A DNA stretch of 64,000 bases from a bacterium (GTDB lineage Bacteria > Electryoneota > RPQS01), in assembly GCA_018814465.1 (NCBI GenBank), contig JAHIZR010000228.1, positions 173 to 64,172 of the forward strand. Reading direction: 5' to 3'. The translations under genes and the position numbers were made by a program. The notes below the pieces were generated by a model. The model did not search any database, was not told the DNA's origin, and saw nothing but the letters and a program-made list of their open reading frames with translations. How positions within the stretch are numbered: position 1 is the stretch's first letter; every line of letters begins with the position of its first letter. Of this stretch, positions 1 through 64,000 are shown one piece after another.

Positions 1-482
1 ATGCCTGCCCGCAAACCACAACTGTGCATATCTATTGTCTGGATTGCGCCACACTGTAGCTGACCGATGCCTGCCCGCAAACCACAACTGCGTTATCGCA
101 TCGCCCTGCTGCCGATTGACTGTAGCTGACCGATGCCTGCCCGCAAACCACAACTTTACTGTCGGAATGTACGCACGGTCTTTTACTGTAGCTGACCGAT
201 GCCTGCCCGCAAACCACAACATGGCGGCTGGCATTAAGTGTCTCGTAAGTACTGTAGCTGACCGATGCCTGCCCGCAAACCACAACCCTGTCACTCACTT
301 GGATATAGGCTGTCAACTGTAGCTGACCGATGCCTGCCCGCAAACCACAACACCTGCACCCGCGACGATTGCCGCACCGAAACTGTAGCTGACCGATGCC
401 TGCCCGCAAACCACAACCGTTTCCTGCGGGTTATTAGCAGCACGGGACTGTAGCTGACCGATGCCTGCCCGCAAACCACAAC
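1..482. CRISPR. CRISPR array: 8 copies of the 36-bp repeat ACTGTAGCTGACCGATGCCTGCCCGCAAACCACAAC (first copy truncated at the window edge; full copies at 53, 119, 185, 251, 316, 382, 447) and 7 spacers of 29-30 bp. It continues upstream of the window. No cas genes in the window.
   Basis: Identical repeats and unique spacers read directly. The reverse complement GTTGTGGTTTGCGGGCAGGCATCGGTCAGCTACAGT has the GTTGT...GCTACA(A/G)T shape of type II-C repeats, and the 36/30 geometry also fits type VI-B. Confidence 0.93.
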
Positions 483-501
483 CAGCGCCGCAATAGAGTT
501 C

Positions 502-1620
502 TTAGATACCGCTCAGCGCTTCCTTGGGAAGCGGTAGATCGGCGCTGGCTTTCACTTCAAGACGCTTTAGCATTGCAAGGTTTCGAATCGTCAAAGCCAC
601 TTCAGGTTTTTGCAGCGGAGGACGACGATGCTCTTTCCATGCCATGACCTCCCTAAGGACATCCTGCTCTGTAGGAGTATTTTTTGTGCGCATCGCAAGC
701 TCGTTTCCAGCAAATAGAACAGTGGCTACAATTTCCGCTTGCTGAGTACGCAATCTAACAAAGAGATCGGCTACATTATCCAGAGTTTTTTCCCAATCCG
801 ACAAGTGTTTAGCATATTCCTCCTTAGCGACTTCGTACGATGGCCCCACGCGCACCGCAAGCATCTGGCCTAATCGATTTTCGACAATCAGGCGATGATT
901 CATCAGGCGACTCTCGAGTCCCTTCAAACCTTCAGCGAATGGGCCGTAGCTTCCGCGCCGGAATTCCAATCCCGTCGGGATCCCCTGTAGGGTCGCTACA
1001 TAGGCAATTTTCTGGAACATGACGCGCCCGACCGGCCAGTGATATGGCTCGTCCTCGATTCGCTTCAAGATATCGACTAAGGCGATCCATGCCGGATTGA
1101 TCCGTTCCTTATAAGTATCGGGACGCACAACGCCCGTTCCAGTGTCCAGGAAGCTCAGCTGCATCTCCTCGCAAGGAGTACCGTGCGGCGCATATAACTC
1201 AACGTCAATTTCGAGGCGTTTAAGATAGCGGTTAAGTATGGGACCGACAATTCGCCATTCCAATCCGCCAAGTCCGCTTCCGAGCGGCGGAACTGCGATG
1301 GATTCGATGCCCCACGTTTTGTAGTGTGTTAGCAGGAATTCGAGCCCTTTTTCAATGTCCTCTATTCGCGAGAGCGAACGCCAGTGATCCTTTGTTGGGA
1401 AATTCAGAATCCAGCGATCCGGACTTGACTTGAAGAGATAGGGCTCCCCCAACTTGACTTCTCCTCGTTTACAACGGGTAGTGTAATCGGCGAACATCGC
1501 GGGATAGCGATTCTTGAACTCGAGCGCAATGCCTTTGCCCATCACGCCCACACAGTTGACAGTGTTAACAAGTGTTTGAGCTTTGGAAGCGAAAAGGTCG
1601 CCTGACATTACTTTGAGCAT
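502..1620 (-). CDS. darG: DarG antitoxin (N-terminal macrodomain ADP-ribosyl hydrolase plus C-terminal DarT-binding domain)
   Basis: Macrodomain motif NTVNCVGVMGKGIALEFKNRYP. 372 aa. Lies immediately downstream of darT on the same strand. Confidence 0.85.
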   Translation of the reverse strand: MLKVMSGDLFASKAQTLVNTVNCVGVMGKGIALEFKNRYPAMFADYTTRCKRGEVKLGEPYLFKSSPDRWILNFPTKDHWRSLSRIEDIEKGLEFLLTHYKTWGIESIAVPPLGSGLGGLEWRIVGPILNRYLKRLEIDVELYAPHGTPCEEMQLSFLDTGTGVVRPDTYKERINPAWIALVDILKRIEDEPYHWPVGRVMFQKIAYVATLQGIPTGLEFRRGSYGPFAEGLKGLESRLMNHRLIVENRLGQMLAVRVGPSYEVAKEEYAKHLSDWEKTLDNVADLFVRLRTQQAEIVATVLFAGNELAMRTKNTPTEQDVLREVMAWKEHRRPPLQKPEVALTIRNLAMLKRLEVKASADLPLPKEALSGI

Positions 1621-1632
1621 GATCGAGTTTCT

Positions 1633-2235
1633 CTATTTGAAGAACATTCTTGCATTAACAGTGATTGCCAACGTTGGTGCAAGCGCAGCGAGTCTTCGCC
1701 GAGCAGAATCGCACGAAACGTAGGCTCCCACAATATAATTATCCGGAATGACATTTGGAACCAAAACCTCAGCACACATTCTCGATTTGTGCTCCCATTC
1801 GGCAACTTCGTTTCCCGGATGTTTCCATGATTCTGCGAAGGTATCATTGCCAACCAGCGACAACCCGCTCGATGAAGGGCGGAATCTCGCATATTCGCTG
1901 GAAGCGTTGCGATCCGTAAAAACGACGTTAGGAAGATCAACCACAGTTGGTGAAATCTTCAGTACACAGAGTTCATCGCCAGAGCAAATACCTCCGTGGA
2001 TATCCTTGTACATCATCGGATTCCGCGCGTTGAAGTAGAGATTCACATAATCATGCAAGCGCATGCCCCCTGGAACCACTATAATCTTTCGGCGATCTTG
2101 AATCTCTGGCATAGCAACAGATCTATGCCTGATCTTACAAACACCCGTATGTGAAAGAATGCCGTGCGACAAGATCGACGGTACGTTTTCAATCGCGGTG
2201 ATGTAGTGTAGCTCTGACAGCCGAGATCGTTCCAC
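1633..2235 (-). CDS. darT: DarT ssDNA thymidine ADP-ribosyltransferase toxin (DUF4433). Start codon appears to be GTG.
   Basis: N-terminal HYITxxxNxxSIL motif, VFTDR motif and C-terminal catalytic Glu region (CAEVLV) typical of DarT. About 200 aa. Paired with a macrodomain gene. Confidence 0.82.
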   Translation of the reverse strand: MERSRLSELHYITAIENVPSILSHGILSHTGVCKIRHRSVAMPEIQDRRKIIVVPGGMRLHDYVNLYFNARNPMMYKDIHGGICSGDELCVLKISPTVVDLPNVVFTDRNASSEYARFRPSSSGLSLVGNDTFAESWKHPGNEVAEWEHKSRMCAEVLVPNVIPDNYIVGAYVSCDSARRRLAALAPTLAITVNARMFFK

Positions 2236-2457
2236 AATTACAAGTTGTTAACAGTAGTATTTACATAGATTCATTATGCGAGCGAGTGCTGAAGGGTTCT
2301 TCTGGCGGTTGCAACAGGAGGAGGCTTCGGCGGGAGGAAAAGGAGGGTAAGTTGCCGAGGATTCCCCAAATACAACTTTATCTTACGGCTAACACGGGGT
2401 CAGCCCAATTGCGCAATCTTGACTGGTAGGTCGGACATTAGTATATTGAACACGTGT

Positions 2458-2862
2458 TCAACTTTTCGCGGGTAAGTCTTGAATAAACTTGATAATACCT
2501 CTTCCGGCTTCCACCATTGTTTTTCGGATCAGATTCAGCCGTTCATCATCGATTTCAACGTTTTCGGGGAGGTCGAGTTCGACAACCAACCTTCGCCGCT
2601 TGGTGAGCTTCGTCTCCGCCTGAGACTCGAGGAAGTAGTCTTCGGAGAGTCCTAATGCACTGGCTATAAGACGTAGCGTGCTTTCGTTTGGCTTCCTCGC
2701 ACCGCGTTGAATAGCTAGTAGAGTTTTATCGGATAGTCCTGTTTTTTCTGAAATACGCTTTTTCGCTCCCCATTGCGAAAGCGCAAACTCTAAATCGCTA
2801 TGTTTTTTAATATCCAGCATATAAGAAAAATTTACAGACTTAAATCTGTATTCTATTGACAA
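2458..2862 (-). CDS. XRE/Cro-CI family HTH transcriptional repressor (putative prophage repressor)
   Basis: HTH segment ISEKTGLSDKTLLAIQRG. Divergent from the Cro-like gene at 2990. Confidence 0.7.
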   Translation of the reverse strand: MSIEYRFKSVNFSYMLDIKKHSDLEFALSQWGAKKRISEKTGLSDKTLLAIQRGARKPNESTLRLIASALGLSEDYFLESQAETKLTKRRRLVVELDLPENVEIDDERLNLIRKTMVEAGRGIIKFIQDLPAKS

Positions 2863-2884
2863 AACAGATTTATTACCGTATATT
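2856..2884 (+). promoter_or_regulatory. Sigma70-like promoter (TTGACA-17 nt-TATATT) for the rightward early operon, overlapping ACAGAYTTA operator-like repeats (2834-2849 and 2864-2872)
   Basis: Consensus hexamers with 17-nt spacing read from the sequence. A near-palindrome ACAGACTTAAATCTGT lies adjacent. Confidence 0.45.
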
Positions 2885-2989
2885 GGTTTAGAATCAAATC
2901 AAAACCCCCGACACCTGAGAAATCTTGCCGGATTGCAGGCGACGGGGGCAAAGCTAACCAACAGGGGCTTTGCGCTCCCAGAGGTCTGA

Positions 2990-3310
2990 ATGAAATATAA
3001 AGTAAAGAATGGGCATTGTCAACCTAAGATTTCACTCGACTTAACGAGTAAACAGGTTTGCGAGCTGCTGGGGGTGACGGCCAATTGGCTGAAGAGTCAC
3101 GGTCACCTCTTCAAGCGGCGTCAGCAACCGGGCCGGGGGCGGAACGGGCTGGAGTGGCGTTATGATCGAGCGAATGTAGAATCGTATCGCCGTCACGGAT
3201 ATAGCGAGACCGAACTCGTCGAAAATCCGTATCACGGCAAATCCGTCGCGGAAATCGCGGCGATAGCTAAGGAGAGAGTCAGGCGCGGCCTTGTGAGCAC
3301 AAGCTCATAG
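2990..3310 (+). CDS. Cro/excisionase-like small HTH DNA-binding protein
   Basis: Segment QVCELLGVTANWLK looks like an HTH. It is the first gene of the rightward operon, opposite the repressor. Confidence 0.5.
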   Translation: MKYKVKNGHCQPKISLDLTSKQVCELLGVTANWLKSHGHLFKRRQQPGRGRNGLEWRYDRANVESYRRHGYSETELVENPYHGKSVAEIAAIAKERVRRGLVSTSS

Positions 3311-3364
3311 GGTTCGCGCTTTTTTGTTTTTGATCGAATCCACCAACCCAACGGAGAATGCCAG

Positions 3365-3592
3365 ATGATGATCGAAGAATTCGAACGGATCGAACATGAC
3401 GGAAAGATTTCCGGGGAGCAAGTCAAGGAACTGATCGCGGATGCAATTGAGGGCGCGTACGGCGAACGGCACGAAGTAACCGATCGCGAACTCATCGACT
3501 TTTTCAAATGGGCGACGGAGATGTTTGGACAAGGGGGATGCGAACTTAACGATTTCACGGCACGGTTTCTTATCGCAACTAAGCGCGTTTAA
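3365..3592 (+). CDS. Small acidic hypothetical protein (75 aa)
   Basis: ORF with an RBS-like GGAGAA upstream. Acidic composition. Confidence 0.5.
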   Translation: MMIEEFERIEHDGKISGEQVKELIADAIEGAYGERHEVTDRELIDFFKWATEMFGQGGCELNDFTARFLIATKRV

Positions 3593-3643
3593 GCGCCTTG
3601 CAGGTTTTTAAATAATCCTACCACCCCAAAAAGCGAGAATGCC

Positions 3644-3970
3644 ATGAAGCTTTACAGATTCGAACGAGGAGACAAGGTCCGCCGCCGCGCGGAGTGCGGC
3701 GCGGCGAATCATCCCGCAATCGTCGAAGTGCTCGAATGCGACGAGTTCTGCCTTCGGTTCATCGGCGCTGGGGTTGATCATTTCGGAATTTACGATCCGG
3801 CAAACTATGAACTGGTCGAAGGCGAATGCAGCTACTGCAATGGGATCGGGCACGTCCTCGGGCGCTATTACGGCGAGGGGGAATTCGAGCGGCACACCTG
3901 CCTCGTTTGTCACGGCACGGGCCGGCTCAATTACGATGCATTGAAGGAAGCGAAAGGGATCGCGGCATGA
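3644..3970 (+). CDS. Hypothetical protein with a DnaJ-type CxxCxGxG zinc-finger pair
   Basis: CSYCNGIGH...CLVCHGTGR. Confidence 0.55.
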   Translation: MKLYRFERGDKVRRRAECGAANHPAIVEVLECDEFCLRFIGAGVDHFGIYDPANYELVEGECSYCNGIGHVLGRYYGEGEFERHTCLVCHGTGRLNYDALKEAKGIAA

Positions 3971-4332
3971 TTCGCATACTATTAGTCGAGGACGAACAGT
4001 CCATCCGCGAACCTTTCGCCGAGTTACTCCGCGAGTACGACTACATGGTAGTCACTGCGAATAATGGCTTGACGGCGGCGCAGTATCTCGAAATCATCCC
4101 GATTGATCTGGTCATCACCGACTCGGATATGCCGCTCTGCGACGCGATCGAATTGACGCGCCGAATTCGCAGAGCGAGCGCGGCCCTGCCGGTGATCGCG
4201 ATCTCCGGTGAATGGCAGAACGAAAAGCCGATGATGGAGGCGGGCGCGAATGCGTTTCTGCTGAAGCCGGTCGAAATCGAAGTGCTGATTGGAATGATTG
4301 AAGAGCTCACGAAGAAAGGAGTGGCGGCATGA
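3967..4332 (+). CDS. Stand-alone CheY-like response-regulator receiver (REC) domain protein
   Basis: MIRILLVEDE acidic pocket, DLVITD phospho-acceptor Asp and a conserved Lys in LLKP. ATGA overlap with the upstream gene. The ORF-track alternative at 3826 overlaps its neighbour heavily. Confidence 0.7.
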   Translation: MIRILLVEDEQSIREPFAELLREYDYMVVTANNGLTAAQYLEIIPIDLVITDSDMPLCDAIELTRRIRRASAALPVIAISGEWQNEKPMMEAGANAFLLKPVEIEVLIGMIEELTKKGVAA

Positions 4333-4616
4333 CAAAGGTAGTTCATGTTGAGTTCGATGATTGCGGGGCGGGGTGCCCGTTTCTTGAAAGTACTGAAGGT
4401 GTCAGCGGAGATTTTAACGGATACAGATGTAGAAGGCTCTGGAAAGAAATTTACTTTTCTTCCGGAGTATTCCCTGATGACTGCCCACTGCCGGACAAAG
4501 AAGAACCTGAACTCCCGCCCTGCGAACTGTGTGGAGAGCATATCGCGGGTGGCGAATTTGAGGGTCTTTACATTTGCGGAGATTGCTATCAAGAATTAGA
4601 GTTGCCGACCGATTAA
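4329..4616 (+). CDS. Cys-rich hypothetical protein (putative zinc ribbon)
   Basis: Several CxxC pairs. ATGA overlap with the REC gene. Confidence 0.55.
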   Translation: MTKVVHVEFDDCGAGCPFLESTEGVSGDFNGYRCRRLWKEIYFSSGVFPDDCPLPDKEEPELPPCELCGEHIAGGEFEGLYICGDCYQELELPTD

Positions 4617-4628
4617 GGAGCAGACACG

Positions 4629-5447
4629 ATGATTAAGTACATCAATCAATCACTTTTAAACCTGCATGCCAAATGCGGGATTGCAGCGGAATACCGGGTA
4701 TCAGGGCTCATCATCCCCCCTGCCGCCGCCGCGCATCGCGGCACGGGCGTGCACCGCGCGGCGGAGGCGGACGCGCGGCGGATTCAGTTGAGCAGCGACC
4801 GCTTGACCATTCCGGAATTGCAGGACGCCGCCGCGACCGCGTTTTGTGAGAGCGTCGAGAAACACGGCGTGTATCTGAGCGCCGAGGACGCTCCGCAAGC
4901 GCGAGTTATTCTCGGGCAGGCGAAAGATGAAGCCGTGCGCGCTGCCGCGCTCTACGGCGAACGGGTTAGCCCGCGCATCGGCCAGCCCGTTCATATCGAG
5001 GAAGAGATCGTCGTGCAGATGGACGGATTGGATTATCCACTTGGCGGTACGCTCGATCTCGTTCATCTCGTCACCGCCGGTTACAAAATCACCGATTTAA
5101 AAACGACGGGCAAGGCGCCCGATCCGTCCGTCGCGACCCATTCGATTCAAGCGCCGATGTACGAGCTGCTGGCCGAGCGGGCCTTGGGGTTAAAGCCGTC
5201 GTTCGAGTTCGAGTTCATCAAGCTGCTGAAAACGAAATCCGAGACGATCACGATCCCGGCCGTCTTTACGCCGCAGACGCGCGCGAACCTGCTGCAACGG
5301 GCCAGTGTCTTCGAAGCGCATTTGCAATCCGGGGTGTTCACTCCGGCGGCGCCGGGATCGTGGTGGTGCTCAGAATCTTGGTGCGGCTATTACGGGATTT
5401 GCGCGCACGGCGCGAAGCAGTCCTGCCAGATCGCGATGAGCGCGTAG
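4629..5447 (+). CDS. PD-(D/E)xK exonuclease of the Cas4/RecB/AddB type with an Fe-S cysteine cluster
   Basis: DLVHL...ITDLKT nuclease motifs. One N-terminal Cys and a C-terminal CSESWCGYYGIC cluster. AAGGAG RBS. Confidence 0.7.
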   Translation: MIKYINQSLLNLHAKCGIAAEYRVSGLIIPPAAAAHRGTGVHRAAEADARRIQLSSDRLTIPELQDAAATAFCESVEKHGVYLSAEDAPQARVILGQAKDEAVRAAALYGERVSPRIGQPVHIEEEIVVQMDGLDYPLGGTLDLVHLVTAGYKITDLKTTGKAPDPSVATHSIQAPMYELLAERALGLKPSFEFEFIKLLKTKSETITIPAVFTPQTRANLLQRASVFEAHLQSGVFTPAAPGSWWCSESWCGYYGICAHGAKQSCQIAMSA

Positions 5448-5510
5448 GCTTACGGGTAATTTGAATTGAATCACTTTCACAATCATACTGACTTAAGGAG
5501 AGTACAGATC

Positions 5511-6794
5511 ATGACAGATCAGAACAGCAACGGTCGGGAATTTGAGAATATCCCGATTGTAACGCCGGAAGTCGTCGAGCGCATGTCGGGCGGCGTCAAC
5601 GGTGTCGGCGACATTGTCGCTTCCGGACGGACGATTGAGCAGATCCGGTCGAAATATCACACAGCGGTGCGCGTACAGGTCGCGCGCGATCTGGATTCAG
5701 TGAAGAAGCGCTGTTTGCAGGAGGCGAAGCACGGCGGCGATGAGTTCGGTTGGGCATGGCCTGTCGAGATTCCGGTGAAGGACGAGCGCGGCCAGATCAA
5801 GAAGGATGCGAACGGCAGATGGATCACGAAGGAAGAGATTATCGACGGCAAGAGCGTGCATCTCGCGATGGCCGCCGCGCGCAACTGGGGCAATTGCACG
5901 ACCGAGTTGTACGTGACTGCCGACCTGCCGGATCGCTGCGAACTCATGGGCGTGTTTGTGGATTTCGAGACGGGGTATACGAACATGCGGCCTTATACGA
6001 TTCGGAAGGCGTCGCGAGAACTATCCGAGAAGCAGAAGAAGAAGGCTTCGCAAATCGCGCGGCAGGAGGATATGACCATGCAGATCGGACTATCCAAGTG
6101 CATTCGCAACGTCGTGTTGGGCGCGTTGCCATCGTGGCTGACCGATTCGATGTACGAGGAATCGAAAAAGTACGCCAAGTCCCGCGTCGAGGCAAATCTC
6201 AAGGAATCCATCGAGCGCGCGGTCGCATTGTTCGCCAAATGGGACGTCAATCTGGACCGGCTGGAGATTTTCCTCGATAAACCGCGCTCGAACGATCCTA
6301 AAACGGATTGGAACGCCGACGATGTCTTGAAGTTGCGCGCGGCCTATCAGGCGATTAAAGACGGCGATATGACGATTAGCGAGGCGTTTCCAGCGGTGCC
6401 CGGAGCGCCGATGGCAAAACCCACCGCAACACAGACGACCGCGCCAGAGACGCGAACGCCGCCGCCGCAACCTACGCAACCTGCGGAACCTCCGCACCCC
6501 GCCGCACCGCCGACGCAGACGGCGGCGCAACCGCACGACCCAGACGGCAGCTTGACTGAGGAGCAGGGCGCGATGCTCGACGAGATCAACGCGCGCGCGG
6601 GCTTGATCAGCGCCGATCCGAAGATTCAGCGGGATACGATCTTTCTCTGGAGCGGGCAAACCTGCCGGGGCACGCTCGAACTGCGCAATAAGCCGAACTA
6701 TATCATTCCGACGCTTGATGCCGCGCGGGCCGATTGCGAGGCGCGCGGGCTTCAGCTCGCCGGACAAGGGCCGAAGAAAGGAAAACTTCTGTGA
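5511..6794 (+). CDS. Putative recombination / single-strand-annealing protein with a Pro-rich linker (function uncertain)
   Basis: Sits between the nuclease and the SMC-like ATPase. AAGGAG RBS before the ATG at 5511 (the ORF track starts at 5466). No family recognised. Confidence 0.45.
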   Translation: MTDQNSNGREFENIPIVTPEVVERMSGGVNGVGDIVASGRTIEQIRSKYHTAVRVQVARDLDSVKKRCLQEAKHGGDEFGWAWPVEIPVKDERGQIKKDANGRWITKEEIIDGKSVHLAMAAARNWGNCTTELYVTADLPDRCELMGVFVDFETGYTNMRPYTIRKASRELSEKQKKKASQIARQEDMTMQIGLSKCIRNVVLGALPSWLTDSMYEESKKYAKSRVEANLKESIERAVALFAKWDVNLDRLEIFLDKPRSNDPKTDWNADDVLKLRAAYQAIKDGDMTISEAFPAVPGAPMAKPTATQTTAPETRTPPPQPTQPAEPPHPAAPPTQTAAQPHDPDGSLTEEQGAMLDEINARAGLISADPKIQRDTIFLWSGQTCRGTLELRNKPNYIIPTLDAARADCEARGLQLAGQGPKKGKLL

Positions 6795-8077
6795 GGATTA
6801 TCAGACTGACGGCGGAGAACTTCAAGCGACTCCGCGCCGTCGAAATCACGCCTGACAATAACGTCGTTGTTGTCAGAGGGAAAAACGCGCAGGGCAAGTC
6901 CAGCGTCCTGGATGCGATTTGGGCTGCGCTCGGCGGCAAGCGCGCCGTGCCGGTGAAACCGATTCGCGAGGGCGAGGAGCGGAGCGAGATTACGCTCGAC
7001 CTCGGCGATTACATCGTGACGCGCATTTTCACGGAACGCGATAGCTATCTCACCGTGAAGAACGCGGACGGCGCGCAGTTGCGCAACCCACAAGCCTTGC
7101 TGGACGGCTTGATCGGCGCGATCTCCTTCGATCCGCTCGAATTCGCGCGCATGAAGCCTATCGAACAAGCGAAGCAGCTTGCGGAGATTACCGGCGTGGA
7201 CTTCGCGGATCTCAATCAGCGCAAGCAGGAGCTGTTCGCGCAGCGCACGGAAGTCAACCGCCGCGTCAAGCAGCTGCAAGGAATCGTTGCCGAATTGGAA
7301 GAACAGCACCCGCGCATCGCCAAAGCGAAGCCGGTGGAACCGGGCGCGATCAACGACCTCCTGGCCGAGTACGACCGGGTCAAGAACGAGCATACCGAGC
7401 GCAACCGGGACTTGGAGCGGCTCAATGCGCGCGAACTCGATCTGCGCGCCGTGGAGGATGAACGCGAGCGGCTGTTGAAACGCATCGCGGAGATCGATGA
7501 AAAGCTGGCGCAGGGCTGGAAAGCGCTGGCCGTCGACACCGACGCATTGCAGGAACGCATGAAGCAGTTGCCGGACTTGCCGGAGCTTCAGCAGCGCGTG
7601 CAGGAGGCGGTGAAGGCGAACACGCTGAACGAAACGATTTCGAACTATCGGAAGACGAACACCGAACTCGAAAGCGAGCAGGCGCGTTCGACGTCACTCA
7701 CGAAGCAAATCGAGACGCTCGACAAGGAGAAAGCGGAGTTGCTCAGCAAGGCCGATCTCCCAGTGAACGAACTCGCCTTCGACGAATCCGGCGTGTTTTA
7801 TCACGGGGTGCCGTTCGAGCAGTGCAGCAGCTCGGAGCAGCTGAAGGTCAGCACCGCTCTCGCCATTAGTTTTAATCCGAAACTGCGCGTCATTCGCATC
7901 ACGGACGGCTCGCTCCTGGACGAGGACAGTCTTGAGATCCTGCGCACGATTGCCGACAGTGAGGACTTCCAGATCTGGCTGGAGCGCGTCGATGATAGCG
8001 CGGGTGCGGTCGGCGTGCTGATCGAGGACGGCGAAATCAAGGCCATCAACCGCGAGCAGGAAACGGTCGCGGCTTAA
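6791..8077 (+). CDS. SMC/SbcC/RecN-like ABC ATPase with a coiled coil (phage DNA-repair or recombination ATPase)
   Basis: Walker A GKNAQGKSS, long coiled coil, signature-like SSSEQL and Walker B/D-loop RITDGSLLDED. GTG start at 6791 with an AAAGGA RBS. The alternative ATG at 6734 overlaps the upstream gene. Confidence 0.65.
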   Translation: MRIIRLTAENFKRLRAVEITPDNNVVVVRGKNAQGKSSVLDAIWAALGGKRAVPVKPIREGEERSEITLDLGDYIVTRIFTERDSYLTVKNADGAQLRNPQALLDGLIGAISFDPLEFARMKPIEQAKQLAEITGVDFADLNQRKQELFAQRTEVNRRVKQLQGIVAELEEQHPRIAKAKPVEPGAINDLLAEYDRVKNEHTERNRDLERLNARELDLRAVEDERERLLKRIAEIDEKLAQGWKALAVDTDALQERMKQLPDLPELQQRVQEAVKANTLNETISNYRKTNTELESEQARSTSLTKQIETLDKEKAELLSKADLPVNELAFDESGVFYHGVPFEQCSSSEQLKVSTALAISFNPKLRVIRITDGSLLDEDSLEILRTIADSEDFQIWLERVDDSAGAVGVLIEDGEIKAINREQETVAA

Positions 8078-8424
8078 TTAGCTGCATCGTTCATCTCCGG
8101 CAGTGCCGTGCGCGCCGGGTTTCTGGCCGGGTCGTCATTGCTCGTTACACCCCCTTCCCGCCGGATTGTATGCCAGATAGTTGCCGGTGCCGGTGATGAA
8201 CTCCAAAAGAATAGTCTGCGCCTTCCACTCCGGCGCAAGCGCGATCATCGAGCGCTTATAAAAGCCGTGAGCGCCAGTCGGGAAAGCAATGCAGCCGACA
8301 ATCTCCCTGAAGCGCGCGGGGTGCGGGTATCGTGGAATTGGCATTCTCCGCCCGGCCTCGCGCGCAGACGGGATTACTCCGTCTTTATCGACTCTATACG
8401 AATTAACATAACGAGGAGCATAAC

Positions 8425-8718
8425 ATGGATGCACGCAAGTTCGCGGAATTCGACCGCAAAATCGCCGCCGCGCATTGCCTGCGCGAGGATATCGTCGCGG
8501 CGTGCCGGTCACTGCATATCGCGGCGCAACGCATCGAGCGGGGCGATTTCACTGACCTCGATTCGCTCGCCAATCATTATCAGTTCATCGTCGAGACGCA
8601 GGCGGAACTCGCCGCGAAATTGCAGAAGCTCGCCCTCGCCAGCGGCGCGACGTCCGTCGTGCCGGTCAGCGGCAACGGCAAGGTGGAATTCGCAAGCCCG
8701 GATCCGGCGAACCGGTAG
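8425..8718 (+). CDS. Hypothetical protein
   Basis: GAGGAG RBS. Phage early region. Confidence 0.5.
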   Translation: MDARKFAEFDRKIAAAHCLREDIVAACRSLHIAAQRIERGDFTDLDSLANHYQFIVETQAELAAKLQKLALASGATSVVPVSGNGKVEFASPDPANR

Positions 8719-8726
8719 TCAAGCTC

Positions 8727-9122
8727 GTGGATCGCTCCGTCTATACCGCCTTGATCGGCCTCTTTCGAGATCGCCCGCGCGAACTGGCGATCAAGCGCGC
8801 CGACATTCAAGCGCGCCTGCGGGAGCTCTGCGGCGTGGAGGTGCATGTGCGCGACATCCAAAGCCTTGTCGATCACATAGCGGCGAGCGAACACTGGTGC
8901 ATTATTTCGGAGGCGCGCGGCTATTGGCGGCTGAGCGAGCGGGCCTCCGCCGAGGAGCTCGAAGCCGCCGAACACTCCGTCAACACGTTGCGCGCGCACG
9001 CCGAGGCGGAACTGGAGAAAGCCAATCTGCGCGTGAAATGGATCGATTTGATCCGCGAACTGCGGGAACATCCTGAACGGCAAAACGCGCGCACGACACA
9101 ACAGGAACGGCTATTCTTATGA
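8727..9122 (+). CDS. Hypothetical protein (GTG start)
   Basis: Close-packed with its neighbours. Confidence 0.5.
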   Translation: MDRSVYTALIGLFRDRPRELAIKRADIQARLRELCGVEVHVRDIQSLVDHIAASEHWCIISEARGYWRLSERASAEELEAAEHSVNTLRAHAEAELEKANLRVKWIDLIRELREHPERQNARTTQQERLFL

Positions 9123-9418
9123 CAGATTCGATTCGCCAAACCATGTACCCGGACACCGCCAAGCTGATGGCGGATCTGAATATGCTGGACCGCCTGCTCG
9201 CGCATAACCGCGAGCTGATCGGCGACAACAATCTCAAGCTCGAAGAGTTGCGGCGGCTAAAGCAAGCTTTGCAGGAAACGACCGCGGCGATCAAGGAACA
9301 GGTGGAGATCATTCTGGACCACTGGGACGCGCTGAAGATTGACGACCTTTACTTGCCGTATCGCGTCGCTATCGCCGACGCGCTGGATAAACTAACCGAG
9401 ATGCTTTCCGATGTGTAA
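9119..9418 (+). CDS. Hypothetical protein
   Basis: ATGA overlap. Confidence 0.5.
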   Translation: MTDSIRQTMYPDTAKLMADLNMLDRLLAHNRELIGDNNLKLEELRRLKQALQETTAAIKEQVEIILDHWDALKIDDLYLPYRVAIADALDKLTEMLSDV

Positions 9419-9743
9419 TACAAATATCCATACAATCACCATCACGCCCGACAGCTGCGCTTACGACAAATCCATCCGCGACATTCTGCATGAGGAGCTT
9501 GCAGCCAACAAAATCGAGTTGGACATTCCACTCGTGGATTTCTGCACGACGGCGGGCCTGCGATTGACGCGCAAATTCGAGCAGGAGACAGCGCGCCTTT
9601 GCGCCGAGAACGCGCGGCTACAGGAGGAGCTCGCCGCAACCTGGCGCAGAGCATCATTCAATCGCAGCTGCGCGGAAGGCGGAGAGACGTGGACTCAAGT
9701 GGCCGAAGACAATGCGGCAAATCTCGGCAAGGAGCAGCTATGA
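9411..9743 (+). CDS. Hypothetical protein
   Basis: Overlapping start and stop with its neighbours. Confidence 0.45.
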   Translation: MCNTNIHTITITPDSCAYDKSIRDILHEELAANKIELDIPLVDFCTTAGLRLTRKFEQETARLCAENARLQEELAATWRRASFNRSCAEGGETWTQVAEDNAANLGKEQL

Positions 9744-9937
9744 TCGACTGTGTGCAATGCGACGGTCTGCGTTGGTACAGAAAACTGCTGGCGAGCGGGT
9801 TCGTGCTTGGCATAGTCGCGATTGATGATCAACCGCCCTATTATCGAGAGTACCGATTAATTCAAATGCGTCCATTATCGGCGCCTGTGGAAGCATACCG
9901 CACGTCCATACGGAATCAATGGGAGAACGTTCAATGA
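9740..9937 (+). CDS. Small Cys-containing hypothetical protein
   Basis: GGAGCAG RBS. ATGA overlap with rusA. Confidence 0.4.
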   Translation: MIDCVQCDGLRWYRKLLASGFVLGIVAIDDQPPYYREYRLIQMRPLSAPVEAYRTSIRNQWENVQ

Positions 9938-10401
9938 CCACCCCCTCCGAAATTAAAATCATCGTACCCGGCAAGCCGAACGCGCGCAAGGCGCATAAGA
10001 TCGGCTTAGTCAATAATCCCAAGACCGGAAAACCGGTGCGCAAGCCGCTGTTGAACGACGAGGACGCCGCTTGGCAGAACCTCGTCAAGATGGCCGCGCA
10101 GCAGGCGATGCATGGCGCGCCGCCGCTCGCCGGGCATGTCTGGGCGCATTATCTGTTCATCTTCCCCGCCCCGATGAGCGCGCTGCGCAAAGCCGAGAAA
10201 CTGCTGATTATGAGCGGCAAGACGCTGTTGGCGCAGACGCGCTCGGATATCTGTAATCTGATCAAAAACGCTAACGATGGACTCAAAAACGTGGCCGTGC
10301 AAGACGACCGGCTGATCCGCTCCGGCGGCTTCGATATCCGCGTCGGCTTGAAGCCCTGCGCGATCATCACGCTGCGGCCCATCGGAGAACAGGATCGATA
10401 A
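9934..10401 (+). CDS. rusA: RusA-family Holliday junction resolvase
   Basis: Segment DICNLIKNANDGLKNVAVQDDRLI matches the RusA catalytic Asp and Lys pattern. About 155 aa. Confidence 0.75.
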   Translation: MTTPSEIKIIVPGKPNARKAHKIGLVNNPKTGKPVRKPLLNDEDAAWQNLVKMAAQQAMHGAPPLAGHVWAHYLFIFPAPMSALRKAEKLLIMSGKTLLAQTRSDICNLIKNANDGLKNVAVQDDRLIRSGGFDIRVGLKPCAIITLRPIGEQDR

Positions 10402-10407
10402 AATATC

Positions 10408-10665
10408 ATGAAGCGACAAAACACACCCCTCGTCCCGCAACTCCTGCGCGCGGTGGAAGCCGCCCGTTATCTCGGCGTCAGCCGCAACTTTTTGCAGAAG
10501 CTGCTCGAAGCGGGCACACTGCCTTGCGTGCGCTTGGACGGGTATAAGCTACGCATCGCGAAAACCGATCTTGACCGGTGGGTGCGGAAACAGCGCGGCG
10601 CGTATCGGAAAGTCGCTTCGCGCAACCGCGAGATCCAGAAGCTGCATGCGTACCGCGAGGAATGA
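10408..10665 (+). CDS. Small HTH DNA-binding protein (AlpA/excisionase-like)
   Basis: ARYLGVSRNFLQKLLEAGTLP. Confidence 0.55.
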   Translation: MKRQNTPLVPQLLRAVEAARYLGVSRNFLQKLLEAGTLPCVRLDGYKLRIAKTDLDRWVRKQRGAYRKVASRNREIQKLHAYREE

Positions 10666-11080
10666 TCTGGAGGCGCTGCGCGCCCGTATCATCGCGACGC
10701 TGCGCCGGAGCGCGACGCCACTGCGACCCCGCGAAGTCGCGCAAGCGCTGGGGATCGCGACGGCACCCGGCTATAGCGACGCGGTCACGCGGATCGGACA
10801 ACAACTCGACAGACTCTGGAAGCACGGACATATTCAATGCACGACGCTGCTGAAGAAGCAGCGCAAATACTCGGCAAACCCGGACAGCTATTATGAACAA
10901 AATCCTCTTACTGATCTGCGCGCTGCTCGCGCTGACCGTCTTGACCGCGACTGCCTTTATCCCGCTCCCGCAGCGGCTCAAAGCGAGCCCGGGCCGGCGG
11001 CTAGCCGTGGAACGTACGCTGCATCCGGAAGTGCGGCGCGGCGAAATCCTGATCGCATACCTGGCCGACGCCGCTGGTAA
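10646..11080 (+). CDS. Hypothetical winged-helix-like protein. The reading frame conflicts with the next gene (see findings).
   Basis: By eye, third-position G/C usage reads as coding in this frame up to about 10890 and not after. Confidence 0.35.
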   Translation: MRTARNDLEALRARIIATLRRSATPLRPREVAQALGIATAPGYSDAVTRIGQQLDRLWKHGHIQCTTLLKKQRKYSANPDSYYEQNPLTDLRAARADRLDRDCLYPAPAAAQSEPGPAASRGTYAASGSAARRNPDRIPGRRRW

Positions 11081-11189
11081 TCTGACGGCTACGCGGGCGC
11101 TCGTCGATTCCGTCGCGGCGGATTCGTTTTACATTTACGTCTTTCCCACACATCCTCAACACAAAAGGAAATGTACCAATGACCACTAA
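10893..11189 (+). CDS. Small secreted or membrane protein with an N-terminal signal peptide
   Basis: MNKILLLICALLALTVLTATA is hydrophobic. By eye, third-position G/C usage reads as coding in this frame from 10893 onward. Confidence 0.5.
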   Translation: MNKILLLICALLALTVLTATAFIPLPQRLKASPGRRLAVERTLHPEVRRGEILIAYLADAAGNLTATRALVDSVAADSFYIYVFPTHPQHKRKCTNDH

Positions 11190-11487
11190 TGACCTAAAGA
11201 GAATCGATCAACTGATTCGAGAGCACATCGCGACCGGCGGCGTGCTTACGACCGCTAATCTTTTAGACACCGTGGCCGAATTGCGGCGGCTCGTTTTGAC
11301 AAACGCGCACCGGCTCCCGAAAGCCAAGTATCTCGCCGATCATCTCGGCGCCTGCGAGTCGTGCATTATCGAGCAGAACATCAAGGAAGAAGACAAGCTA
11401 CAGGAGCAACTGCCGCTCGATGCGCCCGAAGCGTTCGACGCGGAATTCGAAGGCGAAGGCACGCACGCGAGCCGGAAGGCGTCATGA
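11179..11487 (+). CDS. Hypothetical protein
   Basis: Overlapping start and stop with its neighbours. Confidence 0.5.
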   Translation: MTTNDLKRIDQLIREHIATGGVLTTANLLDTVAELRRLVLTNAHRLPKAKYLADHLGACESCIIEQNIKEEDKLQEQLPLDAPEAFDAEFEGEGTHASRKAS

Positions 11488-11975
11488 CGAAGCGCACTCC
11501 CGTCACGCGCGATACGCTGATCCGGCTCTGGAACGAGGAACCGCGCAAGGTGCCGCTCGCCGTAATGCTGACGACCGCCGAACTGGAGAGCGGGATCGGG
11601 TCCGGCAGGTACGACGCGACCGCCGAGCGTTATGAAGAGCACTTGAAGGCGCGGCGGCAGGATTGGTCGGCGGCGGATTGCACGAGCTACGGTTTGTTTC
11701 AGATACTTGGCATTAACTGGCGATCCATCGGCATAGAGTACGCGATCTACCCGGATCAACACATCGTCTTCGTCGCTGGCACGTCGCCGCTCTCGCTCGA
11801 TGATCTGCTTCGCGTGCAGATGCGAGCCTATGACCGGTTCATGGGCGCGCTAATCCGCAAGCACGGACTGCCCAAGGCGTTTCGGATCTATAATGGAGCC
11901 GGACCGGCAGCAGACCGATATCGTGACCGCGCGCAGAAAGTACAGGCACGACTCACGAAGGATCTCGTCGCATGA
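11484..11975 (+). CDS. Putative DUF3380-type N-acetylmuramidase (endolysin candidate)
   Basis: Motif TSYGLFQILGINW resembles the SWGxxQIMGFN motif of DUF3380 muramidases. Start at the ATG at 11484. Confidence 0.45.
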   Translation: MTKRTPVTRDTLIRLWNEEPRKVPLAVMLTTAELESGIGSGRYDATAERYEEHLKARRQDWSAADCTSYGLFQILGINWRSIGIEYAIYPDQHIVFVAGTSPLSLDDLLRVQMRAYDRFMGALIRKHGLPKAFRIYNGAGPAADRYRDRAQKVQARLTKDLVA

Positions 11976-13663
11976 ACGAACTTAAATTTACGCTCGGAAC
12001 CGGCATCACTTCCCGCGCGGCGATTACGACCGACATCCATAAACTGATCGTGACGCGAATGGTGATTCAAGCGAATTCCGGCGCGGGTAAATCGCGGTCG
12101 ATGCGCAGAATCCTCGAACAATGCTTCGGGAACGCGCAGGAGATCGTGTTCGACCCGGAAGGCGAATTCGTTTCACTCGCGGAGAAATTTGACTTTCTCA
12201 TCGTCGGCAAGGGCGGTCATCTGCCGGTGCGCGTCGATACCGCCGAGCTGCTCGCCCTGAAGCTGCGGCAGTTGGGCATTTCCGCCGTGCTCGATCTTTC
12301 GGACCTCCGCCCGCTCGAACGCACAGCTTACATGAAGGTCTTTCTCAACTCTTTGATGCTCGCGCCGAAGGCTCCGGAACGGCCTTGCCTCGTGGCGATT
12401 GACGAGGCGGACATGTTCGCGCCGCAGAGCCGGGAGTCGCAATCCACGGAAGCGGTCGTCGATCTGTGCGTCCGGGGCCGCAAACGCGGTCTGTGCCCCA
12501 TTCTCGCGGTCATGCGGCTGTCGCAACTACACAAGGACGCGGCGGCGCAGTGCAACAACTACCTGATCGGACGCACCGCGCTCGACGTGGATATTCATCG
12601 CGTCGTCGACATTCTCGGCTTTCAGCGATCCCGGGACCGGGTCGCCACGCTGAAAACTCTGAAACCCGGCGAATTCTTTTTCTTCGGCCCGGCGAGCAGC
12701 TCGCACGACGTCGAACTGCTGAAAGTCGGTGACGTGCAAACCTATCACCCGGATGCCCGCGCGCGCGAGGTCAAGCCGGTATCGACGCAAAGCCCGGCGG
12801 TCAAAAAAGCGCTCGCGCAACTGCAGGATTTGGCGGAAGAGGCGGAAGAGAAGCGGCAGACCGAACAGCAGTTGCGGGACAAAATCCGCGAACTGGAAAC
12901 GCAAGTCCGATCTTTCGGGAAAAACGCCGCCGATCCGAAAATCTTAAGCGACTTGCGCAACCAGAATCTGCAACTGCGTGCCGAACTGAAAGCCATGCGG
13001 GCACGGTATCATTTCATCTTGACCGAGATGAATGTGATCAACGACAAAATGGCCGGACTGATCGAGCGCGAAAAGGCAGAGAACCTTGACGAGATCGCCG
13101 AGCTTCCGTTCATCGACGAGCCGCCTGCCGTTAGCCGTCAATCCGCTTTGGAGGCGGTCTCCCCCACGCCGTTATCGCACTACAGCCAGCAATCAACCAT
13201 CGATTCGCTGACGCCGCTGGCCGCGAAGTTGCTGCGCGCCGTCGTGCAATTCCATCCGAAGCCGGTGAAACTGCGCCGTGCCCTGCTCATCGCGGGTGTC
13301 TCCCCGCGAAGCAGCAACGTCGGGAAGTTCAAGAAAGACTTGGTCGCTCAGGGATATGTCGAGATCAACGGCCAATGGATCACCGCGACAAAGGCCGCGC
13401 TCGCGGCGGTCGGCGATTATACGCCCTTCCCCACCGACGCTAAGTCGATGATCGCCTCGGTTAAGTCGCTCTTCGATCCGAGCACGGCGAACCTGCTGGA
13501 AGCCATCTATCAGCACCCTGGACTCGTGAAGGGCGCGTTGCTGGACTTCGCGCAAATCAGCCGCACGTCGAGCAACGCCGGACGCTGCTTCAAGGAGCTC
13601 CGCGAATACGGCTTGATCGAACAGCGCGGCGAACGATTCTACTTGAGTGAGGAATTCAGTTAA
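11972..13663 (+). CDS. HerA/FtsK/DUF87-like P-loop NTPase with coiled coil and C-terminal winged-helix domains
   Basis: Walker A QANSGAGKSRS and Walker B LVAIDEADMF. A coiled coil follows, then repeated wH-like segments. Confidence 0.6.
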   Translation: MNELKFTLGTGITSRAAITTDIHKLIVTRMVIQANSGAGKSRSMRRILEQCFGNAQEIVFDPEGEFVSLAEKFDFLIVGKGGHLPVRVDTAELLALKLRQLGISAVLDLSDLRPLERTAYMKVFLNSLMLAPKAPERPCLVAIDEADMFAPQSRESQSTEAVVDLCVRGRKRGLCPILAVMRLSQLHKDAAAQCNNYLIGRTALDVDIHRVVDILGFQRSRDRVATLKTLKPGEFFFFGPASSSHDVELLKVGDVQTYHPDARAREVKPVSTQSPAVKKALAQLQDLAEEAEEKRQTEQQLRDKIRELETQVRSFGKNAADPKILSDLRNQNLQLRAELKAMRARYHFILTEMNVINDKMAGLIEREKAENLDEIAELPFIDEPPAVSRQSALEAVSPTPLSHYSQQSTIDSLTPLAAKLLRAVVQFHPKPVKLRRALLIAGVSPRSSNVGKFKKDLVAQGYVEINGQWITATKAALAAVGDYTPFPTDAKSMIASVKSLFDPSTANLLEAIYQHPGLVKGALLDFAQISRTSSNAGRCFKELREYGLIEQRGERFYLSEEFS

Positions 13664-13735
13664 TGATTTCGAAGCAGTGGTCGATTTGACCAGAATAATC
13701 CGTAAACACGAATCACCAATTACAGAGGAAAGCAA

Positions 13736-14014
13736 ATGAGTCCCCAACATCTCGGCAAGCACGCCCAGGACAAAATCACCGGGTTTAAAGGTATCGTTAC
13801 CGGCGAGATCGCCTATATCACCGGATGCGATCAGATCCTCATTCAGCCGCAGGGTCTCGACGACAACGGCAAGCCGTTCGAAAGCCGTTGGTTCGACATC
13901 TCCCGCTGCGAAATCGGCGACGAGATTCTTTACGAGCCTTTGCGGCAAGTAGAGCCGGGCGCGGATCGTCCCGGCGGCCCCGGCGACGAGAACCCAACCG
14001 ATCACGTTCGATAG
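13736..14014 (+). CDS. Hypothetical protein
   Basis: AGGAAAG RBS. Confidence 0.5.
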   Translation: MSPQHLGKHAQDKITGFKGIVTGEIAYITGCDQILIQPQGLDDNGKPFESRWFDISRCEIGDEILYEPLRQVEPGADRPGGPGDENPTDHVR

Positions 14015-14026
14015 TTATTCAGAGCC

Positions 14027-14386
14027 ATGCCGATCCATTCTGACGACAAGCATCGCTACCCGCCGAACTGGAAGGTGATTCGCGCGGCGATTCTGAAACG
14101 CGCCACCAACAGCAACGGCGATCAGCAGTGCGAATGCCGCGGCGAATGCGGCTTGCATCACGGCAAGCGCTGCAGCGAATTGAACGGCTATCCGGCGGAA
14201 TGGGCGAAGGGCACGACCGTGCTCACGATTGCTCATCTCGATCACAACGCTGACCCTGATAACCACTCGGATGCTAACCTGAAGGCCATGTGCCAGAGGT
14301 GCCATTTACGGTATGATTCGAAGCAACATCAAGCGAATGCGCGAAAAACACGGCGCGCCAAGAAGGCGTGCGGAGAGCTTCTGTGA
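14027..14386 (+). CDS. HNH endonuclease
   Basis: Motif HLDHNADPDNHSDANLKAMCQRCHLRYD plus an upstream Cys pair. Confidence 0.75.
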   Translation: MPIHSDDKHRYPPNWKVIRAAILKRATNSNGDQQCECRGECGLHHGKRCSELNGYPAEWAKGTTVLTIAHLDHNADPDNHSDANLKAMCQRCHLRYDSKQHQANARKTRRAKKACGELL

Positions 14387-15237
14387 AATGGTTTAAGCAC
14401 GATACGGACGGTCACGAATCCGAAAAACTCGTTGCATTGAGATCAAAGTTTGGCTGGGACTGGCTGGCGCGCTGGTACGTGCTGCTCGAAATGGTGGCGG
14501 CTAAGATGGACGACTCCGACCGCTGTCATCTCGAATATCCGATCAAGGAATGGTGCTATCAGCTGGACTGTACTCCGCGCCAATTACTGGCGTTTATGAC
14601 CTATCTTGACGCCGAAAAAATTGGTGGAAGTACGGTCAAAGTTGACCCGGAGTTACTCCAAAGTTTCACCCAAAGTTCGCCTGAAGTTACTCCAAAGTTA
14701 CGTCAGAGTTCGGCTGAAGTATCGCCAAGGTTACGCCGAGATTCCGTGGCTATTACGTCTAAGTTACTTCGGATTGACATACCTAACCTGCTGAAAAAGA
14801 GAGATGATAGCTCTCGAAAAGTCCGGAAAAAGTCCAGTAAAAGTCCCGGCCAGAGCGTAGAGCGTAGAAATTCTTCTAACGAAGAATTAAAAGAGCGTAG
14901 AGCGAAGAGCGAAGAGCACGCAAACGATTCCGAACCGAACATCGCTCCATCGCCTTTTCCAAAACCTGAGTCGGAAGATCAGTTTTTGAACGATCTCGAC
15001 GAGTTCATGGATCAACTTAACGAAATCGTCAAGCTCACCGAACACGACCGGCGCGGTATTCGATTTGACATCCTCCAACGCGGCAAGAGTGACGACCTGT
15101 CATGGATTCTGGATCAACTACGAGCGGCTAAGACCGACGGGCGGTTGAACGTCGAGAAACACGGCATCCGAAACGCTACGGCGTTCATTCGCAGCAAGAT
15201 TCAGGAGCTGTCCGGGAACAAACCACAAGGCCCTTAG
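14368..15237 (+). CDS. Putative phage replication initiator (Lin1244/DUF4373-like N-terminal domain). The gene contains iteron-like repeats.
   Basis: N-terminal segment WFKHDTDGHESEKLVALRSKFGWDWLARWY resembles the DUF4373-like N-terminus of phage initiators. Periodic AAGTT repeats and an AT-rich stretch lie within the gene. Confidence 0.5.
   Translation: MRRASVKWFKHDTDGHESEKLVALRSKFGWDWLARWYVLLEMVAAKMDDSDRCHLEYPIKEWCYQLDCTPRQLLAFMTYLDAEKIGGSTVKVDPELLQSFTQSSPEVTPKLRQSSAEVSPRLRRDSVAITSKLLRIDIPNLLKKRDDSSRKVRKKSSKSPGQSVERRNSSNEELKERRAKSEEHANDSEPNIAPSPFPKPESEDQFLNDLDEFMDQLNEIVKLTEHDRRGIRFDILQRGKSDDLSWILDQLRAAKTDGRLNVEKHGIRNATAFIRSKIQELSGNKPQGP
14650..14930. repeat. Candidate phage origin of replication: about 8 phased copies of CNAAGTTAC, 3 copies of GAAAAGTCC, AGAGCGTAG repeats and an AT-rich stretch, all inside the initiator gene
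   Basis: Direct repeats at roughly 10-12-bp spacing read from the sequence. Confidence 0.5.
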
Positions 15238-15292
15238 CGAGAGATTACTTCTTTCGCCGCGCAATCCCGTCATGATCACTTAACTCACTCAC

Positions 15293-15556
15293 GTGACACA
15301 ACTTAATTTTTTTATGACAAAACAGCGCAATTTCTGCTCGGTCAACTGTGCAGAAAATTGGCCGGAGCGCATCTCGCGACTCCTTGCCGCTTACGGCTGG
15401 AGTCAAGCGCGCTGTGCCATGCGCTTGCAGTGTCACGTGCAGACCGTCGGCAACTGGGTACATGGCCGGACGGCGCCGATTCAAGCCTATCGCAGCATGA
15501 TCGAAGAACTCGAATTTCGTAAAGGACTCAGAGCGCGCGACGATGAAACGACTTGA
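15293..15556 (+). CDS. XRE-like HTH protein
   Basis: ISRLLAAYGWSQARCAMRLQCHVQTVGNWVHGRTAP. Confidence 0.55.
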   Translation: MTQLNFFMTKQRNFCSVNCAENWPERISRLLAAYGWSQARCAMRLQCHVQTVGNWVHGRTAPIQAYRSMIEELEFRKGLRARDDETT

Positions 15557-16103
15557 GATGCAAAAGTACATGCAGGGGATCAACGACCTCACCGAGACGG
15601 AATACAAATTCCTGCTGGCTTACTGCGGGATCGATCCGCCGGGAAGCGGGCCGCGCGACGCGCAGCGCGCTTATCTGGCGATCCGGCCCAACGTGAAGGC
15701 ACTCTCGGCGCAGGTCTCCGGACGGCTGATGCTGAAACGCATTCGCGAGAAGGGCGCATTGCCGGAGCTGTTCGAATTACGCAATCTGGGTCTCAATCGC
15801 GCCGTGGATCTGCTCGGCGAATGCGCGCAAGCGGAAACCGTCAAGATCATCCGGCACCGCAACGGCGCCTGGGATTACGTTTACGCGCCGGACTACCGCA
15901 CGCGCTTTCGCGCGGCGCGGCTGCTGCTCGAACTGCACGGCATGATCGGCCCCGAAGCACAAGTGAATATCCACGTCGACAACCGCAAGACGTTCGCGCA
16001 AGCCATCGCGGAACAGGCGGAGGCGGACGAGCGCAAGAAACTCGAACACGACCAAGGATTCAAGAGCGATGCCGAAGACGCGGACTTCTGCGAAACGGAA
16101 TGA
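15543..16103 (+). CDS. Putative terminase small subunit
   Basis: Position immediately upstream of the large terminase. Size about 186 aa. Confidence 0.5.
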   Translation: MKRLEMQKYMQGINDLTETEYKFLLAYCGIDPPGSGPRDAQRAYLAIRPNVKALSAQVSGRLMLKRIREKGALPELFELRNLGLNRAVDLLGECAQAETVKIIRHRNGAWDYVYAPDYRTRFRAARLLLELHGMIGPEAQVNIHVDNRKTFAQAIAEQAEADERKKLEHDQGFKSDAEDADFCETE

Positions 16104-16398
16104 CGAACCGGAACGCCCGCGCGTCCTGCACTGCGAGCAGAAGCGCGACGACGGCTTTCCGCTCGGCGCGGAAACGGTCGTATTCAGCATCACAGCGGAA
16201 GTGTCCGAACGCGAATATCAGCGCATCGCCGACGCCTGGGAAACCGGCGCGGACTACGCGCTCGAAGTGGCCGGCAAAGCGCACGTCGGCACGGTCAAAG
16301 GCAATATCGTCCTCACCGAGCGCGGCACGGCGATATGGACGGTCCAATTCGACCTGCACGAGGATCCCGGCCAATGGGCGGCGCTCCTGAAATCATAA
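16069..16398 (+). CDS. Hypothetical protein
   Basis: By eye, third-position G/C usage reads as coding in this frame. Overlaps both neighbours. Confidence 0.45.
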   Translation: MPKTRTSAKRNDEPERPRVLHCEQKRDDGFPLGAETVVFSITAEVSEREYQRIADAWETGADYALEVAGKAHVGTVKGNIVLTERGTAIWTVQFDLHEDPGQWAALLKS

Positions 16399-17867
16399 TC
16401 GTCCGCAATCAGAAGCTCAAGGACGCGGAGTTTCAGTATCGCGACGACCCAGAAGCGTTCTCCGCCGACGTGCTCGGGCTCATCCTGTGGGATAAGCTCG
16501 TCGAATACCTCTGGAGCGTCGCGCAGCATCAGAACACCGCGCTCAAAGCCTGCTTCGCCTCGAGCAAGACGTTCGGCTTAGCGGCGATCTGTCTGTGGTT
16601 TCTGTTCACGCGCTACAACAGCAAGGTCGTCACGACCGCGCCGACGCGGCGGCAAGTGCGCGACCTGCTCTGGGCGGACATCGCGAGTCTGCACGCGCAC
16701 AGCAAAATTACGCTGGGCGGCGAATGCCTCACGGAACGGCTGCAGTTAGGGCGGCGCTGGCTGGCCGTCGGCTTTACGGCGAATAAGCGCAATCAAGCGA
16801 CGTTTCAAGGCTATCACGCTTCCGGCGGCTTACTCTACGCCATCGACGAAGCGACCGGCGTCGCGCCGAATATCTTCAACGCCCGCGACCGCATCATCGT
16901 CAGTCCCGAGGATCGCTTCGTCTGCATCGGCAATCCAACCGATCCGAATTGCGAATTCGCGCGCGCGTTCAAGGACCCGACCTTCCACAAGCTGCAAATC
17001 ACCGCCTATGAGACGCCGAACGTCCGGGCGGGCCGGACGATCATTCCGGGCATGATGACCGTGGAATGGCTGCGCGACAAGGAAGCGCGCTGGAAAGATC
17101 GCATCCCGCAGCTCTGGCTCAGTATGGTCATGGCCGAATTCCCGGAAGGGCGGGACGACGCGCTGATCCCGCTGTCGTGGATCGAAGCCGCGATGCTGCG
17201 CTGGGAAACACTGCGCGAACAGCAAGCCGTGCTGGACGAAGCGCGGAAGATTCTCGGCATCGACGTGGCTACGACCGGCACCGACTTCTCCGTCTTCGCG
17301 CCGCGGCTTGGTCAATGGGTGGAAGAGCTGCACTCCTACAGCGGCAAGGACACGCAGGAGCTCGCCGCGCTCGCGCAGATCGAGCACGGACGCGGCTACG
17401 AGCTGGCCGTCGATGCGATCGGCGTCGGCGCGGGCGTCGCTGACGCGCTGCTGCAAGCGGGCGTCCCCGTGCATAAAGTCATCGGTAGCGCCGCGAGCGA
17501 TAAGAAAGACAGTACCGGCTCCTTCGGCTTCACGAACGTGCGCAGCGAACTGCACTGGTCGATGCGCGAACGGCTCGACCCGGCCGGTCCGCTACCGCTG
17601 GCGTTGCCGCGCGACGAACTGCTGCGCGAGGAGCTCGCGGCGCCGACATGGAAACCCGTGATCGGCGGGCGCGTCCAAGTCGAGCCGAAAGACAAAGTGA
17701 AGGAAAAACTCGGCCGTAGTCCAGATCGCTCCGACGCGCTCATCAATACGCTGGCCGTCGAGAACTTCGCGACACCGGCTTACCTGCCCCCCGCCCCGTC
17801 AGCGGATCGGCAGCAGCGCCAACAACATCAACCGACTCCATCAACAGAACGAAAGCGAAAATGGTAA
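16335..17867 (+). CDS. Terminase large subunit (ATPase plus nuclease)
   Basis: Walker A-like FASSKTFG, Walker B LLYAIDEATG and a C-terminal RNaseH-like region GIDVATTGTDFS. An alternative start is at 16374. Confidence 0.8.
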   Translation: MDGPIRPARGSRPMGGAPEIIIVRNQKLKDAEFQYRDDPEAFSADVLGLILWDKLVEYLWSVAQHQNTALKACFASSKTFGLAAICLWFLFTRYNSKVVTTAPTRRQVRDLLWADIASLHAHSKITLGGECLTERLQLGRRWLAVGFTANKRNQATFQGYHASGGLLYAIDEATGVAPNIFNARDRIIVSPEDRFVCIGNPTDPNCEFARAFKDPTFHKLQITAYETPNVRAGRTIIPGMMTVEWLRDKEARWKDRIPQLWLSMVMAEFPEGRDDALIPLSWIEAAMLRWETLREQQAVLDEARKILGIDVATTGTDFSVFAPRLGQWVEELHSYSGKDTQELAALAQIEHGRGYELAVDAIGVGAGVADALLQAGVPVHKVIGSAASDKKDSTGSFGFTNVRSELHWSMRERLDPAGPLPLALPRDELLREELAAPTWKPVIGGRVQVEPKDKVKEKLGRSPDRSDALINTLAVENFATPAYLPPAPSADRQQRQQHQPTPSTERKRKW

Positions 17868-17870
17868 CTC

Positions 17871-19322
17871 ATGGGACTTCTTGAAAAACTCGGCTGGCGG
17901 CGCCCCGTCGCCGTGCTCGGCCTGCCGCTGCGCGAGAGCGACTCCGGTCGCTGGATTCGCATCGGCGGCGGTCTGCGCTATAACCGCGATATGTCCGCGA
18001 CGGATATCTACGAAACGTGCGACCGCGCCTTTCGCGCCTGGCGGCTCAATCCGTTCGTCAAGCGCTTAACGGAAATGTGGGTGAACTTCGTCGTCGGCGC
18101 CGGCCTGACGTTCACGGCTAACGACGAGCGCGTGCAAGCCGTGCTGGACGACTTCGTAAAACGCAACAAGCTCAACCTGCGCATGAAAAAGCGCGCGCGC
18201 GAAGCGTTTCTGTTCGGCGAACTGATCTGCGCGCCGAACGTCAACGTCGCGACCGGCCACACGCGGCTCGCCTTTCTCGATCCGCTGCAAGTGAGCAAGA
18301 TCGAGCTCGATCCTTTCGACGGCGATAATCCCGTCGCGATCGTCGTCTCCGGACAGGACGGACAGGCGCTTAGCTTGCCGATCGTGCGCGAAGACCTCGC
18401 CAGCGCCGCCGCGCTGCGCATTCCGGAACTCTACGGCGCTAAACGGCCCGGCGGGTTCAACGCGCCGTTGCTCACGCTGGGCCGGAAAGTCGGACGCGCC
18501 TTTTACCTCGCGTTCAACAGCATCGTCGGCTCGACGCGCGGCACGTCCGACCTGCTTACGATCCTCGACTGGTGCGCGGGCACGGAAGATCTGCTCTGGG
18601 AATTTCGCGCGCGGGCGGAAAGCCAGAACCGGCTCTTTGGCGTGATCACGATCAAGGGCGCGACACCCGCGCAATTACGCAAGTACCGCGACAAGGATTC
18701 GGCGGAGTACATTCCCCCGCCCGGCACGGAAAAGGAAGCGTGGGCTTACGCGAACGAGAATATTACCTTCGCCTTCGTTAATCCGCAGCTCGGCGCGAGC
18801 GATATCGCGGAAGCCATTCGCCTGTTCAAGTCGATGATCGAGATCGGCGGCGGTCCGCCGGAACACTACCTGGGACAAGCCAAGGAGATGACCTACGCCT
18901 CGGCGCAGGATGCCTCGAATCCCTTCCTGCAGCAGATCCGCTCCGGTCAGCAGGAATTCACGGAATTCTGGCTGGAGATCGCGCAGTACGTCGTGGATCA
19001 GAAGCTGATCTTCACGAACGAGCTGGACGGTATCACGGACTTGACGGTTGCCGTCAAAGCGCCGGAAGTCGTGCCGGAGGACGCGAAGTATAAAGCGGAG
19101 CTCGCGAATCAGTTCACGCAGGTCGTTGTGGCGTGGCGCGCGAATAATTGGGTCACCGACGAGCAGGCGATTGACCTGATGCATCAGATCGCGCAAGCCG
19201 CCGGGATGAAAGTCAAAGTCGTAGAGCAGATCATCGGCCCGGTCGCCGCGCAGCAGAACTGGGCGCGGGAAGCCTTGCGGAGGATCAGCAATCCAGAATC
19301 AAACACGAGGTTACAGCAATGA
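17871..19322 (+). CDS. Portal protein
   Basis: About 480 aa, immediately after the large terminase. Overall portal-like sequence. Confidence 0.7.
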   Translation: MGLLEKLGWRRPVAVLGLPLRESDSGRWIRIGGGLRYNRDMSATDIYETCDRAFRAWRLNPFVKRLTEMWVNFVVGAGLTFTANDERVQAVLDDFVKRNKLNLRMKKRAREAFLFGELICAPNVNVATGHTRLAFLDPLQVSKIELDPFDGDNPVAIVVSGQDGQALSLPIVREDLASAAALRIPELYGAKRPGGFNAPLLTLGRKVGRAFYLAFNSIVGSTRGTSDLLTILDWCAGTEDLLWEFRARAESQNRLFGVITIKGATPAQLRKYRDKDSAEYIPPPGTEKEAWAYANENITFAFVNPQLGASDIAEAIRLFKSMIEIGGGPPEHYLGQAKEMTYASAQDASNPFLQQIRSGQQEFTEFWLEIAQYVVDQKLIFTNELDGITDLTVAVKAPEVVPEDAKYKAELANQFTQVVVAWRANNWVTDEQAIDLMHQIAQAAGMKVKVVEQIIGPVAAQQNWAREALRRISNPESNTRLQQ

Positions 19323-19801
19323 ACAACTCAACGCTCTTCTCATTTCTCTTTCTTTTAGTCACGCTCGTGCTCGGCTGCACTGACGAGAATAACTACTACA
19401 CTCTGAACAGCCAGCCGGACGAGGGAGTGCAGATTCTTTATCCGACCGCCACGGATACGATCAGAATCTACACGAGTCCGGATTGGGGCGCTGATACCAT
19501 CGTCTATGGTCGCGTGCGCGCCAGTCTTCCCGCCGGGGTTTTCTCAGCAAACTCGCTGCGCATGGATCGCGATTCGTGCGGTTGGTACGCAAATCAGCCG
19601 GTGACATACCCGACTGCGGAGGAATTCGCGCTGCCGATCTTGCGCGAGCATACGATCAGAAATGAGACGGACAACTGCAATGCTGGAGTGATCGAAGGAA
19701 TACTACCCTGCTGGATCCGCATCGTCGTCGCCGATAATGCGGGCGCGGAGTGGTATCGCACGGTCAGTTTCCACATCGCATACATTGACACGACACACTA
19801 A
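19319..19801 (+). CDS. Lipoprotein (signal peptide plus LVLGC lipobox) encoded inside the packaging and head module
   Basis: MNNSTLFSFLFLLVTLVLGC. Confidence 0.6.
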   Translation: MNNSTLFSFLFLLVTLVLGCTDENNYYTLNSQPDEGVQILYPTATDTIRIYTSPDWGADTIVYGRVRASLPAGVFSANSLRMDRDSCGWYANQPVTYPTAEEFALPILREHTIRNETDNCNAGVIEGILPCWIRIVVADNAGAEWYRTVSFHIAYIDTTH

Positions 19802-19822
19802 CCGTTCCGAAAGCAAATCGCA

Positions 19823-21235
19823 ATGCACAACAATCATAACACGTTGAACGGGTTTCCCGTGAAACACTGCCGACTCGATGAACTTACGAAAGCAAGCTGG
19901 AATCCGCGCCAAATCAGCGATGAGCAAAAAGCAGCCTTGCAACGCTCATTGGAAACCTTCGGCGTCGTCGAACCCATCGTCTACAACGAGGTGACCGGAC
20001 ACGTGGTGGCCGGACATCAGCGGCTCGACGCGCTAATCGCGAATGGCGAGACCGAAACCGACGTGGTCGTCGTTCAACTCGACGAGACGCGCGAGAAGCA
20101 GCTCAACGTCGCGTTGAACCGGATCAGCGGCGAATGGAATTACGATCTGCTGCAGGAACTGTTCGCCGACTTACAAGCCGAGGGCGCGGATTTGTCGCTG
20201 ACCGGGTTCAGCACCGCCGAGCTCGACGATTTGCTCGCTCCAGTCCCGAGCGCCGCGACCACTCCCGAACTCACGGAAGAACAAGCAGGCCATCTGAATC
20301 GCGCTTGGCAGGAATGGGCGCAGGATACGCTCAAGTTCATCGACCTGCTCGCGCCGCACGGCGTCGTCTCGCATAACTGCACTCCGGCGATTGCCCGCGT
20401 TCATTTCCTGCGCGCGCTGTATCAAGGCGAACGCTATCCGCGCTGGTGCTCGCATGCGTTTCACCCGCGCCAGCTGCACGTTGCCGGACACGCGCATAGC
20501 ATGGTGGACGCGCTCAAGTTCTTCGCCGAAGATCCGACGCTGGAATACGGCGACTCCTTCCGCTGGTGCCTGAAGGACCGGCCGTCCATCGACGTGATTC
20601 TCGCGCAGAGCCTGCCGCTCGGCAGTTGCCGGATCGCGCCGGACTTTCCGGCGGATCTGGCGCGCGACTTGATCGACGAATTCTGCCCGGCAGGCGGGGC
20701 GGTGCTGGATCCCTGTCACGGCTGGGGCGGACGGCTCGTCGGCTTCCTGCTCAGCCGCGCCATGGCTTACACCGGCTTCGATCCGGCGGAAGCCACGCAC
20801 ACCGGCACGAAAAAACTCTTCGCGGATTTTTCCCGCTTCACGCCCGGCAAGCAAGTCGACTTCCAGTGCCGCTGCTTCGAGGAAAGCGAACTCGAACCGG
20901 AAAGCTTCGATTTCGCGCTCACCTCCCCGCCCTATTTCAACGTCGAAAAATACGAGGGCGAGGACTCCAGCCACCGCAAGTACAAACAGTTTCAAGTCTG
21001 GGACGCCTGCTTCTACCACGAACTGATCGCGCGCACGGCGCAAGCGCTTAAACCGCACGCCGTCTTCGCATTGCAAGTCGGCAATCAGAAACACCCGCTC
21101 GAACAGCGCGCGAAAGAGCACGCGCAGCGGTGCGGCTTGACCTATCTCGAAACGCGCGCGTCGGGCATGACGAATAACTGGACGGAGACGCCGGAAGCGG
21201 ACGGCGAAGTCGTCGTGCTCTTTCGCAAAGGATGA
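19823..21235 (+). CDS. ParB-like nuclease domain fused to a DNA methyltransferase (N6A/N4C family, SPPY motif)
   Basis: N-terminal VVAGHQRLDAL ParB motif. FxGxG-like DPCHGWGG and catalytic LTSPPYFN. Confidence 0.75.
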   Translation: MHNNHNTLNGFPVKHCRLDELTKASWNPRQISDEQKAALQRSLETFGVVEPIVYNEVTGHVVAGHQRLDALIANGETETDVVVVQLDETREKQLNVALNRISGEWNYDLLQELFADLQAEGADLSLTGFSTAELDDLLAPVPSAATTPELTEEQAGHLNRAWQEWAQDTLKFIDLLAPHGVVSHNCTPAIARVHFLRALYQGERYPRWCSHAFHPRQLHVAGHAHSMVDALKFFAEDPTLEYGDSFRWCLKDRPSIDVILAQSLPLGSCRIAPDFPADLARDLIDEFCPAGGAVLDPCHGWGGRLVGFLLSRAMAYTGFDPAEATHTGTKKLFADFSRFTPGKQVDFQCRCFEESELEPESFDFALTSPPYFNVEKYEGEDSSHRKYKQFQVWDACFYHELIARTAQALKPHAVFALQVGNQKHPLEQRAKEHAQRCGLTYLETRASGMTNNWTETPEADGEVVVLFRKG

Positions 21236-21621
21236 GCGTGATCATTACTCGCGCGGCGCGGCTCGCGCGCCTCGCGCAATTGCGGCAAACCGAAGCGAAA
21301 AGCGACGTCTACCCGCTGATCGGCAACCTGCCGACGATGCGCCTGATTCTGGTGTGGCCGAAACTCGCGCTGGACCTGCCGGAAGCGTACGAGAGCAACG
21401 AACCCAACGCCGCACGCGCTCTGGACGATCTCTGGGCGGGTATCATCCTGGATTATCCGGCGCTCGCCGACAGCGCGCGCATCCCGCTATCCGTCATTAA
21501 GCAGCACGTCCGCGAAGCGCAAGTGCACCGCTGGATCTACCCGGACGGCTCGATTCACGCGCACGCACTCGAACTCGCGCGCGCGACCATCCTGAAAATC
21601 GCGCGCGGCAAAGAGGAGTAA
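21232..21621 (+). CDS. Hypothetical protein
   Basis: ATGA overlap. Confidence 0.5.
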   Translation: MSVIITRAARLARLAQLRQTEAKSDVYPLIGNLPTMRLILVWPKLALDLPEAYESNEPNAARALDDLWAGIILDYPALADSARIPLSVIKQHVREAQVHRWIYPDGSIHAHALELARATILKIARGKEE

Positions 21622-21628
21622 GCAAGGC

Positions 21629-22483
21629 ATGCCAGTAACACCGGATAAAATCAGGCAATTCGAGCGACGCGTGAAAGCCTTGCAGGCGAGCGCGGAACAC
21701 CTCGCCAAGGACGTCCGCGCGCGCGTCAATGCGGTCGTAAACGAGCACCGGCGGCGCATCAAGGAGCTGCTCGATCAACAGCCGCTGCAGCAGGCTGCAA
21801 TCGCGGCGGCGGACGTGCCGCGCCTCAAAACTCAGCTGCGCCGCGAAGTCGACGAAATGCTCGCCGAAGCGATTGAACTCGTGCAAGCCGCCGAAGAGCT
21901 CGCTTGGTCGAAAGGGTTCGCCGCCGGTCAGGAATTAGCCGCCAGTCTCGGCCTTGAAGCGTCCTTCTTCGCGCCGTCCCTCGCTTTGCGCACGATCGCA
22001 ACCGGCTATACCGCCGATCTGATTCGCTCGATTGCGGACGACCTCATGCCGAAAGTCAACGGCGTGATCGCGCGCGGCGTCTTAGGCAACCTCTCGCCCT
22101 ACGCGGCGATGCAGGAGATCGACGTGCTCCTTGGCCGCGGCGGACAGCGCGGCGTGAGCTATCAAGCCGAACGCATCGTGCGCACCGAAGTGCAGCGCGT
22201 CTACTCCATCGCGCTCGACACGCAAGTACAAGCGCTCGCGGCCATGGCGGAACATCCGCAAAAACTCCGCAAACAATGGGTTGCCGGACCGTTTCGACAG
22301 GGTCGCCGCGAGGAGCATCAGCAGATCGACGGTCAGACCGTTCCGGTCGCCGAGCCGTTCAAACTCCCGGATGGCACGCGCCTGATGTATCCGCGCGACC
22401 CCGCCGGCCCGCCGCATCAAACCATCAACTGCGGCTGTTCTTGGATCATCGACCCGGACTCGCTCGCCGACGCCATGCACTAA
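21629..22483 (+). CDS. Head morphogenesis protein (Mu gpF / SPP1 gp7 family)
   Basis: C-terminal region with conserved His and a Cys pair (HQTINCGCSW). Position after the portal. Confidence 0.65.
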   Translation: MPVTPDKIRQFERRVKALQASAEHLAKDVRARVNAVVNEHRRRIKELLDQQPLQQAAIAAADVPRLKTQLRREVDEMLAEAIELVQAAEELAWSKGFAAGQELAASLGLEASFFAPSLALRTIATGYTADLIRSIADDLMPKVNGVIARGVLGNLSPYAAMQEIDVLLGRGGQRGVSYQAERIVRTEVQRVYSIALDTQVQALAAMAEHPQKLRKQWVAGPFRQGRREEHQQIDGQTVPVAEPFKLPDGTRLMYPRDPAGPPHQTINCGCSWIIDPDSLADAMH

Positions 22484-22518
22484 CGCTATTCCCCTCCAAA
22501 GGGGCATCCCCCAAAAAA

Positions 22519-22558
22519 CTCCTATAAGATTCGTACGAACCTTATAGGGGTTTTTTAT
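22519..22558 (+). terminator. Rho-independent terminator. The hairpin CCTATAAG...CTTATAGG is followed by GGTTTTTTAT. An A-run upstream makes it potentially bidirectional.
   Basis: Perfect 8-bp stem with an inner palindrome TTCGTACGAA, then a T-run. Confidence 0.7.
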
Positions 22559-22566
22559 AACAGGCC

Positions 22567-22595
22567 TTGACGAGGCCCGCCAGCAACTGTAGATT
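22567..22595 (+). promoter_or_regulatory. Sigma70-like promoter TTGACG-17 nt-TAGATT upstream of the capsid polyprotein gene
   Basis: Hexamers and spacing read from the sequence. Confidence 0.4.
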
Positions 22596-22628
22596 CAGGA
22601 TGTACGCTCGCTTACTCGATTAATCATA

Positions 22629-25061
22629 ATGCACCGCATCAAATTCAATCGCATTTCCGAATCGCGGATTTTAGCCGCCGATAAATCCGGCAAGATCTGG
22701 GAAGTCCTCGTGATCAAGGAAGGACTGTCCCGCAACTTGTGCCCGGAAGGCTTCCGCTATTACTACGACGCCGCCATGCTCAAGACGGCGCTGCCGCTGT
22801 TCGATAATCGACCCGCCTATGCCTTCGAGTTCAGCTCGGAATACTTCAATCATGTGCCGGACGGCGCGATCCCGATCAAGCAGCAAGCCGGAATCGCCAA
22901 GAATAAAGTCGGCGTCTACACGAATCCCCATTGGGGCCAGGACGACGAGGGTAACGAGGGTATTATCTGCACCTTGACGCTCGTCGACGTCGATCTGGCC
23001 GGAAAGATGCGCGAAGCCTGGGACAGCGGCCTGCGCGATTTCGTCGGCTACTCCATCGACGGTGACGGCGGCTATGAGCTCGTCAAAGTCGGCGGACAAA
23101 CCGTCGCCAGCGTTCAGTTACGAAGTATCGACTCTATCGATGTTGTGACCTCTCCAGCGGCGGGAGGCAAAAATATCCGCTTAGTTGCCGCACAATCCAG
23201 TGATCAAACCGAGGACAAGAAACCCATGAACGTAAAAGTGCGATCCGCCATCTTCCGCATTTTAGAGGCGCGGAAGGCCGCGAAAGAGCGCTCCGACCGG
23301 ATCCTCGAAGCGGACGACGCAAGCGCCCTCACCGTCGCCGTTGAGGAACTCAAAAAAGAAGCCGATGTCATGCAGCGGCAATCCGGCATGGAACAAGCCG
23401 TGCAACTCGCGCAAGAAGCGATCTCCGCGCTGCAAGCGGGCAACGCGGACGGCGCGCTCGTCGCGCTGCAGAAGTTGCTCGACTTGCAAGCGCCACCGGC
23501 TCCGGCACCGGCGGCGCAGAACTCCGCTGCGCCCGCCGCGCAATCCGGACAGCCTTCTCCCACTGTCGTCAATCCGACCGCGCCTGCGCAGGCAGCGGAC
23601 AACAAACCGCAGGAACCGGCCGGCGCGAACGGCGGCAGCGCCGGTACGCCGGATCAAATGCAACAGCTCAAGGAAGAAGTCGCGTCGCTCAAGACGGAGC
23701 TCGATCAGGATAAGGCCATCAAGCTGATCGAGGCCAGCAACCTGCCCGACGCTTCGAAAGAGCATTTAAAAGAAAGCGTGCGCGAACGCAGCTTGACGAG
23801 TCAGCGCGTGCGCGAAGCGATTCAAGCCGAACAGAAGTACCTCGAGCGGCTCGGCATCGGCAATACGGAAAACGTGCAGTTGCGCGAAGCCGGACGCGAG
23901 GACGTGATCCTCGCCGTGGAAGGCTTCTTCGACAACGCCGATCAGAAGGATCCGAAAGGCCGCGTCGTGCGCCGCTTCCGCAATATCCGCGAAGCAGCGA
24001 TGCGCGGTTTCGGCGTATCGCACGATGTCGCGCAAAACGCCGACCGGCTGCTCGGCATGCTCTGCCGCAATTCTTACGCCTCGTCCGTCCGCTTAGCGGA
24101 GAGCATGACGACGGCGACTTTCGATCAAGTCTTCGGCGACGCGCTGCACCGCAAGCTCATGAAAGAGTACCAGCTTCCGCTCTGGAACGACTGGCAGAAC
24201 ATCGTGGAGATCGTGGACGATATCACCGACTTCCGCGAGCACAACTTCATCCGGCTCGGCTACTGGGGCGAACTGCCCGACGTGAATCCGGACGGCGGCA
24301 CGTTCCAGGACTTGCCGGATCTCGCCGATGAGCAAGTTGGGCTGAGCGTGACCACCAAGGGCGGCATCTTCTCGATCACGCGCAAAATGCTCGTGAACGA
24401 CGACATGCGCGCGATCCGGCTGCTGCCGGTGCGGGCCGGGCGAGCGCTCAAGATGCGCATCTACCGCGCGGTCTTCGGCGCGCTCGTCAATAATGTCGCC
24501 TGCGGTTACGACAACACCGCCTTGCTGCATACCAACCACGCCAACAAAGCCGGCGGCTCGGATACCTTATCCGCGCCCGCGCTGAACGCCGGACGCTCGA
24601 AAATGTTCATGCAGAAAGCCGCGCTCTCCGACGCCACCGAGCCGGAATACCTCGGCGAAGCGAACACTCCGCGCTGGCTGATCGTCCACCCGGATAACGA
24701 ACAGATGGCGCTCGCGCTTACGAAGTCCGTCGCCGCCGTGCAGCTCGCGCAAGCGGCGGGCGGCTACGCGGCGAGCCAGTTCCTCGCGTCTAATACCGTC
24801 CCGAACCTCCATCAGAACACGATGGATTACATCCTCTGTCCGCGCATTCCGAACGCCACTTACTGGTGGATGCTCGCGGATCCGTCCTACGTGCCGACCA
24901 TCGCTGTCGGTTTCCTGAACGGCCAGCGCGAACCGGAGCTCTTCCAGGAAGTCGCGAACAGCGGTTCGAACTTCACGGCGGATAAAGTCAGCTACAAAGT
25001 GCGCCACGACGCCGGTGTCAAGCCGGTCGATCATCGCGGCGTCTACGGCTTCAACGGTTAA
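22629..25061 (+). CDS. Fused prohead protease (Mu gpI-like) - coiled-coil/Pro-Ala scaffold - HK97-fold major capsid protein
   Basis: Single 810-aa ORF. The N-terminal ~200 aa are protease-like, a coiled-coil and PAPAPAAQ linker sit in the middle, and the C-terminal ~430 aa are capsid-like. Confidence 0.6.
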   Translation: MHRIKFNRISESRILAADKSGKIWEVLVIKEGLSRNLCPEGFRYYYDAAMLKTALPLFDNRPAYAFEFSSEYFNHVPDGAIPIKQQAGIAKNKVGVYTNPHWGQDDEGNEGIICTLTLVDVDLAGKMREAWDSGLRDFVGYSIDGDGGYELVKVGGQTVASVQLRSIDSIDVVTSPAAGGKNIRLVAAQSSDQTEDKKPMNVKVRSAIFRILEARKAAKERSDRILEADDASALTVAVEELKKEADVMQRQSGMEQAVQLAQEAISALQAGNADGALVALQKLLDLQAPPAPAPAAQNSAAPAAQSGQPSPTVVNPTAPAQAADNKPQEPAGANGGSAGTPDQMQQLKEEVASLKTELDQDKAIKLIEASNLPDASKEHLKESVRERSLTSQRVREAIQAEQKYLERLGIGNTENVQLREAGREDVILAVEGFFDNADQKDPKGRVVRRFRNIREAAMRGFGVSHDVAQNADRLLGMLCRNSYASSVRLAESMTTATFDQVFGDALHRKLMKEYQLPLWNDWQNIVEIVDDITDFREHNFIRLGYWGELPDVNPDGGTFQDLPDLADEQVGLSVTTKGGIFSITRKMLVNDDMRAIRLLPVRAGRALKMRIYRAVFGALVNNVACGYDNTALLHTNHANKAGGSDTLSAPALNAGRSKMFMQKAALSDATEPEYLGEANTPRWLIVHPDNEQMALALTKSVAAVQLAQAAGGYAASQFLASNTVPNLHQNTMDYILCPRIPNATYWWMLADPSYVPTIAVGFLNGQREPELFQEVANSGSNFTADKVSYKVRHDAGVKPVDHRGVYGFNG

Positions 25062-25161
25062 TAAGCAATCTCGGTTACGCCGGGGCCGCGCTGGCGCACA
25101 GCGCGAGCCGGTCCCGGCCACCGAATCCATTCTCACGACTCAACCAGAAGGAATCCCCGCT

Positions 25162-25584
25162 ATGGGAAAGACTCGATTCAGCGATATCCCCGGACCGCTG
25201 CCCTTCAGCGCGCGCACGCCCGCTCATCTCGCGGCCACCGCGACGGAGGAATGGCCGGTCTTCCGCGCCCCCTTCGCTTGCACCCTGAAGAAACTCGATA
25301 TCGTCCCGCAAGCCGCCGTCACCGGCGATAACACCAATCGCACGAATCTGAACGTGCTGAATAAAGGCGCGGCTGGCGCCGGCACGATCGAAGTCGGCAA
25401 TCTCGATCTCGCCACCGGCACAAATCTCACGGCTTTCGACTCGACGTCGCTCCCGCTTAACGCCACCTATACATCCGGCGTCACGCTTGCCGAAGGCGAC
25501 GTCGTCACGATCCAGCATGAGAAAGTCGGCAACGGCGTGCTCGTGCCGGAATGTCTCGTCTATCTCGAAATCGATCCGGCGTAA
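25162..25584 (+). CDS. Hypothetical head protein
   Basis: RBS-supported ATG at 25162. Position in the head module. Confidence 0.5.
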   Translation: MGKTRFSDIPGPLPFSARTPAHLAATATEEWPVFRAPFACTLKKLDIVPQAAVTGDNTNRTNLNVLNKGAAGAGTIEVGNLDLATGTNLTAFDSTSLPLNATYTSGVTLAEGDVVTIQHEKVGNGVLVPECLVYLEIDPA

Positions 25585-25590
25585 CGGCGC

Positions 25591-25998
25591 ATGAGCAAAA
25601 TCCTGAAAACGGAAAAGATCGCGGACGGCGTCGTGCTGAACGACGCGCAGACGAGCTACAACTGCCGCCCGGTCAATCTGAGCGGAATCGTCACCGACGA
25701 TTCGCCCATCTACTACGCTATCGGCTCCAACGCCGTCGCGGGCGGAACTTTTAGCGGCGCTCTGAACGGCGCATTGACGGAAGCCGATCTCGCGGATAGC
25801 GGACGACGGATCAATGCACTGGCACAGCTATTCCCGTCGACTGGAGCAGTAGCCACCGCGAAGCAGCTCCGCAATATCGAGTTCTCAGCGAGCATACCAG
25901 AAATTACTCCATGGCAGCAAGTCGCGCTCAGCCGCGCTTCCGGCGCGGGCACAGCGATCACCGTCGATGTCTGGGCTGTCTGGCGCGAGGAAACCTGA
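25591..25998 (+). CDS. Hypothetical structural protein
   Basis: Position. Confidence 0.5.
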   Translation: MSKILKTEKIADGVVLNDAQTSYNCRPVNLSGIVTDDSPIYYAIGSNAVAGGTFSGALNGALTEADLADSGRRINALAQLFPSTGAVATAKQLRNIEFSASIPEITPWQQVALSRASGAGTAITVDVWAVWREET

Positions 25999-26363
25999 TG
26001 AGCGCGCGCGCGAGCAGGCAATTTCACTTGACTTCGCTGGAAGTCCACCTCAATAAAGAGCAGCAGGTGGTTTCCGACGTTCTGGACACCTCGCGCTTCT
26101 ACTCTTTAACAGTGGGAATCACCTCCGACGAAGCCATCAGTCCTGATCGGGCGGCAATTATCGTTGAACAGTCCGTTGATAATCAGACATGGTTTGAGGC
26201 GATGCGGGTCGGCGTGAATATGATTCAGAATCCGATCCCCGTAGGCAACTCATTTCAGTGTGTCTACTCACCGATCATGAAATTCTCCCGTGTTCGAATC
26301 GTCAATACAGCAGGTGATTTCGAGTTCACGATTCTCTCCGCTTGGGCGGAGGCGAAGACGTGA
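25998..26363 (+). CDS. Hypothetical structural protein
   Basis: ATGA overlap. Confidence 0.5.
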   Translation: MSARASRQFHLTSLEVHLNKEQQVVSDVLDTSRFYSLTVGITSDEAISPDRAAIIVEQSVDNQTWFEAMRVGVNMIQNPIPVGNSFQCVYSPIMKFSRVRIVNTAGDFEFTILSAWAEAKT

Positions 26364-27025
26364 GCCGCCACTTCGACGCGCTCGCGAACGAAGTGCGCGG
26401 CCTGATCAAGGACGGCGACGGCTACGTCTCGGAAGACGAGCTGGCCGCCGCCGTGCGCCGCGGAATCGCCAGACTAGCCGAAGCCCGCCCGCGCCGGATC
26501 ATCGCCGACTTTCCGGGCAACAGCAGCGCGCAAGTCTTCACGCTGCCGAACAGCTTCGAGCCGTGCTTTAGCGACGTCGTGAAAGTTCTCTATCCGTTCG
26601 ACGCGAGCGCCGTGGAATTGCCCGAAGATCTCGAGCTCGCGCGCTTAACGCTCGTCGAGACGGGCGACGGCACGTATAAGCTGCGACTGCCCTTCGCCCC
26701 GGCCAACGCCAAGCAACTGCGAGTCGTCTTCACCGCACATCATACGGTGAACGAGCAGACGAGCACGATCAAGGCCGCTGCGGACGAAGACGCCGTCATT
26801 CACTGGGCCGCCGCCGAATGCCTGCGCATCATGGCGGCGAAAGCGATTGGCGTGGGCGACTCCCTGCTCGGCGCGGATACCGTCAGCTATCAGTCGCGCT
26901 CGAGCCAATACAAAAGTCTCGCGGAATTCTACGAGGAACAGTCCGGATTGAAAACCATTCCGGGGTTCGTGTTCAACCGCGTGTTCGTGACGACGAACGA
27001 AGGTCTCCTTTACTTGACGCATTGA
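26359..27025 (+). CDS. Hypothetical head-tail connector protein
   Basis: GTG start overlapping the upstream gene. Position. Confidence 0.45.
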
Positions 27026-27032
27026 GGATCCC

Positions 27033-27524
27033 ATGGCGGAACAACCGCTCCAGTTCGAGATCGTGATTCGCCCGCCGCTTGACGCATTTCTGAAAAGCGA
27101 CAAGCTGACGAACGACGCCAACCGGGAACTCGAAAAAACGATGCAGGACGCCGCGTTCCTCGTGCATAGCGCGGTGATCCCGAAGACGCCGCATGCGTCC
27201 GGAACGCTGCGCAGTTCGATTCAACCGGCGGAACCCATCGTGCTGCACAACTCGATCACCGGCGCCGTCTCCACCTCGCTTCCGTATGCGCCGTACGTCG
27301 AGTACGGCAGTAAACCGCATTGGGCGCCGATCGGGCCGCTCTTGCTCTGGGCGCAGCGCAAGCATCACGATCCGCGCATCGCCTACATCGCACAAAAGGC
27401 TATCGCCAAGCGCGGCACGAAAGCCTGGCACATGTTCCGGGACGGCTTAGCCGAATCGAAAGCGCGCGCGCAGCAATTGTTCGACGCAGCCGTCGAGCGC
27501 ATCTTGGCCAAGTGGAGACAGTAA
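27033..27524 (+). CDS. HK97 gp10-family head-tail joining protein
   Basis: Motif TLRSSI...LPYAPYVEYG. Confidence 0.6.
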   Translation: MAEQPLQFEIVIRPPLDAFLKSDKLTNDANRELEKTMQDAAFLVHSAVIPKTPHASGTLRSSIQPAEPIVLHNSITGAVSTSLPYAPYVEYGSKPHWAPIGPLLLWAQRKHHDPRIAYIAQKAIAKRGTKAWHMFRDGLAESKARAQQLFDAAVERILAKWRQ

Positions 27525-27994
27525 TGACGTCCATCGACTATCTCGAAATCGCGAATCAGATCACTTCACGGCTTGCGGCGGTCCCGAATGTAGGGCGCGT
27601 GCATCACTATCAGCGCAACCTCACTTCGCTCGAAACGGTCAAAGCGGAATTCTTCGATCATAACCTCGGCCGCATCGCCGCCTGGACGGTCTCCCGCGAA
27701 TCCTTCACCGACACGCAGTCCAGCAACATCGAGAATACCCGCGTCGCCACGTGGGTTTTGCGCGGCTACATGAGCGTCGAGGACGCGCAAGCGACGGAGC
27801 TGCTCTTTCAGCAGGTGATCAACGACATCAGCGCGGCCTTCCGACCGCAAGACGATTTGGGTGACACTGTCGAATTGATTCAGCCAGTGCAAGCGCGCAC
27901 TATCGGCTACACGATGCTCGGCAAGCCCGATTCCGGCGTTCTCTGTCACTCCGCCGAGCTCGTACTCCAAGTGCAGGAATTCTATCAGAATTGA
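27524..27994 (+). CDS. Hypothetical neck / tail-terminator protein
   Basis: ATGA overlap. Position. Confidence 0.45.
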   Translation: MTSIDYLEIANQITSRLAAVPNVGRVHHYQRNLTSLETVKAEFFDHNLGRIAAWTVSRESFTDTQSSNIENTRVATWVLRGYMSVEDAQATELLFQQVINDISAAFRPQDDLGDTVELIQPVQARTIGYTMLGKPDSGVLCHSAELVLQVQEFYQN

Positions 27995-28004
27995 CGAGGA
28001 ACCA

Positions 28005-29153
28005 ATGGCTTTAGGAACAGCGACCGGTTATTCCGGCATCATGGGCGCCGCGAAGGAAACCGCCTTCCGCACCCCGGTCAATATCAACACACGGATTCCG
28101 ATCACTGCGGAGGGCCTGAGCGACGCAATCAAGCTGATCGAACAAGAAACGCTCATGGGTTACCCGGGCCGGGACACGCTCGACGCGGGACCGATTTCCG
28201 TCACGGGTTCGGTCGATACCGAAGTGCGCTTCGCGACGGCGAACAGCGGGCGCACGATCTTCTTCGGCAACGACTTGCTCGTCGCGCTCGCGATGGGCGC
28301 CTGCGCATGGCACGCCGGATCGAGCACGAACATCCTCAAGCTTTCCGACGATCTCGACAAGTCCGCCACGCTCGCGCTGCATAAGAAGATCGCGATCTGG
28401 GAATTCGTGTCGTGCTTCTTTAAGGGCTTCAAATTCAGTGGCAAGGCCGGGGAAATCTGGAAGACCTCGTTCGATACCGTCGCTTACAAATTAATGCGCG
28501 GCGATCCGTCGAGCGGTAGTCAGCAGAACAAGCAAGCGCAGTTCAACGCACTGAGCGTCACGGCGGGCAAGCGCGGACTCTTCGGCGACAGCACGTTTAT
28601 CCTCGCCCCGGTCAACACGGCTTGGGGCGGCGGCGAGAGCAATTTCCGTATCGGCTTAAACGAATTCAGTTTGAATTACGAGAGCGGTTTGACGGATCCG
28701 GAATTCAGCACGCCCGACGCCGCCGGCGGACACACGGACGCGAACTTGACGATTCAGCCGGTGCGCGGCGGATTCCGCAAGTGCGAATTGGAATTCTCCT
28801 TGCCGCGCTATCAAGACTTGAGCGGCGGCGCGCTGCAATGGGGCTCGCAGCTGCTGGCTTGGAAAGACACGCAAGCGCCCTTGCAACTGCTCGGCACGAT
28901 TCAGCCGAGCGGTGACAGCACGCGCATCATCAAAGCGATGTGTCCGTATCTCGTGATTACCGCGGTCGATGCCGCAATCAGCGGTCCGGCACCGGCTTCG
29001 ATGAAAGTCAAAGCGACGCTGCTGCGCGGCGCGGGCCGCAATACCGTCGTGACGGACGCCGCCGGATCCTCCATCGCCGAGGAGTTCCAGCTCGAATTCA
29101 AGAACAGCAACAACGCGGCATCTGAGTATGGCCGCAATGCCGCCATTTTCTAA
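28005..29153 (+). CDS. Major tail (tube) protein, paralog 1
   Basis: Shares an N-terminal ALGxxxGYS segment and the PVRGGFRK...SLPRY motif with the next gene. Confidence 0.55.
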   Translation: MALGTATGYSGIMGAAKETAFRTPVNINTRIPITAEGLSDAIKLIEQETLMGYPGRDTLDAGPISVTGSVDTEVRFATANSGRTIFFGNDLLVALAMGACAWHAGSSTNILKLSDDLDKSATLALHKKIAIWEFVSCFFKGFKFSGKAGEIWKTSFDTVAYKLMRGDPSSGSQQNKQAQFNALSVTAGKRGLFGDSTFILAPVNTAWGGGESNFRIGLNEFSLNYESGLTDPEFSTPDAAGGHTDANLTIQPVRGGFRKCELEFSLPRYQDLSGGALQWGSQLLAWKDTQAPLQLLGTIQPSGDSTRIIKAMCPYLVITAVDAAISGPAPASMKVKATLLRGAGRNTVVTDAAGSSIAEEFQLEFKNSNNAASEYGRNAAIF

Positions 29154-29230
29154 GGTTGTGATTTGCATGCAACCATTAGTCAGCTACACTATGCAGCGCG
29201 AATCCATCATCGCCATTAAGGAGTGATCTT

Positions 29231-30724
29231 ATGCCCGGCGTAGCGCTCGGCTATAATTCGAAAGCGGCGCTGCGAATGCGCAGCCGCATTAACAAGCTCG
29301 ACGTGTGGAACGCCAACGCCGAACCGTTCTGGAAGCTCGGCAAGCACCACCAGCTCTGGCTGGAAAGCGAAAGCATCAGCGAGGAGCTGAAGCACCTCGC
29401 CGACGAATCCTTGACCGGCAAGGCAGGCTTGGACACGCTCGATCTCGTTTCCATGCTCTCCGGCGGTTCGCTGAACGTCAACGGCTTCTTCTACGGTCTG
29501 GATCAATTGCTCGCCATGGCGCTGGGCTACGAGCGGATCCGCACGAACGCCGCTTACGAATCTCCGTCCTTCGACAAGGCGTTCAACAACACCGTCAAGA
29601 CCGGCACGACGGCTTCCGGCTGCACCGCCACGCGCATCGTCGCCAATGCGTCGGTGTTTGCTGCGGGCGATGTCGGAAGTTATATCCGGCTGGAAGCTAA
29701 TAGCGTTATGGTCGGAAGCTTTCACGACCAAGTGCGCCGCATCACCAACTACGTGAACAGCACGACGGTGGATATCTCGCCCGCGCTCGACACCGGCGGC
29801 GGTTCCGGCTGGTACAGCTACGGAATCGTACCGTCAGCGGGAGTCAACTTTCGCGTCGCTCGCGTCTTTACGCACACCTTCGAAGTCGCGCGCAATCTGC
29901 ACGCCGAGCCGTTCACCGAGCTCGGGATCGGCGACAGCTATTGGGCGAACGCCGAGAACACCGCCAACCGCTGGATCGCCCGCGAAGCCGTGCTCTCTAT
30001 CTGGAAGAATATCGCCTATTGGACGTTTCTGCCGGTGATGCTCAAGACGCTCGCGCTTAAGCTCGACGCAAACGGGCTGAAGGTGGCGGCGGAATTCGCG
30101 GCACGGGCTTTCAATAACGGCAATGAGGACGGACAGAATCATACGCTCTGGGGCTTCTGTCCGCTGCCCGCCTTCGTCAAGGAACGGGCGCTCTTCGGCG
30201 ATTTCTCGTTCAGTCTCGATCCGTTCAGCACATCGGCTTGGCCGGAAACGAAACTTCCGATCACCGCTTTCGACCTGCAGATCGACAACGCGCTCGACAG
30301 CGACCTGATCACCGTCGGCAACGTCGTGCGCGACGAACCAGTGCGCGGCGGCTTTCGTAAGATCGGCGGCTCCATCGCCCTGCCGCGCTATAAAGATCAG
30401 GCGCTCGAAGACTACTGCCGCAATCAAACCGAGCTCATGGGCGCGCTCAAAGCGACCGGCGGCATCAATCTCGTGGATTCCGGAGGCACGGTCAATCACG
30501 AACTGCGCGTTTTCCTGCGCCGTTTGAAACTGACCAAGCAAGACACGCCGGTCAGCGGTCCCGCGCCGCTCGCGCAAAAGTACACTTTTCATTGCTTGCA
30601 GCCGACCACCGGCAACAGCTTCAATATGCCGACCCCCAGCACGGGGATAGAAAACGGCGAGCTCATCATCCAAACGGTGAATCAGAATCCGTACAACGCA
30701 TTTATGAACCAATGCCAGGAATGA
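29231..30724 (+). CDS. Major tail protein paralog 2
   Basis: Motif PVRGGFRKIGGSIALPRY is shared with 28005-29153. Confidence 0.55.
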   Translation: MPGVALGYNSKAALRMRSRINKLDVWNANAEPFWKLGKHHQLWLESESISEELKHLADESLTGKAGLDTLDLVSMLSGGSLNVNGFFYGLDQLLAMALGYERIRTNAAYESPSFDKAFNNTVKTGTTASGCTATRIVANASVFAAGDVGSYIRLEANSVMVGSFHDQVRRITNYVNSTTVDISPALDTGGGSGWYSYGIVPSAGVNFRVARVFTHTFEVARNLHAEPFTELGIGDSYWANAENTANRWIAREAVLSIWKNIAYWTFLPVMLKTLALKLDANGLKVAAEFAARAFNNGNEDGQNHTLWGFCPLPAFVKERALFGDFSFSLDPFSTSAWPETKLPITAFDLQIDNALDSDLITVGNVVRDEPVRGGFRKIGGSIALPRYKDQALEDYCRNQTELMGALKATGGINLVDSGGTVNHELRVFLRRLKLTKQDTPVSGPAPLAQKYTFHCLQPTTGNSFNMPTPSTGIENGELIIQTVNQNPYNAFMNQCQE

Positions 30725-30731
30725 CCCACCC

Positions 30732-31145
30732 ATGAACAACGGCTTAACGCTTATTCAAGGCAAAAAGGAATTCTGCCGCGAACTCGCGAACGGCGCGCGC
30801 ATCTTCTACCGCCGCCTGCCGCTCCCGATCTTCGTGAACTTCGTGCGCGGCAATCTGCTCGACGACCGCACCGGCAAAACCGACTGGCAACAAGTCGCTG
30901 AAAAAGGCGCCTTATACGCGATTACGCGCTGGGAGAACGTCTTCGACGAGGACGGCAACACTCCCGCCGAATGCAACGAGGAAAACAAAGCGATGCTGCC
31001 GCCGCAGGTGCTGGGCGACATTTCCCGGCTCGCCATCGAACACTTAAAAGAAAGCTCCAAAGAAGCGACGGAGTTCGCGCGGGAAATCGCCGCTGAGGGC
31101 TCGCCCGACCCTTTAGCGAATACGACGCGCGCGCCCGAGGCATAA
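30732..31145 (+). CDS. Tail assembly chaperone
   Basis: Position before the tape measure. Acidic. Confidence 0.5.
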   Translation: MNNGLTLIQGKKEFCRELANGARIFYRRLPLPIFVNFVRGNLLDDRTGKTDWQQVAEKGALYAITRWENVFDEDGNTPAECNEENKAMLPPQVLGDISRLAIEHLKESSKEATEFAREIAAEGSPDPLANTTRAPEA

Positions 31146-31189
31146 CGCGCGGCGGACAACTGCAGCGCTTCGTCGAGCTGCAATGCGCG

Positions 31190-31537
31190 GTGCAGTGGAA
31201 CTACTGCCCGAACTGCTACGCCAGCTACCGCGACGACGGGCGGCGGCCGCCGTGTATGACAAACGCCGACGGGCTTTGCAAATACACGCTGGAACCGCCC
31301 TTTTTTCTCGCCGCATCCGAACGGCTCGCCTGGGACGTTTTTCAGGATGTGATCAGCTATTCGGGACCGGACAGCCTGAAGCTCCCCAGCTTAGACAAAC
31401 TCGAATGGGTGATCAACCATCGCCTGCTGCGCGATATGCTCGGTGATGATCGCTGCTTCCGCCTCATTGAAAACGTGCGCTCTATCGCCAGCATCATCCG
31501 GCAAGACCTAATCTCGAAACGGCACTCTGAATCATGA
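31190..31537 (+). CDS. Second chaperone-like protein before the tape measure
   Basis: Position. ATGA overlap with the tape measure gene. Confidence 0.45.
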   Translation: MQWNYCPNCYASYRDDGRRPPCMTNADGLCKYTLEPPFFLAASERLAWDVFQDVISYSGPDSLKLPSLDKLEWVINHRLLRDMLGDDRCFRLIENVRSIASIIRQDLISKRHSES

Positions 31538-34014
31538 GCGATAAAGTCCTCGGTATCATTCTCAAAGCGCAAACCGATATCGACGCCGCGGTCAACGAGC
31601 TGAAGTCGGGTTTGAAAGACGCCGAACGGCAGGCGGCCACCTCCGCTAAGAAGACGTCCGAAGAATACGAGCAAGCTTTCACGAAGATTCGCAACGCGAG
31701 CGCGATTGCGTTCGCGGCGGTCGGAGCAAGCATCGGGTTCGCGACAAATACCGCGATCAAGCAGGAAGACGCGGTAAACAAAGCGCGCGCGCAGGTGAGA
31801 CTCGCGGGCGGCGATTGGGAAGCCTATGGCGACCAGGTGCTGAAAGCGGCCGCCGCGATTCAAGAACATTCGCGCTACGGCGATGAGGAATTATTACCCG
31901 TCTATGCGCGCATGGTCGCAATCACCGGCGACTATCAAGCCAGTCTTGAAAACCTGAATATCGTTGCCGACGCGGCGGCCGGACTTCAGATTGACATCTC
32001 GACTGCCGGAGATTACGTGGCGCGCGCCATGACCGGGCAAGCCGAAATGCTGGGGCGACTACTGCCGTCGCTTCGCGAAAAACTCAAACTACTCGGCGAA
32101 GATGCGAGCGCTGAGCAGAAAGCCGCGCTCGCGATTCAGGAATTAGGCAGAATGTCAGGTTCCGCCGCCGCTGACGTGGAAACGGTCGGCGGAGCACTTA
32201 GCCAACTGAAGGCTACCGCTGGCGATACGACAGAGGAGATCGGCAACGCCTTTCTACCTCTTATAAAAGACATGGCGAAGGAGTTGCGCTCTGTCGCAAA
32301 AGGCGTCGGCGAATGGGTGAAGGAACATACCGAGCTTGTAAAAGTGCTTGGCACCGGCGCAATCGTTACGACCGGATTTCTCGCCTTTACAACGAGCGCC
32401 GCGTTGATACTGCCGCGCATCGCCGCTGGAGTGGCGGCCTTTACGACGGCGGCGTCCGCGCTGACCGGCGTGCTGACATTTCAGACCGCCGCGCTATGGG
32501 GTAACTCGCTCGCGTGGAATGCCGTCGGCGTCGCGATGCTCTCCGTTCCCGGCTGGGGCTGGGCTCTGGCTGGAGTGGCTGCACTCGGTACTCTTGCATA
32601 CGCTCTTTCTGATTTCGAGTACGAAGCACAAGATACGCCGCAGAAGATCGAGGATATCAATGCCGCGCTAATCGCGATGAATCCCGCCGCTGCTGACGCC
32701 ACGAGCGCCGTGCAAAACCTCGCGAAGATCACGGCTGACGAATTTAACAAGCTCAAGGACGATAACGAGCTCACGCTGATCGGGGAAGAATTCAGCGAAA
32801 CGACAAAACAAGCGATGAACGATGCTGCCGACGCCATCGCGGACTCTGGGCCGAAGGTACGCGAGGGTGCGTGGAAATTAGGCATTCAAGCCGGTGAAGC
32901 ATGGAAGGAAGCGCTCGCCTCGCAAACGCAGTCGCTGAATGATGCGCTGGAATGGGAGGATAAGGGAGATTCGGGGCAAGGACTCGTCGCATCGGAAGCG
33001 GAGTCTATCGCCGCTTTAGAATCGCTTCAGGCTGACCATCTCAATTGGAAACGCGCGCAGGACAAGGCGTATCTCACCGAACGCCAAGCCCTGCTCAATC
33101 AAGCCCTCGCCGCCGGTGTGGACGCCGAAGCCGCCGCGCAGATCATCATGACCAGCAAGACGAACGAGCAAGCGCTCGCCCGTTTCGAGCTCTACCGGCA
33201 AGAGTATCAAGCCGTGCAAGACATGACCGCCGGAATGCAGAATGCGTTCCTGACCGGCATGCAGAGCATCACGGATGCGGAAATGACCGGCAAAGCGCGC
33301 CGCGAAGCGATCTGGAACAGCTACCGGGCGACGGTGATTCGGCAGATCGCGGAAAGCGTGAACAAGTTTATTTTCGGCGAAATGGCGAAGCGCGCGGCAA
33401 TGGCGGCAACCGGCGTCGTCGCGAAGCAGCAAGTTGCCGAACAAGCCGCCGTCGAACACGCTAACGTCCTCAAATCCATCGCGCTGTCGGTCAAGGCTAT
33501 CGCGGCGAAGATCTACTCCTTTTATGCCAGCATGGGGCCATTCGGACTCCCGCTCGCCGCCGCCACGGTCGCGGCGGCAATCGCGGCCATCCGCACCATC
33601 AAGCTGCAAACGGGCGGCATCGTGCCCGGCTCCGGTCGCGGTGATACCGTCCCGGCACTGCTCGAATCGGGTGAGTTCGTTGTCAATCGCTCCGCCACCA
33701 ATCAATATCGCGCGTTGCTTGAACAAATCAATTTCGGAAGCTTGCGCCGCCCGTCCGCCTCGGCGCCCGCCGAATACGCCTATGCCAATCGCGTGGCGCG
33801 CAACGAAGCGCAACTTGCGCAAGCCGTCGCTTCCGGCGCGCTCCCGTCAACAGCCGCCGAGCAATCGCACGTCAGCATGGAGATTCATCTGGATCGCGAT
33901 ACGAACGAACGCGATGTCGCGCGCATCAAGCATCTGCTCGACACGCACGTCGTCGAAGCCGTCGAAGCGGCGATTGACCGCGGCGCGTTCCGGCGGAGGT
34001 TCGCATTCTCATGA
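31534..34014 (+). CDS. Tail tape measure protein
   Basis: 826 aa, Ala-rich, helical, with membrane-like central segments. Confidence 0.75.
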   Translation: MSDKVLGIILKAQTDIDAAVNELKSGLKDAERQAATSAKKTSEEYEQAFTKIRNASAIAFAAVGASIGFATNTAIKQEDAVNKARAQVRLAGGDWEAYGDQVLKAAAAIQEHSRYGDEELLPVYARMVAITGDYQASLENLNIVADAAAGLQIDISTAGDYVARAMTGQAEMLGRLLPSLREKLKLLGEDASAEQKAALAIQELGRMSGSAAADVETVGGALSQLKATAGDTTEEIGNAFLPLIKDMAKELRSVAKGVGEWVKEHTELVKVLGTGAIVTTGFLAFTTSAALILPRIAAGVAAFTTAASALTGVLTFQTAALWGNSLAWNAVGVAMLSVPGWGWALAGVAALGTLAYALSDFEYEAQDTPQKIEDINAALIAMNPAAADATSAVQNLAKITADEFNKLKDDNELTLIGEEFSETTKQAMNDAADAIADSGPKVREGAWKLGIQAGEAWKEALASQTQSLNDALEWEDKGDSGQGLVASEAESIAALESLQADHLNWKRAQDKAYLTERQALLNQALAAGVDAEAAAQIIMTSKTNEQALARFELYRQEYQAVQDMTAGMQNAFLTGMQSITDAEMTGKARREAIWNSYRATVIRQIAESVNKFIFGEMAKRAAMAATGVVAKQQVAEQAAVEHANVLKSIALSVKAIAAKIYSFYASMGPFGLPLAAATVAAAIAAIRTIKLQTGGIVPGSGRGDTVPALLESGEFVVNRSATNQYRALLEQINFGSLRRPSASAPAEYAYANRVARNEAQLAQAVASGALPSTAAEQSHVSMEIHLDRDTNERDVARIKHLLDTHVVEAVEAAIDRGAFRRRFAFS

Positions 34015-34412
34015 TCTTCACTTACGGCGCGACCGTGCTGCTCCTGCCCGCGAACCGCTATAACAATCAATATCCGGGCTTCAAGCCGAACGTGACGGCG
34101 GACGTAGCCGCCGATGGCAGCGTCGTCGCGTATAACGGCCCGTTCACGGAAACGCTCGTCAATATCAGATTGCGCTTGAAGAGCGCGCAGCTCGCGAGTC
34201 TGCGCGCGTTCTTTATCGACACGGTCAATTGGGCGGCGCTGGAATTTCAAATGACGCCGGACAGCGGGATCGATCTCGGCGGCGGCGTTAATCAGCCGCA
34301 GAACGTCCGCCTCTGGCAAGAGACGTACGCCGAAGTGCCGCTGGCCTACGGCATCTGGGAAGTCGCGTTCGTGCTGCGCGGTCTGCTGCCGCCTTCCGGA
34401 GGCGGCTCCTAA
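34011..34412 (+). CDS. Distal tail protein
   Basis: Position. Confidence 0.45.
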   Translation: MIFTYGATVLLLPANRYNNQYPGFKPNVTADVAADGSVVAYNGPFTETLVNIRLRLKSAQLASLRAFFIDTVNWAALEFQMTPDSGIDLGGGVNQPQNVRLWQETYAEVPLAYGIWEVAFVLRGLLPPSGGGS

Positions 34413-37312
34413 TGGCCCGCGCACTCTCCGCCAATGTCGCCACCGGAATTCAAGGCGGCAACGCCGTTCCGATCTGGCTGATCAACGCCACGGCGCGGCG
34501 CAAGAGCGACGGCGCGACCGTCGCGTTCAAATGGAGCACGGCGGCAGACAGCGGCCTCTCCGAGTTCACCACCGGGCGCATCGCGCAAGGCGGCTTGAAA
34601 CCGGTCAAGTTTCGCTGCGACGTCACGCACGGCGGCAATATCGCCGACGTGGATCCGTGGGGTTTCGACCTGCTCAACGGCGATGCTTTCTGGGCGAATA
34701 CGCTCAGCGGCTATCAATTCGAGAACCGCCCGGTTGAACTACGGCTGATCTTCGGGCGCGTCCCCGGCGTGTCCTGGGACAACGCCGCGCCCGTCTTCAC
34801 CGGCTATACCGAAGATCTCGGCATCACGCCGCGGCGCATCGCTTTTCAATGCGTCGGCAGCTGGCACGCCGTGCATCGCGAACTCCCGAAGGAGCTCGTC
34901 GCGGGGATCGACTCCATCGAACTGGTCAAAGGCAAGCAGGGTTTTCCGAAGCAGCTGATTTACGGCGATTATAATTATCGAGCGATCAACCGCGACGGCT
35001 TAGGCTATTTCCCCTCGCCCTCCGGTCTCGTCCATTACGGCTTGCGCGACGTCTGCAAAGTCGATCTGATCTCGCATAAGGAAATCCTCTACGCCGATCA
35101 CGAATTGCATACCGCGCATCTCGGCTATGAGGGCGGGGGAACCGACAGCATCCGGCTCTACAAGCAGGAGTCGGTCGTCAACGGTTTCGTTTCCTGCCAG
35201 TCGCAGATCGACACGACGCAGGACTACTTTCACGGCGAGCGCGGCTACCACGGACAAGACGTGCTGCAATTGTTTTACGCCGACGAGATCAGTCATGTCC
35301 CAGCGGTGGATGCCGCACACAGCTCGATTCAGAACCCCGCCTATTGCACGGACGAGGAGATCGGCAATTTCGCCATTTTCAAGCAAGCCGGAAGCAGCGC
35401 GAACTGCCTCAAGCTCGTGTTTCGCGAAAAAAGCGGCTGCAGCGGGTTGACATGGCACAATCTGATCCTGTACTGCACGCGGGACGGCGACGATCCGCTC
35501 TATTGCGAAATCAGCATGGCCGGCAAAGCCTCGCTCGGCCCGCTGCCGATCACGACCTACGGCAGCAACAACGTCTTCGCTGTCGATTTGTCCGACTGGA
35601 ATTTCGATGATGCGGATCCGCCGGAGCCGCTGCCCGATCCGGGCGTGCTCAGCGCGGACGTAATCGTCAAGCTCTGGGGCGAGCAGAGCGGCGGCTCGTT
35701 CAGCAACATTTATCTGCACCACGTCACGCTTAACACGCCACGCAATACGCTCGGCAGTCAAGGCGGACGCCGCGCCGAATCCGGCGATGTCTATGCCTGC
35801 GTGAAAGGCCGCAAGTTCAACGCCTGGATCGACGCCCCGAACCACGTCAACGCGCGGAACGCGGGCGAGTTGATTCAGAATCCTGCTTATATCATCGAAT
35901 CCCTGCTCGTCGATGAATGTCACCGGACGCCCGCGAATCTGGCCCGGGCTATCAGTTTCAACAGCGTGGCGGGGCTCTTCTGCTCTCACAACGACCTGCT
36001 GGCGTTCACGAGCAAATTTGCATTCGCCTGCTGGGTCTATCTGCCGTCCGCCCCGGCTTCAGTTTGCCCGCTGCTCCAAAAAAGCGGCACCATCGCTTGG
36101 CCGTACCGCTGGGCAATTGGCTCTGACCGTAAACCGTTTGTAGCCATAGGAAACGGAACTACTCAAACATCGTTCACGGCCACGAATGCTGTTCCGCTCA
36201 GCACGTGGACGCACATCGCGGTGGTTTATGACGGCAGTGCGCTTTATCACTACCTGAACGGCGCTCCGAACGGATCGCTGTCCGTTGCGCAAGCGGTCGC
36301 GGATGGCGGCGACGCCTTCTGGATCGGCTTCAACGGCTCCGTCTATGCGAATTGCCGCCTGGACGAACTGAAAGTCTGGGCAACTTCCAAGAACAGCGCT
36401 GAGATTGCGGCGGATTACAACAGCAACAACGGCGTCTTCGGCCAACCGGAGCAAGACCTCGTGCTGCTGTTTCACTTCGACGAAGGCCAAGGCCGCGACC
36501 TCCGCGACTGGGCGGAATCCGGCTTGCGCTTCGGCCTGTCCCCCGCCAGCGGCGCGAGCTTCGTCACCGGCAAAGTCAACGCGCCCCGGCAACTCCACGA
36601 ACTCAGTTTCGACACCTGCGCGCTCGCCCGCGAGTCGTGGAAGTTCGCCGGCGCCATCGCCGAAACTCAGAACAGCCGCGACGTCATCAAGGACATCTGC
36701 TACGAAGCGGGCTACGCCTACCTGACCCGCGCCGACGGACTCGAAGGCGTCGTCCAGATCGAACCGACGACCTCGCTCGGCTTCATCAGCGTAAGCGACG
36801 CGCTCATGGAGCGCGGCGGTAAGCAAACGACGCTAACCGTCGGGCGGGCGAAGCAGCAGGACGTCTACAACGAGTTCGTCTTGAAATACCGCAAGCTCGG
36901 CAACGACTACGACGGCGTCAAATACGTCATCAATCCGCTCGCCGGACAATACTCCGACCGCTGCAGCAACCTGTCCTCCGACGGCAGTACCTACTGGCTG
37001 AAGTGCCGCAGTTGCTACGTCGAACTCAATACCGTGCGGCGCTGGATCTACGAAGCCAAGTGGATCCGCGAGGACGCCACCGCCGAGGCGTTTCTGAAAT
37101 TTATGATCGCGCGGCTTGCGCGCCGCCCGTGGACGGTGAAATTCGAAACGTCGCTGAAACGGCTCGCCGACGAACTCCTCGATAACTGGAAAATCAACGT
37201 GAACGACTTGCCGACCGGCATTCGCAATTTCGCGCACTTCAAACTCATCGAACAAACCATCGACCCGAACACGAATCGCCTCAGCGAAACGTGGGTGGAT
37301 GTCGGCGTTTAA
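34412..37312 (+). CDS. Large tail fibre / host-specificity protein with a LamG (concanavalin-like) domain
   Basis: Motif WTHIAVVYDGSALYHYLNG...LDELKVW is typical of LamG domains. Confidence 0.65.
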   Translation: MARALSANVATGIQGGNAVPIWLINATARRKSDGATVAFKWSTAADSGLSEFTTGRIAQGGLKPVKFRCDVTHGGNIADVDPWGFDLLNGDAFWANTLSGYQFENRPVELRLIFGRVPGVSWDNAAPVFTGYTEDLGITPRRIAFQCVGSWHAVHRELPKELVAGIDSIELVKGKQGFPKQLIYGDYNYRAINRDGLGYFPSPSGLVHYGLRDVCKVDLISHKEILYADHELHTAHLGYEGGGTDSIRLYKQESVVNGFVSCQSQIDTTQDYFHGERGYHGQDVLQLFYADEISHVPAVDAAHSSIQNPAYCTDEEIGNFAIFKQAGSSANCLKLVFREKSGCSGLTWHNLILYCTRDGDDPLYCEISMAGKASLGPLPITTYGSNNVFAVDLSDWNFDDADPPEPLPDPGVLSADVIVKLWGEQSGGSFSNIYLHHVTLNTPRNTLGSQGGRRAESGDVYACVKGRKFNAWIDAPNHVNARNAGELIQNPAYIIESLLVDECHRTPANLARAISFNSVAGLFCSHNDLLAFTSKFAFACWVYLPSAPASVCPLLQKSGTIAWPYRWAIGSDRKPFVAIGNGTTQTSFTATNAVPLSTWTHIAVVYDGSALYHYLNGAPNGSLSVAQAVADGGDAFWIGFNGSVYANCRLDELKVWATSKNSAEIAADYNSNNGVFGQPEQDLVLLFHFDEGQGRDLRDWAESGLRFGLSPASGASFVTGKVNAPRQLHELSFDTCALARESWKFAGAIAETQNSRDVIKDICYEAGYAYLTRADGLEGVVQIEPTTSLGFISVSDALMERGGKQTTLTVGRAKQQDVYNEFVLKYRKLGNDYDGVKYVINPLAGQYSDRCSNLSSDGSTYWLKCRSCYVELNTVRRWIYEAKWIREDATAEAFLKFMIARLARRPWTVKFETSLKRLADELLDNWKINVNDLPTGIRNFAHFKLIEQTIDPNTNRLSETWVDVGV

Positions 37313-37335
37313 CTATTCTGCGGAGCACACAGCCT

Positions 37336-37632
37336 ATGGAATGGAATGCAATTTCAGCGCTCGGTCCGGTCGGATTATGCGCGGCGGTCATCGTCTATCT
37401 GTTTCTCAAGTACCCGCCGCGTTCCGACAAGGACGCGGGGAAACAGTTTGCCGCGCTCTATGACGAACTGCGCGACGATCGCGAGGAAGCCATGCGTCAG
37501 CAGCGCGAAATCTTCGACCGCTATATCAACCTCATGGAACGGCAGTCGGTGATTCTGGATCGCATCAGCGCGCGGCTCGAAGATCACATCGTTGAAGCTC
37601 GCCGCGAATGGGATCGGCGCAAGAATCAGTAG
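37336..37632 (+). CDS. Holin-like membrane protein with one N-terminal TM helix
   Basis: Hydrophobic segment ISALGPVGLCAAVIVYLFL. Confidence 0.45.
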   Translation: MEWNAISALGPVGLCAAVIVYLFLKYPPRSDKDAGKQFAALYDELRDDREEAMRQQREIFDRYINLMERQSVILDRISARLEDHIVEARREWDRRKNQ

Positions 37633-37641
37633 GAGAATCTC

Positions 37642-38121
37642 ATGCTGAAAAAGCTCTGGAAAAAATGCAACGGCAAGAAGCTCTGGACGGCGATATCCGT
37701 CGCGCTCGGCTACGGCGTCGGTATCGCCCGCGCCCGCTTCCCTTACCTCCCTTGGGACGAAATAATTATCCCCATCCTCTTGTCGCTCGGCGTGATCGGA
37801 GCCGGGCACAAGGTCGTTAAAACCCGATCACAGAACAGGAGAAACGACATGAAGAACATTATCGACTCACTGCTGCCGCTGATTCTGCCGATGATCGCGG
37901 ACTACGCCGACGGCGCCCTGCCTGAAGGCCCGAAGCGCTGGCTCTACGTCCAGATCGTCTCGCTCGGCACCGAAGGCCAAGCCTGGGTCCAAAAGACGCA
38001 GACCAGCCTCGACGACGCCGCGTGGCAGGCCTTCCTCGCGGAAGCCAAGCAGGAGTTCACGGAAGCCGGGCTCCCGGATTTCCCGGAGAAGCTCGACGCG
38101 TTCGTCAAGTTCGCGGCCTGA
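37642..38121 (+). CDS. Holin-like membrane protein with two TM helices
   Basis: Hydrophobic segments WTAISVALGYGVGIA and IIIPILLSLGVIGAG. Confidence 0.5.
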   Translation: MLKKLWKKCNGKKLWTAISVALGYGVGIARARFPYLPWDEIIIPILLSLGVIGAGHKVVKTRSQNRRNDMKNIIDSLLPLILPMIADYADGALPEGPKRWLYVQIVSLGTEGQAWVQKTQTSLDDAAWQAFLAEAKQEFTEAGLPDFPEKLDAFVKFAA

Positions 38122-38148
38122 GTCGAGTCGACTTGCTGACAAACAGAA

Positions 38149-38178
38149 CCGCCCGGGAACACTTCCCGGGCGGTTTTC
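38149..38178. terminator. Bidirectional rho-independent terminator between the convergent phage and host genes
   Basis: 11-bp stem CCGCCCGGGAA/TTCCCGGGCGG followed by TTTTC. Confidence 0.75.
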
Positions 38179-38201
38179 TAATCTAATCGAACAAGCAGCG
38201 C

Positions 38202-41156
38202 TTACCGCATCAATACCATCTTCTTCGCATCAACGAAGTTGCCGGCTTCCATGCGGAAGATATAGAGTCCGGACGCGACATCGTGACCCGCACTATTCTT
38301 GCTATTCCACGTCACAGTATATGTTCCTGCGACATGAATGTTGTCAAGCAAAGTAGCAACTCGTTGTCCGAGCGTATTGTAAACATTGATTCGAACATGA
38401 GTATTTTCGGGGATATCGTAACGAATCTGCGTCGTCGGATTGAACGGGTTGGGGTAGTTCTGATAGAGGGCGAACCTATCAGGGATCGCGTTGTCCCAAT
38501 TCGACGGTCTTGATCCTTCGATTGTGCCTAACAAACCGATCAGATACTGTTCCCTCGTGAGTCCCTCTTCGAGGGATTCGATTCGCATCGATTGTGGAAT
38601 TCGATTCGCGAAAGACTCGTCAAGGCTACCATCATCCCAGTCAATGCTCCCCGCAGCCATTTGAACCAGATTCAGATCTGTCGCCACAAAAATAGAATCC
38701 TCAAACGCCAGACTGTCTTCCAGCAATTCAGCACAAAGATTAAGGGCGGATTCGAAAGCGTTTTTGTTCACGTAATAATTGACGAGAATTCGCTTACCGT
38801 GCAGTACGGCATCATAGGATGCACCATGTTGAGCGATCAACGCATTAATATAGCTCGGAATCCACTCTTCGCCTTCAATAAGATGCACGTCCGTAGTCAC
38901 GAGGCGGCTTGCCGCGCTCCAGATAGTTGACGGATCTTGCGCATGTTCGATCACGTAAAGATACAATGCCTGTGCTTCAGCAAACATCTCTTCATTTTCC
39001 AGATCGATAGCGTAAAGGAGCGTATCTACAATCAATGAGTCTTCATCGAGCGTATGTCCCGATCTGCCTGCTGTCGGTCCCGGCTGGATGCTCGATGTTC
39101 CACTTCCGCAGACACCATACGGAGTCGGAGATGGACTTGAAAAATCCCAATAGGAAGCATCAGAAGGTCTGAAATAGTTGATCTCAGGGGTCACGTTCCA
39201 ATACTGAATGATTGCTATAAACTGCGATACAAAAGGCGGGTAGTCTACCCAGCTCATGTATTTGATTTCGTGCGAATTATTCTGGATAAAATCGTTAGGT
39301 CGCTTGAGGAGCACAGGAAGAGGTCCCTTGCCTTGAAAAACCAGTAAGTAATCCGAGTCATCGCGGAACTCGTTAGCATAATTCTCTGAATTCTCCTGTC
39401 CAAACACTGGATTGCAGCCGGTCGCGGAATAAACTGTCGTCCTATAGGTCGAGGTTTCAGATGCGAGATCTTGGAATCGACAGCAGGTGAAATACGGATT
39501 GCAGGTTTCCGTATTCAGCATGACTCCATATTTGCTGGCTTCGCCTTCGAATAGACATTTGTCGAATGAACCTGATGTTTTTGAGATGTAAGTATTCGCA
39601 TAGCTACAATTACGAACCGTCGTGTTGTTGATTTTGACGTAACAGTTGCTGGTTTGTAGACCGGGCAGACCCTCGATATTCTCGATCAGACATTCGCTTA
39701 CATATTGCGTTTCCTTTGGGCTTCCAGTGAGTAAAAGTCCTCTCCCGTCGAATTGACAATAAACGATCGAAACCGGATGTGACAATGAGGTCGGAATAGG
39801 TTTATCGGTGTAAATGGCTGCCTTTGCACTTGCGTTTATGAACCTGGCTCCTTCAATCGAAACCTCTCCATTCACTTCCATGCAGTACCACTTTTCGCCT
39901 TCATCCATGGCGTCGAAGGTTACCATCTTCGAGGGAGTCCCATTCACGATCAAGGTTGCGCCTTGATCGACAATGAATGTGACATCCTGATCGAGTAAGA
40001 CTTCGACTCCCGCGTCGATTACAAGCTGTTCGCCCGGCCTGACTGCATAATTGCTTGTGATGTATATGGGTGAATGGCTGATTGTCCAATGATCGGATGG
40101 ATAAACCATCGGGTTGTCGAAGGAATGCCCGTTGACGCTATAGGATTCTATTTTCCAGCCATAAGATGGATCCAACGCGAAGCGGACAAGAATTAGGCGA
40201 CCACAGACTTCTCGAATATGAACGACCGGCTCAACCAGTTCTACTTCATTTCGCGTGGCTTGACTGAACGTATCAAACCGATCCCAAAGATAGAGTTTCT
40301 GCTGAAATCGGTTGAAGCCGATAACACCTAAGCCTTGGATGATGGCGGATTCATGTACGTTCATCCCATCGAAATCGTTGGACAACGCGAGTGCTTGAGA
40401 TTCGAGTGAAATCGCAGGATTTGAATTGCCGGCGATCAAATGATCAACGCGTTCGCTGCCTCCGTCACTAACATACAGATTAATGCGGTTATTGCTGTCC
40501 ACAAAGCCCGAGATATCGCTCAACCACTGATAACCGTCGTCGAATACTCCGGGATGTCCATAGGATGCGAGAATACTACCATTCAAATCTGTGCGAAAGA
40601 TTGACTTGGCATTCTCATCAACGATGAATAGACTGCCATTCTCATAGTGAATCCCGATTGGTCTTGTGATCAAGGGATTTGTGATGGCACTCTCGTATCG
40701 AAATTTGCCCGTGATTCCATCGAATTTGTAAATACCGATGGTTGCGCCACCGCGGAATACAACCGCGACACGGTCATCCTGCGGACTGAAGTAGGTTTGA
40801 TTCTGAATCTTGCACAGGGCGCGGGGATAGTTAAGGTTTTCCGGAATCAGACAAGAGCGCGCAACATCTTCGCGCTCTAAGGGTGCGTCGTGTTTTATGC
40901 GAAAGCATGTAAACAATGTCCAACTGTCTTCCAATACAACAACACGATAGTCGGCGGGCGAGAGCTTTAAGACTTCGATGTCCACCGGATGCATGATACC
41001 GAGATCCGTGGAATCAGTGATTTCGAATAGCCATTCAGACGAAATCTCGCTCAAGCCCGGAATACCGAACATGTTTTCCTCACGATCCAGCGTAATCGTT
41101 GCTTGAGCTTGGATCGTAAGCAGCACTAGCAAGGTCAATGTGATATATCTCTTCAT
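38202..41156 (-). CDS. Large secreted protein with a T9SS (Por) C-terminal sorting domain
   Basis: C-terminal segment YPNPFNPTTQIRYDIP...GLYIFRMEAGNFVDAKKMVLMR is a canonical T9SS CTD. N-terminal signal peptide. Confidence 0.8.
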   Translation of the reverse strand: MKRYITLTLLVLLTIQAQATITLDREENMFGIPGLSEISSEWLFEITDSTDLGIMHPVDIEVLKLSPADYRVVVLEDSWTLFTCFRIKHDAPLEREDVARSCLIPENLNYPRALCKIQNQTYFSPQDDRVAVVFRGGATIGIYKFDGITGKFRYESAITNPLITRPIGIHYENGSLFIVDENAKSIFRTDLNGSILASYGHPGVFDDGYQWLSDISGFVDSNNRINLYVSDGGSERVDHLIAGNSNPAISLESQALALSNDFDGMNVHESAIIQGLGVIGFNRFQQKLYLWDRFDTFSQATRNEVELVEPVVHIREVCGRLILVRFALDPSYGWKIESYSVNGHSFDNPMVYPSDHWTISHSPIYITSNYAVRPGEQLVIDAGVEVLLDQDVTFIVDQGATLIVNGTPSKMVTFDAMDEGEKWYCMEVNGEVSIEGARFINASAKAAIYTDKPIPTSLSHPVSIVYCQFDGRGLLLTGSPKETQYVSECLIENIEGLPGLQTSNCYVKINNTTVRNCSYANTYISKTSGSFDKCLFEGEASKYGVMLNTETCNPYFTCCRFQDLASETSTYRTTVYSATGCNPVFGQENSENYANEFRDDSDYLLVFQGKGPLPVLLKRPNDFIQNNSHEIKYMSWVDYPPFVSQFIAIIQYWNVTPEINYFRPSDASYWDFSSPSPTPYGVCGSGTSSIQPGPTAGRSGHTLDEDSLIVDTLLYAIDLENEEMFAEAQALYLYVIEHAQDPSTIWSAASRLVTTDVHLIEGEEWIPSYINALIAQHGASYDAVLHGKRILVNYYVNKNAFESALNLCAELLEDSLAFEDSIFVATDLNLVQMAAGSIDWDDGSLDESFANRIPQSMRIESLEEGLTREQYLIGLLGTIEGSRPSNWDNAIPDRFALYQNYPNPFNPTTQIRYDIPENTHVRINVYNTLGQRVATLLDNIHVAGTYTVTWNSKNSAGHDVASGLYIFRMEAGNFVDAKKMVLMR

Positions 41157-41171
41157 GGGTTTCCCCTATTG

Positions 41172-42122
41172 TTAGTCGTCTTGTTGTTCCTGTTCGGCAA
41201 GCAATTCTCTCAGGTGTTCGATTTTCCCTTGAAATCTTATTGACATTTCATAGTTTCTTTCACCATTCGGATCATACTTAGCAAGTAAGGGGCTGCCATG
41301 ACTAACAGATAGTACTCCATAATCTGTCCAAAGTTTTTCCAGATATTCCATGGCTTTGTCGTAACGGCGCAGGTGCAATGCGGATTCATAGGCAAAATAG
41401 AATCCACCAGGATCTGTCAATCCTTCGCCAATTAGGGAGTCGGCTAAACTGATAGCGTGATCGTAGTAAGATGTCTTGAATGAAACAAAAATCTCGCTTG
41501 AGATGATTCTTGCTTGATCGAAGCTATTGCATGGTTCGAGAATTTCCCAAGCAGGCGAGATTGCCGACTCTTTCGACTGGCCATCTCCAGTAAAGCGAAC
41601 GCGGAATGATATTGTATGTCCGGCAAGTGTCTCGGGAATACGAGCTACATACTGCTTTGAATTTCGTTGTGTTAATTCCGAGATTCTCGAACCCTCTTCT
41701 TGCAATTTATCAAACAGCCTATTCAGTGAACTTAATCCGTACGTGATGTTCATTTGGCTGAAGAGACTCTCATCTGGTACAAAGGTCGTGCCTTGCACGT
41801 AATCCTTTGCGAATTCCAGCATATAATCCTCCGGCCATTCAGAATCCAAAGGCTCTAAGGATTGATCATATTCATTTCTTACAACCAGAAGCAAGCAAGA
41901 TCCTGCAAGAATGCCGGGACGTTCATATTCATCTGCCTCAAGAGTGTAAGTGCTGGCGTCGTCGCATGCACTGCCATAAACAAGTGCGCGCTGCGTGATA
42001 TTTAGTGGATCGATTGCGTACGTACTTGCCGTGTATAGAGATAGGCAAAGACAAATCGCAACAAGTGATCTATAGAAGTAATAAGGCAATTCATACCTCC
42101 TGTTTCGGTCTGTTGATTGCAA
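41172..42122 (-). CDS. Secreted hypothetical protein
   Basis: Hydrophobic N-terminus. Confidence 0.55.
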   Translation of the reverse strand: MQSTDRNRRYELPYYFYRSLVAICLCLSLYTASTYAIDPLNITQRALVYGSACDDASTYTLEADEYERPGILAGSCLLLVVRNEYDQSLEPLDSEWPEDYMLEFAKDYVQGTTFVPDESLFSQMNITYGLSSLNRLFDKLQEEGSRISELTQRNSKQYVARIPETLAGHTISFRVRFTGDGQSKESAISPAWEILEPCNSFDQARIISSEIFVSFKTSYYDHAISLADSLIGEGLTDPGGFYFAYESALHLRRYDKAMEYLEKLWTDYGVLSVSHGSPLLAKYDPNGERNYEMSIRFQGKIEHLRELLAEQEQQDD

Positions 42123-42127
42123 AATAG

Positions 42128-44119
42128 CTACTGCCTATACCTAATGGAATCAGCACATTGTACACCTAAGGTCGGATCATTGATATATCCCCATTTATTG
42201 TCAGAATGATTGGGATCATCACTCCACACATCAATCCATACATTCCAAGCAGATTCACATGTCAGTCCATCATTACAATTATCATGTCGAACATATCCTA
42301 CACATTCAGGTCGACAAGGACTATAGTGTCGAAGCTTCTCATTCATCATCACACAACCGTACAGATTCCCAGAATATTGTGGACTGTGATCCGGGGCATT
42401 TATTGTATGACCCATTTCATGTGCAAGTGTGCGACGCAACACAATTTCACAAACACTCTCGAATAGTAACCGATAATCTGAATCTGGTCCCCAGCCTCCT
42501 ACACCGGTATCTGGATCATGGCGCCACCAGTCCTCAGCAATTTCATTAAAGATTCTATTCCTGTCTATTAGCACGTGTGCGTTCCCACATATGCCATAGC
42601 CTCTTAAATGGTTGACTGTACCATAGTAGTTCCAACCATAATTTGCCTCAATCGGGAAATTCCTTACTCTAAGTGCTACTTGGTCGGAGGACCTCACCCA
42701 ATCATCACCATTATGTTGATCATCTACGTGGGTTGAATCAGCAGGAGAAGGAAATGCGAGAGGTGGTCGTGGAATTGTAAAAGAATTTGCTTCCCAGTGC
42801 CCCGGCCCTGTTTCTGGTTGTTCCCATCTCCCTTGATAGGTGTCAATACATTCATATCTTAAGTTGCCGTAAGGATCTGGAGCTGCTCTTCTTATTCGTT
42901 CAGTAAGTACTTCGTTTGTATCACCATAGGTAACAACCAGACTGCAAGCTTCCACTCTTGCTGAATCTGTTCCAGGATATTTCATGAACTTCATCATCTC
43001 CTGTAATCTGGGCAAGAAACCTTCAATACTAGCATCATGAAAGAGACTATCTTGATCTATTACAAGGATATTCCGTCTTGTTTTAATCGTGTCTAGATCA
43101 AGCCTTAAATGTGAACCATCCAAGCATCTAAATCCACGATACTCCTCCCATAGTGTTAAGCCGTCGCTATCCGGATCGGCATCACTTTTCCAATCTTGGT
43201 AACCTTGGGGTATTTTAATAGAGGTACCGCCGCCATTCGGGACGGTCGCCGGGACTCCCCGCACTCTATTGTCAAATACTTGAACTGCACTGATGCTTCC
43301 CTCTGCCGCATAATCGAGCAGTCGAACGTATACTTCGTATGGTTCATCCGCTTCTAAAGTCACAATCAATGAACAAGAAGCAGTATGGTAACGATACAGT
43401 GGCGGAAGGGCTGCCCCTTCAAGAATCATGTCCGCCTTCTTCTCGGATTGGTCATCCGGTACCGGAGCATTCATCGCTATTCCTTCATAGCAGGAACTTC
43501 CAAGCGTAACCATTACCGACATCGGATAGGTGGCCCTTAGCTCGTAGCATAAAGTACTGTCATACATTGGCATATAGCGAAGGCTGTCAACCTCTGTTGT
43601 GTCCGGATTATTGCCACAAGGTCTCAGAGTCAGAGAGATAGGGTCATAAGGAAAACCAACCCAATCGTCCGGTTCTTTTGCAATATGCTTACAGTCTCCG
43701 ACCTGCTCCCAGATACAGTACCGTGAATGCACAGAGCAATGCAGTACCGACCATCCGCCCTCCCAATTCGTTTGACAATGATAGTAATAATGGGAACCAC
43801 CGGGCGGAGTATCACAGAGTCCGTATGCGCAACCTTCACCCGGTTCAAGAAATATTCCATTCGATGCAGAATTACAGGATGGTCGATCACTGCAGTTACA
43901 ACCGGTTGTTGAACACCCCCATGAAAATCCGCCGCCTAAAGAATAATATATCTTTCGAATACGGATTGTCTCGCCGTTTCCAATATCGTAATCTTCGAAG
44001 ACAATTCCATCAATGGTCCGATACAATCTCGGTGGCCATTGAGCGAGAGCATCGCTACAGACTAATATCAGGCATAAAGCTGGTATTATCAAGAGCAATT
44101 TGGAACGAATTTTATCCAT
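42128..44119 (-). CDS. Secreted zinc metalloprotease (metzincin-like HEMGHxxxxxDH)
   Basis: Signal peptide MDKIRSKLLLIIPALCLILV. LAHEMGHTINAPDH near the C-terminus. Confidence 0.6.
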   Translation of the reverse strand: MDKIRSKLLLIIPALCLILVCSDALAQWPPRLYRTIDGIVFEDYDIGNGETIRIRKIYYSLGGGFSWGCSTTGCNCSDRPSCNSASNGIFLEPGEGCAYGLCDTPPGGSHYYYHCQTNWEGGWSVLHCSVHSRYCIWEQVGDCKHIAKEPDDWVGFPYDPISLTLRPCGNNPDTTEVDSLRYMPMYDSTLCYELRATYPMSVMVTLGSSCYEGIAMNAPVPDDQSEKKADMILEGAALPPLYRYHTASCSLIVTLEADEPYEVYVRLLDYAAEGSISAVQVFDNRVRGVPATVPNGGGTSIKIPQGYQDWKSDADPDSDGLTLWEEYRGFRCLDGSHLRLDLDTIKTRRNILVIDQDSLFHDASIEGFLPRLQEMMKFMKYPGTDSARVEACSLVVTYGDTNEVLTERIRRAAPDPYGNLRYECIDTYQGRWEQPETGPGHWEANSFTIPRPPLAFPSPADSTHVDDQHNGDDWVRSSDQVALRVRNFPIEANYGWNYYGTVNHLRGYGICGNAHVLIDRNRIFNEIAEDWWRHDPDTGVGGWGPDSDYRLLFESVCEIVLRRTLAHEMGHTINAPDHSPQYSGNLYGCVMMNEKLRHYSPCRPECVGYVRHDNCNDGLTCESAWNVWIDVWSDDPNHSDNKWGYINDPTLGVQCADSIRYRQ

Positions 44120-44523
44120 TTATCCCTCGTAAATATATGGTTTTGCTGTCAGAAAGCACGTATACTCAATGGAATGCAACGAAAAAACGAACGCCTGCCT
44201 AATCGAAAACCGATAGGAAGTCGTTCGCTTCATATTGTCACCCGTAAGTTGTTATACTGTGGTTGGTTTATAATAGTTAGCAATATCTAATTGGATAGTC
44301 AAGGGTCAGGCATCTCTTTTATAAATCTTTCAGATGTGTAAAAAATAGCTCGGATCGTGCAATATTGATAAATGCTGTCCTATTATATTATTAGATAAAT
44401 ATATACTTACACATTGAAGGCAAATCTATTACTGCGTTCAAAAGGGTACAACACTGCAAAAAAGAGAAAGGGCGAAACAGTTTGCTAACCATTTCGCCTC
44501 TCTATATTCCTCGGACGAACTGT

Positions 44524-46785
44524 CTATTTTACGAGCACCATCTTATTGCTCAGTTTCACATTCGCGGCTTGCAGGGTGTTGAAATACACTCCAGACGGCA
44601 GCGCGGAGGCCTTGAAAAGATGCGAATGATGCCCTGCGTTCAACCTCCCGAAGTCAATCGTGTATACACTCTGTCCGAGCATATTGAAGACCGCCAGCGA
44701 TGTTTCAGACGCCAGCGGCAGATCAAACGCAATCGTTGTGGAAGGATTGAAGGGATTGGGATAGCAAGGATAAAGCGTGACGCTCTGTGGAATCTCAGCG
44801 GTATTCCGTCTTGGAATGTCCAACGCCTGAGTGCAATCGTAGATACCGAAATAGCATCCATCCGCAACATATGCGTAAACACCGGTAACCGCTACATGCT
44901 CTGACCAGCCAGGAGTTTCATACCAACCAGCTTCCCTCGGATTTGTGGGATCAGTGATGTCAACTACGCTTAAGTCTCCGTTCGTAGCCAAGAATAGGAA
45001 ATCATCCCGCAACGTAATATCGTAAACATATCCGAAGAAACCGCCAATATCAATTTCAACTGGATTTGCTGGATCACTGATATTTAGAACGCATAACGAA
45101 TTGGAACCTGCTCCTACGAAAGCATAATCATTAACGGCGGCAACGCATTCAACCTCATCATCCCATACAAAGGATCCAACCTCAGCAATCTGCGTTGGCT
45201 CACTAATATCGAGTATGCGTAATCCCGAGCTTCCATCGGCAACTAATGCAAGATTACCTGAAACCGCGATGTCTTTTGCATTCCCTGGAGTATTGAAGAA
45301 ACCTCTTGTCATGGGGTGCTCCGGATCACTGATTTCAATGACAAAGAGACCGAATTCATCGTCTGCAACATATGCAAAGTCTCCCTCGACAATCACATCA
45401 TAGGATAGACCGGGAGTATCCACTTGACTGACGGGTTCAGGCTCGCTCGGATCTGAAATATCAAGAATCCTTAATCCCCGGTCATAGTCTGCCACATATA
45501 GGTATTGTCCTAATATGTCAACTGCACATGCAGTTCCCGGCGTATTGTATGATGCCGCCTCGACCGGATTTGTCCGATCCGAAATATCCGCTATCAAAAT
45601 TCCCTGTGTGTTGTTTGTTATATATGCGTAATCGCCATCCACGGCAACGCATTCGAGGCGTGCTCCCCTTGAAATCGCTCCCACTTCATCGGGCTGTGTT
45701 GGATTAGAAATATCCACAATTCGCAGACCATCATACACAGATTCAGCATACACATGGTTTTCCGCGATTCCGATACGAACAATCGAGCTGGGCATATCAA
45801 TTGAATTCGCTTCAACAGGCTGTCCAGGATTAGTGACATCTATGGTTCGCAGTTCATCGAACCCCTCAGCCAAATATGCATAGTTGCCTGACAGCGCAAG
45901 ATCCTGCACCCAGCCAGGGCTTGATATGAAACCCGATTCAATCGGCACAGACGGATTGGTAACGTTTACAATTCGCAGTCCGCTTGAACCTGCAGCAACA
46001 TAAGCATAATTGCCCTGCACTTTTACATCCCATACACTGCTTGGGGGTAAATAGAATCCAACTTCATCCGGTTCGTAAGGATTGCTTGCATCAAATATCC
46101 TTAATCCAACATCCCAATCAATCACATAGGCATAACTCCCGGAAACATCGATTGCGTCGGCATATCCTCCAATAGCAGTAACCGAAGCGATTGATGGATG
46201 AAACGGATCGCTGATATCTACTACAACAAGTCCATCATAACCTATGCAATAAGCATAGTTTCCGGCTATTGCTACATCCAGTAGAAGCAGGTATTCATTC
46301 TCATCAGTCCGGCCTACCAATACGGGGTGCCACGGATCAGATACATCGACTATCACTAAGTCATCATAAGAGTCGGCAATATAGACAAATGACCCTGAAA
46401 GCACGACGCTATTAGCATCTTCGGTATCAACATAACTCAATTCAACTGGTTGATTAGGAATTGCAACACTTACAATCCTAAGTCCCGAATATCCCGTAGC
46501 CACATAAATCAAAGTATCTACTCCCACAACATCAGCCTGACGATCCCAATAATCATCCAGCAATCCGATCTGCCGGATATGCAGGCTGTCCTGTGCAAAC
46601 ACTGATGTCGTTAGAGTGAAAATACTAACCGCAATTCGAAGAAAACTTCTCACATTTGATTCTTTAGGCTTTAGAAGTTTATTTAACGAGGCTGCTATTT
46701 CTATGTAAGGACTCTTCATATGATTCCGTCGATTCATTGATCCCAATTCATATTTGTTTAAACAAAGCGAGCCCTTCCTATTCAC
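44524..46785 (-). CDS. LVIVD-repeat beta-propeller protein with a T9SS C-terminal sorting domain
   Basis: Repeated YAYVAD...GLRI.DISDP units. C-terminal YPNPFNPSTTIAFDLP...KMVLVK. Confidence 0.75.
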   Translation of the reverse strand: MNRKGSLCLNKYELGSMNRRNHMKSPYIEIAASLNKLLKPKESNVRSFLRIAVSIFTLTTSVFAQDSLHIRQIGLLDDYWDRQADVVGVDTLIYVATGYSGLRIVSVAIPNQPVELSYVDTEDANSVVLSGSFVYIADSYDDLVIVDVSDPWHPVLVGRTDENEYLLLLDVAIAGNYAYCIGYDGLVVVDISDPFHPSIASVTAIGGYADAIDVSGSYAYVIDWDVGLRIFDASNPYEPDEVGFYLPPSSVWDVKVQGNYAYVAAGSSGLRIVNVTNPSVPIESGFISSPGWVQDLALSGNYAYLAEGFDELRTIDVTNPGQPVEANSIDMPSSIVRIGIAENHVYAESVYDGLRIVDISNPTQPDEVGAISRGARLECVAVDGDYAYITNNTQGILIADISDRTNPVEAASYNTPGTACAVDILGQYLYVADYDRGLRILDISDPSEPEPVSQVDTPGLSYDVIVEGDFAYVADDEFGLFVIEISDPEHPMTRGFFNTPGNAKDIAVSGNLALVADGSSGLRILDISEPTQIAEVGSFVWDDEVECVAAVNDYAFVGAGSNSLCVLNISDPANPVEIDIGGFFGYVYDITLRDDFLFLATNGDLSVVDITDPTNPREAGWYETPGWSEHVAVTGVYAYVADGCYFGIYDCTQALDIPRRNTAEIPQSVTLYPCYPNPFNPSTTIAFDLPLASETSLAVFNMLGQSVYTIDFGRLNAGHHSHLFKASALPSGVYFNTLQAANVKLSNKMVLVK

Positions 46786-47366
46786 GTCTCAGATAGAAAA
46801 GACTCGCTTATGTTGATTGTGTTAGAATGTAGCCGAGGTTCGTGACCTTGGCTATTGGTTACAATACTCATCCAGGATTACATTGTCAAGAACAGTTTAG
46901 CGTTTTCTAATTTTTCTTTTTCATGTCGATACGCCAAGTCTGAGTTGGGAGGTAGGCAGCGAAAACAATTCTATATAACTGAATATAGTGTATTTGTATA
47001 TTCGCTTGACAAATTGAACTGCGCATTTTTGCTCGCACTTCAATGAACGCCACTTTCAGAGGCATGTGCATACTCCGCAGTCGAACTTAATTCATACTCA
47101 GGAAGCGAGGCTCATTCAATCAGGTCATGCGGCGTCATTCGAGCGTCGTTCGGGCTGCATCTTCCTGCCATTCGGCGGCAACACTAAAATCCTCACTCGT
47201 AGTCCTCAACACTGCCTCGTAATTAATGGCGCATCGCACGATTCGCTTTGTACTGCTTGTGAATGCTTGCTACCGTAGCAAAAATATAGCTGAATAAAAG
47301 CTAAATATTGGATTTACGTTTCAACTGAAAAGCGAAAAACACAGGCGTAAACCTGTGTTTTTACAG

Positions 47367-47442
<76 letters not shown>

Positions 47443-47492
47443 AATATAACTAATTAATTTAGCATATTATTCAGTCTTTGTCAAACAAAAAA

Positions 47493-47519
47493 CCTGCCCT
47501 CGAAAAGGCAGGTTTTTTC
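47493..47519 (-). terminator. Rho-independent terminator hairpin CCTGCC...GGCAGG flanked by A- and T-runs
   Basis: Read from the sequence. Confidence 0.6.
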
Positions 47520-47540
47520 AAATATTCCTATGCCCATGAA

Positions 47541-47981
47541 CTACATCATCGTATGTATCCCGGTTGCCAAGTCGCGCTGACGGCTCGTAAAGCGGTCCAC
47601 TAAATCTCGCAGCTTGCCATTACTCTCGGAAGATATTACGCCGCGCTCGGACAGAAAAAGCTCAACTGTGGAAAAATCCTGATCCGCCAATCGAAGATAG
47701 CGTTTGACCGTATTCTTCGATAATCCGTGCTCGCGCGCGGTCGCGCGAATTCCCTGACCTTCGAGCAGACTGCGATATATCTTCTCAATCGTTTCCCAAT
47801 CAAGCCGGCTGTCCCAAAAAGGAGTTCCCTTCAGCTCACTAAAGGTTTTATTACAGGTCTTACAGATTAACAGGCGCACGTGCTTGCGCCCATAGCGCGT
47901 GTAAAGACTAATGTTTCCGGCATTCCGTTTTCCGTAGTCGGAACAGCTCGGATTGGGGCAAGAAAATTTTTCGAGGTTCAT
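47541..47981 (-). mobile_element. IS1/IS1595-family InsA-like transposase N-terminal fragment (zinc ribbon plus HTH). Probable IS remnant without a DDE domain.
   Basis: CPNPSCSDYGKRNAGN...ICKTCNKTF zinc ribbon followed by the HTH GIRATAREHGLSKNTVKRYL. The pattern matches IS1 InsA. Confidence 0.6.
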
Positions 47982-48280
47982 GGGTCAGCCATGGAGTTTA
48001 TTAAGGTGGCTACGGTAGTATTATCGGCATCCATAGCTAACTCTTTAATTCCGTTGATTCAAAGCAATGATAAAGGGACATTTGTTGACAGGAATCATCT
48101 ATCGCGATTGAATTCGTGAGCTCGGCGGAAAGTTCCACGCCTCATTCTTATATATTGTTTTAATTATATTTAAGAACGTGTTCAGCCATGCGATTCACTT
48201 GACTATTTGCATAGGAATCGGTAACTTGGCCAATCGGTTAAGATGCACTTACTTTTCAACTTTTTTTCAGGAAATCTCGC

Positions 48281-49351
48281 ATGCAAGCTATTCAAAAACA
48301 ATCAACTGACGTCGGTCTTACATACATTGACAATGCTCCCGTTCCAGAGATCGTTCATTCTGACGAGGTTCTGATTAAAGTTCGAGCGGCGGGCATTTGC
48401 GGAACAGATGTAGATATCTATCGGGCAGATAAGCCACTCATGAACCGCATGAAAGATAAACTGCCGTTGACAATCGGCCACGAGTTTTGCGGTACGGTTG
48501 AGGCCGTCGGCAAAGGTGTGGTCGGGATCGAACCGGGACAATTTGTTTCCGCCGAGATGCATCTAATCTGCGGGCACTGCTATAACTGCCTGACCGGAAA
48601 CGGTCAATGGTGTCTGAATACCGTGATTGCGGGAATCGATGGCGCAGGCGCATTCGCAAATTATCTGATCATGCCGGCGCGGGCCGTGATTCACCTGCCG
48701 GAAAATCTGCCCGTCGAAGTTGCCGCCTATCTCGACGCGATCGGAAACGCCGTGCATACCGTCCGCTCGGTTGATGTCGCGGGCAAGGATGTCGTAATCT
48801 TAGGAGCGGGACCGATGGGAATCATGGCCACGTCACTGTGCCGTCTGATGGGCGCACGCTACATCTATGTCACCGATGTGCATGATTCACTGCTGAAAAT
48901 CGCTAAAGAAGAGGGAGCCGACGAAGTCTATAACGTCAGCGATGCAAAGCAACAGCGTGAATTTGTCAAGCGCGCGACATCGGACAAGACAAAGCGCGGA
49001 GTTGACGTTGTGCTCGAGCTCTCCGGACACGGTCAGGCATACCGCGACGCCCTGCGGGTAATCCGGATGGGCGGCGAGCTGTCGCTGTTAGGTCTGCCGC
49101 GCGGCGATATCGCGGTCAATTTCGCGACTGACGTGGTATTCAAAGGCATTACCATTCGCGGTATTATCGGACGCAAGATTTTTACGACCTGGATCGAGAT
49201 GCTGGCGCTGCTGCAGGGAGAGTTTATCAAAACCGCCAAGCGCATCGTCACACATCAATTTTCGCTCACCGATTTTGAGAAGGGCTTTAAAGCCAAGCTG
49301 GTCGGAGAAGGCCTGAAGGTCGTGCTGATCCCGGATGAGAAGCTTGCCTAA
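48281..49351 (+). CDS. tdh: L-threonine 3-dehydrogenase
   Basis: VRAAGICGTDVDIY, GHEFCGTV and CGHCYNC zinc motifs. High similarity to E. coli Tdh. Confidence 0.85.
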   Translation: MQAIQKQSTDVGLTYIDNAPVPEIVHSDEVLIKVRAAGICGTDVDIYRADKPLMNRMKDKLPLTIGHEFCGTVEAVGKGVVGIEPGQFVSAEMHLICGHCYNCLTGNGQWCLNTVIAGIDGAGAFANYLIMPARAVIHLPENLPVEVAAYLDAIGNAVHTVRSVDVAGKDVVILGAGPMGIMATSLCRLMGARYIYVTDVHDSLLKIAKEEGADEVYNVSDAKQQREFVKRATSDKTKRGVDVVLELSGHGQAYRDALRVIRMGGELSLLGLPRGDIAVNFATDVVFKGITIRGIIGRKIFTTWIEMLALLQGEFIKTAKRIVTHQFSLTDFEKGFKAKLVGEGLKVVLIPDEKLA

Positions 49352-49360
49352 GCACAGGTT

Positions 49361-51373
49361 ATGACCGATAAACTCCAATCCAACGGTGAACAGCAGACTC
49401 CTGAAAGTTTATGGAGAAAACTGCGGCGTCAACTGCTGGGTGACCGAAAGAATCCTTTCGATCCGAAGGTCTTTCAGCATATCTCGCTGATCGCCTTTTT
49501 TGCGTGGGTTGGATTGGGAGCCGACGGCCTTTCCTCGGCGAACTACGGACCTGAAGAAGCCTATCTTGCTCTAAAGGGGATGCGGTTTCTGGCACCGCTT
49601 CTGGCTTGTATTATCGCGGCTACGGTGCTGATTATTTCCGCCAGCTACACGCAGATCATCGAGCAGTTCCCGACCGGCGGCGGCGGCTATCTGGTGGCTT
49701 CGAAACTGGTGCATCCCAATGCGGGTGCGGTCGCCGGTTCCGCGCTGATAGTTGACTATGTGCTTACCATTGCCGTCTCGGTCACCGCAGGTGCGGATGC
49801 GATCTTCAGTTTGCTTCCGGCGGAATATGAACCGATGCGGATGGGACTGGCGATTCTCGCCGTGATTGTGCTCGTGGTCATGAATCTGCGGGGCGTGAAG
49901 GAATCCGTGCTGGTGCTGCTGCCGATCTTCATGATCTTTGTCGTGACTCATGTAGCGCTGGTAACCTTCGGACTGTTCTCGCATATTCCGATGGTTCCCG
50001 AACGGGTTGTCAGCAGTGTTGCCGAAGCAACTACGGCCTATCAGACAGAAGGATTGATCTTCATTATCCTGGCGCTGCTGCACGCCTTTAGCATGGGCGC
50101 AGGTACTTTGACCGGAATCGAGGCGGTTGCCAACGGAATGCTGGTGCTGAAAGAACCGCGGGTTGCCACCGGCAAGCGAACGATGTTCTATATGGCGGCG
50201 TCGCTGTCATTTCTGGCGGCACTGCTGCTGCTGAATTTCTTCCTGTTTGAGACTGAAGCGGTCGAAGGCAAAACACTCAATGCCGTGCTCTTCGGCCAGA
50301 TCACTCAGGGCTGGCTGCTCGGAGGGATTCACATCGGACACGGACTGGTCTGGCTGATGCTCGTCTCAGCCGCGCTGCTGCTCTTTGTCGCGGCGCAGAC
50401 CGGATTCATCGGCGGTCCGCGCGTGCTGGCAAACATGGCCGAAGACTCGTGGCTGCCGCATCGCTTCGCGCATCTGTCGGAGCGATTGGTAACCGAGAAC
50501 GGCATTATTATTATGGGGATCGGAGCGATCGCGCTGATTCTCTATGCCGATGCCAGCATCACCGTACTCGTCTCCCTGTATGCGATTAATGTGTTCATGG
50601 ACTTCACGCTGGCGCAGTTCGGCATGACGCGGCTTTGGTTCTCGAAGCGCGACACCGATCCGAAATGGAAGCGCAAGCTCGCGGTCTCGATGACCGGATT
50701 TATCGTTTCCGGCATGCTGCTCATCATCATGATCACTATCAAGTTTCTAAAAGGTGCCTGGTTGATCATGCTGGTCACCAGCTCATTGATCATACTCTGC
50801 TTCGTGATTCGAAATCACTATCGTGCGGTCAAAGGGAAAATACGCGAGCTGGACGATATTCTGGGCGGTCTGCCGCTGGGCGACGCGCCGGTCAAGCAAG
50901 AACCGCTGAATCCGATGGAACCCACCGCCGTTATTCTTGTCCAAAATTACAGCGGACAGGGAGTTCATGTTATGCTTAATGCGCAGCGCCTGTTCGGCAC
51001 GCGCTTCAAGCAGTATGTTTTTCTCTCGGTCGGATCCATCGATTCCGGCGCTTTCAAAGGGGTGGATGAGCTTGCCGCGCTTCGCAAGAAGACGAAAAAG
51101 GAGGCGGATAAATATGTCACCTTGGCACGCTCCTACGGTTTGATCGCCGAATCCCGGACAAGCTGTGAGATCGATTATATCACGGAAATTGAGCGGCTCT
51201 GTTTGGAGGTTCATGAAGAGTTCCCCAACTCAGTGTTCTTTGCCGCCCGGCTGTTGTTCTGGAAAGATACCATCTGGACGCGGATCCTGCACAATGAGAC
51301 TCCCTTGACGCTGCAGCGGAGACTCATGTTCCATGGTCTGCAATTTATCGTACTACCTGTTAGACTTCAATAA
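49361..51373 (+). CDS. Amino acid permease (APC superfamily) with an extended C-terminal cytoplasmic domain
   Basis: 12-TM-like hydrophobic pattern and APC-like motifs. 670 aa. Confidence 0.65.
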   Translation: MTDKLQSNGEQQTPESLWRKLRRQLLGDRKNPFDPKVFQHISLIAFFAWVGLGADGLSSANYGPEEAYLALKGMRFLAPLLACIIAATVLIISASYTQIIEQFPTGGGGYLVASKLVHPNAGAVAGSALIVDYVLTIAVSVTAGADAIFSLLPAEYEPMRMGLAILAVIVLVVMNLRGVKESVLVLLPIFMIFVVTHVALVTFGLFSHIPMVPERVVSSVAEATTAYQTEGLIFIILALLHAFSMGAGTLTGIEAVANGMLVLKEPRVATGKRTMFYMAASLSFLAALLLLNFFLFETEAVEGKTLNAVLFGQITQGWLLGGIHIGHGLVWLMLVSAALLLFVAAQTGFIGGPRVLANMAEDSWLPHRFAHLSERLVTENGIIIMGIGAIALILYADASITVLVSLYAINVFMDFTLAQFGMTRLWFSKRDTDPKWKRKLAVSMTGFIVSGMLLIIMITIKFLKGAWLIMLVTSSLIILCFVIRNHYRAVKGKIRELDDILGGLPLGDAPVKQEPLNPMEPTAVILVQNYSGQGVHVMLNAQRLFGTRFKQYVFLSVGSIDSGAFKGVDELAALRKKTKKEADKYVTLARSYGLIAESRTSCEIDYITEIERLCLEVHEEFPNSVFFAARLLFWKDTIWTRILHNETPLTLQRRLMFHGLQFIVLPVRLQ

Positions 51374-51388
51374 ACCCACCTAATCGAC

Positions 51389-52576
51389 ATGTATGGACAA
51401 CTTAAAAACTTTCTGATTCAGGAACTCAATTCGGTTCGAGAAGCGGGTCTTTATAAGACCGAACGGATTATTCAATCACCTCAAGGCGCTGAAATTAAAG
51501 TGCCGCAAGGCGAGGTGTTGAACTTTTGCGCTAATAATTACCTGGGACTTGGCGATCATCCCGACCTGATTGCCGCCGCCAAGGACGCGCTGGATCGCTG
51601 GGGTTACGGAATGAGCAGCGTGCGCTTCATTTGCGGCACGCAGGATATCCACCGGCAGCTGGAAAAAAAGATCGCCGAATTTCTGGGAATGGAAGATGCG
51701 ATTCTCTATTCTTCCTGTTTTGATGCGAATGGAGGGCTTTTTGAGACTCTCATGAAGGAAGAAGACGCCATCATCACCGATGCCCTTAATCACGCATCTA
51801 TCATTGACGGAGTGCGCTTGTCCAAAGCCAAGCGGGCGATCTATAAGCATGCCGATATGGCTGATCTGGAAGCGAGACTGAAAGAGCTGCGGGATGCCCG
51901 CTTTCGCCTCGTGGTTACGGACGGCGTGTTCTCGATGGACGGCGATATCGCGAAGCTTCCCGAGATCTGCGATCTGTGCGAGAAGCATGATGCGATTCTG
52001 ATGGTGGATGACTCACACTCAACCGGATTTATGGGCAAGCAAGGGCGCGGCACACATGAATTCTGCGATGTGATGGGACGCGTGGATATTATTACTTCGA
52101 CGCTCGGCAAAGCGCTGGGCGGCGCTTCCGGCGGCTTTACTTCGGCGCGTCAGGAAATCGTGGATATTCTGCGCCAGCGTTCGCGGCCCTATCTCTTTTC
52201 CAATACGCTGCCGCCTCCGATTGCCGCTTCCGCCCTGCAAGTGATAACGCTGCTATCGGAGACGACTGCGCTGCGCGATAAGCTGGAAAGCAACACGATT
52301 TATTTCCGCGAAAAGATGACGGAAGCCGGCTTCGATATCCGGCCGGGAACGCATCCGATCGTGCCGATTATGCTCTATGACGCGAAAGTATCGCAGGTCA
52401 TGGCCGACAAGCTGCTCAAGGAAGGCATCTATGTGATCGGCTTTTTCTTCCCTGTGGTCCCGAAAGGCCAGGCGCGCATTCGAGTGCAGATTTCGGCTGC
52501 GCACAGCCGCGATCACCTCGATCGCGCGATCGAAGCTTTCACGAAGGTCGGAAAAGAGATGGGCGTGATTAAATAA
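51389..52576 (+). CDS. kbl: 2-amino-3-ketobutyrate CoA ligase (glycine C-acetyltransferase)
   Basis: PLP-dependent AONS-family motifs. Sits in an operon with tdh. Confidence 0.85.
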
Positions 52577-52705
52577 AGTTCCAGCCGGGTCGGGATTCCG
52601 GATAATCATCGCGAAGACTTGATGATTTCCGGAATGACAGAGCTATGGAAAAGAGAAAGCCCGATGCTTGCATTAGCATCGGGCTTTATTTGTCATTCAA
52701 TAACC

Positions 52706-53530
52706 TTAAGAAAGCTCAAGCCAAAGGGTTTGATCCTTCTTAGCCCGGTAACGCTGTGTCCGAGCCGTATTGCGCTTCTTGGGAGCAATTTCAAGCTTCT
52801 TCGGTAACGGCATATCAACGAGACTTTCCTGCGAAGCCAAGCCGCCATGAAGAGCGGCTTCTCTAAACTTCGGATTCATCTCAATCAACAAATACCTGCG
52901 GATAAACTTGTCTCCCCGCTGGCGGTGAGTATCCAGACATGCGAATCCCGTACTCCCGGTCCCGGCAAAAGGATCAAGCACGATTTCCTCCGGACCTGTG
53001 CTTTTCTCGATCAATTGACGAAGAAGCTCCACGGGCTTTTGCGTTGCGTGCGCGCGATGAGCGGAGGGAACATTGTCACATTCCAATACATCCGAATCGC
53101 GCGGCCCGTTCAGATGCCGTTTTCCCTTCACGGCAAAGATAATCATTTCACTCTGAGGAGCATACGAACCGTTCAGATCCCCGCTGCCATGATTGTTTTT
53201 CACCCAGATCAGGCAGTTCTTTACCTTGAACAGCCTGCTGATCGCGCTGTAGAAAACGGGATACGTGTCGAAGCGTGTGAAGCAGTAGAAGTGCGTATTA
53301 TTCTTCAGAACGCGGTACATCTGCTCGACCCATGACTCCACCCAGCTTAAATCGACATCGTTGGCAAACTTGGGCAGCTTTTCTCTGGCAACTCTTCTGT
53401 TTGACTGATAATCGATTCCATAGGGCGGATCGGTCAGCACCAAATCGACGAACTCGTCCGGCACTTCTTTCAGAAGTTCGAAACAGTCTCCGCACTTGAA
53501 TTCGCTTTTAAACTGTTCGTTGTAACTCAT
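52706..53530 (-). CDS. DNA methyltransferase, beta class (DPPY motif IV before FxGxG motif I). Apparently orphan.
   Basis: LVLTDPPYGIDY and VLDPFAGTGSTG. Confidence 0.75.
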   Translation of the reverse strand: MSYNEQFKSEFKCGDCFELLKEVPDEFVDLVLTDPPYGIDYQSNRRVAREKLPKFANDVDLSWVESWVEQMYRVLKNNTHFYCFTRFDTYPVFYSAISRLFKVKNCLIWVKNNHGSGDLNGSYAPQSEMIIFAVKGKRHLNGPRDSDVLECDNVPSAHRAHATQKPVELLRQLIEKSTGPEEIVLDPFAGTGSTGFACLDTHRQRGDKFIRRYLLIEMNPKFREAALHGGLASQESLVDMPLPKKLEIAPKKRNTARTQRYRAKKDQTLWLELS

Positions 53531-53653
53531 AGCGCCTCAGAGAGAGGGTCACTCTCGACGACTCTAAAGTGACCCGAATCCGTTTATTGTTTGGGGCAAC
53601 GGCAGCGCGGTTGTCGGCTGCCGTGCATTCTGTTCTGCAAATTCCGAGCCTGT

Positions 53654-54592
53654 CTACAGTTTTCGGAATAAACTCTTGAAAACATAACCTGCTATCGCCG
53701 GATTTTCCTTCAGGCGGCGAGTCGAGTAACCGTACCAGGATTTCCCGAAGGGGACATAGATTCTCATCTTGTGGCCGCGAGCTTTTATCTGATTCCGCAA
53801 GTCAGGCCGCACTCCGAGCAGCATCTGGAACTCATAGGCGGTGGGCGGCACATTGAGTTCCTTGATCAGTTTTTCCGATTCATCCACGAGATATTCGTCG
53901 TGCGTCGCGATCCCGACATACGTTTTGGTCTCCAGCATAATCCTGAGGACTTTCAGGAAATTCTGCCGGACCTCTTCCCTGCCCTTGAAGGCAATTTTTT
54001 CCGGTTCGACATAAATTCCTTTGCAGAGGCGGAAATTCGATTCGCCGGCTTTGATCAAATCACGCACATCCTGTTCGGTGCGCCGCAAATAAGACTGTAC
54101 GACAACCCCCAGCTTTTTTCCATTGCGAAGCTGCCGGTAGAGCCAGATGGTGTTTTCGGTATAGGGAGAATCCTCCATGTCTATTCGCATGAAGACATTC
54201 CGACGGGAAGCGTTTTCAAGAATACTCGTGATATTATCGAGAGCGAAATCGCGATCGACGGAAAGTCCGATCGCAGTCGGTTTAACGGAAACTCCGCTGT
54301 CCAGCTTTTCACGTTCGATCGCTTCAAGCACTTCATGATAGTATTCAATGTGCTTAAGCGCTTCTTCGCGCGTGTCGACGAATTCGCCTAGCACATCGAT
54401 TGTTGTCTTGAAGCCGGCGGCATTCAGTTCTTTGACGGTGCGAATCGCATCCTCAAGAGTTTCACCGGCAATATAGCGAGACGCAATCAATCCCACGATC
54501 GCCTTCGGTACGAAAGGCAGAGATGCTGAAATAAATGAATCCAAGAAGCTCATAGGTGGTAACGGCTTAGAAGTTGATAGTTGCTGTGACAC
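53654..54592 (-). CDS. Proline dehydrogenase family protein
   Basis: PRODH-like TIM-barrel motifs. Confidence 0.65.
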   Translation of the reverse strand: MSQQLSTSKPLPPMSFLDSFISASLPFVPKAIVGLIASRYIAGETLEDAIRTVKELNAAGFKTTIDVLGEFVDTREEALKHIEYYHEVLEAIEREKLDSGVSVKPTAIGLSVDRDFALDNITSILENASRRNVFMRIDMEDSPYTENTIWLYRQLRNGKKLGVVVQSYLRRTEQDVRDLIKAGESNFRLCKGIYVEPEKIAFKGREEVRQNFLKVLRIMLETKTYVGIATHDEYLVDESEKLIKELNVPPTAYEFQMLLGVRPDLRNQIKARGHKMRIYVPFGKSWYGYSTRRLKENPAIAGYVFKSLFRKL

Positions 54593-55088
54593 CCAGCGTC
54601 ATGTCATGTTTGAATGATAGATCCGGTGATACGTCGATTCCGTACAACTGCGCATCTACATAGGCATCGCCCATCGACAGCAGCATTGTCCCGACAAACC
54701 ACCAGAGGGTCTTGTTTCGTCGCTCCCGGTAGCGAATGACATCCTGACCCGCGGCATTGTTCTTCGATTGAGCCAGAGCTCTCTCATCCTCGTCTTCGTA
54801 TTGCTCAGGATGAAAATCGACTTTCTGGGCGGCGCTCATCTTGTCGTTCATACGAATGATACCTTCAATCTGAAAACCCTCGAGCACCGCAAAAGCGATT
54901 GCCTTGTAGTAGGATTCATTATAGAACTGCCCCCAGCCCGGCACGGCCATGGAACGAAAGACAGCGCCGGTGGTGCTTTTCAGGGGCTTGGCTCGATCAG
55001 GCTCCTCGCTCTCCTGCGCGAACACAGTCTGGCAGACAATAAAACTGCAAAGTAAGGCAAGGCAGATCAGTCGAGGAGAGCAAGACAT
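54567..55088 (-). CDS. Hypothetical secreted or membrane protein (FCB-group specific family)
   Basis: N-terminal signal peptide. Confidence 0.5.
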
Positions 55089-55453
55089 TCGATTTCCACC
55101 AGCACATCCTTGGGCAGCCGGGCGACTTCCACCGCGCTGCGCGCCGGATACGACTGTGTAAAATACTTCGCATAGACTTCATTGATCGAGGCGAAATCGT
55201 TCATATCCTTCATGAAGACCGTCACCTTGATCACATTCTCCAGTTTACCGCCGCCTGCCTCCACAACTGCCTTCAGATTTTTGAGGACTTGCTCGGCCTG
55301 CGCGGCGGCTGTATTACCGACAATTTCACCTGTCTCAGGATGGAGTGGAATTTGACCGGCGGTATAGAGCATGGTTCCGGAGAACTTGACCGCCTGACTG
55401 TAAGGTCCGATTGCGGCGGGAGCCGTTTTTGTTGCAATAATCTCACGTTTCAT
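55067..55453 (-). CDS. ridA: RidA/YjgF family reactive-intermediate deaminase
   Basis: Segment [15 protein letters not shown]. Confidence 0.8.
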
Positions 55454-55632
55454 TTTTCGGGAATATCCTTAAACTGCGCGTCCTCTATCTGACTCCTGTC
55501 AATTGTTCTCTGCGACTCCTTCGGTCTGCCTTTGATATTTTCCTGCTGAGTCCGACGAGGAGGGCGGAAAAGCTTGTAGGCATAACGAGCGGCGATGAAA
55601 AGAACAGCCAATATCAGAAGAGTTCGCAACAT
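55450..55632 (-). CDS. Small membrane protein
   Basis: One TM segment. Overlapping stop and start. Confidence 0.4.
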
Positions 55633-55634
55633 AA

Positions 55635-56273
55635 TCAGATGTCTACCGGATTGTAAAAGCGCGTGCCGGATTGATCGCGGTCGATTTCACGCAGCAGCGC
55701 CGTCAAATGATCCTCATTGTTTACGTAATCGAGATTCGTGGAATTCACAATCAACAGCGGTGAATCATCGTAATTGAAGAAGAAGTGATTGTATGCTTCG
55801 TTCAGAGTGCGCAGGTAAGACTCCGTGATTTCCTTTTCATAGGGGCGGCTGCGTTTGCGAATATTCTGCATCAGCCGCTCGGTCGAACTCTGAAGATACA
55901 CCACCAGATCGGGCTTGCGTATCTGTACCTCCATTAAGCCCATCACCTTTTCATAAAGGGATATCTCCGCTTCGCTGAGATTGATATAGGCGAAGATCCG
56001 ATCCTTCGCGAAAAGATAGTCCGCGATCAGCGACGCGTGAAACAGATCGGGCGGCGGCAGTTCCTGCTGCTGCTTGAAGCGCGAAAGCAGAAAAAAGAGC
56101 TGCGTCTGGAAAGCGAAATGCCGGGGATCTTTGTAAAACTGGTCGAGAAAGGGATTCTCTTCGGGATTCTCGAGCACTAAGCGGCCGTTCAGCTTCTCCG
56201 CAAGCAAATGCGCCAGCGATGTCTTTCCGACTCCGATGACTCCTTCAACAGCGATGTACGGATGCTTGATCAT
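55635..56273 (-). CDS. Deoxynucleoside kinase
   Basis: P-loop VEGVIGVGKTS. dNK family size. Confidence 0.75.
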   Translation of the reverse strand: MIKHPYIAVEGVIGVGKTSLAHLLAEKLNGRLVLENPEENPFLDQFYKDPRHFAFQTQLFFLLSRFKQQQELPPPDLFHASLIADYLFAKDRIFAYINLSEAEISLYEKVMGLMEVQIRKPDLVVYLQSSTERLMQNIRKRSRPYEKEITESYLRTLNEAYNHFFFNYDDSPLLIVNSTNLDYVNNEDHLTALLREIDRDQSGTRFYNPVDI

Positions 56274-56302
56274 GTTATTGATTTGAAATTGATATCATCC
56301 AA

Positions 56303-56854
56303 TCAGACATATTCAATTTCCTTTTTGCTATGGAGGTCCCAAGTGCCATTACTCAATAGAACGAGCTCGCCAACTACTTTATACTTTCTTAAATCCAATA
56401 AAGGAGAGACATGATTTGAATACTCCACAATATCGTGTTTGAACTCATTTATGAGAGTTAGGGCAATAGAGATATATGATTCAGCGTTTATTTCCTGCGG
56501 ACAAGAATCTGTATACCATATTAAGATGAGTTTCCCATTTGAGTTGTGGCGAACATCAAAAGGAAAGAGTCTGCAGTCGATTGGTCGTTGGTCGTATATC
56601 TCGCACTTTCCTGATTTGTAGAAATAGCAAACTCCATTAAGTGATCTCATATTCGATAACGATCCTTTGTCAGGCTCTGAGAAGGAACTTATTTCCAATC
56701 CTGTGTATGAATGTATACGCTGTAAATCGTCCTGTGTTAGAACCGGATGATCTACTCTTCGACCTGTACAACAGTTAAGATTTGCGGGACAACCCACACA
56801 AAATCCAAAAGTTCCTATAGTTTTATTTATTATCTTATACATGATTCCATTCAT
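56303..56854 (-). CDS. YkgJ-family cysteine-cluster protein
   Basis: Motif GFCVGCPANLNCCTGRR. Confidence 0.6.
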   Translation of the reverse strand: MNGIMYKIINKTIGTFGFCVGCPANLNCCTGRRVDHPVLTQDDLQRIHSYTGLEISSFSEPDKGSLSNMRSLNGVCYFYKSGKCEIYDQRPIDCRLFPFDVRHNSNGKLILIWYTDSCPQEINAESYISIALTLINEFKHDIVEYSNHVSPLLDLRKYKVVGELVLLSNGTWDLHSKKEIEYV

Positions 56855-57293
56855 ACTTGGTAGATACTAACTCGTCTGCTGTTAGTTTGTCAGCGGTTTT
56901 TGAGAAGAGACTTTGCTGACCTACAAATTTCCCCTTTTTTACATACAAGAGTAAAATAGCTCCTCTTTCAAAATTGGAATTATCAGTAGAGAAATACGTT
57001 CCTGAAAGAATTCTATTCTTAAATGTGCCCGAGAACTTATAAACAATGCTTGATCCATTTTCTTGAAATTCGATTTTTGCGTCCACTTTACGTCCACGCT
57101 GCTTGAGCGTAACACTTTCATGATATTCCTTTTTATCCTCTTCGAATGTTGTTCTCCACTTTCCACCAATTCGCGGTTCATCCTTTTGCATCTTTATCGC
57201 TAATGCTGGTATCACATTCGTTGCTAGCCACTGAATAATAATTGTCGCGAAAGCTCCTATCAAAGCTAGTACAATGGTATTCTGGAAATCCAT
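56835..57293 (-). CDS. Hypothetical membrane-anchored protein
   Basis: N-terminal TM segment. Confidence 0.45.
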   Translation of the reverse strand: MDFQNTIVLALIGAFATIIIQWLATNVIPALAIKMQKDEPRIGGKWRTTFEEDKKEYHESVTLKQRGRKVDAKIEFQENGSSIVYKFSGTFKNRILSGTYFSTDNSNFERGAILLLYVKKGKFVGQQSLFSKTADKLTADELVSTKYEWNHV

Positions 57294-57345
57294 GTAGACT
57301 GTCTCCTCGGTAATGATTTTGAAATATCATTAGTTGAATCGACGT

Positions 57346-57867
57346 TTATGACCCAGTTTTTTCGACTTCCAGATTATCGCATACTGTCGCAAATAGGATT
57401 CTAAACGTTTTTTGCATAACCGGATGCAGCATGTCGGGAATTAGATCACATAACGGCCGCAGCACGAAGCGGCGTTCCGCCTGCTTCGGGTGCGGTATTA
57501 TCAGATCAGGTTGATTGATCGTTTCGCTACCCCACAGAAGAATATCCAGATCGCAAGTACGCGGCGCGTAACGCGATTCATGGCTGCGGCCAAGCTGAGT
57601 CTCTATTTTTTGAGTAACTGATAGTAAATCTTGCGCGGTGCCTTTGCGCTCCAGTTCAATAACGGCATTCAAGTATTTGCCTCCCTGCGCTCCACCCCAC
57701 GGTTCTGTTTCATACAGATCCGATATCCGCAGGATAATAAAGTCCTCCGACTTCAGAAGCGCAAGCGCCCGCTCGAAAAAAGCATACCGGTCGCCAAGAT
57801 TGGAACCGAAACCGAGATAGATATGCTCAGGAGTTCTTTCGATAACGGCTGACCTCAACTTCCACAT
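57346..57867 (-). CDS. folK: 2-amino-4-hydroxy-6-hydroxymethyldihydropteridine pyrophosphokinase
   Basis: Motifs GSNLGDR and ETEPWGG. Confidence 0.8.
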   Translation of the reverse strand: MWKLRSAVIERTPEHIYLGFGSNLGDRYAFFERALALLKSEDFIILRISDLYETEPWGGAQGGKYLNAVIELERKGTAQDLLSVTQKIETQLGRSHESRYAPRTCDLDILLWGSETINQPDLIIPHPKQAERRFVLRPLCDLIPDMLHPVMQKTFRILFATVCDNLEVEKTGS

Positions 57868-58261
57868 GCTTCAGAATCCCGCCCATCGGAACATTCGGCT
57901 TACGCACTCTTACCGTTGTCTCCATGACCGATGAAAACTTATTCAACAGCCCTTGAGCGATTTCAGCGGCGCAGGTTTCGATCAGCCTGAAGTTTTCACG
58001 GTTGAAGATTTCGGTGACTTCGCGATAGAGCAGCGTATAGTCGATTGTCCAGTGCAAGTCATCTGTCTTGCCCTGTCTCGAAAAATCGCCGCACACTTCG
58101 ACATCCAGCTCGAAGATCTGTCCCAAAGTCCGCTCTTCTTCAAGCGCGCCGTGAAAGGCGTAGAACTGGAGTCCGTGCAGGCGTATCTTATCCAGATTAT
58201 TCATGCTGCGCAAGATCCTTCCCAAATGATGATGCGGGCCGATCGATGCCAAGCGCGTCAA
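57827..58261 (-). CDS. folB: Dihydroneopterin aldolase
   Basis: Motif LQFYAFHG...ERTLGQ. Confidence 0.75.
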   Translation of the reverse strand: MTRLASIGPHHHLGRILRSMNNLDKIRLHGLQFYAFHGALEEERTLGQIFELDVEVCGDFSRQGKTDDLHWTIDYTLLYREVTEIFNRENFRLIETCAAEIAQGLLNKFSSVMETTVRVRKPNVPMGGILKHVEVEVSRYRKNS

Positions 58262-59037
58262 CCACTCTGACCATTTCGTTCACGAAATCAGGAAACAGAT
58301 CCAGCGGGAGCATGTTCGCGCCATCCGATAAGGCAGCAGCGGGATCGGGGTGTGTCTCAAGAAAAACCGCCGAGACCGCGCCGGTCGCGACCGCGGCGCG
58401 CGCCAACGGAAAAATAAACTCGGGATGTCCGCCGGACTTGCCGCCCGATCCGCCGATCTGCTGTATACTGTGCGTGGCGTCATAGACAACCGGATAGCCG
58501 ATACGAGCAAGCTCCACCAGCGAGCGCATGTCAACCACTAAATCACGTCTGCCGAACGACGAACCGCGCTCGGTCAGCATGATGCTCTTGTTTCCGGTGG
58601 ATTCGACTTTCTTCACGCAATGCCGCATGTCATCGGCAATCAGGAATTGCCCCTTTTTGATATTAATTGGTCGCTTTGTTTTTCCCGCCGCAACCAACAG
58701 ATCGGTTTGCCTGCATAAAAACGCGGGAATCTGAAGAATATCGACAACTTCCGCAGCGGGTGCCGCCTGCGCGGGAAGGTGAATATCGGTCAAAACCGGC
58801 AGTCCGGTCTCTTTTCGCACTTTACCAAGAATCTTCAGACCTTCCTCCAAGCCCGGACCGCGATAACTTTCTACGGAAGTCCGGTTCGCTTTGTCGAAGC
58901 TTGCTTTGAAGATCGGCAGCACTCCGGTTTGTTTCGCGATACGATACAGCTCCTCCGCGATCTGAAAGCAGTTCGCCTCCGACTCAATCACGCAGGGGCC
59001 GGCGATAATCGCCAGAGGATAATCGTGAGTAGAACGC

Positions 59038-59045
<8 letters not shown>
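58197..59045 (-). CDS. kdsA: 3-deoxy-8-phosphooctulonate synthase
   Basis: KdsA family motifs. Confidence 0.8.
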
Positions 59046-62488
<3,443 letters not shown>

Positions 62489-62776
62489 TTAATCGATCAC
62501 TCGCGGCATGCGAAAGAACTCTTCCGTGCGATCGGGTGCGTCCCGCAGAGCGACCTCGCGCGGGAGACACTCGCCGGGCTCGTCCGCTTCGGTCACATTG
62601 CGCAGATTCAGCAGATGATGGAGCGGCTCGACGCCCTCCGTATTCACCTGGCGAAGCTGGTCGAAGTAATTGAAACAACTATTCAGATCTCGCTGAAACT
62701 TGTCAATCTCTTCCTCGCGCAGCTTCAATCTGGCCAGTTCCGCTACTTTGATTACTTCTTCTCTGCTGACGTTCAT
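62489..62776 (-). CDS. gatC: Glu/Asp-tRNA amidotransferase subunit C
   Basis: EVIKVAELARLKL...EIDKF. Confidence 0.8.
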   Translation of the reverse strand: MNVSREEVIKVAELARLKLREEEIDKFQRDLNSCFNYFDQLRQVNTEGVEPLHHLLNLRNVTEADEPGECLPREVALRDAPDRTEEFFRMPRVID

Positions 62777-62797
62777 ATTTTTGTTTAAACTCTGTTA

Positions 62798-63718
62798 TTA
62801 GAACGTGACGGTTCCTTCGAGGATGGGAACCACCGAACCGCCGACGCGAACCGTGTGCGGTTGACGATTGTCGTGATCGACTTCTATGTCCAAAAAACTG
62901 GGACGCCCCATTTCCAGACCTTGCTCACTGCGGATTTTAACAGTGGGCTGATCCGTATTGAGTAAACCATGCTTCACGATATACGCACCCAGTCCACCGT
63001 TGGCGCTGCCGGTCGCGGGATCTTCAAGAATACCAAGCGAAGGCGCCATGCAGCGCACATGAATATCCACTCCCGGATTGACGGCTTCACGACAGAAAGC
63101 CGCAATCAGATGCAGCCGGTTCGCGGATGTGATCGAATTCATGATCGTCGGATTATAGTGACCGGCATCAAGTCCGGCCACATCGGCGAGCGAGCGCATA
63201 CAGACAATTAATTGCGGTGTGCCCGTCGAGACGATTTGAATCGGATAGCCTGAACCTTTGATCGCTTCAACATTCGTTCCCAAGCCCCGCGCGATCAATT
63301 CGATATCTTCAATCACCGAACCGAATTCCGGTTTCCCCTGCGTCATGACGACACTTTCAACTCTGCCGGCTTTCACATTCAGCGTTGCAGGCAAGACACC
63401 CACGCCCAATTCAAAAGTCGCTGTCGTAACCGGTTCGACAAGCTTAGTACGACCAAGTTTCGCCAACACCCAATGAGTGCCGATTACCGGATGACCTGCA
63501 AAAGGAAGTTCATACCGAGGAGTGTAGATCCGCACCCGATAGTCCGCATCCGGTCGCGTGGGCTTCATTACGAAGGTAGTTTCAGACAGATTCATCTCGA
63601 GCGCCAGCTTCTGCATCTGGTCGCTTGTCAGCTCGTCGGCATCCGGGAATACCGCCAGAGGATTCCCGCCGAATGCCTGGTTTGTGAAGACATCTACCTG
63701 ATAGAAAGTCAGCTTCAT
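62798..63718 (-). CDS. PhzF-family isomerase
   Basis: FYQVDVFTNQAFGGNPLAVF. Confidence 0.8.
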   Translation of the reverse strand: MKLTFYQVDVFTNQAFGGNPLAVFPDADELTSDQMQKLALEMNLSETTFVMKPTRPDADYRVRIYTPRYELPFAGHPVIGTHWVLAKLGRTKLVEPVTTATFELGVGVLPATLNVKAGRVESVVMTQGKPEFGSVIEDIELIARGLGTNVEAIKGSGYPIQIVSTGTPQLIVCMRSLADVAGLDAGHYNPTIMNSITSANRLHLIAAFCREAVNPGVDIHVRCMAPSLGILEDPATGSANGGLGAYIVKHGLLNTDQPTVKIRSEQGLEMGRPSFLDIEVDHDNRQPHTVRVGGSVVPILEGTVTF

Positions 63719-63826
63719 GAAAACCGCCTCCGTTTTCCCTGTTTAGTTTAAACGGAAGTCTTTATTAATTATTAGTTAAGGAAATAATCCTAACCAGTCT
63801 CAATCTATGGGAAAAAAGTCCAAATG

Positions 63827-64000
63827 TCAAGGAGATAACATGCGATTCTGAGTTGCCCCTGTCTTCCCGAATTGCAGCCGATAGAGACGATAATAGATTC
63901 CTTGCTGAGCCAGCAATTCCTCATGAGTCCCCTGCTCAGCCAGCCGTCCGTGATGCATCACCAGAATCCGGACGCAACGCTTGATGGTAGAGAGACGGTG
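63827..64000 (-). CDS. ABC transporter ATPase/permease (exporter), C-terminal fragment truncated by the window end
   Basis: C-terminal segment ...[32 protein letters not shown] is typical of the tail of an ABC exporter nucleotide-binding domain. Confidence 0.6.

Follow-up and report, generated by a model that had tools for sequence, protein, structure and literature searches.

Type II-C CRISPR arrays have been described in Neisseria meningitidis, Clostridium cellulolyticum and Flavobacterium columnare/covae. They combine 36-nt repeats with spacers of 29-30 nt, and their repeats start with GTTGT and end in CTACAnT, which includes a -10-like hexamer (PMC7038990, PMC8092290). Transcription runs opposite to the cas genes, starts from promoters within the repeats and proceeds toward the leader (variable) end of the array (PMC7038990, PMC8092290), and the repeat closes with 9 nt that look like an extended -10 element (PMC7038990). 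The combination of a 36/30 geometry with a GTTGT start is common to the II-C and VI-B repeats of Flavobacterium (PMC8092290).

Repeats of this kind are also found outside of arrays. Viruses carry solitary repeat units (SRUs), some of which function as RNA anti-CRISPRs (Racrs); II-C-type units are included in supplementary file 3 of Camara-Wilpert et al. (2023, PMC10651486). Racr activity has been demonstrated for class 1 and type V systems, where the repeat hairpin is bound directly, whereas a type II repeat must use tracrRNA. A second group are the viral scaRNAs and sgRNAs, guide-repeat mimics of phages that base-pair with tracrRNA, so that Cas9 is sequestered or redirected; so far, Cas9 inhibitors made of RNA have been described for type II-A only (Feussner et al., 2026, 10.64898/2026.06.01.729453).

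Here, we analysed a stretch of 64,000 nucleotides (the window) from an uncultured bacterium, which opens inside a CRISPR array and carries a prophage with a solitary copy of a similar repeat (Table 1). Positions 1-482 are a genuine CRISPR array. The plus-strand 36-mer ACTGTAGCTGACCGATGCCTGCCCGCAAACCACAAC occurs in seven exact copies, compared with no match in 100 shuffled sequences, and bases 1-22 are the last 22 nt (plus strand) of an eighth copy that is cut by the window edge. At least three near-identical repeats of 23-47 nt with regular, unique spacers are the generic mark of a CRISPR array, and this is what the stretch contains. All seven spacers are unique (best pairwise score 13 matches over about 30 positions) and their best match to the repeat is at most 14; because both scores are low, the spacers are not diverged repeats, a possibility that the first-pass annotation of this DNA had named as a potential refutation of its own reading. 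That annotation had described an array of eight identical repeats with seven unique spacers of 29-30 bp. The array and its spacers stand as described, and so does the identity of all repeat copies, but only seven of them are full length and the eighth is a 22-nt fragment.

Table 1. Features of the window, with positions counted from its first base
Feature	Position	Strand	Remark
Visible CRISPR array	1..482	-	crRNA sense GTTGTGGTTTGCGGGCAGGCATCGGTCAGCTACAGT on the minus strand; left end cut by window/contig edge
Truncated repeat	1..22	-	first 22 nt of the repeat in crRNA sense, rest beyond window start
Spacer 1, 30 nt	23..52	-	
Repeat, 36 nt	53..88	-	0 mismatches
Spacer 2, 30 nt	89..118	-	
Repeat, 36 nt	119..154	-	0 mismatches
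Spacer 3, 30 nt	155..184	-	
Repeat, 36 nt	185..220	-	0 mismatches
Spacer 4, 30 nt	221..250	-	
Repeat, 36 nt	251..286	-	0 mismatches
Spacer 5, 29 nt	287..315	-	
Repeat, 36 nt	316..351	-	0 mismatches
Spacer 6, 30 nt	352..381	-	
Repeat, 36 nt	382..417	-	0 mismatches
Spacer 7, 29 nt	418..446	-	
Repeat, 36 nt	447..482	-	0 mismatches, non-degenerate; probable leader-distal (oldest) end, from relatives L092, L051, L034 and L012 and PMC8092290
Gap, 19 nt	483..501		last repeat to darG stop codon; too small for a leader or tracrRNA
darG, Macro-domain antitoxin, 372 aa	502..1620	-	flanking context, outside the CRISPR system
darT, PF14487 ssDNA ADP-ribosyltransferase toxin	1633..2235	-	flanking context; upstream of darG
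HTH_3 protein ORF	2458..2862		
Tailed prophage, about 60% GC	2894..37680	+	approximate limits, set at break points of independent assemblies
SRU, GTTGTGATTTGCATGCAACCATTAGTCAGCTACACT	29155..29190	+	28/36 to array repeat in crRNA sense; between two minor-tail genes
68-nt insertion	29155..29222	+	SRU plus about 30 nt; absent from sister phage IMGVR_UViG_2713896713_000001; bounded by TAAGG

The minus strand, on which the repeat reads GTTGT...GCTACAGT, had been proposed as the informative sense, and this choice holds. In this sense the repeat carries TACAGT at its 3' end. The corresponding RNA can form an 8-bp terminal stem including three G-U pairs (-9.4 kcal/mol), close to the 7-bp stem with G-U wobbles that had been proposed, but the fold is statistically unremarkable compared with shuffled sequences (z = -0.96; 28/200 shuffles fold as well). 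The stem is not expected to matter, because the crRNA would belong to a tracrRNA-dependent system. A search of the array against Rfam gave no family match.

To place the repeat, we searched for it in genomes and metagenomes. The exact sequence, with both repeat ends fixed in the pattern, is absent from 185,579 representative genomes (one per GTDB species). In the JGI metagenomes the pattern gave a single chance match inside a coding region, without an array, and two patterns gave no match in IMG/VR; in this absence of the exact repeat the host array differs from the described II-C arrays. A looser scan of the genomes for two copies of the 11-nt prefix GTTGTRGYTTG, 63-69 nt apart, returned at least 120 loci. 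Of the 120 matches listed, 100 qualify as arrays, having three or more 36-nt repeats and ~30-nt spacers. These arrays belong mostly to Bacteroidota, with some from Planctomycetota, Calditrichota, Spirochaetota and Nitrospirota. Cas9 and/or Cas1 are encoded within the same 8-kb block in 68 of the 100 arrays among the matches listed, and most of the remaining 32 lie at a block edge. The ten largest ORFs flanking the cas-less arrays are all ordinary genes, with no non-Cas9 effector among them. For five representative loci (L012, L034, L051, L063 and L115), Pfam confirmed Cas9 (HNH_4 + RuvC_III + Cas9_a) and Cas1.

The closest repeats among the matches listed come from four loci of other phyla. 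With the host repeat (GTTGTGGTTTGCGGGCAGGCATCGGTCAGCTACAGT) as reference, the highest identity was found for a Nitrospirota locus (L092, JAOUMB010000074.1; GTTGTGGTTTGATCCCCGGCAGCGGTCAGTTACACT, 28/36) with the order cas1-cas2-array, followed by a Sedimentisphaerales locus (L051; GTTGTGGCTTGCACTCAGGCACGGATTAGTTACAAT, 26/36) with cas1-array, a Pirellulales locus (L034; GTTGTGACTTGCTCTCAAGCACAGGTCTGTTACAAT, 25/36) and a Planctomycetota locus (L012; GTTGTGGCTTGACGAGAATCGTCGCTTAGGTATACT, 23/36). The latter two both show the order cas9-cas1-(375-nt gap)-array. Outside the imposed 11-nt prefix, 17/25 positions of the L092 repeat and 16/25 of the L051 repeat are identical to the host repeat, and 17 positions are invariant across all five repeats. 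Besides the taxonomic distance, these relatives differ from the host array by 8-13 repeat positions and by having their cas genes in view. The 375-nt gap in L034 and L012 leaves room for cas2 only, neither csn2 nor cas4 can be accommodated, and homologues of the L092 Cas1 carry the NCBI name "type II CRISPR-associated endonuclease Cas1". The identities of 64-78% to these relatives place the host repeat in a type II-C (Cas9) repeat family. The first-pass annotation had called the repeat II-C-like and class-2-like, a label that agrees with the cas9, cas1 and cas2 genes flanking related arrays elsewhere; a repeat class unrelated to types II and VI, which it had given as grounds for rejection, is at odds with this cas9/cas1-linked family.

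It had also pointed out that the 36/30 geometry is typical of type VI-B. A VI-B (Cas13b) array would likewise show 36-nt repeats with a GTTG start and 30-nt spacers, and such arrays are common in FCB bacteria; in Flavobacterium, as mentioned, the two types share both traits. The VI-B repeat consensus has GTTG...CAAC ends and a stable internal hairpin. In contrast, the host repeat ends in CTACAGT and folds no better than its shuffled versions (see above). Furthermore, only cas9, cas1 and cas2 were found at the 100 related arrays among the matches listed, the ten large flanking ORFs are ordinary, and the window contains no large HEPN-type ORF that could represent Cas13b. With no sign of VI-B in the window or in the related loci examined, we regard this assignment as extremely improbable.

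The relatives also indicate how the array may be oriented and read. The GTTGT sense runs antiparallel to the cas genes in L092, L051, L034 and L012, all of which have the array downstream of cas2. In L034, L051 and L063, variant or truncated repeats are located at the cas-distal array end. Judged by the four closest relatives, the host array would resemble known II-C arrays in lying downstream of cas2 and in being transcribed in the direction of the leader, antisense to the cas genes. The -10-like TACAGT that had been noticed at the repeat end has the counterparts TACACT, TACAAT, TACAAT and TATACT in the four relatives; the pattern TAnnnT fits all of these as well as the host repeat and the prophage solitary unit. 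Unlike the described II-C repeats, the host repeat, which reads AGCTACAGT at this site, is without the TGn of an extended -10 element. We infer that the array at 1-482 may contain repeat-embedded promoters.

Taking the II-C arrays as a model, crRNAs would be read from the minus strand, leftward and in the GTTGTGG... sense. For each crRNA, transcription would probably start at the -10-like TACAGT that closes the repeat preceding its spacer, and the first ~24 nt of the following repeat would pair with tracrRNA for loading into Cas9. The leader, the newest spacers, the tracrRNA gene and a cas2-cas1-cas9 operon, predicted on the plus strand, would then be found beyond the left contig edge, and the repeat beside darG would represent the oldest end of the array, which DarTG merely abuts.

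The position of the array on its contig bears on the question whether it is an orphan, as the first-pass annotation had called it. Three proteins encoded in the window, a PD-(D/E)XK nuclease, a T9SS protein and Kbl, correspond to NCBI entries MBU0691515, MBU0691559 and MBU0691566, all on one contig of 65,216 bp. The window is nearly the whole contig, with at most 1,216 bases outside it on both sides combined. Because the window opens inside a repeat and the contig measures only 65,216 bp, the array sits at the contig edge. Arrays that run into the end of a contig usually point to an assembly that broke within the repeats. A second copy of each of the three proteins is present in the fragmented MAG GCA_018822485.1; exact-protein matches elsewhere are confined to short contigs from this MAG and from the Logan run SRR2540949.

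In the 63.5 kb of the window to the right of the array, we found no match to Cas9, Cas1 or Cas2 at E ≤ 10 using HMMs built from 38 Cas9 and 51 Cas1 proteins of related loci and a Cas2 query, which agrees with the earlier statement that no cas gene lies within 60 kb on this side. A search of the window for a tracrRNA anti-repeat returned the prophage solitary unit as the sole repeat-like or complementary sequence. Among the best 120 of 7,076 matches to the L092 Cas1, none is attributable to the MAG of this organism. The missing left side is the side of the cas operon in the closest relatives. The array at 1-482 is a putative part of a full type II-C system, whose defining genes would lie off the contig.

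Could the array nevertheless be a true orphan, a decaying II-C-derived array whose cas operon and/or tracrRNA were lost, for example on insertion of DarTG and its neighbours at the array end, and whose spacers are relics or are used in trans by a cas locus elsewhere? The 63.5 kb to the right, in which no cas gene was found, would fit, as would the 19 nt between array and darG, which leave no room for any element. In L012, a repeat-like and possibly tracrRNA-encoding sequence is located ~730 nt past the cas-distal array end; at this locus darG/DarTG occupies that position, and a corresponding element would have been overwritten. Moreover, the second MAG of this population yielded neither DarG nor DarT of the window, which marks the region as variable, and the last repeat (447-482), which is perfect and not degenerate, counts in the same direction. 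Against this stand the eight visible repeat copies, all identical, which argues against decay, and the fact that the array leaves the contig on the cas2-cas1-cas9 side of the relatives, together with the tendency of assemblies to break inside arrays. We consider a true orphan unlikely. The array probably looks like an orphan because the assembly broke inside it; judged by the contig edge and by the cas side of the relatives, orphan status is not supported and would be an assembly artefact.

To the right of the array, the Macro-domain ORF of darG ends 19 nt from position 482, the distance reported before, and darT and an HTH_3 gene separate it from the prophage. The latter encodes a terminase, a Mu-F-like protein, a capsid protein, a tail-completion protein, minor tail proteins and baseplate proteins. 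No att sites and no direct repeats between its ends were found. Beyond its right end follow T9SS-sorted proteins, tRNA-Pro and housekeeping genes. The CTP synthase has its best named relatives in Calditrichota (75-76%) and KSB1, and the host is therefore assigned to an uncultured FCB-group bacterium near Calditrichota.

With 2.4 kb between array and prophage, a DarTG defence module directly beside the repeats and a related solitary repeat in the prophage, the array might also be part of a mobile element, borne by a phage or an island and using the Cas proteins of the host, instead of a chromosomal CRISPR-Cas locus. The independent assemblies, however, break at 2894, to the right of DarTG and of the HTH gene, and the GC content of the array region is host-like. 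In addition, the sister phage segment is without such a repeat, and the solitary unit and the array repeat differ at 8/36 positions. We regard an origin of the array from a mobile element as highly improbable.

The spacers do not connect the array to the prophage either. None of the seven matches the rest of the window, prophage included, at up to 7 mismatches, which means that the array spacers do not self-target the adjacent prophage. Nothing significant was found in 50,697 GenBank phage records or in the PLSDB plasmids, the exact 24-mers of spacers 2 and 6 are absent from IMG/VR, and no spacer matches any of 129 fetched loci, the sister phage segment among them. The comparison with the prophage and with viral databases that had been suggested gave no targets in the window, in the GenBank phages or, for spacers 2 and 6, in IMG/VR. 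The idea of GC-rich spacers resembling the adjacent phage is not supported: their GC content is 43-67% with a mean of 53%, compared with ~60% for the prophage. Because no spacer target was found, no PAM can be derived.

A connection between the two elements is given by the repeat itself. The prophage SRU is the sole repeat-like match in the window at up to 13 mismatches, and in 200 shuffles no match of this type was obtained even at 10 mismatches. Its identity of 28/36 to the host repeat compares with 24/36 for the next best repeat among the ~100 family arrays of the matches listed, and it keeps 16 of the 17 family-invariant positions. The 3' block GTCAGCTACAnT is almost unchanged, and four of the eight differences are G-to-A changes. 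The SRU falls within the 77 nt that separate two minor-tail ORFs (28005-29153 and 29231-30724), and the sequence upstream of it is the conserved 3' end of the tail gene. A second repeat is not present nearby; a hand alignment at the expected start, 29221, gave 12/36 matches only. The 30 nt that follow the SRU likewise gave no match.

The only related phage that we found is IMGVR_UViG_2713896713_000001 (81-87% identical). In this sister phage, the same two tail genes are 9 nt apart, with the insert-free junction ...TTCTAAG|GAGTAACT, and the alignment shows a clean insertion of 68 nt in the prophage. Due to TAAGG microhomology on both sides, its ends are ambiguous by ~5 nt. The insertion has about the size of one repeat-spacer unit (36 nt + ~30 nt). 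Taken together, we consider it probable that the locus consists of the leader-distal part of a II-C-family array, broken at the contig edge, and of a linked prophage element.

Several other readings were examined and rejected. Integration of the prophage into the array, with a CRISPR repeat as att site, disagrees with the prophage ends, which show neither repeat-like sequences nor direct repeats. An inversion between SRU and array is contradicted by the phage genes, which keep the order of the sister phage on both sides of the SRU. At 34017-34060, a second partial anti-repeat is part of a coding ORF, and we attribute it to probable chance. The SRU is also not a genuine tracrRNA, as the minus-strand sequence downstream of it is conserved tail-gene coding sequence without scaffold or terminator.

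By the published definition, a single intergenic repeat-like sequence of a virus, prophage or plasmid with no second, even partial, repeat within 100 bp, the prophage element is a viral SRU, and the array of its host carries a matching repeat. Unlike the Racrs, it is without a predicted promoter or an identified acr neighbour, located in a tail operon and 78% identical to the host repeat. With the viral scaRNAs and sgRNAs it shares the guide-plus-repeat layout, as it is preceded by phage sequence. Those RNAs belong to type II-A, carry a captured guide against the cas9 promoter and lie beside acr/aca genes; the SRU instead follows directly on tail-gene sequence. Predictions gave neither a sigma-70-type promoter nor a terminator near the SRU, its RNA fold is not significant, and Rfam returned only a sub-threshold match to CRISPR-DR49.

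By analogy with these elements, the SRU may be a type II-C RNA decoy, a candidate of a known class. It could be transcribed along with the tail genes, or the -10 sequence within the repeat could drive it. Pairing with the host tracrRNA would then either sequester tracrRNA and Cas9 or load Cas9 with the phage sequence upstream of the repeat. The first outcome is the reading that we prefer and hold most likely, a plus-strand mimic of the crRNA repeat that titrates tracrRNA/Cas9 in the manner of a Racr or of a viral scaRNA. Alternatively, the SRU RNA could serve as a guide with the tail gene's own 3' end as spacer, aimed at insert-free sister phages. Cas9 loaded in this way could cut sister phages lacking the insertion; the prophage itself would be spared, because in it the repeat occupies the PAM position. 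Mimic and guide combined, we regard a decoy function as possible, although doubtful, and the further-reaching idea that the phage captured the 68-nt insertion as a repeat-spacer unit and has retained it to counter the II-C Cas9 of the host at the RNA level as slightly more doubtful still.

Two further readings were considered. The minus strand of the SRU could give an antisense RNA that pairs with the host pre-crRNA, and the four G-to-A changes would keep G-U pairs in such a duplex. No tracrRNA scaffold or terminator follows in this direction, where the stretch is tail-gene coding sequence, which speaks against an antisense RNA. The SRU could also be the neutral scar of an illegitimate recombination with an array. 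As to the decoy, the late tail operon is an atypical position for an early-acting inhibitor; the lack of a predicted promoter or terminator and the comparison with one sister phage count against this role as well.

The array itself is ordinary and adds a further example of the II-C family from an uncultured FCB bacterium, but it holds a caution for genome scans: no array in contact with a contig edge can be labelled an orphan. More valuable is the combination of a host array and a prophage look-alike repeat on the same contig with an insert-free sister phage for comparison, and the look-alike repeat is the only feature of the locus worth experimental follow-up. II-C solitary repeats in viruses have already been catalogued; what this locus offers is a small and defined candidate, consisting of a 68-nt insert, the host repeat and a natural insert-free control. 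If the decoy reading is true, a II-C Cas9 would here be manipulated naturally at the RNA level, by an element 29 kb from the array that it mimics.

A tailed prophage with a GC content of ~60%, in contrast to 44-53% for the host, spans about 2894-37680 of the window. Independent assemblies, namely a second MAG of the same population (GCA_018822485.1) and Logan SRR2540949, break at 2894 and 37679/37789, which suggests a presence/absence polymorphism of the prophage. No integrase was detected among the scanned prophage ORFs, no att repeats were found for the element, and IMGVR_UViG_2713896713_000001 was the sole relative found. Inserted between two minor-tail genes of the prophage are 68 nt, the size of one repeat-spacer unit, holding a solitary repeat-like unit that is identical to the host CRISPR repeat at 28 of 36 positions. 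This insertion is missing from the sister phage and is a candidate II-C RNA decoy.

A further resemblance was found within a prophage ORF, where the 16-nt stretch CCTGCCCGCGAACCGC matches the antisense of the host repeat at 14 positions. This similarity is probably due to chance in GC-rich coding sequence. The cargo of the prophage includes a stand-alone response-regulator receiver protein and a PD-(D/E)XK nuclease accompanied by an SbcC-like AAA ATPase; a further protein matches ParB_N and N6_N4 methylase weakly, below the cutoff.

Among the listed arrays with a GTTGTGGYTTG start (loci L008-L127 of other genomes), three layouts occur: cas9-cas1-array in parallel orientation in Bacteroidales, cas9-array-(cas1 inverted) in Flavobacteriaceae, with an anti-repeat-like sequence directly upstream of cas9, and an array downstream of cas2 in antiparallel orientation in Planctomycetota, Nitrospirota, Treponema and Balneolaceae. 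In the related Planctomycetota II-C locus L012, a repeat-like sequence (27/36) and a second, strongly complementary stretch both lie ~730-900 nt past the cas-distal end of the array, on the side opposite the cas genes, and possibly represent a tracrRNA/scaRNA region.

Features of the window and of locus L012
Feature	Position	Strand
DarG (Macro)/DarT (PF14487) toxin-antitoxin defence pair, complete, adjoining the host array	502-2235	-
HTH_3 protein, next after DarG/DarT	2458-2862	-
Tailed prophage	~2894-37680	
Prophage cargo, four ORFs	3826-4332, 4629-5447, 6734-8077, 19823-21235	+
Insertion with repeat-like unit	29155-29222	+
ORF containing CCTGCCCGCGAACCGC	34011-34412	
Region of the 16-nt match CCTGCCCGCGAACCGC	34017-34060	+
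Low-GC block (44-46%), large T9SS C-terminal-sorting-domain proteins	38202-46785	-
tRNA-Pro, adjoining the small ORF of the next row	47368-47442	
Small ORF, weak TnsD (PF15978) match (precomputed annotation of L004 696-1136, the equivalent MAG contig)	~47541-47981	-
L012 repeat-like sequence	L012 3861-3896	+
L012 complementary stretch	L012 3717-3760	-

In the second MAG no exact match to the DarG or the DarT protein was found, and the module may therefore be strain-variable. To the right of the prophage, the small ORF with the weak TnsD match may be the remnant of a Tn7-like element next to tRNA-Pro. The T9SS proteins, together with the relatives of the CTP synthase in Calditrichota/KSB1 (73-76%), place the host in the FCB superphylum.

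Follow-up and report, generated by a model that had tools for sequence, protein, structure and literature searches.

DarTG as probable defence cargo in the lysogeny arm of an uncultured tailed prophage, adjoining a CRISPR array

The left end of the window, as we call the whole 64-kb stretch of DNA that was analyzed, holds a CRISPR array, a darT-darG gene pair and a phage repressor gene, followed by the body of a tailed prophage and, on the right, by host genes. The features are:

1..482, no strand given: CRISPR array, eight identical 36-nt repeats and seven complete spacers
483..501, no strand: array/darG junction, 19 nt from the last perfect repeat to the darG stop, read directly from the sequence
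502-1620, minus strand: darG, antitoxin, 372 aa (Pfam Macro, 4e-18; PADLOC DarG, 1e-94)
1633-2235, minus strand: darT, toxin, single-stranded DNA thymidine ADP-ribosyltransferase, 200 aa (Pfam PF14487; PADLOC DarT)
2236..2273, no strand: cargo/backbone junction, 38 nt from the end of the conserved sequence to the darT start codon
2274..2457, minus strand: phage backbone beyond the repressor gene, conserved in the closest relative
2458-2820, minus strand: XRE/HTH_3 repressor, 120 aa (Pfam HTH_3, 1e-5; NCBI call P0121)
2821..2989, no strand: immunity switch region with operators, rightward promoter and leader hairpin
2990-3310, plus strand: Cro/Xis-like HTH_17 protein, first early gene
2990..38121, plus strand: prophage body, tailed phage by profile matches
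38122..38201, no strand: right junction, 80 nt, with a GC-rich hairpin terminator at 38146-38178
38202..41156, minus strand: host secreted-protein gene (Pfam Por_Secre_tail and FlgD_ig; GC3 of 0.51)

The first-pass annotation had placed the array directly after co-oriented, minus-strand genes for the repressor, DarT and DarG, and this order was confirmed at the positions given here.

The prophage measures about 35.8 kb from the end of the conserved backbone to its last gene. After the Cro/Xis-like gene, its body encodes a receiver-domain protein, a PD-(D/E)XK nuclease, a phrog_3657 protein, an AAA_23 ATPase, RusA, a muramidase, a HerA-like ATPase, TerL, a portal protein, a ParB-methylase, a MuF-like protein, a protease-capsid fusion and tail proteins, including tail tube-like proteins, a tape measure protein and a fibre. 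The repressor, the divergent early promoter and operators, and the packaging, head, tail and lysis genes are, as predicted from sequence, those of a temperate tailed phage. A Mu-like transposable phage was considered and rejected: the prophage has no transposase or MuB-like gene, and its AAA_23 ATPase is part of a recombination module widespread in actinophages, which argues against a Mu-like reading. The phage had a GC content of about 0.60 and a GC3 of 0.65-0.82 and the host flank a GC3 of 0.37-0.61; the GC3 of DarTG, the repressor and the array (0.45-0.54) was host-like. Host genes on the right begin with that at 38202, whose product has a C-terminal sorting domain for type IX secretion. 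The right junction is spanned at 100% identity in L003 and L004, which are independent assemblies, and the att core has to fall within 38122..38201 or overlap the ends of the neighbouring genes.

The repressor reading frame is open as far as a TTG at 2862, with the ATG at 2820 as the likely start. Repressor homologues with 56-64% identity were found beside homologous early genes in two related phages, L011 and the closest relative (L034, IMG/VR contig IMGVR_UViG_2713896713_000001). The switch region contains predicted palindromic operators at 2833-2850 (TACAGA-N6-TCTGTA) and 2863-2880, a predicted rightward promoter (TTGACA-17-TATATT) at 2856-2884 and a conserved leader hairpin at about 2925-2975, and the operator half-sites co-vary across the three phages. 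A contig break at 2894, where two fragmented assemblies (L001 and L033) start, was rejected as a phage end since L011 and L034 are conserved across it. The two assemblies that start at 2894 may derive from the same reads. Downstream of the repressor, the backbone is conserved for 184 nt past the stop codon and conservation ends 38-39 nt before the darT start. Local alignment of this stretch gave a score of 43, compared with 12.8 +/- 1.9 and a maximum of 21 for 300 shuffles. Within it lie the block TTTTCCTCCCGCCGAAGCCTCCTCCTG (2315-2341) and a promoter-like site on the plus strand, antisense to the repressor (TTGACT-17-TATATT, 2419-2447). No intrinsic terminator was predicted between the repressor backbone and DarTG.

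Both members of a DarTG toxin-antitoxin system are predicted from profile matches. DarT matched PF14487 (2.4e-39) and the PADLOC DarT model (4.5e-37; residues 7-198 against model positions 10-195 of 196). DarG has a Macro domain at residues 18-125 (4.2e-18), which is N-terminal and followed by a C-terminal region, and matched the PADLOC DarG model over its full length (1.2e-94; positions 1-327 of 329). The genes are separated by 12 nt, with darT upstream, and had GC3 values of 0.49 (darT) and 0.54 (darG). The nearest database homologues of DarT and DarG were only 57-80% identical, and the closest of these (75-80% amino acid identity) lie among ordinary host or defence-island genes rather than in prophages.

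That all phage modules are present except an integrase was borne out by domain matches and tblastn. Integrase, resolvase and transposase families gave no match in all phage ORFs of at least 250 aa and most of those of 150-250 aa, and tblastn with the integrases of two relatives detected nothing over the 64 kb (best E, 0.32). Three large ORFs (5466-6794, 8108-9076 and 14368-15237) had no informative Pfam, PHROG or PDB sequence match; a cryptic integrase within them was rejected on this ground and on the negative tblastn with the relatives' integrases. The comparison of direct repeats between 1-3600 and 36500-48500, a range that includes tRNA-Pro, yielded none longer than 13 nt, and 12-13-mers occurred at chance level. 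The k-mer comparison agrees with the earlier observation that no att repeat is present near 2.3 or 38.2 kb; the attR direct repeat that was to be sought near 38.2 kb and at tRNA-Pro did not emerge beyond these 12-13-mers. In the vicinity of the junctions, one 9-mer, AAGTTGCCG (2349 and 38236), and a few 7-mers were found at chance level, and the search for an att core shared by 2236-2470 and 38110-38210 returned only a chance-level 9-mer and 7-mers. The sequence TGACAAA(A)CAGA (2857 and 38137) was rejected as an att core because it is an operator-like half-site and sits at the heart of the conserved switch region. Inside the window the prophage has neither an integrase of its own nor flanking att repeats, and the lack of an att repeat in 1-3600 fits the expectation that attL lies beyond the window. 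The HTH_17 excisionase-type genes of the window phage and of a relative imply integrase-dependent excision.

The relatives show where such an integrase is found. The closest relative shares 85% identity in TerL, 84% in the portal, 82% in the capsid, 87% in a 497-aa tail protein and 73% in the fibre, and it encodes a 356-aa tyrosine integrase (PF00589, 3.5e-18) that is co-oriented with the repressor and lies 15.7 kb beyond it, past the cargo. In gene order, its integrase comes first, then defence genes over about 15.7 kb, then the repressor and the early genes. In a distant relative (L010), repressor and integrase are direct neighbours, with no cargo in between; from the repressor to the tail genes, no integrase occurs in either the window phage or the closest relative. 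The three diverged phages (window, L011 and closest relative) have homologous repressors, switch regions and first early genes. In each, the repressor is followed immediately and on its own strand by defence genes, which belong to a different system in every phage. The slot of L011 holds a membrane protein, a caspase-like Peptidase_C14 protein and an NspV-methylase restriction-modification pair, and that of the closest relative a type I Druantia system (DruA1, DruD1, DruE1 and a DruK-like nuclease). The same backbone position is thus occupied by unrelated defence systems across related phages. On the repressor side this slot is flanked by the 184 nt of conserved sequence; its integrase side is known from one relative alone. 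The whole left arm of the closest relative is host-like in composition too (GC content of 0.50 against 0.57). A GmrSD-type (GmrSD_N) gene starts only 45 nt beyond its integrase, so that its defence region may continue past the integrase. No 12-mer common to both ends of its contig was found as an att site. The relative, whose capsid protein is nearly the same, spans about 50.7 kb between its integrase and its last gene; the 35.8 kb of the window phage, counted from the backbone end to the last gene, would leave space for further cargo. Metagenome and viral contigs scanned with the repressor as anchor gave no match, a scan with the relative's integrase as anchor recovered the relative itself only, and cultured phages gave distant matches only. 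Four longer Logan contigs (50-200 kb, the longest 103 kb) carry protein P0126. Neither the MAG accession nor the IMG genome identifier was found in a literature search.

The array consists of seven full copies and one truncated copy of ACTGTAGCTGACCGATGCCTGCCCGCAAACCACAAC, all identical and spaced 65-66 nt apart, with seven complete spacers of 29-30 nt, all different. Such an arrangement of at least three near-identical direct repeats of 23-50 nt with unique spacers of similar length is that of a CRISPR array. The first repeat is cut by the window start, and the array extends off that edge. The repeat reads GTTGTGGTTTGCGGGCAGGCATCGGTCAGCTACAGT on the minus strand. It looks type II-like by length and termini, and the terminal complementarity is visible only in the minus-sense fold; the apparent crRNA sense strand is that of the repressor-DarTG operon. 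The 19-nt gap is too small for a leader at the darG end. Neither a leader nor a cas gene is present in the window, and no tracrRNA anti-repeat longer than 14 nt was found in its 64 kb. The repeat had no Rfam match, no exact match in viral, genome or metagenome contigs, and chance-level BLAST matches only in phage and plasmid collections. The best spacer match to the resident prophage and 40 fetched loci was 19 nt with 2 mismatches, and 50,697 phage records gave no match, so that no competing mobile element was identified as a target in these three sets. The source contig has 65,216 bp, at most 1.2 kb of which lies outside the window, and no other assembly reached in the search spans the array. 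The source MAG encodes MBU0691508-MBU0691510, and its population is also present in SRR2540949 / GCA_018822485.1. Exact-protein look-ups with DarG (two start codons), DarT and P0001 gave no upstream sequence.

We consider it rather likely that the best overall explanation is a lysogeny arm with a defence slot that holds DarTG, the integrase and attL being located beyond the array. The window would then show the left, lysogeny arm of a temperate tailed phage in its integrated state, and the arm plan of the lineage would be attL, tyrosine integrase, variable anti-phage defence slot, repressor and divergent early operon. The content of the slot would here be DarTG, and the integrase and attL would lie past the assembled contig end. 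In DarTG systems as described in the literature, DarT ADP-ribosylates thymidines in the single-stranded DNA of an infecting phage, by which replication is blocked, and the macrodomain of DarG strips the modification so that DarT is harmless in the lysogen. DarTG would most likely be expressed in the lysogen and guard host and prophage from superinfecting phages, given its co-orientation with the repressor, its start 39 nt past the conserved sequence and the lack of a predicted terminator. We infer that the integrase of the relative belongs to that phage itself, that the window prophage has one as well, and that DarTG is expressed in the lysogen.

DarTG itself is probably prophage cargo, because the slot is variable among the relatives, the integrase of the closest relative is distal to the cargo and the backbone is conserved almost to darT. 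The earlier proposal that the integrase lies past the cargo and that DarTG belongs to the lysogeny arm gains from these three observations as far as the lineage is concerned; no integrase or attL was seen for the window prophage, which argues against cargo, as does the host-like GC3 of DarTG, repressor and array. The sharp end of homology with the relative would also fit an attL junction. It is conceivable, if unlikely, that a defence island of the host chromosome comprises array and DarTG and that the prophage stops near 2274, about 184 nt beyond its repressor. The prophage would then either be defective through loss of its integrase arm or have been inserted by a recombinase whose gene lies elsewhere, and its relatives would adjoin defence genes because phages of this sort and defence islands accumulate at common integration hotspots. 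The host-like GC3 of DarTG and array, the non-phage contexts of close DarTG homologues, the abrupt break in homology and the run of the relative's defence genes beyond its integrase (GmrSD_N) are all consistent with an island, and the array resembles an ordinary multi-spacer host array with no spacer matching the phage or its relatives. An island would, however, require three independent lineages to lie beside three different defence systems, all co-oriented with the repressor, and would leave excisionase-like genes without an integrase in two diverged members. Moreover, 2236-2470 and 38110-38210 share no att core repeat beyond chance, and the integrase of L010 occupies the exact position that the cargo has here.

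With DarTG as cargo, the array may belong to either side of the prophage end. If the integrase and attL lie beyond the array, the array would be inside the prophage too, which we regard as having slightly less than an even chance. That the phage carries a multi-spacer, type II-like array beside DarTG in its integrase-repressor arm, maybe with cas genes, is put forward tentatively; phage-borne cas genes are possible because, set against the closest relative, the phage has about 10-15 kb of packaging room that is not accounted for. Absent a terminator, transcription in the lysogen from the repressor-DarTG operon could continue into the array, and the prophage would then supply its host with both adaptive and innate immunity. 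A host array next to prophage-borne DarTG, with the left prophage end within the 19 nt between darG and array, is improbable. Deletion of the integrase and attL could have fused the arm to a host array, or the phage could have integrated beside one. To our knowledge, multi-spacer arrays are rare on temperate phages, which speaks for a host array; a spacer cut short could account for the 19 nt behind the last repeat, the window has no leader, cas gene or tracrRNA anti-repeat, and the contig ends within the array, as is often the case with population-variable host arrays. For this, a prophage end or the endpoint of a deletion would have to lie, by coincidence, no more than 19 nt from the darG stop and next to an intact repeat, and a prophage without an integrase would be stranded; the integrase of the relative is at the far end of the cargo.

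An array within the prophage would make it one of few temperate phages with a sizeable array, and we know of no earlier case of a type II-like prophage array in this host group. CRISPR arrays also occur in Clostridioides difficile prophages and in the Vibrio phage ICP1, and the array of Neisseria meningitidis is of type II-C. An array inside the prophage would resemble phage-borne arrays in being carried by a virus and probably aimed at competing elements. The N. meningitidis array is similar in its 36-nt repeat and spacers of about 30 nt, and the minus-sense repeat, GTTGTGG...GCTACAGT with complementary termini, is much like GTTGTAGC...GCTACAAT. The window array differs in that the -10-like TACAGT has no extended TG, and in that no Rfam match and no cas9 or tracrRNA anti-repeat was found to confirm the type. 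Virus-borne mini-arrays have one or two spacers (PMC6858448) and the present array at least seven, none of which matches relatives of the putative carrier phage. A phage-borne array, which had been called notable, would be so, but is not unprecedented, and DarTG in a prophage has also been reported already, in the Desulfovibrio piger prophage 11311_P3 (PMC12724379). DarTG systems are toxin-antitoxin systems that defend against phages (LeRoux et al., 2022, as cited in PMC9836087). The window genes resemble them in that darT is followed after 12 nt by the gene for macrodomain DarG, with full-length PADLOC model matches, and differ in that the host is uncultivated, has a type IX secretion system and has a CRISPR array on one flank.

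Prophage-borne DarTG and defence cargo slots are already known, and the present case is a further example. The uncultured phage lineage appears to use the integrase-repressor stretch as an exchangeable defence slot, in which its members have variously taken up DarTG, all of a type I Druantia system or a caspase/restriction set. Slots of this kind carry immune systems between bacteria and are promising places for new defence genes. Variable defence hotspots are found in P2/P4 and in the integrase-repressor region of mycobacteriophages. The slot described here shares with them a conserved backbone, unrelated defence systems, a position on the lysogeny side and atypical GC content; it differs in that the lineage is uncultured and has no cultured close relative. 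In this lineage the slot, its integrase-side flank being known from the closest relative, would lie between integrase and repressor and can take up about 16 kb; a complete type I Druantia system is part of its content in that relative.

The leftmost 2.9 kb of the window carries a repressor gene, darT and darG, co-oriented on the minus strand and followed by a CRISPR array, exactly as the first-pass annotation described. That annotation took both DarTG and the array to be prophage cargo, with the integrase and attL to the left of the window. The features concerned are as follows.

1-482, no strand assigned: CRISPR array with the 36-nt repeat ACTGTAGCTGACCGATGCCTGCCCGCAAACCACAAC (+ strand) in seven full copies and a truncated one, at 65-66-nt spacing
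502-1620, minus strand: darG (Pfam Macro, 4e-18; PADLOC DarG, 1e-94 over the full model)
1633-2235, minus strand: darT (Pfam DarT, 2e-39; PADLOC DarT, 5e-37)
2458-2820, minus strand: XRE/HTH_3 repressor of 120 aa, separated from darT by a 222-nt gap
2856-2884, plus strand: rightward divergent promoter TTGACA-17-TATATT, facing the repressor, with palindromic operators nearby
2990-38121, plus strand for every gene: phage body with tailed-phage modules
38202-41156, minus strand: gene with a type IX secretion sorting domain (GC3 0.51), clearly of the host
47368-47442: tRNA-Pro, after a low-GC host block
47541-47981: small HTH protein with weak TnsD-like similarity

As described for the family, DarT ADP-ribosylates thymidine in single-stranded DNA, and DarG reverses the modification and neutralises DarT. 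darT was placed 12 nt upstream of darG. Prediction gave no intrinsic terminator for the minus strand from the repressor to the array, so that co-expression of DarTG with the repressor in the lysogen is plausible.

The genes downstream of the repressor comprised a different defence system in each lineage, always on the repressor's strand. The slot behind the repressor was compared among the window, a diverged relative sharing the repressor and switch region (L011) and the closest relative of the window phage, IMGVR_UViG_2713896713_000001 (L034-L036).

Contents of the slot behind the repressor
Window: DarTG
L011: small membrane protein; 300-aa membrane protein with a Peptidase_C14 (caspase-like) partner; NspV restriction enzyme; methyltransferase
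L034-L036: DruA1; a 972-aa protein; DruD1; the 1835-aa DruE1; DruK-like PD-(D/E)XK nuclease; YunG-domain protein; TPR protein

The closest relative matched the window phage in TerL (85%), portal (84%), capsid (82%), a 497-aa tail protein (87%), fibre (73%) and lysin (76%). Its 356-aa tyrosine integrase (PF00589, 3.5e-18) lay on the repressor's strand at the far cargo end, at a distance of 15.7 kb from that gene, and no recombinase was found from its repressor to its terminase. DNA common to the two phages continued 184 nt past the repressor stop codon, to window position 2274 (local alignment score 43 against 12.8 ± 1.9, maximum 21, in 300 shuffles), and stopped 39 nt before the darT start codon. 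A distant relative (L010), which has a nuclease module in common with the window phage, has an arm without cargo; there the integrase and repressor genes share one base, with Cro-like and HTH_17 genes running divergently. The simplest reading of these arrangements is that the lysogeny arm in this lineage would run attL, integrase, variable defence slot, repressor, with DarTG filling the slot here.

Homologues of the repressor (56-64% identity) occurred in two other contexts, each with a counterpart of the first early gene as its neighbour (52-73% identity). Between these two genes the switch region was conserved, and the operator half-sites co-varied across contexts; judged from these sequence comparisons, the repressor is a gene of the phage.

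The phage has its modules but no integrase in the window, as first described: no integrase, resolvase or transposase family was matched in Pfam or PHROGs among the ORFs submitted (all phage ORFs of at least 250 aa and most of 150-250 aa), and the best E value was 0.32 when two relatives' tyrosine integrases were compared with the whole 64 kb by tblastn. The search for att repeats had the same outcome as the initial inspection. Direct repeats joining 1-3600 with 36500-48500, tRNA-Pro included, did not exceed 13 nt, and 12-13-mers were at chance level. Near the junctions one 9-mer and a few 7-mers were present, which is the chance expectation, and the tRNA-Pro end had no repeat near the prophage's left side. 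The source contig is 65,216 bp long according to NCBI MAG entries with identical DarG and repressor, leaving at most 1.2 kb outside the window. The same population is also represented by fragmented assemblies (GCA_018822485.1 and Logan SRR2540949), which covered 2894-5679, 37679-41419 and 46846-57029; the repressor, DarTG and the array were in none of the contigs retrieved from them.

Alternatively, the defence genes could be host genes that abut the prophage by chance. Their GC3 is host-like (DarG 0.54, DarT 0.49), as is that of the repressor (0.45). Chance adjacency, however, would require three lineages to have arrived next to defence systems that differ among them yet all share the repressor's orientation, and would leave two diverged phages with excisionase-type genes and without an integrase. 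The comparison with relatives thus supports the proposal that DarTG is lysogeny-arm cargo with a distal integrase, and we regard DarTG as probably belonging to the prophage; the first-pass interpretation as a whole is supported in part.

All eight repeat copies in the array were identical, the seven complete spacers (29-30 nt) were each different, and the array extends past the window start. Only 19 bases separate the darG stop codon from the nearest repeat. On the minus strand, which is that of the repressor and DarTG, the repeat reads GTTGTGG...GCTACAGT with complementary termini; by length and termini it looks type II-C-like, as a resemblance only. No cas gene, leader or tracrRNA anti-repeat was found in the window, and searches with the spacers in the resident prophage, the 40 loci fetched and 50,697 phage records gave no match. 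Should the integrase lie at the far cargo end, as in the closest relative, the array would be within the prophage. The distance from the conserved-backbone end to the last gene is 35.8 kb in the window phage, against about 50.7 kb from integrase to last gene in the closest relative, whose capsid protein is near-identical; the difference would allow 10-15 kb of extra cargo, which points weakly to the array being inside. Against this, the DarTG and array region is host-like in composition. None of the nearest DarTG homologues (75-80% amino acid identity) lies in a prophage; their context is ordinary host genes or a defence operon. A GmrSD-type gene starts 45 nt past the integrase in the closest relative; att sites of that phage were not located, and the two ends of its contig have no 12-mer in common. 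The negative spacer, cas, leader and anti-repeat results above are further caveats. Placement of the array inside the prophage is tentative, at slightly less than even odds.

It is well established that temperate phages and satellites have variable hotspots for defence genes. In this lineage, the proposed slot between integrase and repressor has taken up DarTG in one member, type I Druantia in another and a caspase/restriction set in a third. No close relative of the window phage was found among cultured phages, and the lineage is a previously undescribed, uncultured one. Prophage-located DarTG (PMC12724379) and virus-borne CRISPR arrays (PMC6858448) have already been reported, and the locus would be unusual only if the array were confirmed as phage-borne.

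The phage body begins with an HTH_17 Cro/Xis-like protein, followed by a PD-(D/E)XK nuclease, AAA_23 ATPase, RusA, muramidase, large terminase, portal, MuF-like protein, protease-capsid fusion, tail tube-like proteins, tape measure and fibre. For the phage genes, up to and including the last (end at 38121), GC3 was 0.65-0.82; the sharp change to the host gene places the right end of the prophage within 80 nt (38122-38201), where a hairpin terminator is present. The junction is no assembly chimera, because L003 and L004, assembled independently from the same population, span it with 100% identity.

Several other observations were made at these loci. The closest DarTG homologue outside the source assembly (L007, 2603-5294; 80% DarG, 73% DarT) has an 871-aa protein on one side and a DUF1156 methylase-like gene on the other, and the overlapping gene ends indicate that DarTG there belongs to a larger defence operon. 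On the closest relative's contig (L038), the 5' end of the integrase gene recurs as a 71-nt copy (18544-18614 against 19536-19606; 85% identical, with an in-frame stop) at 992 nt upstream of the true integrase start, and a TPR-protein gene lies between the two copies; this looks like the footprint of cassette exchange beside the integrase.

Just upstream of the first early gene, a leader (2925-2975) containing GCGACGGGGGCAAAGCTAACCA.C.GGGGCTTTGCGCTCC was about 90% identical in L011, recognisable in L034 and better kept than the flanking coding sequence. A GCAAAGC/GCTTTGC hairpin is possible beside the start codon, with a fold z-score of only -1.3; the leader may act as a regulatory RNA or bind a protein. 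The 3' end of the repressor gene has a promoter-like site (TTGACT-17-TATATT, 2419-2447, plus strand) directed into that gene, so that transcription from the site would be antisense; both hexamers are kept in the closest relative. The contigs from GCA_018822485.1 (L001) and SRR2540949 (L033) share an exact start base, 2894, in the AT-rich switch region, and no identical repressor or DarG protein was found from either assembly; the shared start may come from a gap in coverage or from a second, co-existing variant of the phage whose immunity region differs.

Within the phage, the early operon encodes a stand-alone response regulator, a receiver domain without an output domain (PF00072, 1e-21; 3968-4332). 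A 563-aa HerA/DUF87-like ATPase (11972-13663) directly follows the lysin, and a ParB-like N-terminal domain fused to a DNA methyltransferase (19823-21235) is encoded between the portal and MuF-like genes. In the last phage ORF (37642-38121, 159 aa), genes for a 66-aa membrane protein and a 90-aa protein appear to be fused by read-through; the 90-aa part has its own AGGAGA-ATG at 37849, and the closest relative has a TAG stop between the counterparts. Contigs of three assemblies have an end in or just after this gene, at 37679, 37789 and, by equivalence, about 37843. Beyond it, four large genes make up the host flank at 38.2-46.8 kb, where GC is low (0.43-0.48); at least two of them have type IX secretion sorting domains.

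Follow-up and report, generated by a model that had tools for sequence, protein, structure and literature searches.

A DarT-DarG operon downstream of a prophage repressor gene, most likely carried as swappable phage cargo

DarTG systems and their occurrence in prophages

The two classes of DarT-DarG (DarTG) toxin-antitoxin systems share a DarT-family toxin, the reversible ADP-ribosylation of DNA bases and a phage-defence logic. A macrodomain antitoxin is the defining mark of DarTG2, the thymidine class, and DarT1 modifies guanosine (PMC11543638). The DarTG2 systems compared here are those of Thermus aquaticus and Thermus sp. 2.9, Rv0059-Rv0060 of M. tuberculosis, the DarT-macrodomain fusion of Thermosipho africanus and DarTG2 of E. 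coli; DarTG1 is represented by the DarT1-NADAR pair of E. coli C7. The presence of DarTG within a prophage has a precedent in the Desulfovibrio piger prophage 11311_P3 (PMC12724379). Likewise, UViG 2757320525_000004 of IMG/VR (L220) carries DarTG directly after a tyrosine integrase. For the position next to a repressor an example is the rexA-rexB pair of phage lambda, which directly follows the repressor gene within the immunity region, co-oriented with it, and is a prophage moron co-transcribed with the repressor.

The operon described here lies near one end of a window of 64,000 nucleotides, the whole stretch of DNA that was analysed. Its two genes constitute an intact, ordinary member of the DarT-DarG family that is probably prophage cargo. 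Like 11311_P3 and L220, it shows DarTG at the edge of a predicted prophage, but the host lineage and the phage are different, and the L220 DarTG is 43% identical and adjoins the integrase rather than the repressor. Similar to lambda rexA-rexB, a defence or exclusion pair is situated directly 3' of the repressor, on the same strand and inside the immunity region, whereas the proteins and their mechanism are unrelated and what else the leftward arm would contain, namely integrase and att, is missing here.

Organization of the locus

The features of the locus, in order of position, are as follows.

1..482, minus strand: CRISPR array, 8 copies of the 36-nt repeat ACTGTAGCTGACCGATGCCTGCCCGCAAACCACAAC
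502..1620, minus strand: darG, ATG start, 372-aa antitoxin with macrodomain and C-terminal domain
1171-1620, minus strand: N-terminal macrodomain of DarG (about residues 1-150), carrying N22, K29, K77, H79 and W80
About residues 160-350 of DarG, minus strand: C-terminal domain, corresponding to the DarT-binding domain
1633..2235, minus strand: darT, GTG start, predicted 200-aa DNA ADP-ribosyltransferase toxin of DarT2 type
2236..2457, minus strand: spacer of 222 nt between repressor gene and darT
2419..2461, plus strand: promoter-like element (TTGACT-17-TATATT) with palindrome TTGAACACGTGTTCAA, conserved
2458..2820, minus strand: XRE-family repressor-like HTH protein of 120 aa, ATG at 2820, longest ORF reaching 2862
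2821..2989, no strand: immunity switch region with promoter-like sites and operator-like inverted repeats
2990..38121, plus strand: prophage body, G+C 0.60

The original prediction, made from the sequence alone, had described a DarT-like ORF of 200 aa followed by a DarG-like ORF of 372 aa, co-oriented with a prophage repressor and 222 nt downstream of it. Both ORFs occur at 1633..2235 and 502..1620 of the minus strand, and darT does lie in the orientation of the HTH ORF (2458..2862, minus strand) and 3' of it by the 222 nt of the spacer. The genes share one strand with darT upstream and a gap of 12 nt, an arrangement that is usual in the family, as darT precedes darG by 5-20 nt in 71 of 80 homologous DarTG loci.

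The same prediction had taken the low G+C of the pair as support for horizontal acquisition. The values for DarT (0.479) and DarG (0.513) are indeed below that of the phage body (0.598), but the argument for acquisition is invalid because they match the host backbone (0.517 over 48281-64000).

The toxin DarT

The residues on which DarT had been recognized are all in place, namely H10-Y11-I12-T13...N17..S20-I21-L22, V105-F106-T107-D108-R109 and E156. A profile search for DUF4433/DarT, proposed earlier as a check, gave 135.6 bits with PF14487 (cut-off 22.5, E=2.4e-39), aligning DarT residues 10-186 to positions 1-183 of the 201 in the model. The Pfam matches of DarT (2.4e-39) and Macro (4.2e-18) and the PADLOC matches of DarT (E=4.5e-37) and DarG (E=1.2e-94) are far above chance. 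DarT nevertheless falls under the equivalog cut-off of NCBIfam NF048013 toxin_DarT, with 109.9 bits vs 150 (E=1.3e-31, alignment 1-201 of 204), and is a divergent member of its family; its GenBank name, 'DUF4433 domain-containing protein', fits this score.

Among solved structures, the DarT sequence matches PDB 7omu (1.5e-17) and 7omv (4.7e-11). A single-sequence AlphaFold model was unusable (pLDDT 30), and an alignment-based AF2 model (pLDDT 95.8, pTM 0.91) was taken instead. Foldseek retrieved 7omu (TM 0.86), 7omv (0.83), 7omy (0.82) and 7yk3 (0.81) with this model, each at a probability of 1.00. The superposition called for in the original prediction hence gave an ART fold, with TM 0.86, 0.83 and 0.81 to the DarT proteins of Thermosipho, Thermus and M. 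tuberculosis and 0.63 to DarT1. The fold is that of the solved DarT2 proteins, but the sequence differs from them considerably, at 20-28% identity in structural alignments.

The key residues of DarT are R49, Y67, N110 and E156. In the alignment, R49 corresponds to Thermus R51, Y67 to Y71 and E156 to E160, the catalytic equivalent that had been sought; E156 also falls on the E-to-A position of 7omu. In Thermus, E160 is the catalytic glutamate, R51 the proton-abstracting arginine and Y71 the NAD-stacking tyrosine (PMC5179494, PMC11543638). In 61 of 61 homologues R49, Y67 and E156 are unchanged, and across a set of 116 they are invariant or almost so. An insertion of four residues, D78-G81, is rare within the subfamily of this DarT.

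The antitoxin DarG

DarG scored 297.4 bits with NCBIfam NF048014 antitoxin_DarG, over the equivalog cut-off of 250, and the match extends over DarG residues 3-348 and model positions 2-338 of 338. The suggested search with Macro and DarG C-terminal models thus returned Pfam Macro for the N-terminal part and NF048014 over both domains, and DarG is full-length, with a macrodomain and a C-terminal domain. It also matches PDB 5m31, 5m3i and 7omu at e-34 to e-40.

The macrodomain motif noticed earlier is present as N22-C-V-G-V-M-G-K29-G-I-A-L-E-F-K36. N22, K29, K77, H79 and W80 align to N22, K29, K80, H82 and W83 of the Taq protein (5m31), of which K80 is the catalytic lysine of a TARG1-like macrodomain and N22, K29, H82 and W83 belong to the ADPr pocket (PMC5179494).

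Class, relatives and proposed mode of action

The gene order of darT then darG, a DarT of about 200 aa with the ART fold (TM 0.81-0.86) and the R/Y/E set, and a DarG with a TARG1-like catalytic-lysine macrodomain and a C-terminal domain are all as in DarTG2. Unlike DarTG1, the locus has a macrodomain antitoxin instead of NADAR, a tyrosine in place of the DarT1 serine at the Y71 position and a fold distant from DarT1 (TM 0.63). A NADAR or YbiA domain was not matched in Pfam and NCBIfam, and the Macro match is present. By these characters the module is assigned to DarTG2, the macrodomain class, and is presumably thymidine-specific.

DarT is an ARTD-type ADP-ribosyltransferase that, by homology, would use NAD+ for attaching ADP-ribose to thymidine of single-stranded DNA, and this modification would block DNA replication. 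The DarG macrodomain, with K77 as the putative catalytic residue, may strip the ADP-ribose off the DNA, while the C-terminal domain is predicted to bind DarT and to cover its DNA site. DarT is thus expected to be toxic and DarG to rescue the cell. In a lysogen, darTG might be expressed by read-through from the repressor promoter, which would make it co-transcribed with the repressor, or from a weak promoter of its own. Upon phage infection DarT would be freed and would modify the phage DNA so that no progeny results, as in characterised systems. An anti-phage role of the abortive-infection type is likewise suggested by analogy with characterised DarTG (PMC11543638, PMC10760071).

The closest known relatives of this DarTG are 69-73% identical and belong to bacterial genomes without a link to this phage; among the 80 nearest DarTG loci, not one has genes of the phage. 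Of 34 matches in IMG/VR, only four are full-length relatives, the best of them at 43% identity. GenBank already lists both proteins, under generic names. These entries were reached by a cluster look-up, and an exact-sequence look-up of DarT, DarG and the repressor in the contig index found no record. The system is a known one and changes nothing in what is known of DarTG; what is unusual is contextual, i.e., the lack of an integrase, the CRISPR array right beside darG and a conserved antisense promoter accompanied by an operator-like palindrome.

The repressor, the spacer and the immunity switch

The 120-aa HTH protein is a 100% match to P0001, hits Pfam HTH_3 (E=1.1e-05) and is classed in PHROGs as a transcriptional regulator. 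Its homologues (48-60% identity) are divergent from the early genes of related phages in the contigs L086, L143 and L144. The gene is a phage gene, as these homologues adjoin the early regions of related phages in three contigs independent of each other. A role as dedicated regulator of DarTG was ruled out, as a homologue occurs in none of the 80 DarTG loci.

The switch region contains face-to-face promoter-like sites at 2856-2884 (plus strand) and 3022-2994 (minus strand) and operator-like inverted repeats at 2829-2884, and shares 75% DNA identity with its counterpart in L086. At the other end of the repressor gene, about 2400-2457 of the spacer is conserved phage DNA and the phage homology stops at about 2400. 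The junction of the DarTG cassette would accordingly fall within 2236 to about 2400. A promoter scan of the minus strand of the spacer (2236..2457) found neither a terminator-like site nor a strong sigma-70-like promoter for darTG. The architecture of promoter-like element plus palindrome at 2419..2461 recurs in L143, L144 and L086; the palindrome pattern itself was found in only two of the 257 fetched loci and once in the window. The promoter-like element reads into the repressor gene from its 3' end and would therefore yield an antisense transcript.

A variable slot after the repressor in related phages

The contents of the slot directly after the repressor differ among the related phages. 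In L143 it is empty. In L144 it holds an HSDR_N_2 (HsdR_N-like nuclease) gene, after which come genes for a membrane protein, for an HTH protein and for a tyrosine integrase, and in L086 a caspase-like gene with a type II R-M system, its REase matched at 8.5e-103 and its MTase at 8.5e-85. Two independent relatives, L086 and L144, thus have defence-type genes directly after the repressor on the same strand, and that of L144 is inside the prophage, between repressor and integrase. This variation supports the reading of DarTG as cargo of the slot. As related phages hold other defence genes there, and DarTG is 3' of the repressor and co-oriented with it, the operon is most likely prophage cargo. 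To judge from the three phages, the site immediately following the repressor serves for swapping in defence genes, and the locus would add to the documented cases in which temperate phages swap their defence cassettes at a fixed hot spot next to the immunity region.

The close relatives in IMG/VR were not found by single-protein searches (p442, repressor, AAA447) but were recovered by an alignment-based search. Three further contigs with AAA447 relatives (L254-L256) all stop where the early region begins, with the slot outside.

Prophage body and left border

The prophage body encodes an HTH_17 protein, a receiver-domain protein, a PD-(D/E)XK exonuclease, a protein in the annealase position, an AAA ATPase, RusA and an endolysin. 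Further products are a HerA-like ATPase, an HNH nuclease, TerL, a portal, a head protease/capsid protein, a tape measure and a tail fibre. Neither an integrase nor a transposase turned up among about 40 phage ORFs scanned with Pfam and PHROGs. The membrane/HTH/integrase module of L143 and L144 is absent here, and a tblastn search of the window with the integrase, HTH and membrane proteins of L144 gave no match. The idea of a Mu-like transposable phage was rejected for lack of a DDE transposase.

A search for att sites as exact direct repeats of at least 11 nt between 480-3100 and 37000-48500 gave chance-length matches only, up to 13 nt, and the tRNA-Pro gene (47368-47442) has no further copy in the window. 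The breaks of L083, L084 and L085, short contigs of the same population (window positions 37679, 37789 and 2894), were considered as att positions and rejected, because no sequence is common to their ends and fragmentation is general in the assembly.

The adjoining CRISPR array

A CRISPR array, a feature absent from the original prediction, ends 19 nt away from the stop codon of darG. The array has spacers of 29-30 nt, and the first of its eight repeat copies is cut by the window edge. The geometry, with 36-nt repeats and spacers of about 30 nt in an array that runs off the window, resembles type II(-C), and the array strand was assigned solely by resemblance to type II-C repeats. The window contains no cas genes and no anti-repeat, and Rfam gave no match. 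The repeat had 0 matches in both IMG/VR and the JGI metagenome contigs; no spacer matched the window at up to 8 mismatches, nor any of the 257 fetched loci. The vicinity of a CRISPR array was seen in one of 80 DarTG loci and is not a recurrent context.

It is rather unlikely that the leftward arm is a composite cargo, in which DarTG and a cas-less type II-like array would occupy the stretch from the repressor to an unseen integrase and attL beyond the contig end. If it were so, the phage would arm its lysogen with an abortive-infection toxin-antitoxin pair and with spacers that borrow the Cas9 of the host, and its expression might be tied to the immunity switch via the antisense promoter and palindrome conserved at 2419-2461.

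Origin and role of the module

The claim that DarTG sits in a position typical of prophage defence cargo holds as far as the place beside the immunity region and the varying slot of L143, L144 and L086 are concerned. The evidence leans towards DarTG belonging to the prophage; carriage is likely yet unproven because there is neither an integrase nor an att site and a CRISPR array abuts darG. The closeness of the array implies that DarTG could be host DNA beside a truncated prophage. It is less likely that the pair is a host-chromosomal defence system in a small islet with the array, merely abutted by a prophage that is truncated or integrase-less on this side, so that the repressor and the conserved element downstream of it are the last phage DNA. 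The G+C of DarTG (0.48-0.51), near that of the host and away from that of the phage, would suit this, as would the end of phage homology and the relatives in genomes unconnected with the phage. Cargo genes, though, are usually unlike their carrier phage in G+C, and an array next to DarTG is rare among its homologues. Moreover, L086 and L144 also place defence-type genes right after the repressor, those of L144 within the prophage, which argues for cargo.

As to the role of the module, a use other than defence has been considered. DarTG was first described as a growth-controlling toxin-antitoxin system (PMC5179494), and the V. cholerae DarTG limits the loss of its own mobile element (PMC10760071). 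With a prophage that has no recognisable integrase, the module might then chiefly serve addiction and stabilisation, or growth and replication control, of the prophage and the CRISPR locus. This is doubtful as the primary role, since it is compatible with defence, both DarTG classes protect against phage when tested (PMC11543638) and the R-M system in the equivalent slot of L086 points to defence cargo. Far less probable is a DarT that is inactive or targets a base other than thymidine, the module then not being DarTG2 in function. The score under the equivalog cut-off could be read in this way, as could N110, an asparagine at the position of the thymine-contacting H119 of Thermus, as in the guanine-specific DarT1. 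Asparagine as a sign of guanine specificity was rejected, since M. tuberculosis DarT has it too; the same holds for Thermosipho DarT, and both are partnered with macrodomains. Y67 agrees with Y71 of DarT2, where DarT1 has serine (PMC11543638), the DarT1-type aspartate two residues past the catalytic arginine is absent, and the fold is nearer to DarT2 than to DarT1. The catalytic lysine of the partner macrodomain is intact, and DarG does not cleave guanine-ADPr (PMC11543638). All catalytic residues of DarT are intact, which speaks against an inactive toxin. The source bacterium is uncultured and of FCB type, with T9SS sorting domains.

DarT and DarG

The two genes below form an intact, somewhat divergent DarTG2 module, a known system that the original prediction called correctly.

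502..1620, minus strand, darG (antitoxin), 372 aa
1633..2235, minus strand, darT (toxin), 200 aa, GTG start

The 200-aa DarT reading frame is present as had been claimed, with all of the quoted motifs, and it matches the Pfam DarT model (PF14487) at 135.6 bits (E=2.4e-39; gathering score 22.5) and the PADLOC DarT model at 4.5e-37. By sequence, DarT also matches two solved structures, the DarT-macro fusion of Thermosipho (7omu, 1.5e-17) and the DarT of Thermus (7omv, 4.7e-11). Its NCBIfam toxin_DarT equivalog score of 109.9 bits lies under the 150-bit cut-off, and it is therefore a divergent family member. The predicted 372-aa DarG with an N-terminal macrodomain was likewise recovered, scoring 297.4 bits across the full NCBIfam antitoxin_DarG equivalog model (cut-off 250), and 1.2e-94 with the PADLOC DarG model. 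Its first 150 residues are a macrodomain (Pfam Macro, 4.2e-18) that matches those of DarG from Taq and Mtb, 5m31 and 5m3i (e-34 to e-38). Residues N22, K29, K77, H79 and W80 align with Taq N22, K29, K80, H82 and W83, of which K80 is catalytic (PMC5179494). A macrodomain antitoxin defines the DarTG2 class, with reversible ADP-ribosylation of thymidine; in DarTG1 the antitoxin is a NADAR protein and the nucleoside modified is guanosine (PMC11543638).

Compared with family members, both genes are full length, and the gap between them is 12 nt. Across 80 genomic loci from many phyla, taken as DarG relatives at 51-69% identity, DarT lies directly upstream of DarG in 71, mostly with a gap of 5-20 nt. 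GenBank already lists the proteins, from an unclassified bacterial MAG (contig of 65,216 bp), as MBU0691508.1 (DarG, ‘macro domain-containing protein’) and MBU0691509.1 (DarT, ‘DUF4433 domain-containing protein’). The latter is called at 179 aa, from a start 21 codons too far downstream that loses the conserved E8-I21 segment; the GTG at 2235 is backed by alignment with at least 60 homologues. Other parts of the window are 99.85-100% identical to contigs of GCA_018822485.1 and to the Logan assembly of SRR2540949.

About 30 of 34 DarG matches in IMG/VR (L221-L253) span the macrodomain alone (residues 1 to about 145), some of them in viral contigs of 200 kb or more, and about 13 of these loci have a distant DarT-like match nearby. 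Such matches would fit orphan phage genes of DarG type that act as antitoxins or in anti-defence.

Fold, base specificity and proposed action

DarT was aligned with 60 DarTs from homologous loci plus PDB fragments (61 sequences) and with 115 database homologues (116 sequences). R49, Y67 and E156, equivalent to Thermus R51, Y71 and the catalytic E160, are invariant across the 61 sequences; catalytic roles of these Arg, Tyr and Glu residues have been described (PMC5179494, PMC11543638). E156 also aligns with the Glu that is replaced by Ala in the 7omu crystal construct. An AlphaFold model from the single sequence (pLDDT 30) was replaced by one built with the 116-sequence alignment (pLDDT 95.8, pTM 0.91), which was compared with the PDB by Foldseek.

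TM-scores of PDB structures to the DarT model
Thermosipho DarTG (7omu): 0.86
Thermus DarT (7omv, 7omy): 0.83, 0.82
M. tuberculosis DarT (7yk3): 0.81
E. coli C7 DarT1 (8baq): 0.63
Cholera toxin, pertussis toxin, Tpt1: about 0.35 or below

The predicted fold thus superposes on Thermus DarT as proposed. Given this fold and the HMM matches, neither of the outcomes named beforehand as contrary to the assignment, a lack of DarT and Macro hits or a fold that is not ART-like, was found.

At the position of the thymine-contacting H119 of Thermus, the window DarT has Asn (N110), as does the guanine-specific DarT1. However, it has neither the Ser that is specific to DarT1 at the Y71 position nor the DarT1 Asp two residues past the catalytic Arg, and Asn at the H119 position also occurs in the M. 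tuberculosis and Thermosipho DarTs, both of which are macrodomain-partnered. Thymidine remains the best inference for its target.

Family membership, fold, catalytic residues, two-domain antitoxin and conserved operon architecture are all those of DarTG. By analogy with characterised homologues (PMC5179494, PMC11543638, PMC10760071), DarT would use NAD+ for the ADP-ribosylation of thymidine within a short motif of ssDNA, which stalls replication, while the DarG macrodomain would reverse the modification and its C-terminal domain would block the DNA-binding site of DarT. Phage infection would free DarT, leading to modification of the phage DNA and to no release of progeny. The module may also serve, secondarily, to stabilise the region.

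The immunity region

2419-2461, promoter-like TTGAC-N17/18-TATnTT and palindrome TTGAAC-N4-GTTCAA (equivalents in related phages: L143 1208-1251, L144 5907-5951, L086 7066-7115)
2458..2862, minus strand, HTH ORF (repressor), 134 aa
2829-3022, immunity switch, with operator-like inverted repeats of ACAGA/TCTGT half-sites (2829-2884) and face-to-face 11-of-12 sigma-70-like promoters at 2856-2884 (plus) and 3022-2994 (minus)

The HTH protein, whose true start is likely the ATG at 2820 (120 aa), has only three relatives among 5.8 billion proteins. Those that could be placed are divergent from homologous phage early genes, and the HTH gene is therefore the regulator of the phage's immunity region. 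The facing promoters resemble the convergent-promoter switch of the P2/186 type. The repressor lies 222 nt from darT on the same strand, as claimed. On the minus strand of this spacer no terminator-like site was found, nor any strong promoter in a scan for sigma-70-like sites, in a host that may use non-canonical promoters; read-through from the repressor promoter is a plausible route to darTG expression in the lysogen.

In each of the four related phages the promoter-like element with its palindrome comes after the repressor, or after the repressor and one further gene; it was not found in the other fetched loci. Transcription from it would enter the repressor gene at the 3' end and is thus predicted to be antisense; a possible role is that of an antisense or anti-immunity promoter plus operator. 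Its conservation takes the phage homology in the window to about 2400, which places the DarTG cassette junction within 2236-2400.

DarTG as probable prophage cargo

Related phages with repressor homologues, and the genes that follow the repressor on the same strand
L086: repressor 60% identity, HTH_17 52%, exonuclease 40%, AAA 58%, switch region 75% DNA identity; followed by a 104-aa membrane ORF, a TM protein plus a caspase-domain protein, and a type II R-M system (slot 6727-10594)
L143: repressor 49%, HTH_17-like and AAA in common; no cargo, followed by a membrane protein, a small HTH protein and the contig end
L144: repressor 48%, HTH_17-like and AAA in common; followed by a 285-aa HSDR_N_2 nuclease-like gene (slot 5948-6805) and L143-type membrane and HTH genes

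On comparison of these loci, the position just after the repressor is a slot whose content varies and in which defence-type genes recur, a reading supported by the conserved element found in all four phages. The R-M system of L086 is well matched (REase 8.5e-103, MTase 8.5e-85), and in L144 the slot is bounded by the repressor on one side and, beyond the membrane and HTH genes, by a tyrosine integrase (PF00589, 3.5e-12) that is followed by host-like genes. For the two L086 genes encoding the TM and caspase-domain (Peptidase_C14) proteins PADLOC gave no match, and they could form a defence pair not described before.

Lower G+C had been put forward as a sign of horizontal acquisition. This argument fails, as the values for DarT (0.479) and DarG (0.513) agree with that of the host backbone (0.517) as closely as they depart from the phage (0.598). 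The slot comparison is the stronger evidence. The claimed defence-cargo position gains from the variable slot of the relatives, but two features of the window tell against it. L143 and L144 have a tyrosine-integrase arm downstream of the repressor, whereas the window lacks the whole membrane/HTH/integrase module, and darG abuts a CRISPR array. Moreover, none of the closest DarTG loci has genes of this phage. DarTG is somewhat more likely than not prophage cargo, in which case the prophage would have lost its integrase arm or would have it past the end of the contig. The less likely alternative is host DNA adjoining a truncated prophage. Prophage-borne DarTG has been reported in Desulfovibrio piger (PMC12724379) and follows directly after the integrase in the IMG/VR prophage L220, and so is not new in itself; notable here is the context of a missing integrase, an abutting CRISPR array and a predicted conserved antisense promoter with palindrome.

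The CRISPR array

1-482, CRISPR array, eight copies of the 36-nt repeat ACTGTAGCTGACCGATGCCTGCCCGCAAACCACAAC, spacers 29-30 nt

The array, which the original prediction did not mention, runs past the left window edge and at its other end lies 19 nt from the darG stop codon. Its geometry and reverse-complement repeat termini (GTTGTGG...GCTACAGT) resemble those of type II-C repeats. The window holds no cas genes, anti-repeat or self-targeting spacer, and the repeat has no match in IMG/VR or JGI metagenome contigs. An array occurs within 10 kb of just one of the 80 DarTG loci, hence CRISPR adjacency is not a trait of the DarTG family.

The prophage body and its flanks

The phage region (2990-38121, plus strand, G+C 0.60) comprises roughly 35 kb with a full structural module.

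Phage genes, in order
HTH_17 protein, receiver-domain protein
PD-(D/E)XK exonuclease, annealase-position protein, AAA ATPase
RusA, endolysin, HerA-like ATPase, HNH nuclease
Large terminase, portal, ParB-methyltransferase, head protease/capsid protein
Tape measure, tail fibre

No integrase, excisionase or transposase was detected in the prophage, no att-like direct repeats were found, and the window has no second copy of its tRNA-Pro (47368-47442). The receiver domain of the early operon is a stand-alone response-regulator type (3967-4332), and the gene between those for portal and head encodes a fusion of a ParB-like nuclease with a DNA methyltransferase (19823-21235). Three tandem copies of a 33-nt unit, which has a sub-period of 11 nt, occur at 14637-14737, inside a 289-aa ORF (14368-15237) with a weak PHROGs match to a replication initiation protein; these units are candidate iterons of an origin located in the initiator gene.

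Between the right end of the phage and tRNA-Pro sit the four large minus-strand genes of a low-G+C block (38202-47981; 0.45), which looks like a separate genomic island. Two of them have T9SS C-terminal sorting domains, one being an LVIVD-repeat beta-propeller, and a TnsD-like HTH fragment lies just past the tRNA (47541-47981). At the other flank, independent assemblies of this phage lineage (L085, L254, L255 and L256) repeatedly break where the early operon starts or shortly ahead of it, L085 beginning at 2894. The breaks suggest either that the population varies in its immunity and cargo region or that the genome physically ends there.

Follow-up and report, generated by a model that had tools for sequence, protein, structure and literature searches.

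A prophage of a temperate tailed phage in an uncultured, Calditrichota-like bacterium encodes an orphan single-domain response regulator (REC), one of four small genes behind the phage's regulatory switch. We tentatively propose, with a probability of roughly 0.35, that this receiver is expressed on transcriptional read-through and competes for a host kinase. Phages are known to listen in on the quorum sensing of their hosts and to block host kinases by means of small proteins, and we know of no phage-encoded receiver domain with a demonstrated function. A receiver behind a temperate-phage switch would be a good subject for asking whether phages tap host phosphorelays, either in lifestyle choice or in silencing host responses. 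The practical value is limited by an uncultured host, a nearly unsampled phage lineage, and a REC gene that is so far a singleton.

The four genes occupy positions 3365-4616 of the window (the whole 64-kb stretch of DNA that was analysed), all on the + strand and where the sequence-only reading had placed them (Table 1). An SD-like motif lies 6-10 nt 5′ of every one, and ATGA start/stop overlaps join p108 to REC and REC to p95. Junction sequences are repeated. The flanking annotations bear out that the cluster has a pair of HTH regulators on one side and recombination genes on the other; the nuclease gene, which begins 12 nt beyond the p95 stop, bounds the cluster downstream and opens the recombination module, and RusA follows after the phrog_3657 protein and the SMC/Rad50-like ATPase. 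Phage genes in the window include those for the capsid, RusA, muramidase, nuclease and PHROG ATPase. Third-position GC content (GC3) is 0.73-0.80 for phage genes as against 0.37-0.66 for the flanking host genes, and host assignment carries some risk because the phage GC content (0.60) is unlike that of either flank. A search for the prophage boundaries turned up neither an integrase nor att-type repeats, whether direct or inverted. The phage adjoins a DarTG system, on the opposite strand past the regulatory region, and a CRISPR array, none of whose spacers matches the phage at ≤6 mismatches. Exact look-ups in public records returned neither the cI-like nor the DarG protein, and an Rfam scan of the cluster gave no match.

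Table 1. Coordinates of the regulatory region, the small-gene cluster and the start of the recombination module (window positions).
Feature	Coordinates	Strand	Evidence
cI-like HTH_3 (XRE-family) regulator	2458..2862	-	Pfam HTH_3 E=1e-5; PHROG transcriptional regulator/repressor families; GC3 0.43
Candidate sigma-70-like rightward promoter, TTGACA-17-TATATT	2856..2884	+	11/12 consensus matches, pattern match only
Small, basic, cro-like HTH protein (106 aa)	2990..3310	+	Weak Pfam HTH_17 match, E=0.0035
Predicted intrinsic terminator, long GC-rich hairpin and U-run	3281..3332	+	Scan and RNA fold
p75, 75 aa, moderately acidic	3365..3592	+	ORF and SD motif
p108, 108 aa	3644..3970	+	ORF and SD motif
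REC, 121-aa stand-alone receiver	3967..4332	+	PF00072; start overlaps p108 stop (ATGA)
p95, 95 aa, very acidic	4329..4616	+	Sequence; start overlaps REC stop (ATGA)
Nuclease, PD-(D/E)XK (Cas4/RecB-like), C-terminal Cys cluster	4629..5447	+	Pfam PDDEXK_1 E=3.5e-16; phrog_69 exonuclease
phrog_3657 protein	5466-6794	+	PHROG E=5.5e-33
SMC/Rad50-like ATPase	about 6788-8077	+	PHROG E=1.2e-89; NCBIfam Rad50/SMC/RecF N-terminal matches

The cro-like gene is the first in the rightward block and is divergent from the cI-like gene, with the candidate rightward promoter to its 5′ side; a consensus scan also places a candidate leftward promoter at a mirror site (3022-2994). The cI-like gene may be part either of the phage or of the neighbouring DarTG island. 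The predicted terminator overlaps the 3′ end of the cro-like gene and precedes the small-gene cluster, and its hairpin is highly stable (-32.1 kcal/mol, z=-5.0; 0 of 200 shuffles equally stable). In a related fragment (L092) the 56-nt terminator block is identical, with dS about 1 in the remainder of the cro-like gene, and the C-terminal 64 aa of the cro-like protein are kept (dN/dS 0.14). The cluster had been described as an early operon, a label that calls for qualification since the terminator intervenes. Expression of lambda delayed-early genes needs read-through or antitermination, and because a strong intrinsic terminator parts cro from the cluster, the cluster genes may, by analogy, resemble these. 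The terminator upstream of the cluster thus suggests that these genes would be expressed as the phage develops lytically and not by the lysogen.

The REC gene starts at the ATG at 3967 after an AAGGGA Shine-Dalgarno sequence (the mechanical ORF opens at 3826), and two public assemblies carry the same gene call. A complete receiver domain had been claimed for the product and this is fully upheld, with a match to Pfam PF00072 (Response_reg) at E=4.4e-22 (78.8 bits, cut-off 30.2) that spans profile positions 1-110 of 111, and with the acidic pair, D52 in DLVITD, and K100 all in place. The AF2 model (pLDDT 91.1, pTM 0.86) has five strands alternating with five helices in a (beta-alpha)5 fold, and Foldseek aligns it with the PmrA, KdpE, Spo0F and PorX receivers at TM 0.88-0.91 (rmsd 1.3-2.3 A); the best match in a phmmer search of the PDB is the PmrA receiver (E=9e-15). 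Residues E8/D9, D52, S80, F97 and K100-P101 correspond to CheY D12/D13, D57, T87, Y106 and K109-P110, with D52 at the phospho-acceptor position; the PDB alignments agree with this alignment to CheY and Spo0F. Judged from its sequence and modelled fold, REC is a canonical classical receiver with all phosphorylation-site residues present. The T+1 residue is Gly81, which, judging by the CheY literature, should allow small-molecule donors into the active site.

The protein ends after helix 5 (residue 121) and has no output domain, and a phmmer search of window ORFs of at least 50 aa with a hybrid kinase (HisKA+HATPase+REC) matched REC alone; there is no histidine kinase, Hpt protein or second receiver in the 64-kb window. 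REC is thus an orphan single-domain response regulator encoded by the phage. Its GC3 of 0.70 is like that of the phage, and this fit of codon composition argues that the gene is not a recent capture.

In fold, active-site residues and size REC is like the cellular single-domain regulators CheY, Spo0F, CpdR, DivK, MrrA and the phosphate-sink CheYs, although it has no che, spo or cell-cycle neighbours and is a phage gene without a cognate kinase nearby. Such cellular regulators act through protein contacts only, and the same is expected of REC; two published accounts (PMC5964349, PMC9430884) give them roles as hubs, as sinks or in kinase inhibition. REC reaches no NCBIfam equivalog cut-off. It is not CheY in the strict sense, the best CheY model scoring 44 bits against a cut-off of 200 and the window containing no che genes, and 'CheY-like' therefore describes the fold only. 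The best sequence and structure matches are receivers of the OmpR/PhoB family (PmrA, KdpE and PhoP; 31-34% identity, TM about 0.9), and REC has a PhoB-like VEDE acidic motif, but OmpR/PhoB regulators have a winged-helix output domain that REC lacks. The family's beta5-alpha5 'DDY...KPF' motif and alpha5 dimerisation arginines give way in REC to NAF...KPV and to a helix without Arg. A truncated OmpR-type regulator was rejected on these departures, on the end of the protein at helix 5, and on a search of p95 for Trans_reg_C, which gave no match. We also rejected an assignment to cREC, the divergent receivers of jumbo phages that process cyclic phosphates and are linked to NAD/ADP-ribose enzymes (PMC7824862); REC is a classical PF00072 domain and its model aligns at TM 0.61 with a BFVD cREC compared to about 0.9 with classical receivers.

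Stand-alone receivers are rare in phages, yet they were already on record before REC. Alteromonas phages V22 (gp30, 149 aa) and A5 (gp11, 147 aa) encode stand-alone CheY-like proteins reported as class II auxiliary genes (PMC7289586, PMC10579305), and BFVD holds similar stand-alone receivers of 125-153 aa from uncultured Caudovirales. All of these share with REC a phage origin, a single domain, and no output domain, and the V22 receiver aligns with REC at TM 0.86 but with only 16% identity. The V22 and A5 genes belong to the tail-fibre module, which serves host recognition, and their phages are lytic. REC, by contrast, follows the regulatory switch in a phage of temperate type, and two Cys-rich ORFs are coupled to it. 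Neither the V22 nor the A5 receiver is in the REC tblastn listing from 50,697 phage records. All matches in that search have <40% identity; of two that were inspected, one is in host flank beyond an integrase and the other in an unverified, unannotated record, and we do not count these as phage receivers. A further match in IMG/VR (L003) is irrelevant, since it is the receiver part of a hybrid kinase of 699 aa whose gene lies in host-like flanking sequence.

The relatives of REC are all distant (≤44% identity), in contexts that are non-phage or uninformative, and no homolog of REC, p108 or p95 was found in any phage-like context. Each of the four cluster proteins is a singleton at 90% clustering (about 5.8 billion clusters). 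Searches of IMG/VR and JGI metagenomes for the cluster in related phages, anchored on the nuclease, the ATPase, a HerA-like protein, p75 and the conserved terminator sequence, gave only distant nuclease relatives (L006-L011; 28-30% identity) without REC; these keep the HTH-nuclease synteny but carry different small ORFs. Of the conserved homologs expected in related phages, one has thus been found for p75, and so far none for REC, p108 or p95. The absence of phage homologs is weak evidence because the phage lineage is very thinly sampled.

The only cluster member with a homolog elsewhere is p75, which has a single one (P0008, 81% identity) among 1.84 billion representatives searched. Sequence comparison with this lone relative (dN/dS 0.17) indicates that p75 is under purifying selection. 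The gene 3′ of p75 in L092, the lone related fragment, differs from p108, and the slot that the HTH regulator and the nuclease delimit seems to be variable, with p75, p108 and p95 as its lineage-specific accessory proteins. With p95, p75 is one of the two most acidic products of the phage (pI 4.6, net charge -8), and it had been likened to Ocr and to anti-CRISPR (Acr) proteins. The likeness extends to size and mild acidity but not to charge density, which is -0.107 per residue compared to about -0.24 for T7 Ocr, or to family, as there is no match in Pfam, PHROG or NCBIfam and no PDB sequence match.

Two CxxCxGxG motifs (C62/C65 and C86/C89) are present in p108, and its description as DnaJ-type is apt at the level of the motif and not of the family. 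The DnaJ cysteine-rich domain has four such repeats and two zinc centres, whereas p108 has two repeats, from its sequence enough to form a single centre of the DnaJ type. Anti-TRAP (RtpA), an inhibitor that is itself a small protein, likewise has two. Scores are far below the cut-offs for both Pfam DnaJ_CXXCXGXG (PF00684; 20.8 bits, cut-off 32.7) and NCBIfam anti-TRAP (18.3 bits, cut-off 65), and a match to phrog_6060 (E=7e-6) covers the zinc-finger part only. Profile searches gave no match for the N-terminal 59 residues, billions of proteins searched contain no relative, and the single-sequence AF2 model is unusable (pLDDT 37). The p108 GC3 is phage-like. In p95 (pI 4.1, net charge -0.158 per residue) there are eight cysteines, four of them N-terminal and the others in a C-terminal C65xxC68-x14-C83xxC86 zinc-ribbon signature. 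Its profile matches are marginal (DZR_2 15.2 bits with a cut-off of 27, S14 type Z E=0.24, and DksA-like), and neither the 1.84 billion representatives nor a word search contains anything but p95 itself. The gene has a GC3 of 0.44 and is absent from the NCBI annotation of two MAGs; we estimate the chance of a stop-free 95-codon frame exactly filling the 296-nt gap at about 0.01-0.02. Judged by sequence, both p108 and p95 are likely to be small proteins, stabilised by zinc, that bind other proteins.

In the role we propose, read-through of the rightward operon would yield REC during infection or after induction, with none made in a quiescent lysogen, and its phosphoryl group would come from acetyl phosphate or from a histidine kinase of the host. 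Lacking an effector domain, REC would act via protein contacts only, most likely in competition for the kinase that serves a host response regulator, either as a phosphate sink or by kinase titration, and a signalling pathway of the host would thereby be rewired as the phage develops. The sequence-only reading had suggested a phosphate sink or decoy, and by analogy with cellular regulators such a role is plausible, and reasonable for a receiver that is an orphan and for which the window encodes no kinase. Pseudomonas phage LSL4 makes an early protein, PIT4, that disturbs the two-component signalling of its host by binding to several of the host's histidine-kinase domains (PMC10714779). This is the same class of mechanism as proposed for REC, although the analogy is one of mechanism only. 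The computations do not separate a sink or decoy from rival roles of REC.

REC could instead be a sensor for the phage, phosphorylated by host kinases or acetyl phosphate according to cell state and then, as REC~P, binding partners made by the phage (p108 and p95, coupled to it in translation, are possible ones), so as to bias lysis-lysogeny or timing, with a logic analogous to the eavesdropping of phage VP882 VqmA on quorum sensing. We regard this as rather unlikely. The gene lies just after the cro-like gene, at the spot of cII in lambda, the ATGA coupling of p108, REC and p95 suggests co-production, and the phage has no kinase so that any input must be host-derived; there is also a precedent for phage sensing of host signals (PMC10274711). 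However, no DNA-binding or other output function could be recognised in any of the three candidate partners, the GC3 of p95 suggests a separate origin, and the module is not conserved in the lone relative. Still less probable is a complete phospho-switch in which REC would read the host kinase or acetyl-phosphate pool and REC~P would engage p108 and p95, with lysis-lysogeny or host disarming as the outcome. The literature searched holds no demonstration of two-component input to a developmental circuit for any phage, and, if true, this switch would make two-component phosphotransfer a direct input to such a circuit.

An anti-defence island, with p75 and/or p95 inhibiting CRISPR-Cas, restriction or DarT and REC either incidental or countering nucleotide- or ADP-ribose-based defence as cREC might (PMC7824862), would suit two small, lineage-specific proteins that are the most acidic of the phage, in a variable slot of an element adjoining DarTG and a CRISPR array. 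We think it improbable, as the acidity of p75 and p95 is well under that of DNA mimics, neither resembles any known family, REC is nearer to two-component receivers than to cREC, and the spacers of the adjoining array do not match the phage. Much the same low odds attach to REC and its neighbours being passengers of illegitimate recombination with no selected role. Their singleton status is consistent with this, as is their absence from distant relatives in which the synteny of HTH and nuclease genes is retained, and the repeated junctions could reflect cassette shuffling, but the catalytic residues of REC are intact and its predicted fold confident, the phage-like GC3 of REC and p108 implies long residence, and the translation signals are tidy, with p75 under purifying selection. 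It is very unlikely that REC is a phosphotransfer-free adaptor or anti-adaptor like CpdR or RssB, redirecting host proteolysis through ClpXP delivery, either onto or away from some protein that matters to the phage. CpdR (56 bits) and RssB (53 bits) are among its better NCBIfam matches and the RssB N-terminal domain is among the structural ones, but the cut-offs are 180 and 329, dozens of other receiver families score at least as well, and the fact that the phosphorylation site is intact speaks for a role of phosphorylation.

Four consecutive forward-strand open reading frames fill the interval 3365–4616, placed as the sequence-only reading had described, and each of them has a Shine-Dalgarno-like motif. 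The genes are tightly packed, with ATGA overlaps at both the p108/REC and REC/p95 junctions and 12 nt between the end of p95 and the next gene. The mechanical reading frame for REC begins at 3826, but we place its start further downstream (see table) because this ATG overlaps the p108 stop codon and AAGGGA lies just before it; identical REC copies in two public assemblies are annotated as the same 121-aa product. Both overlaps (3952–3970 and 4314–4332) carry the common string GAAAGGrrTsGCGGCATGA, and the p108 and REC C-termini consequently both read ...KG(I/V)AA. The sequence GAGAATGCCA is present 5′ of p75 (3354–3367) and p108 (3633–3646), and also 5′ of an unrelated gene in the related contig L092; the repeated junction sequences may be cassette boundaries. 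With the genes so closely packed, translation signals in place and p75 under purifying selection, these are unlikely to be chance reading frames.

Features of the REC gene cluster and the adjoining left end of the window
Feature	Coordinates	Strand	Remarks
CRISPR array	1–482		cut by window edge
DarG-like, macro-domain	502–1620	-	left flank
DarT	1633–2235	-	Pfam E=2e-39; directly left of cI-like gene
HTH_3 cI-like gene	2458–2862	-	left flank
cro-like gene	2990–3310	+	weak HTH_17 match
p75	3365–3592	+	ORF scan
p108	3644–3970	+	ORF scan
REC	3967–4332	+	start is ATG at 3967; 121 aa
p95	4329–4616	+	ORF scan

REC matches the whole Pfam Response_reg profile (E=4.4e-22; 78.8 bits, cut-off 30.2), and the closest of the solved receivers is PmrA (E=9e-15). 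In the alignment, REC E8, D9, D52 (DLVITD), S80, F97 and K100-P101 correspond to CheY D12, D13, D57, T87, Y106 and K109-P110, and an AlphaFold model from a three-sequence alignment (pLDDT 91.1) has the complete (beta-alpha)5 topology, with TM scores of 0.88–0.91 to the PmrA, KdpE, Spo0F, VicR and PorX receivers. Profile, alignment and model thus bear out the complete domain, with acidic pocket, DLVITD aspartate and lysine, that had been claimed. The protein stops after helix 5 and so has no output domain, and it reaches none of the NCBIfam equivalog cut-offs (CpdR, RssB, CheY, PhoP and others are far under threshold), making it a generic orphan receiver that is 'CheY-like' in fold only. No kinase, Hpt protein or second receiver is encoded among the reading frames of the 64-kb window. 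A truncated OmpR-type regulator was considered and rejected, as REC has neither the DDY motif nor the helix-5 arginines that belong to the dimer interface in the OmpR/PhoB family. The receiver of PorX, a T9SS regulator, is no nearer to REC than other receivers are (TM 0.89, 28% identity). A second candidate, the divergent cREC receiver of jumbo phages (PMC7824862), was rejected too, with a TM score of 0.61 between REC and the BFVD cREC entry, compared to ~0.9 for classical receivers.

A consensus scan identifies two near-consensus divergent promoters between the cI-like and cro-like genes, and a strong hairpin with a U-run behind it overlaps the 3′ end of the cro-like gene (3281–3332; −32.1 kcal/mol, z=−5.0). 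The small genes are therefore downstream of a terminator, matching the lambda delayed-early genes behind tR1, and the proposed 'early operon' placement holds for the position behind the cro-like gene but needs amending for the terminator between them. We infer from this layout that the cluster would be off in the lysogen and come on upon infection or induction. A 56-nt block within 3255–3332, comprising the last 14 cro codons and the terminator hairpin, is 100% identical in L092 (~150–215) even though dS is ~1 for the rest of cro, which argues that the RNA or DNA itself is constrained, as a terminator or regulatory element.

At 90% identity, each of the four small proteins forms a cluster of its own. 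A word-indexed search of 5.8 billion clusters returned nothing for p108 and p95, and for REC no more than two remote stand-alone receivers, with 44% and 37% identity. One has cellular-looking surroundings; the contig carrying the other is just 1 kb long, which is not enough to assess its context. The 37% relative (P0003, 127 aa) and a 506-aa gene without a Pfam match, whose end it overlaps, lie at 2232–4126 of the cellular-looking contig L004; that gene might encode a kinase that escapes recognition, or a partner protein. Exhaustive HMMER searches of 1.84 billion representatives gave no p95 homolog and a single p75 homolog (P0008, 81% identity), located with the end of a cro homolog on the 585-nt contig L092. 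Comparison of the two loci yields dN/dS values of 0.17 for p75 and 0.14 for cro, and p75 is a real, conserved gene; the gene that follows it in L092 differs from p108 yet has the same GAGAATGCCA ribosome-site context. Distant nuclease relatives (28–30% identity) keep the order of HTH gene, small ORFs, nuclease and phrog_3657-like gene, but their small ORFs are unrelated to this cluster and include no receiver, indicating that the slot is a variable accessory region. Further anchor searches for related phages found no relatives. Conserved homologs in related phages, whose lack the sequence-only reading would count against it, are thus found for p75 and not for REC, p108 or p95; the phage lineage is almost unsampled, which accounts for the comparative silence on these three.

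The best-supported reading, to which we give a probability of about 0.35, is that REC is a phosphorylatable orphan receiver produced in lytic or early development, which would receive phosphoryl groups from a host kinase or acetyl phosphate and compete with a host regulator for that regulator's kinase; competition is proposed because REC has no effector domain. The earlier suggestion of a phosphate sink or decoy is a plausible mechanism on this reading; the observation behind it is confirmed, and the earlier interpretation as a whole is supported in part. In a less probable account REC serves as a sensor feeding the decision circuit of the phage itself, perhaps via the co-translated p108 and p95. 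The former has two CxxCxGxG motifs, sufficient for one DnaJ-type zinc centre, although every profile match stays below threshold and touches the motif region only (Pfam 20.8 bits, cut-off 32.7; anti-TRAP 18.3, cut-off 65; phrog_6060 E=7e-6), and family searches found no match for its N-terminal half; the zinc finger attributed to p108 is thus present as motifs but under the Pfam cut-off. The latter has eight cysteines, including CxxC-x14-CxxC, and was left out of the NCBI annotation in both MAGs; its GC3 of 0.44 points to a different origin. By comparison, the GC3 of REC (0.70) is near that of phage genes (0.73–0.80), unlike most flanking host genes, and counts against very recent capture.

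It is unlikely that the four are passenger genes with no selected role, and slightly less likely again that they serve anti-defence, with p75 and p95 at the core. The most acidic phage product is p95 (pI 4.1); p75 is mildly acidic (pI 4.6, net charge −0.107 per residue) and without a family match in Pfam, PHROG and further profile searches. Its acidity is well short of that of Ocr-type mimics, and what speaks for the 'Ocr/Acr-like' label is small size and mild acidity. That REC acts as a phosphorylation-independent adaptor seems improbable. Early phage protein PIT4, which binds several kinase domains, is a precedent for interference with two-component systems (PMC10714779). Stand-alone CheY-like proteins are encoded by lytic Alteromonas phages (V22 gp30, 149 aa; A5 gp11, 147 aa) in a tail-fibre module and are termed class II auxiliary genes (PMC7289586, PMC10579305), and the BFVD library contains several more phage receivers of 125–153 aa. 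Matches to REC by tblastn in GenBank phage records mostly looked dubious, the two inspected being a host flank and an unverified record, and a text search of 8 million papers for phage-encoded response regulators gave only an unrelated match. REC joins a set of phage-encoded stand-alone receivers that are already known but functionally uncharacterised; its position is of interest, and the homolog searches so far lend it no conservation support.

The phage block spans 2990–38121 with all genes in one direction, and encodes recombination-type proteins (a PD-(D/E)XK nuclease, a phrog_3657 protein and an SMC/Rad50-like ATPase, phrog_1499), RusA, a muramidase, a HerA-like ATPase, an HNH-like ORF, and capsid and tail proteins, together with a probable large terminase assigned by position and size without a family match. 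In the 810-aa capsid ORF (22629–25061) the Phage_capsid_4 domain covers residues 491–806 only, and the N-terminal 490 residues may correspond to a scaffold or protease fused in front of it. No integrase or att repeats were found in the window. The block has a GC content of ~0.60, compared to 0.45–0.53 in both flanks, an unusually large gap for a resident prophage that may reflect recent arrival or an assembly chimera. The right flank (38.2–64 kb) carries cellular genes for T9SS-sorted proteins, tRNA-Pro, alcohol dehydrogenase, a permease, an aminotransferase, PhzF, and a CTP synthase with 76% identity to its Calditrichaeota MAG counterpart. Directly right of the phage end are three large secreted proteins (38202–46785, reverse strand), two of them with T9SS C-terminal sorting domains and one also with 12 LVIVD repeats. 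In the left flank, the DarT/DarG pair has the same orientation as the cI-like gene, an arrangement resembling lambda cI-rexAB, and may either have come with the prophage or be a defence island of the host. The cI-like gene may likewise be part of the phage or of the neighbouring DarTG island. Between the CRISPR array and the DarG stop codon there are 20 nt. The array has a 36-nt repeat (ACTGTAGCTGACCGATGCCTGCCCGCAAACCACAAC; seven full copies and one cut) with spacers of 29–30 nt, none of which matches the window at ≤6 mismatches. Two independent public contigs, one from a MAG (2786 nt) and one from Logan (1983 nt), are 100% identical to the window and share the same first base, 2894, between the cI-like and cro-like genes, which suggests an assembly-graph branch, possibly a prophage junction or mosaic boundary.
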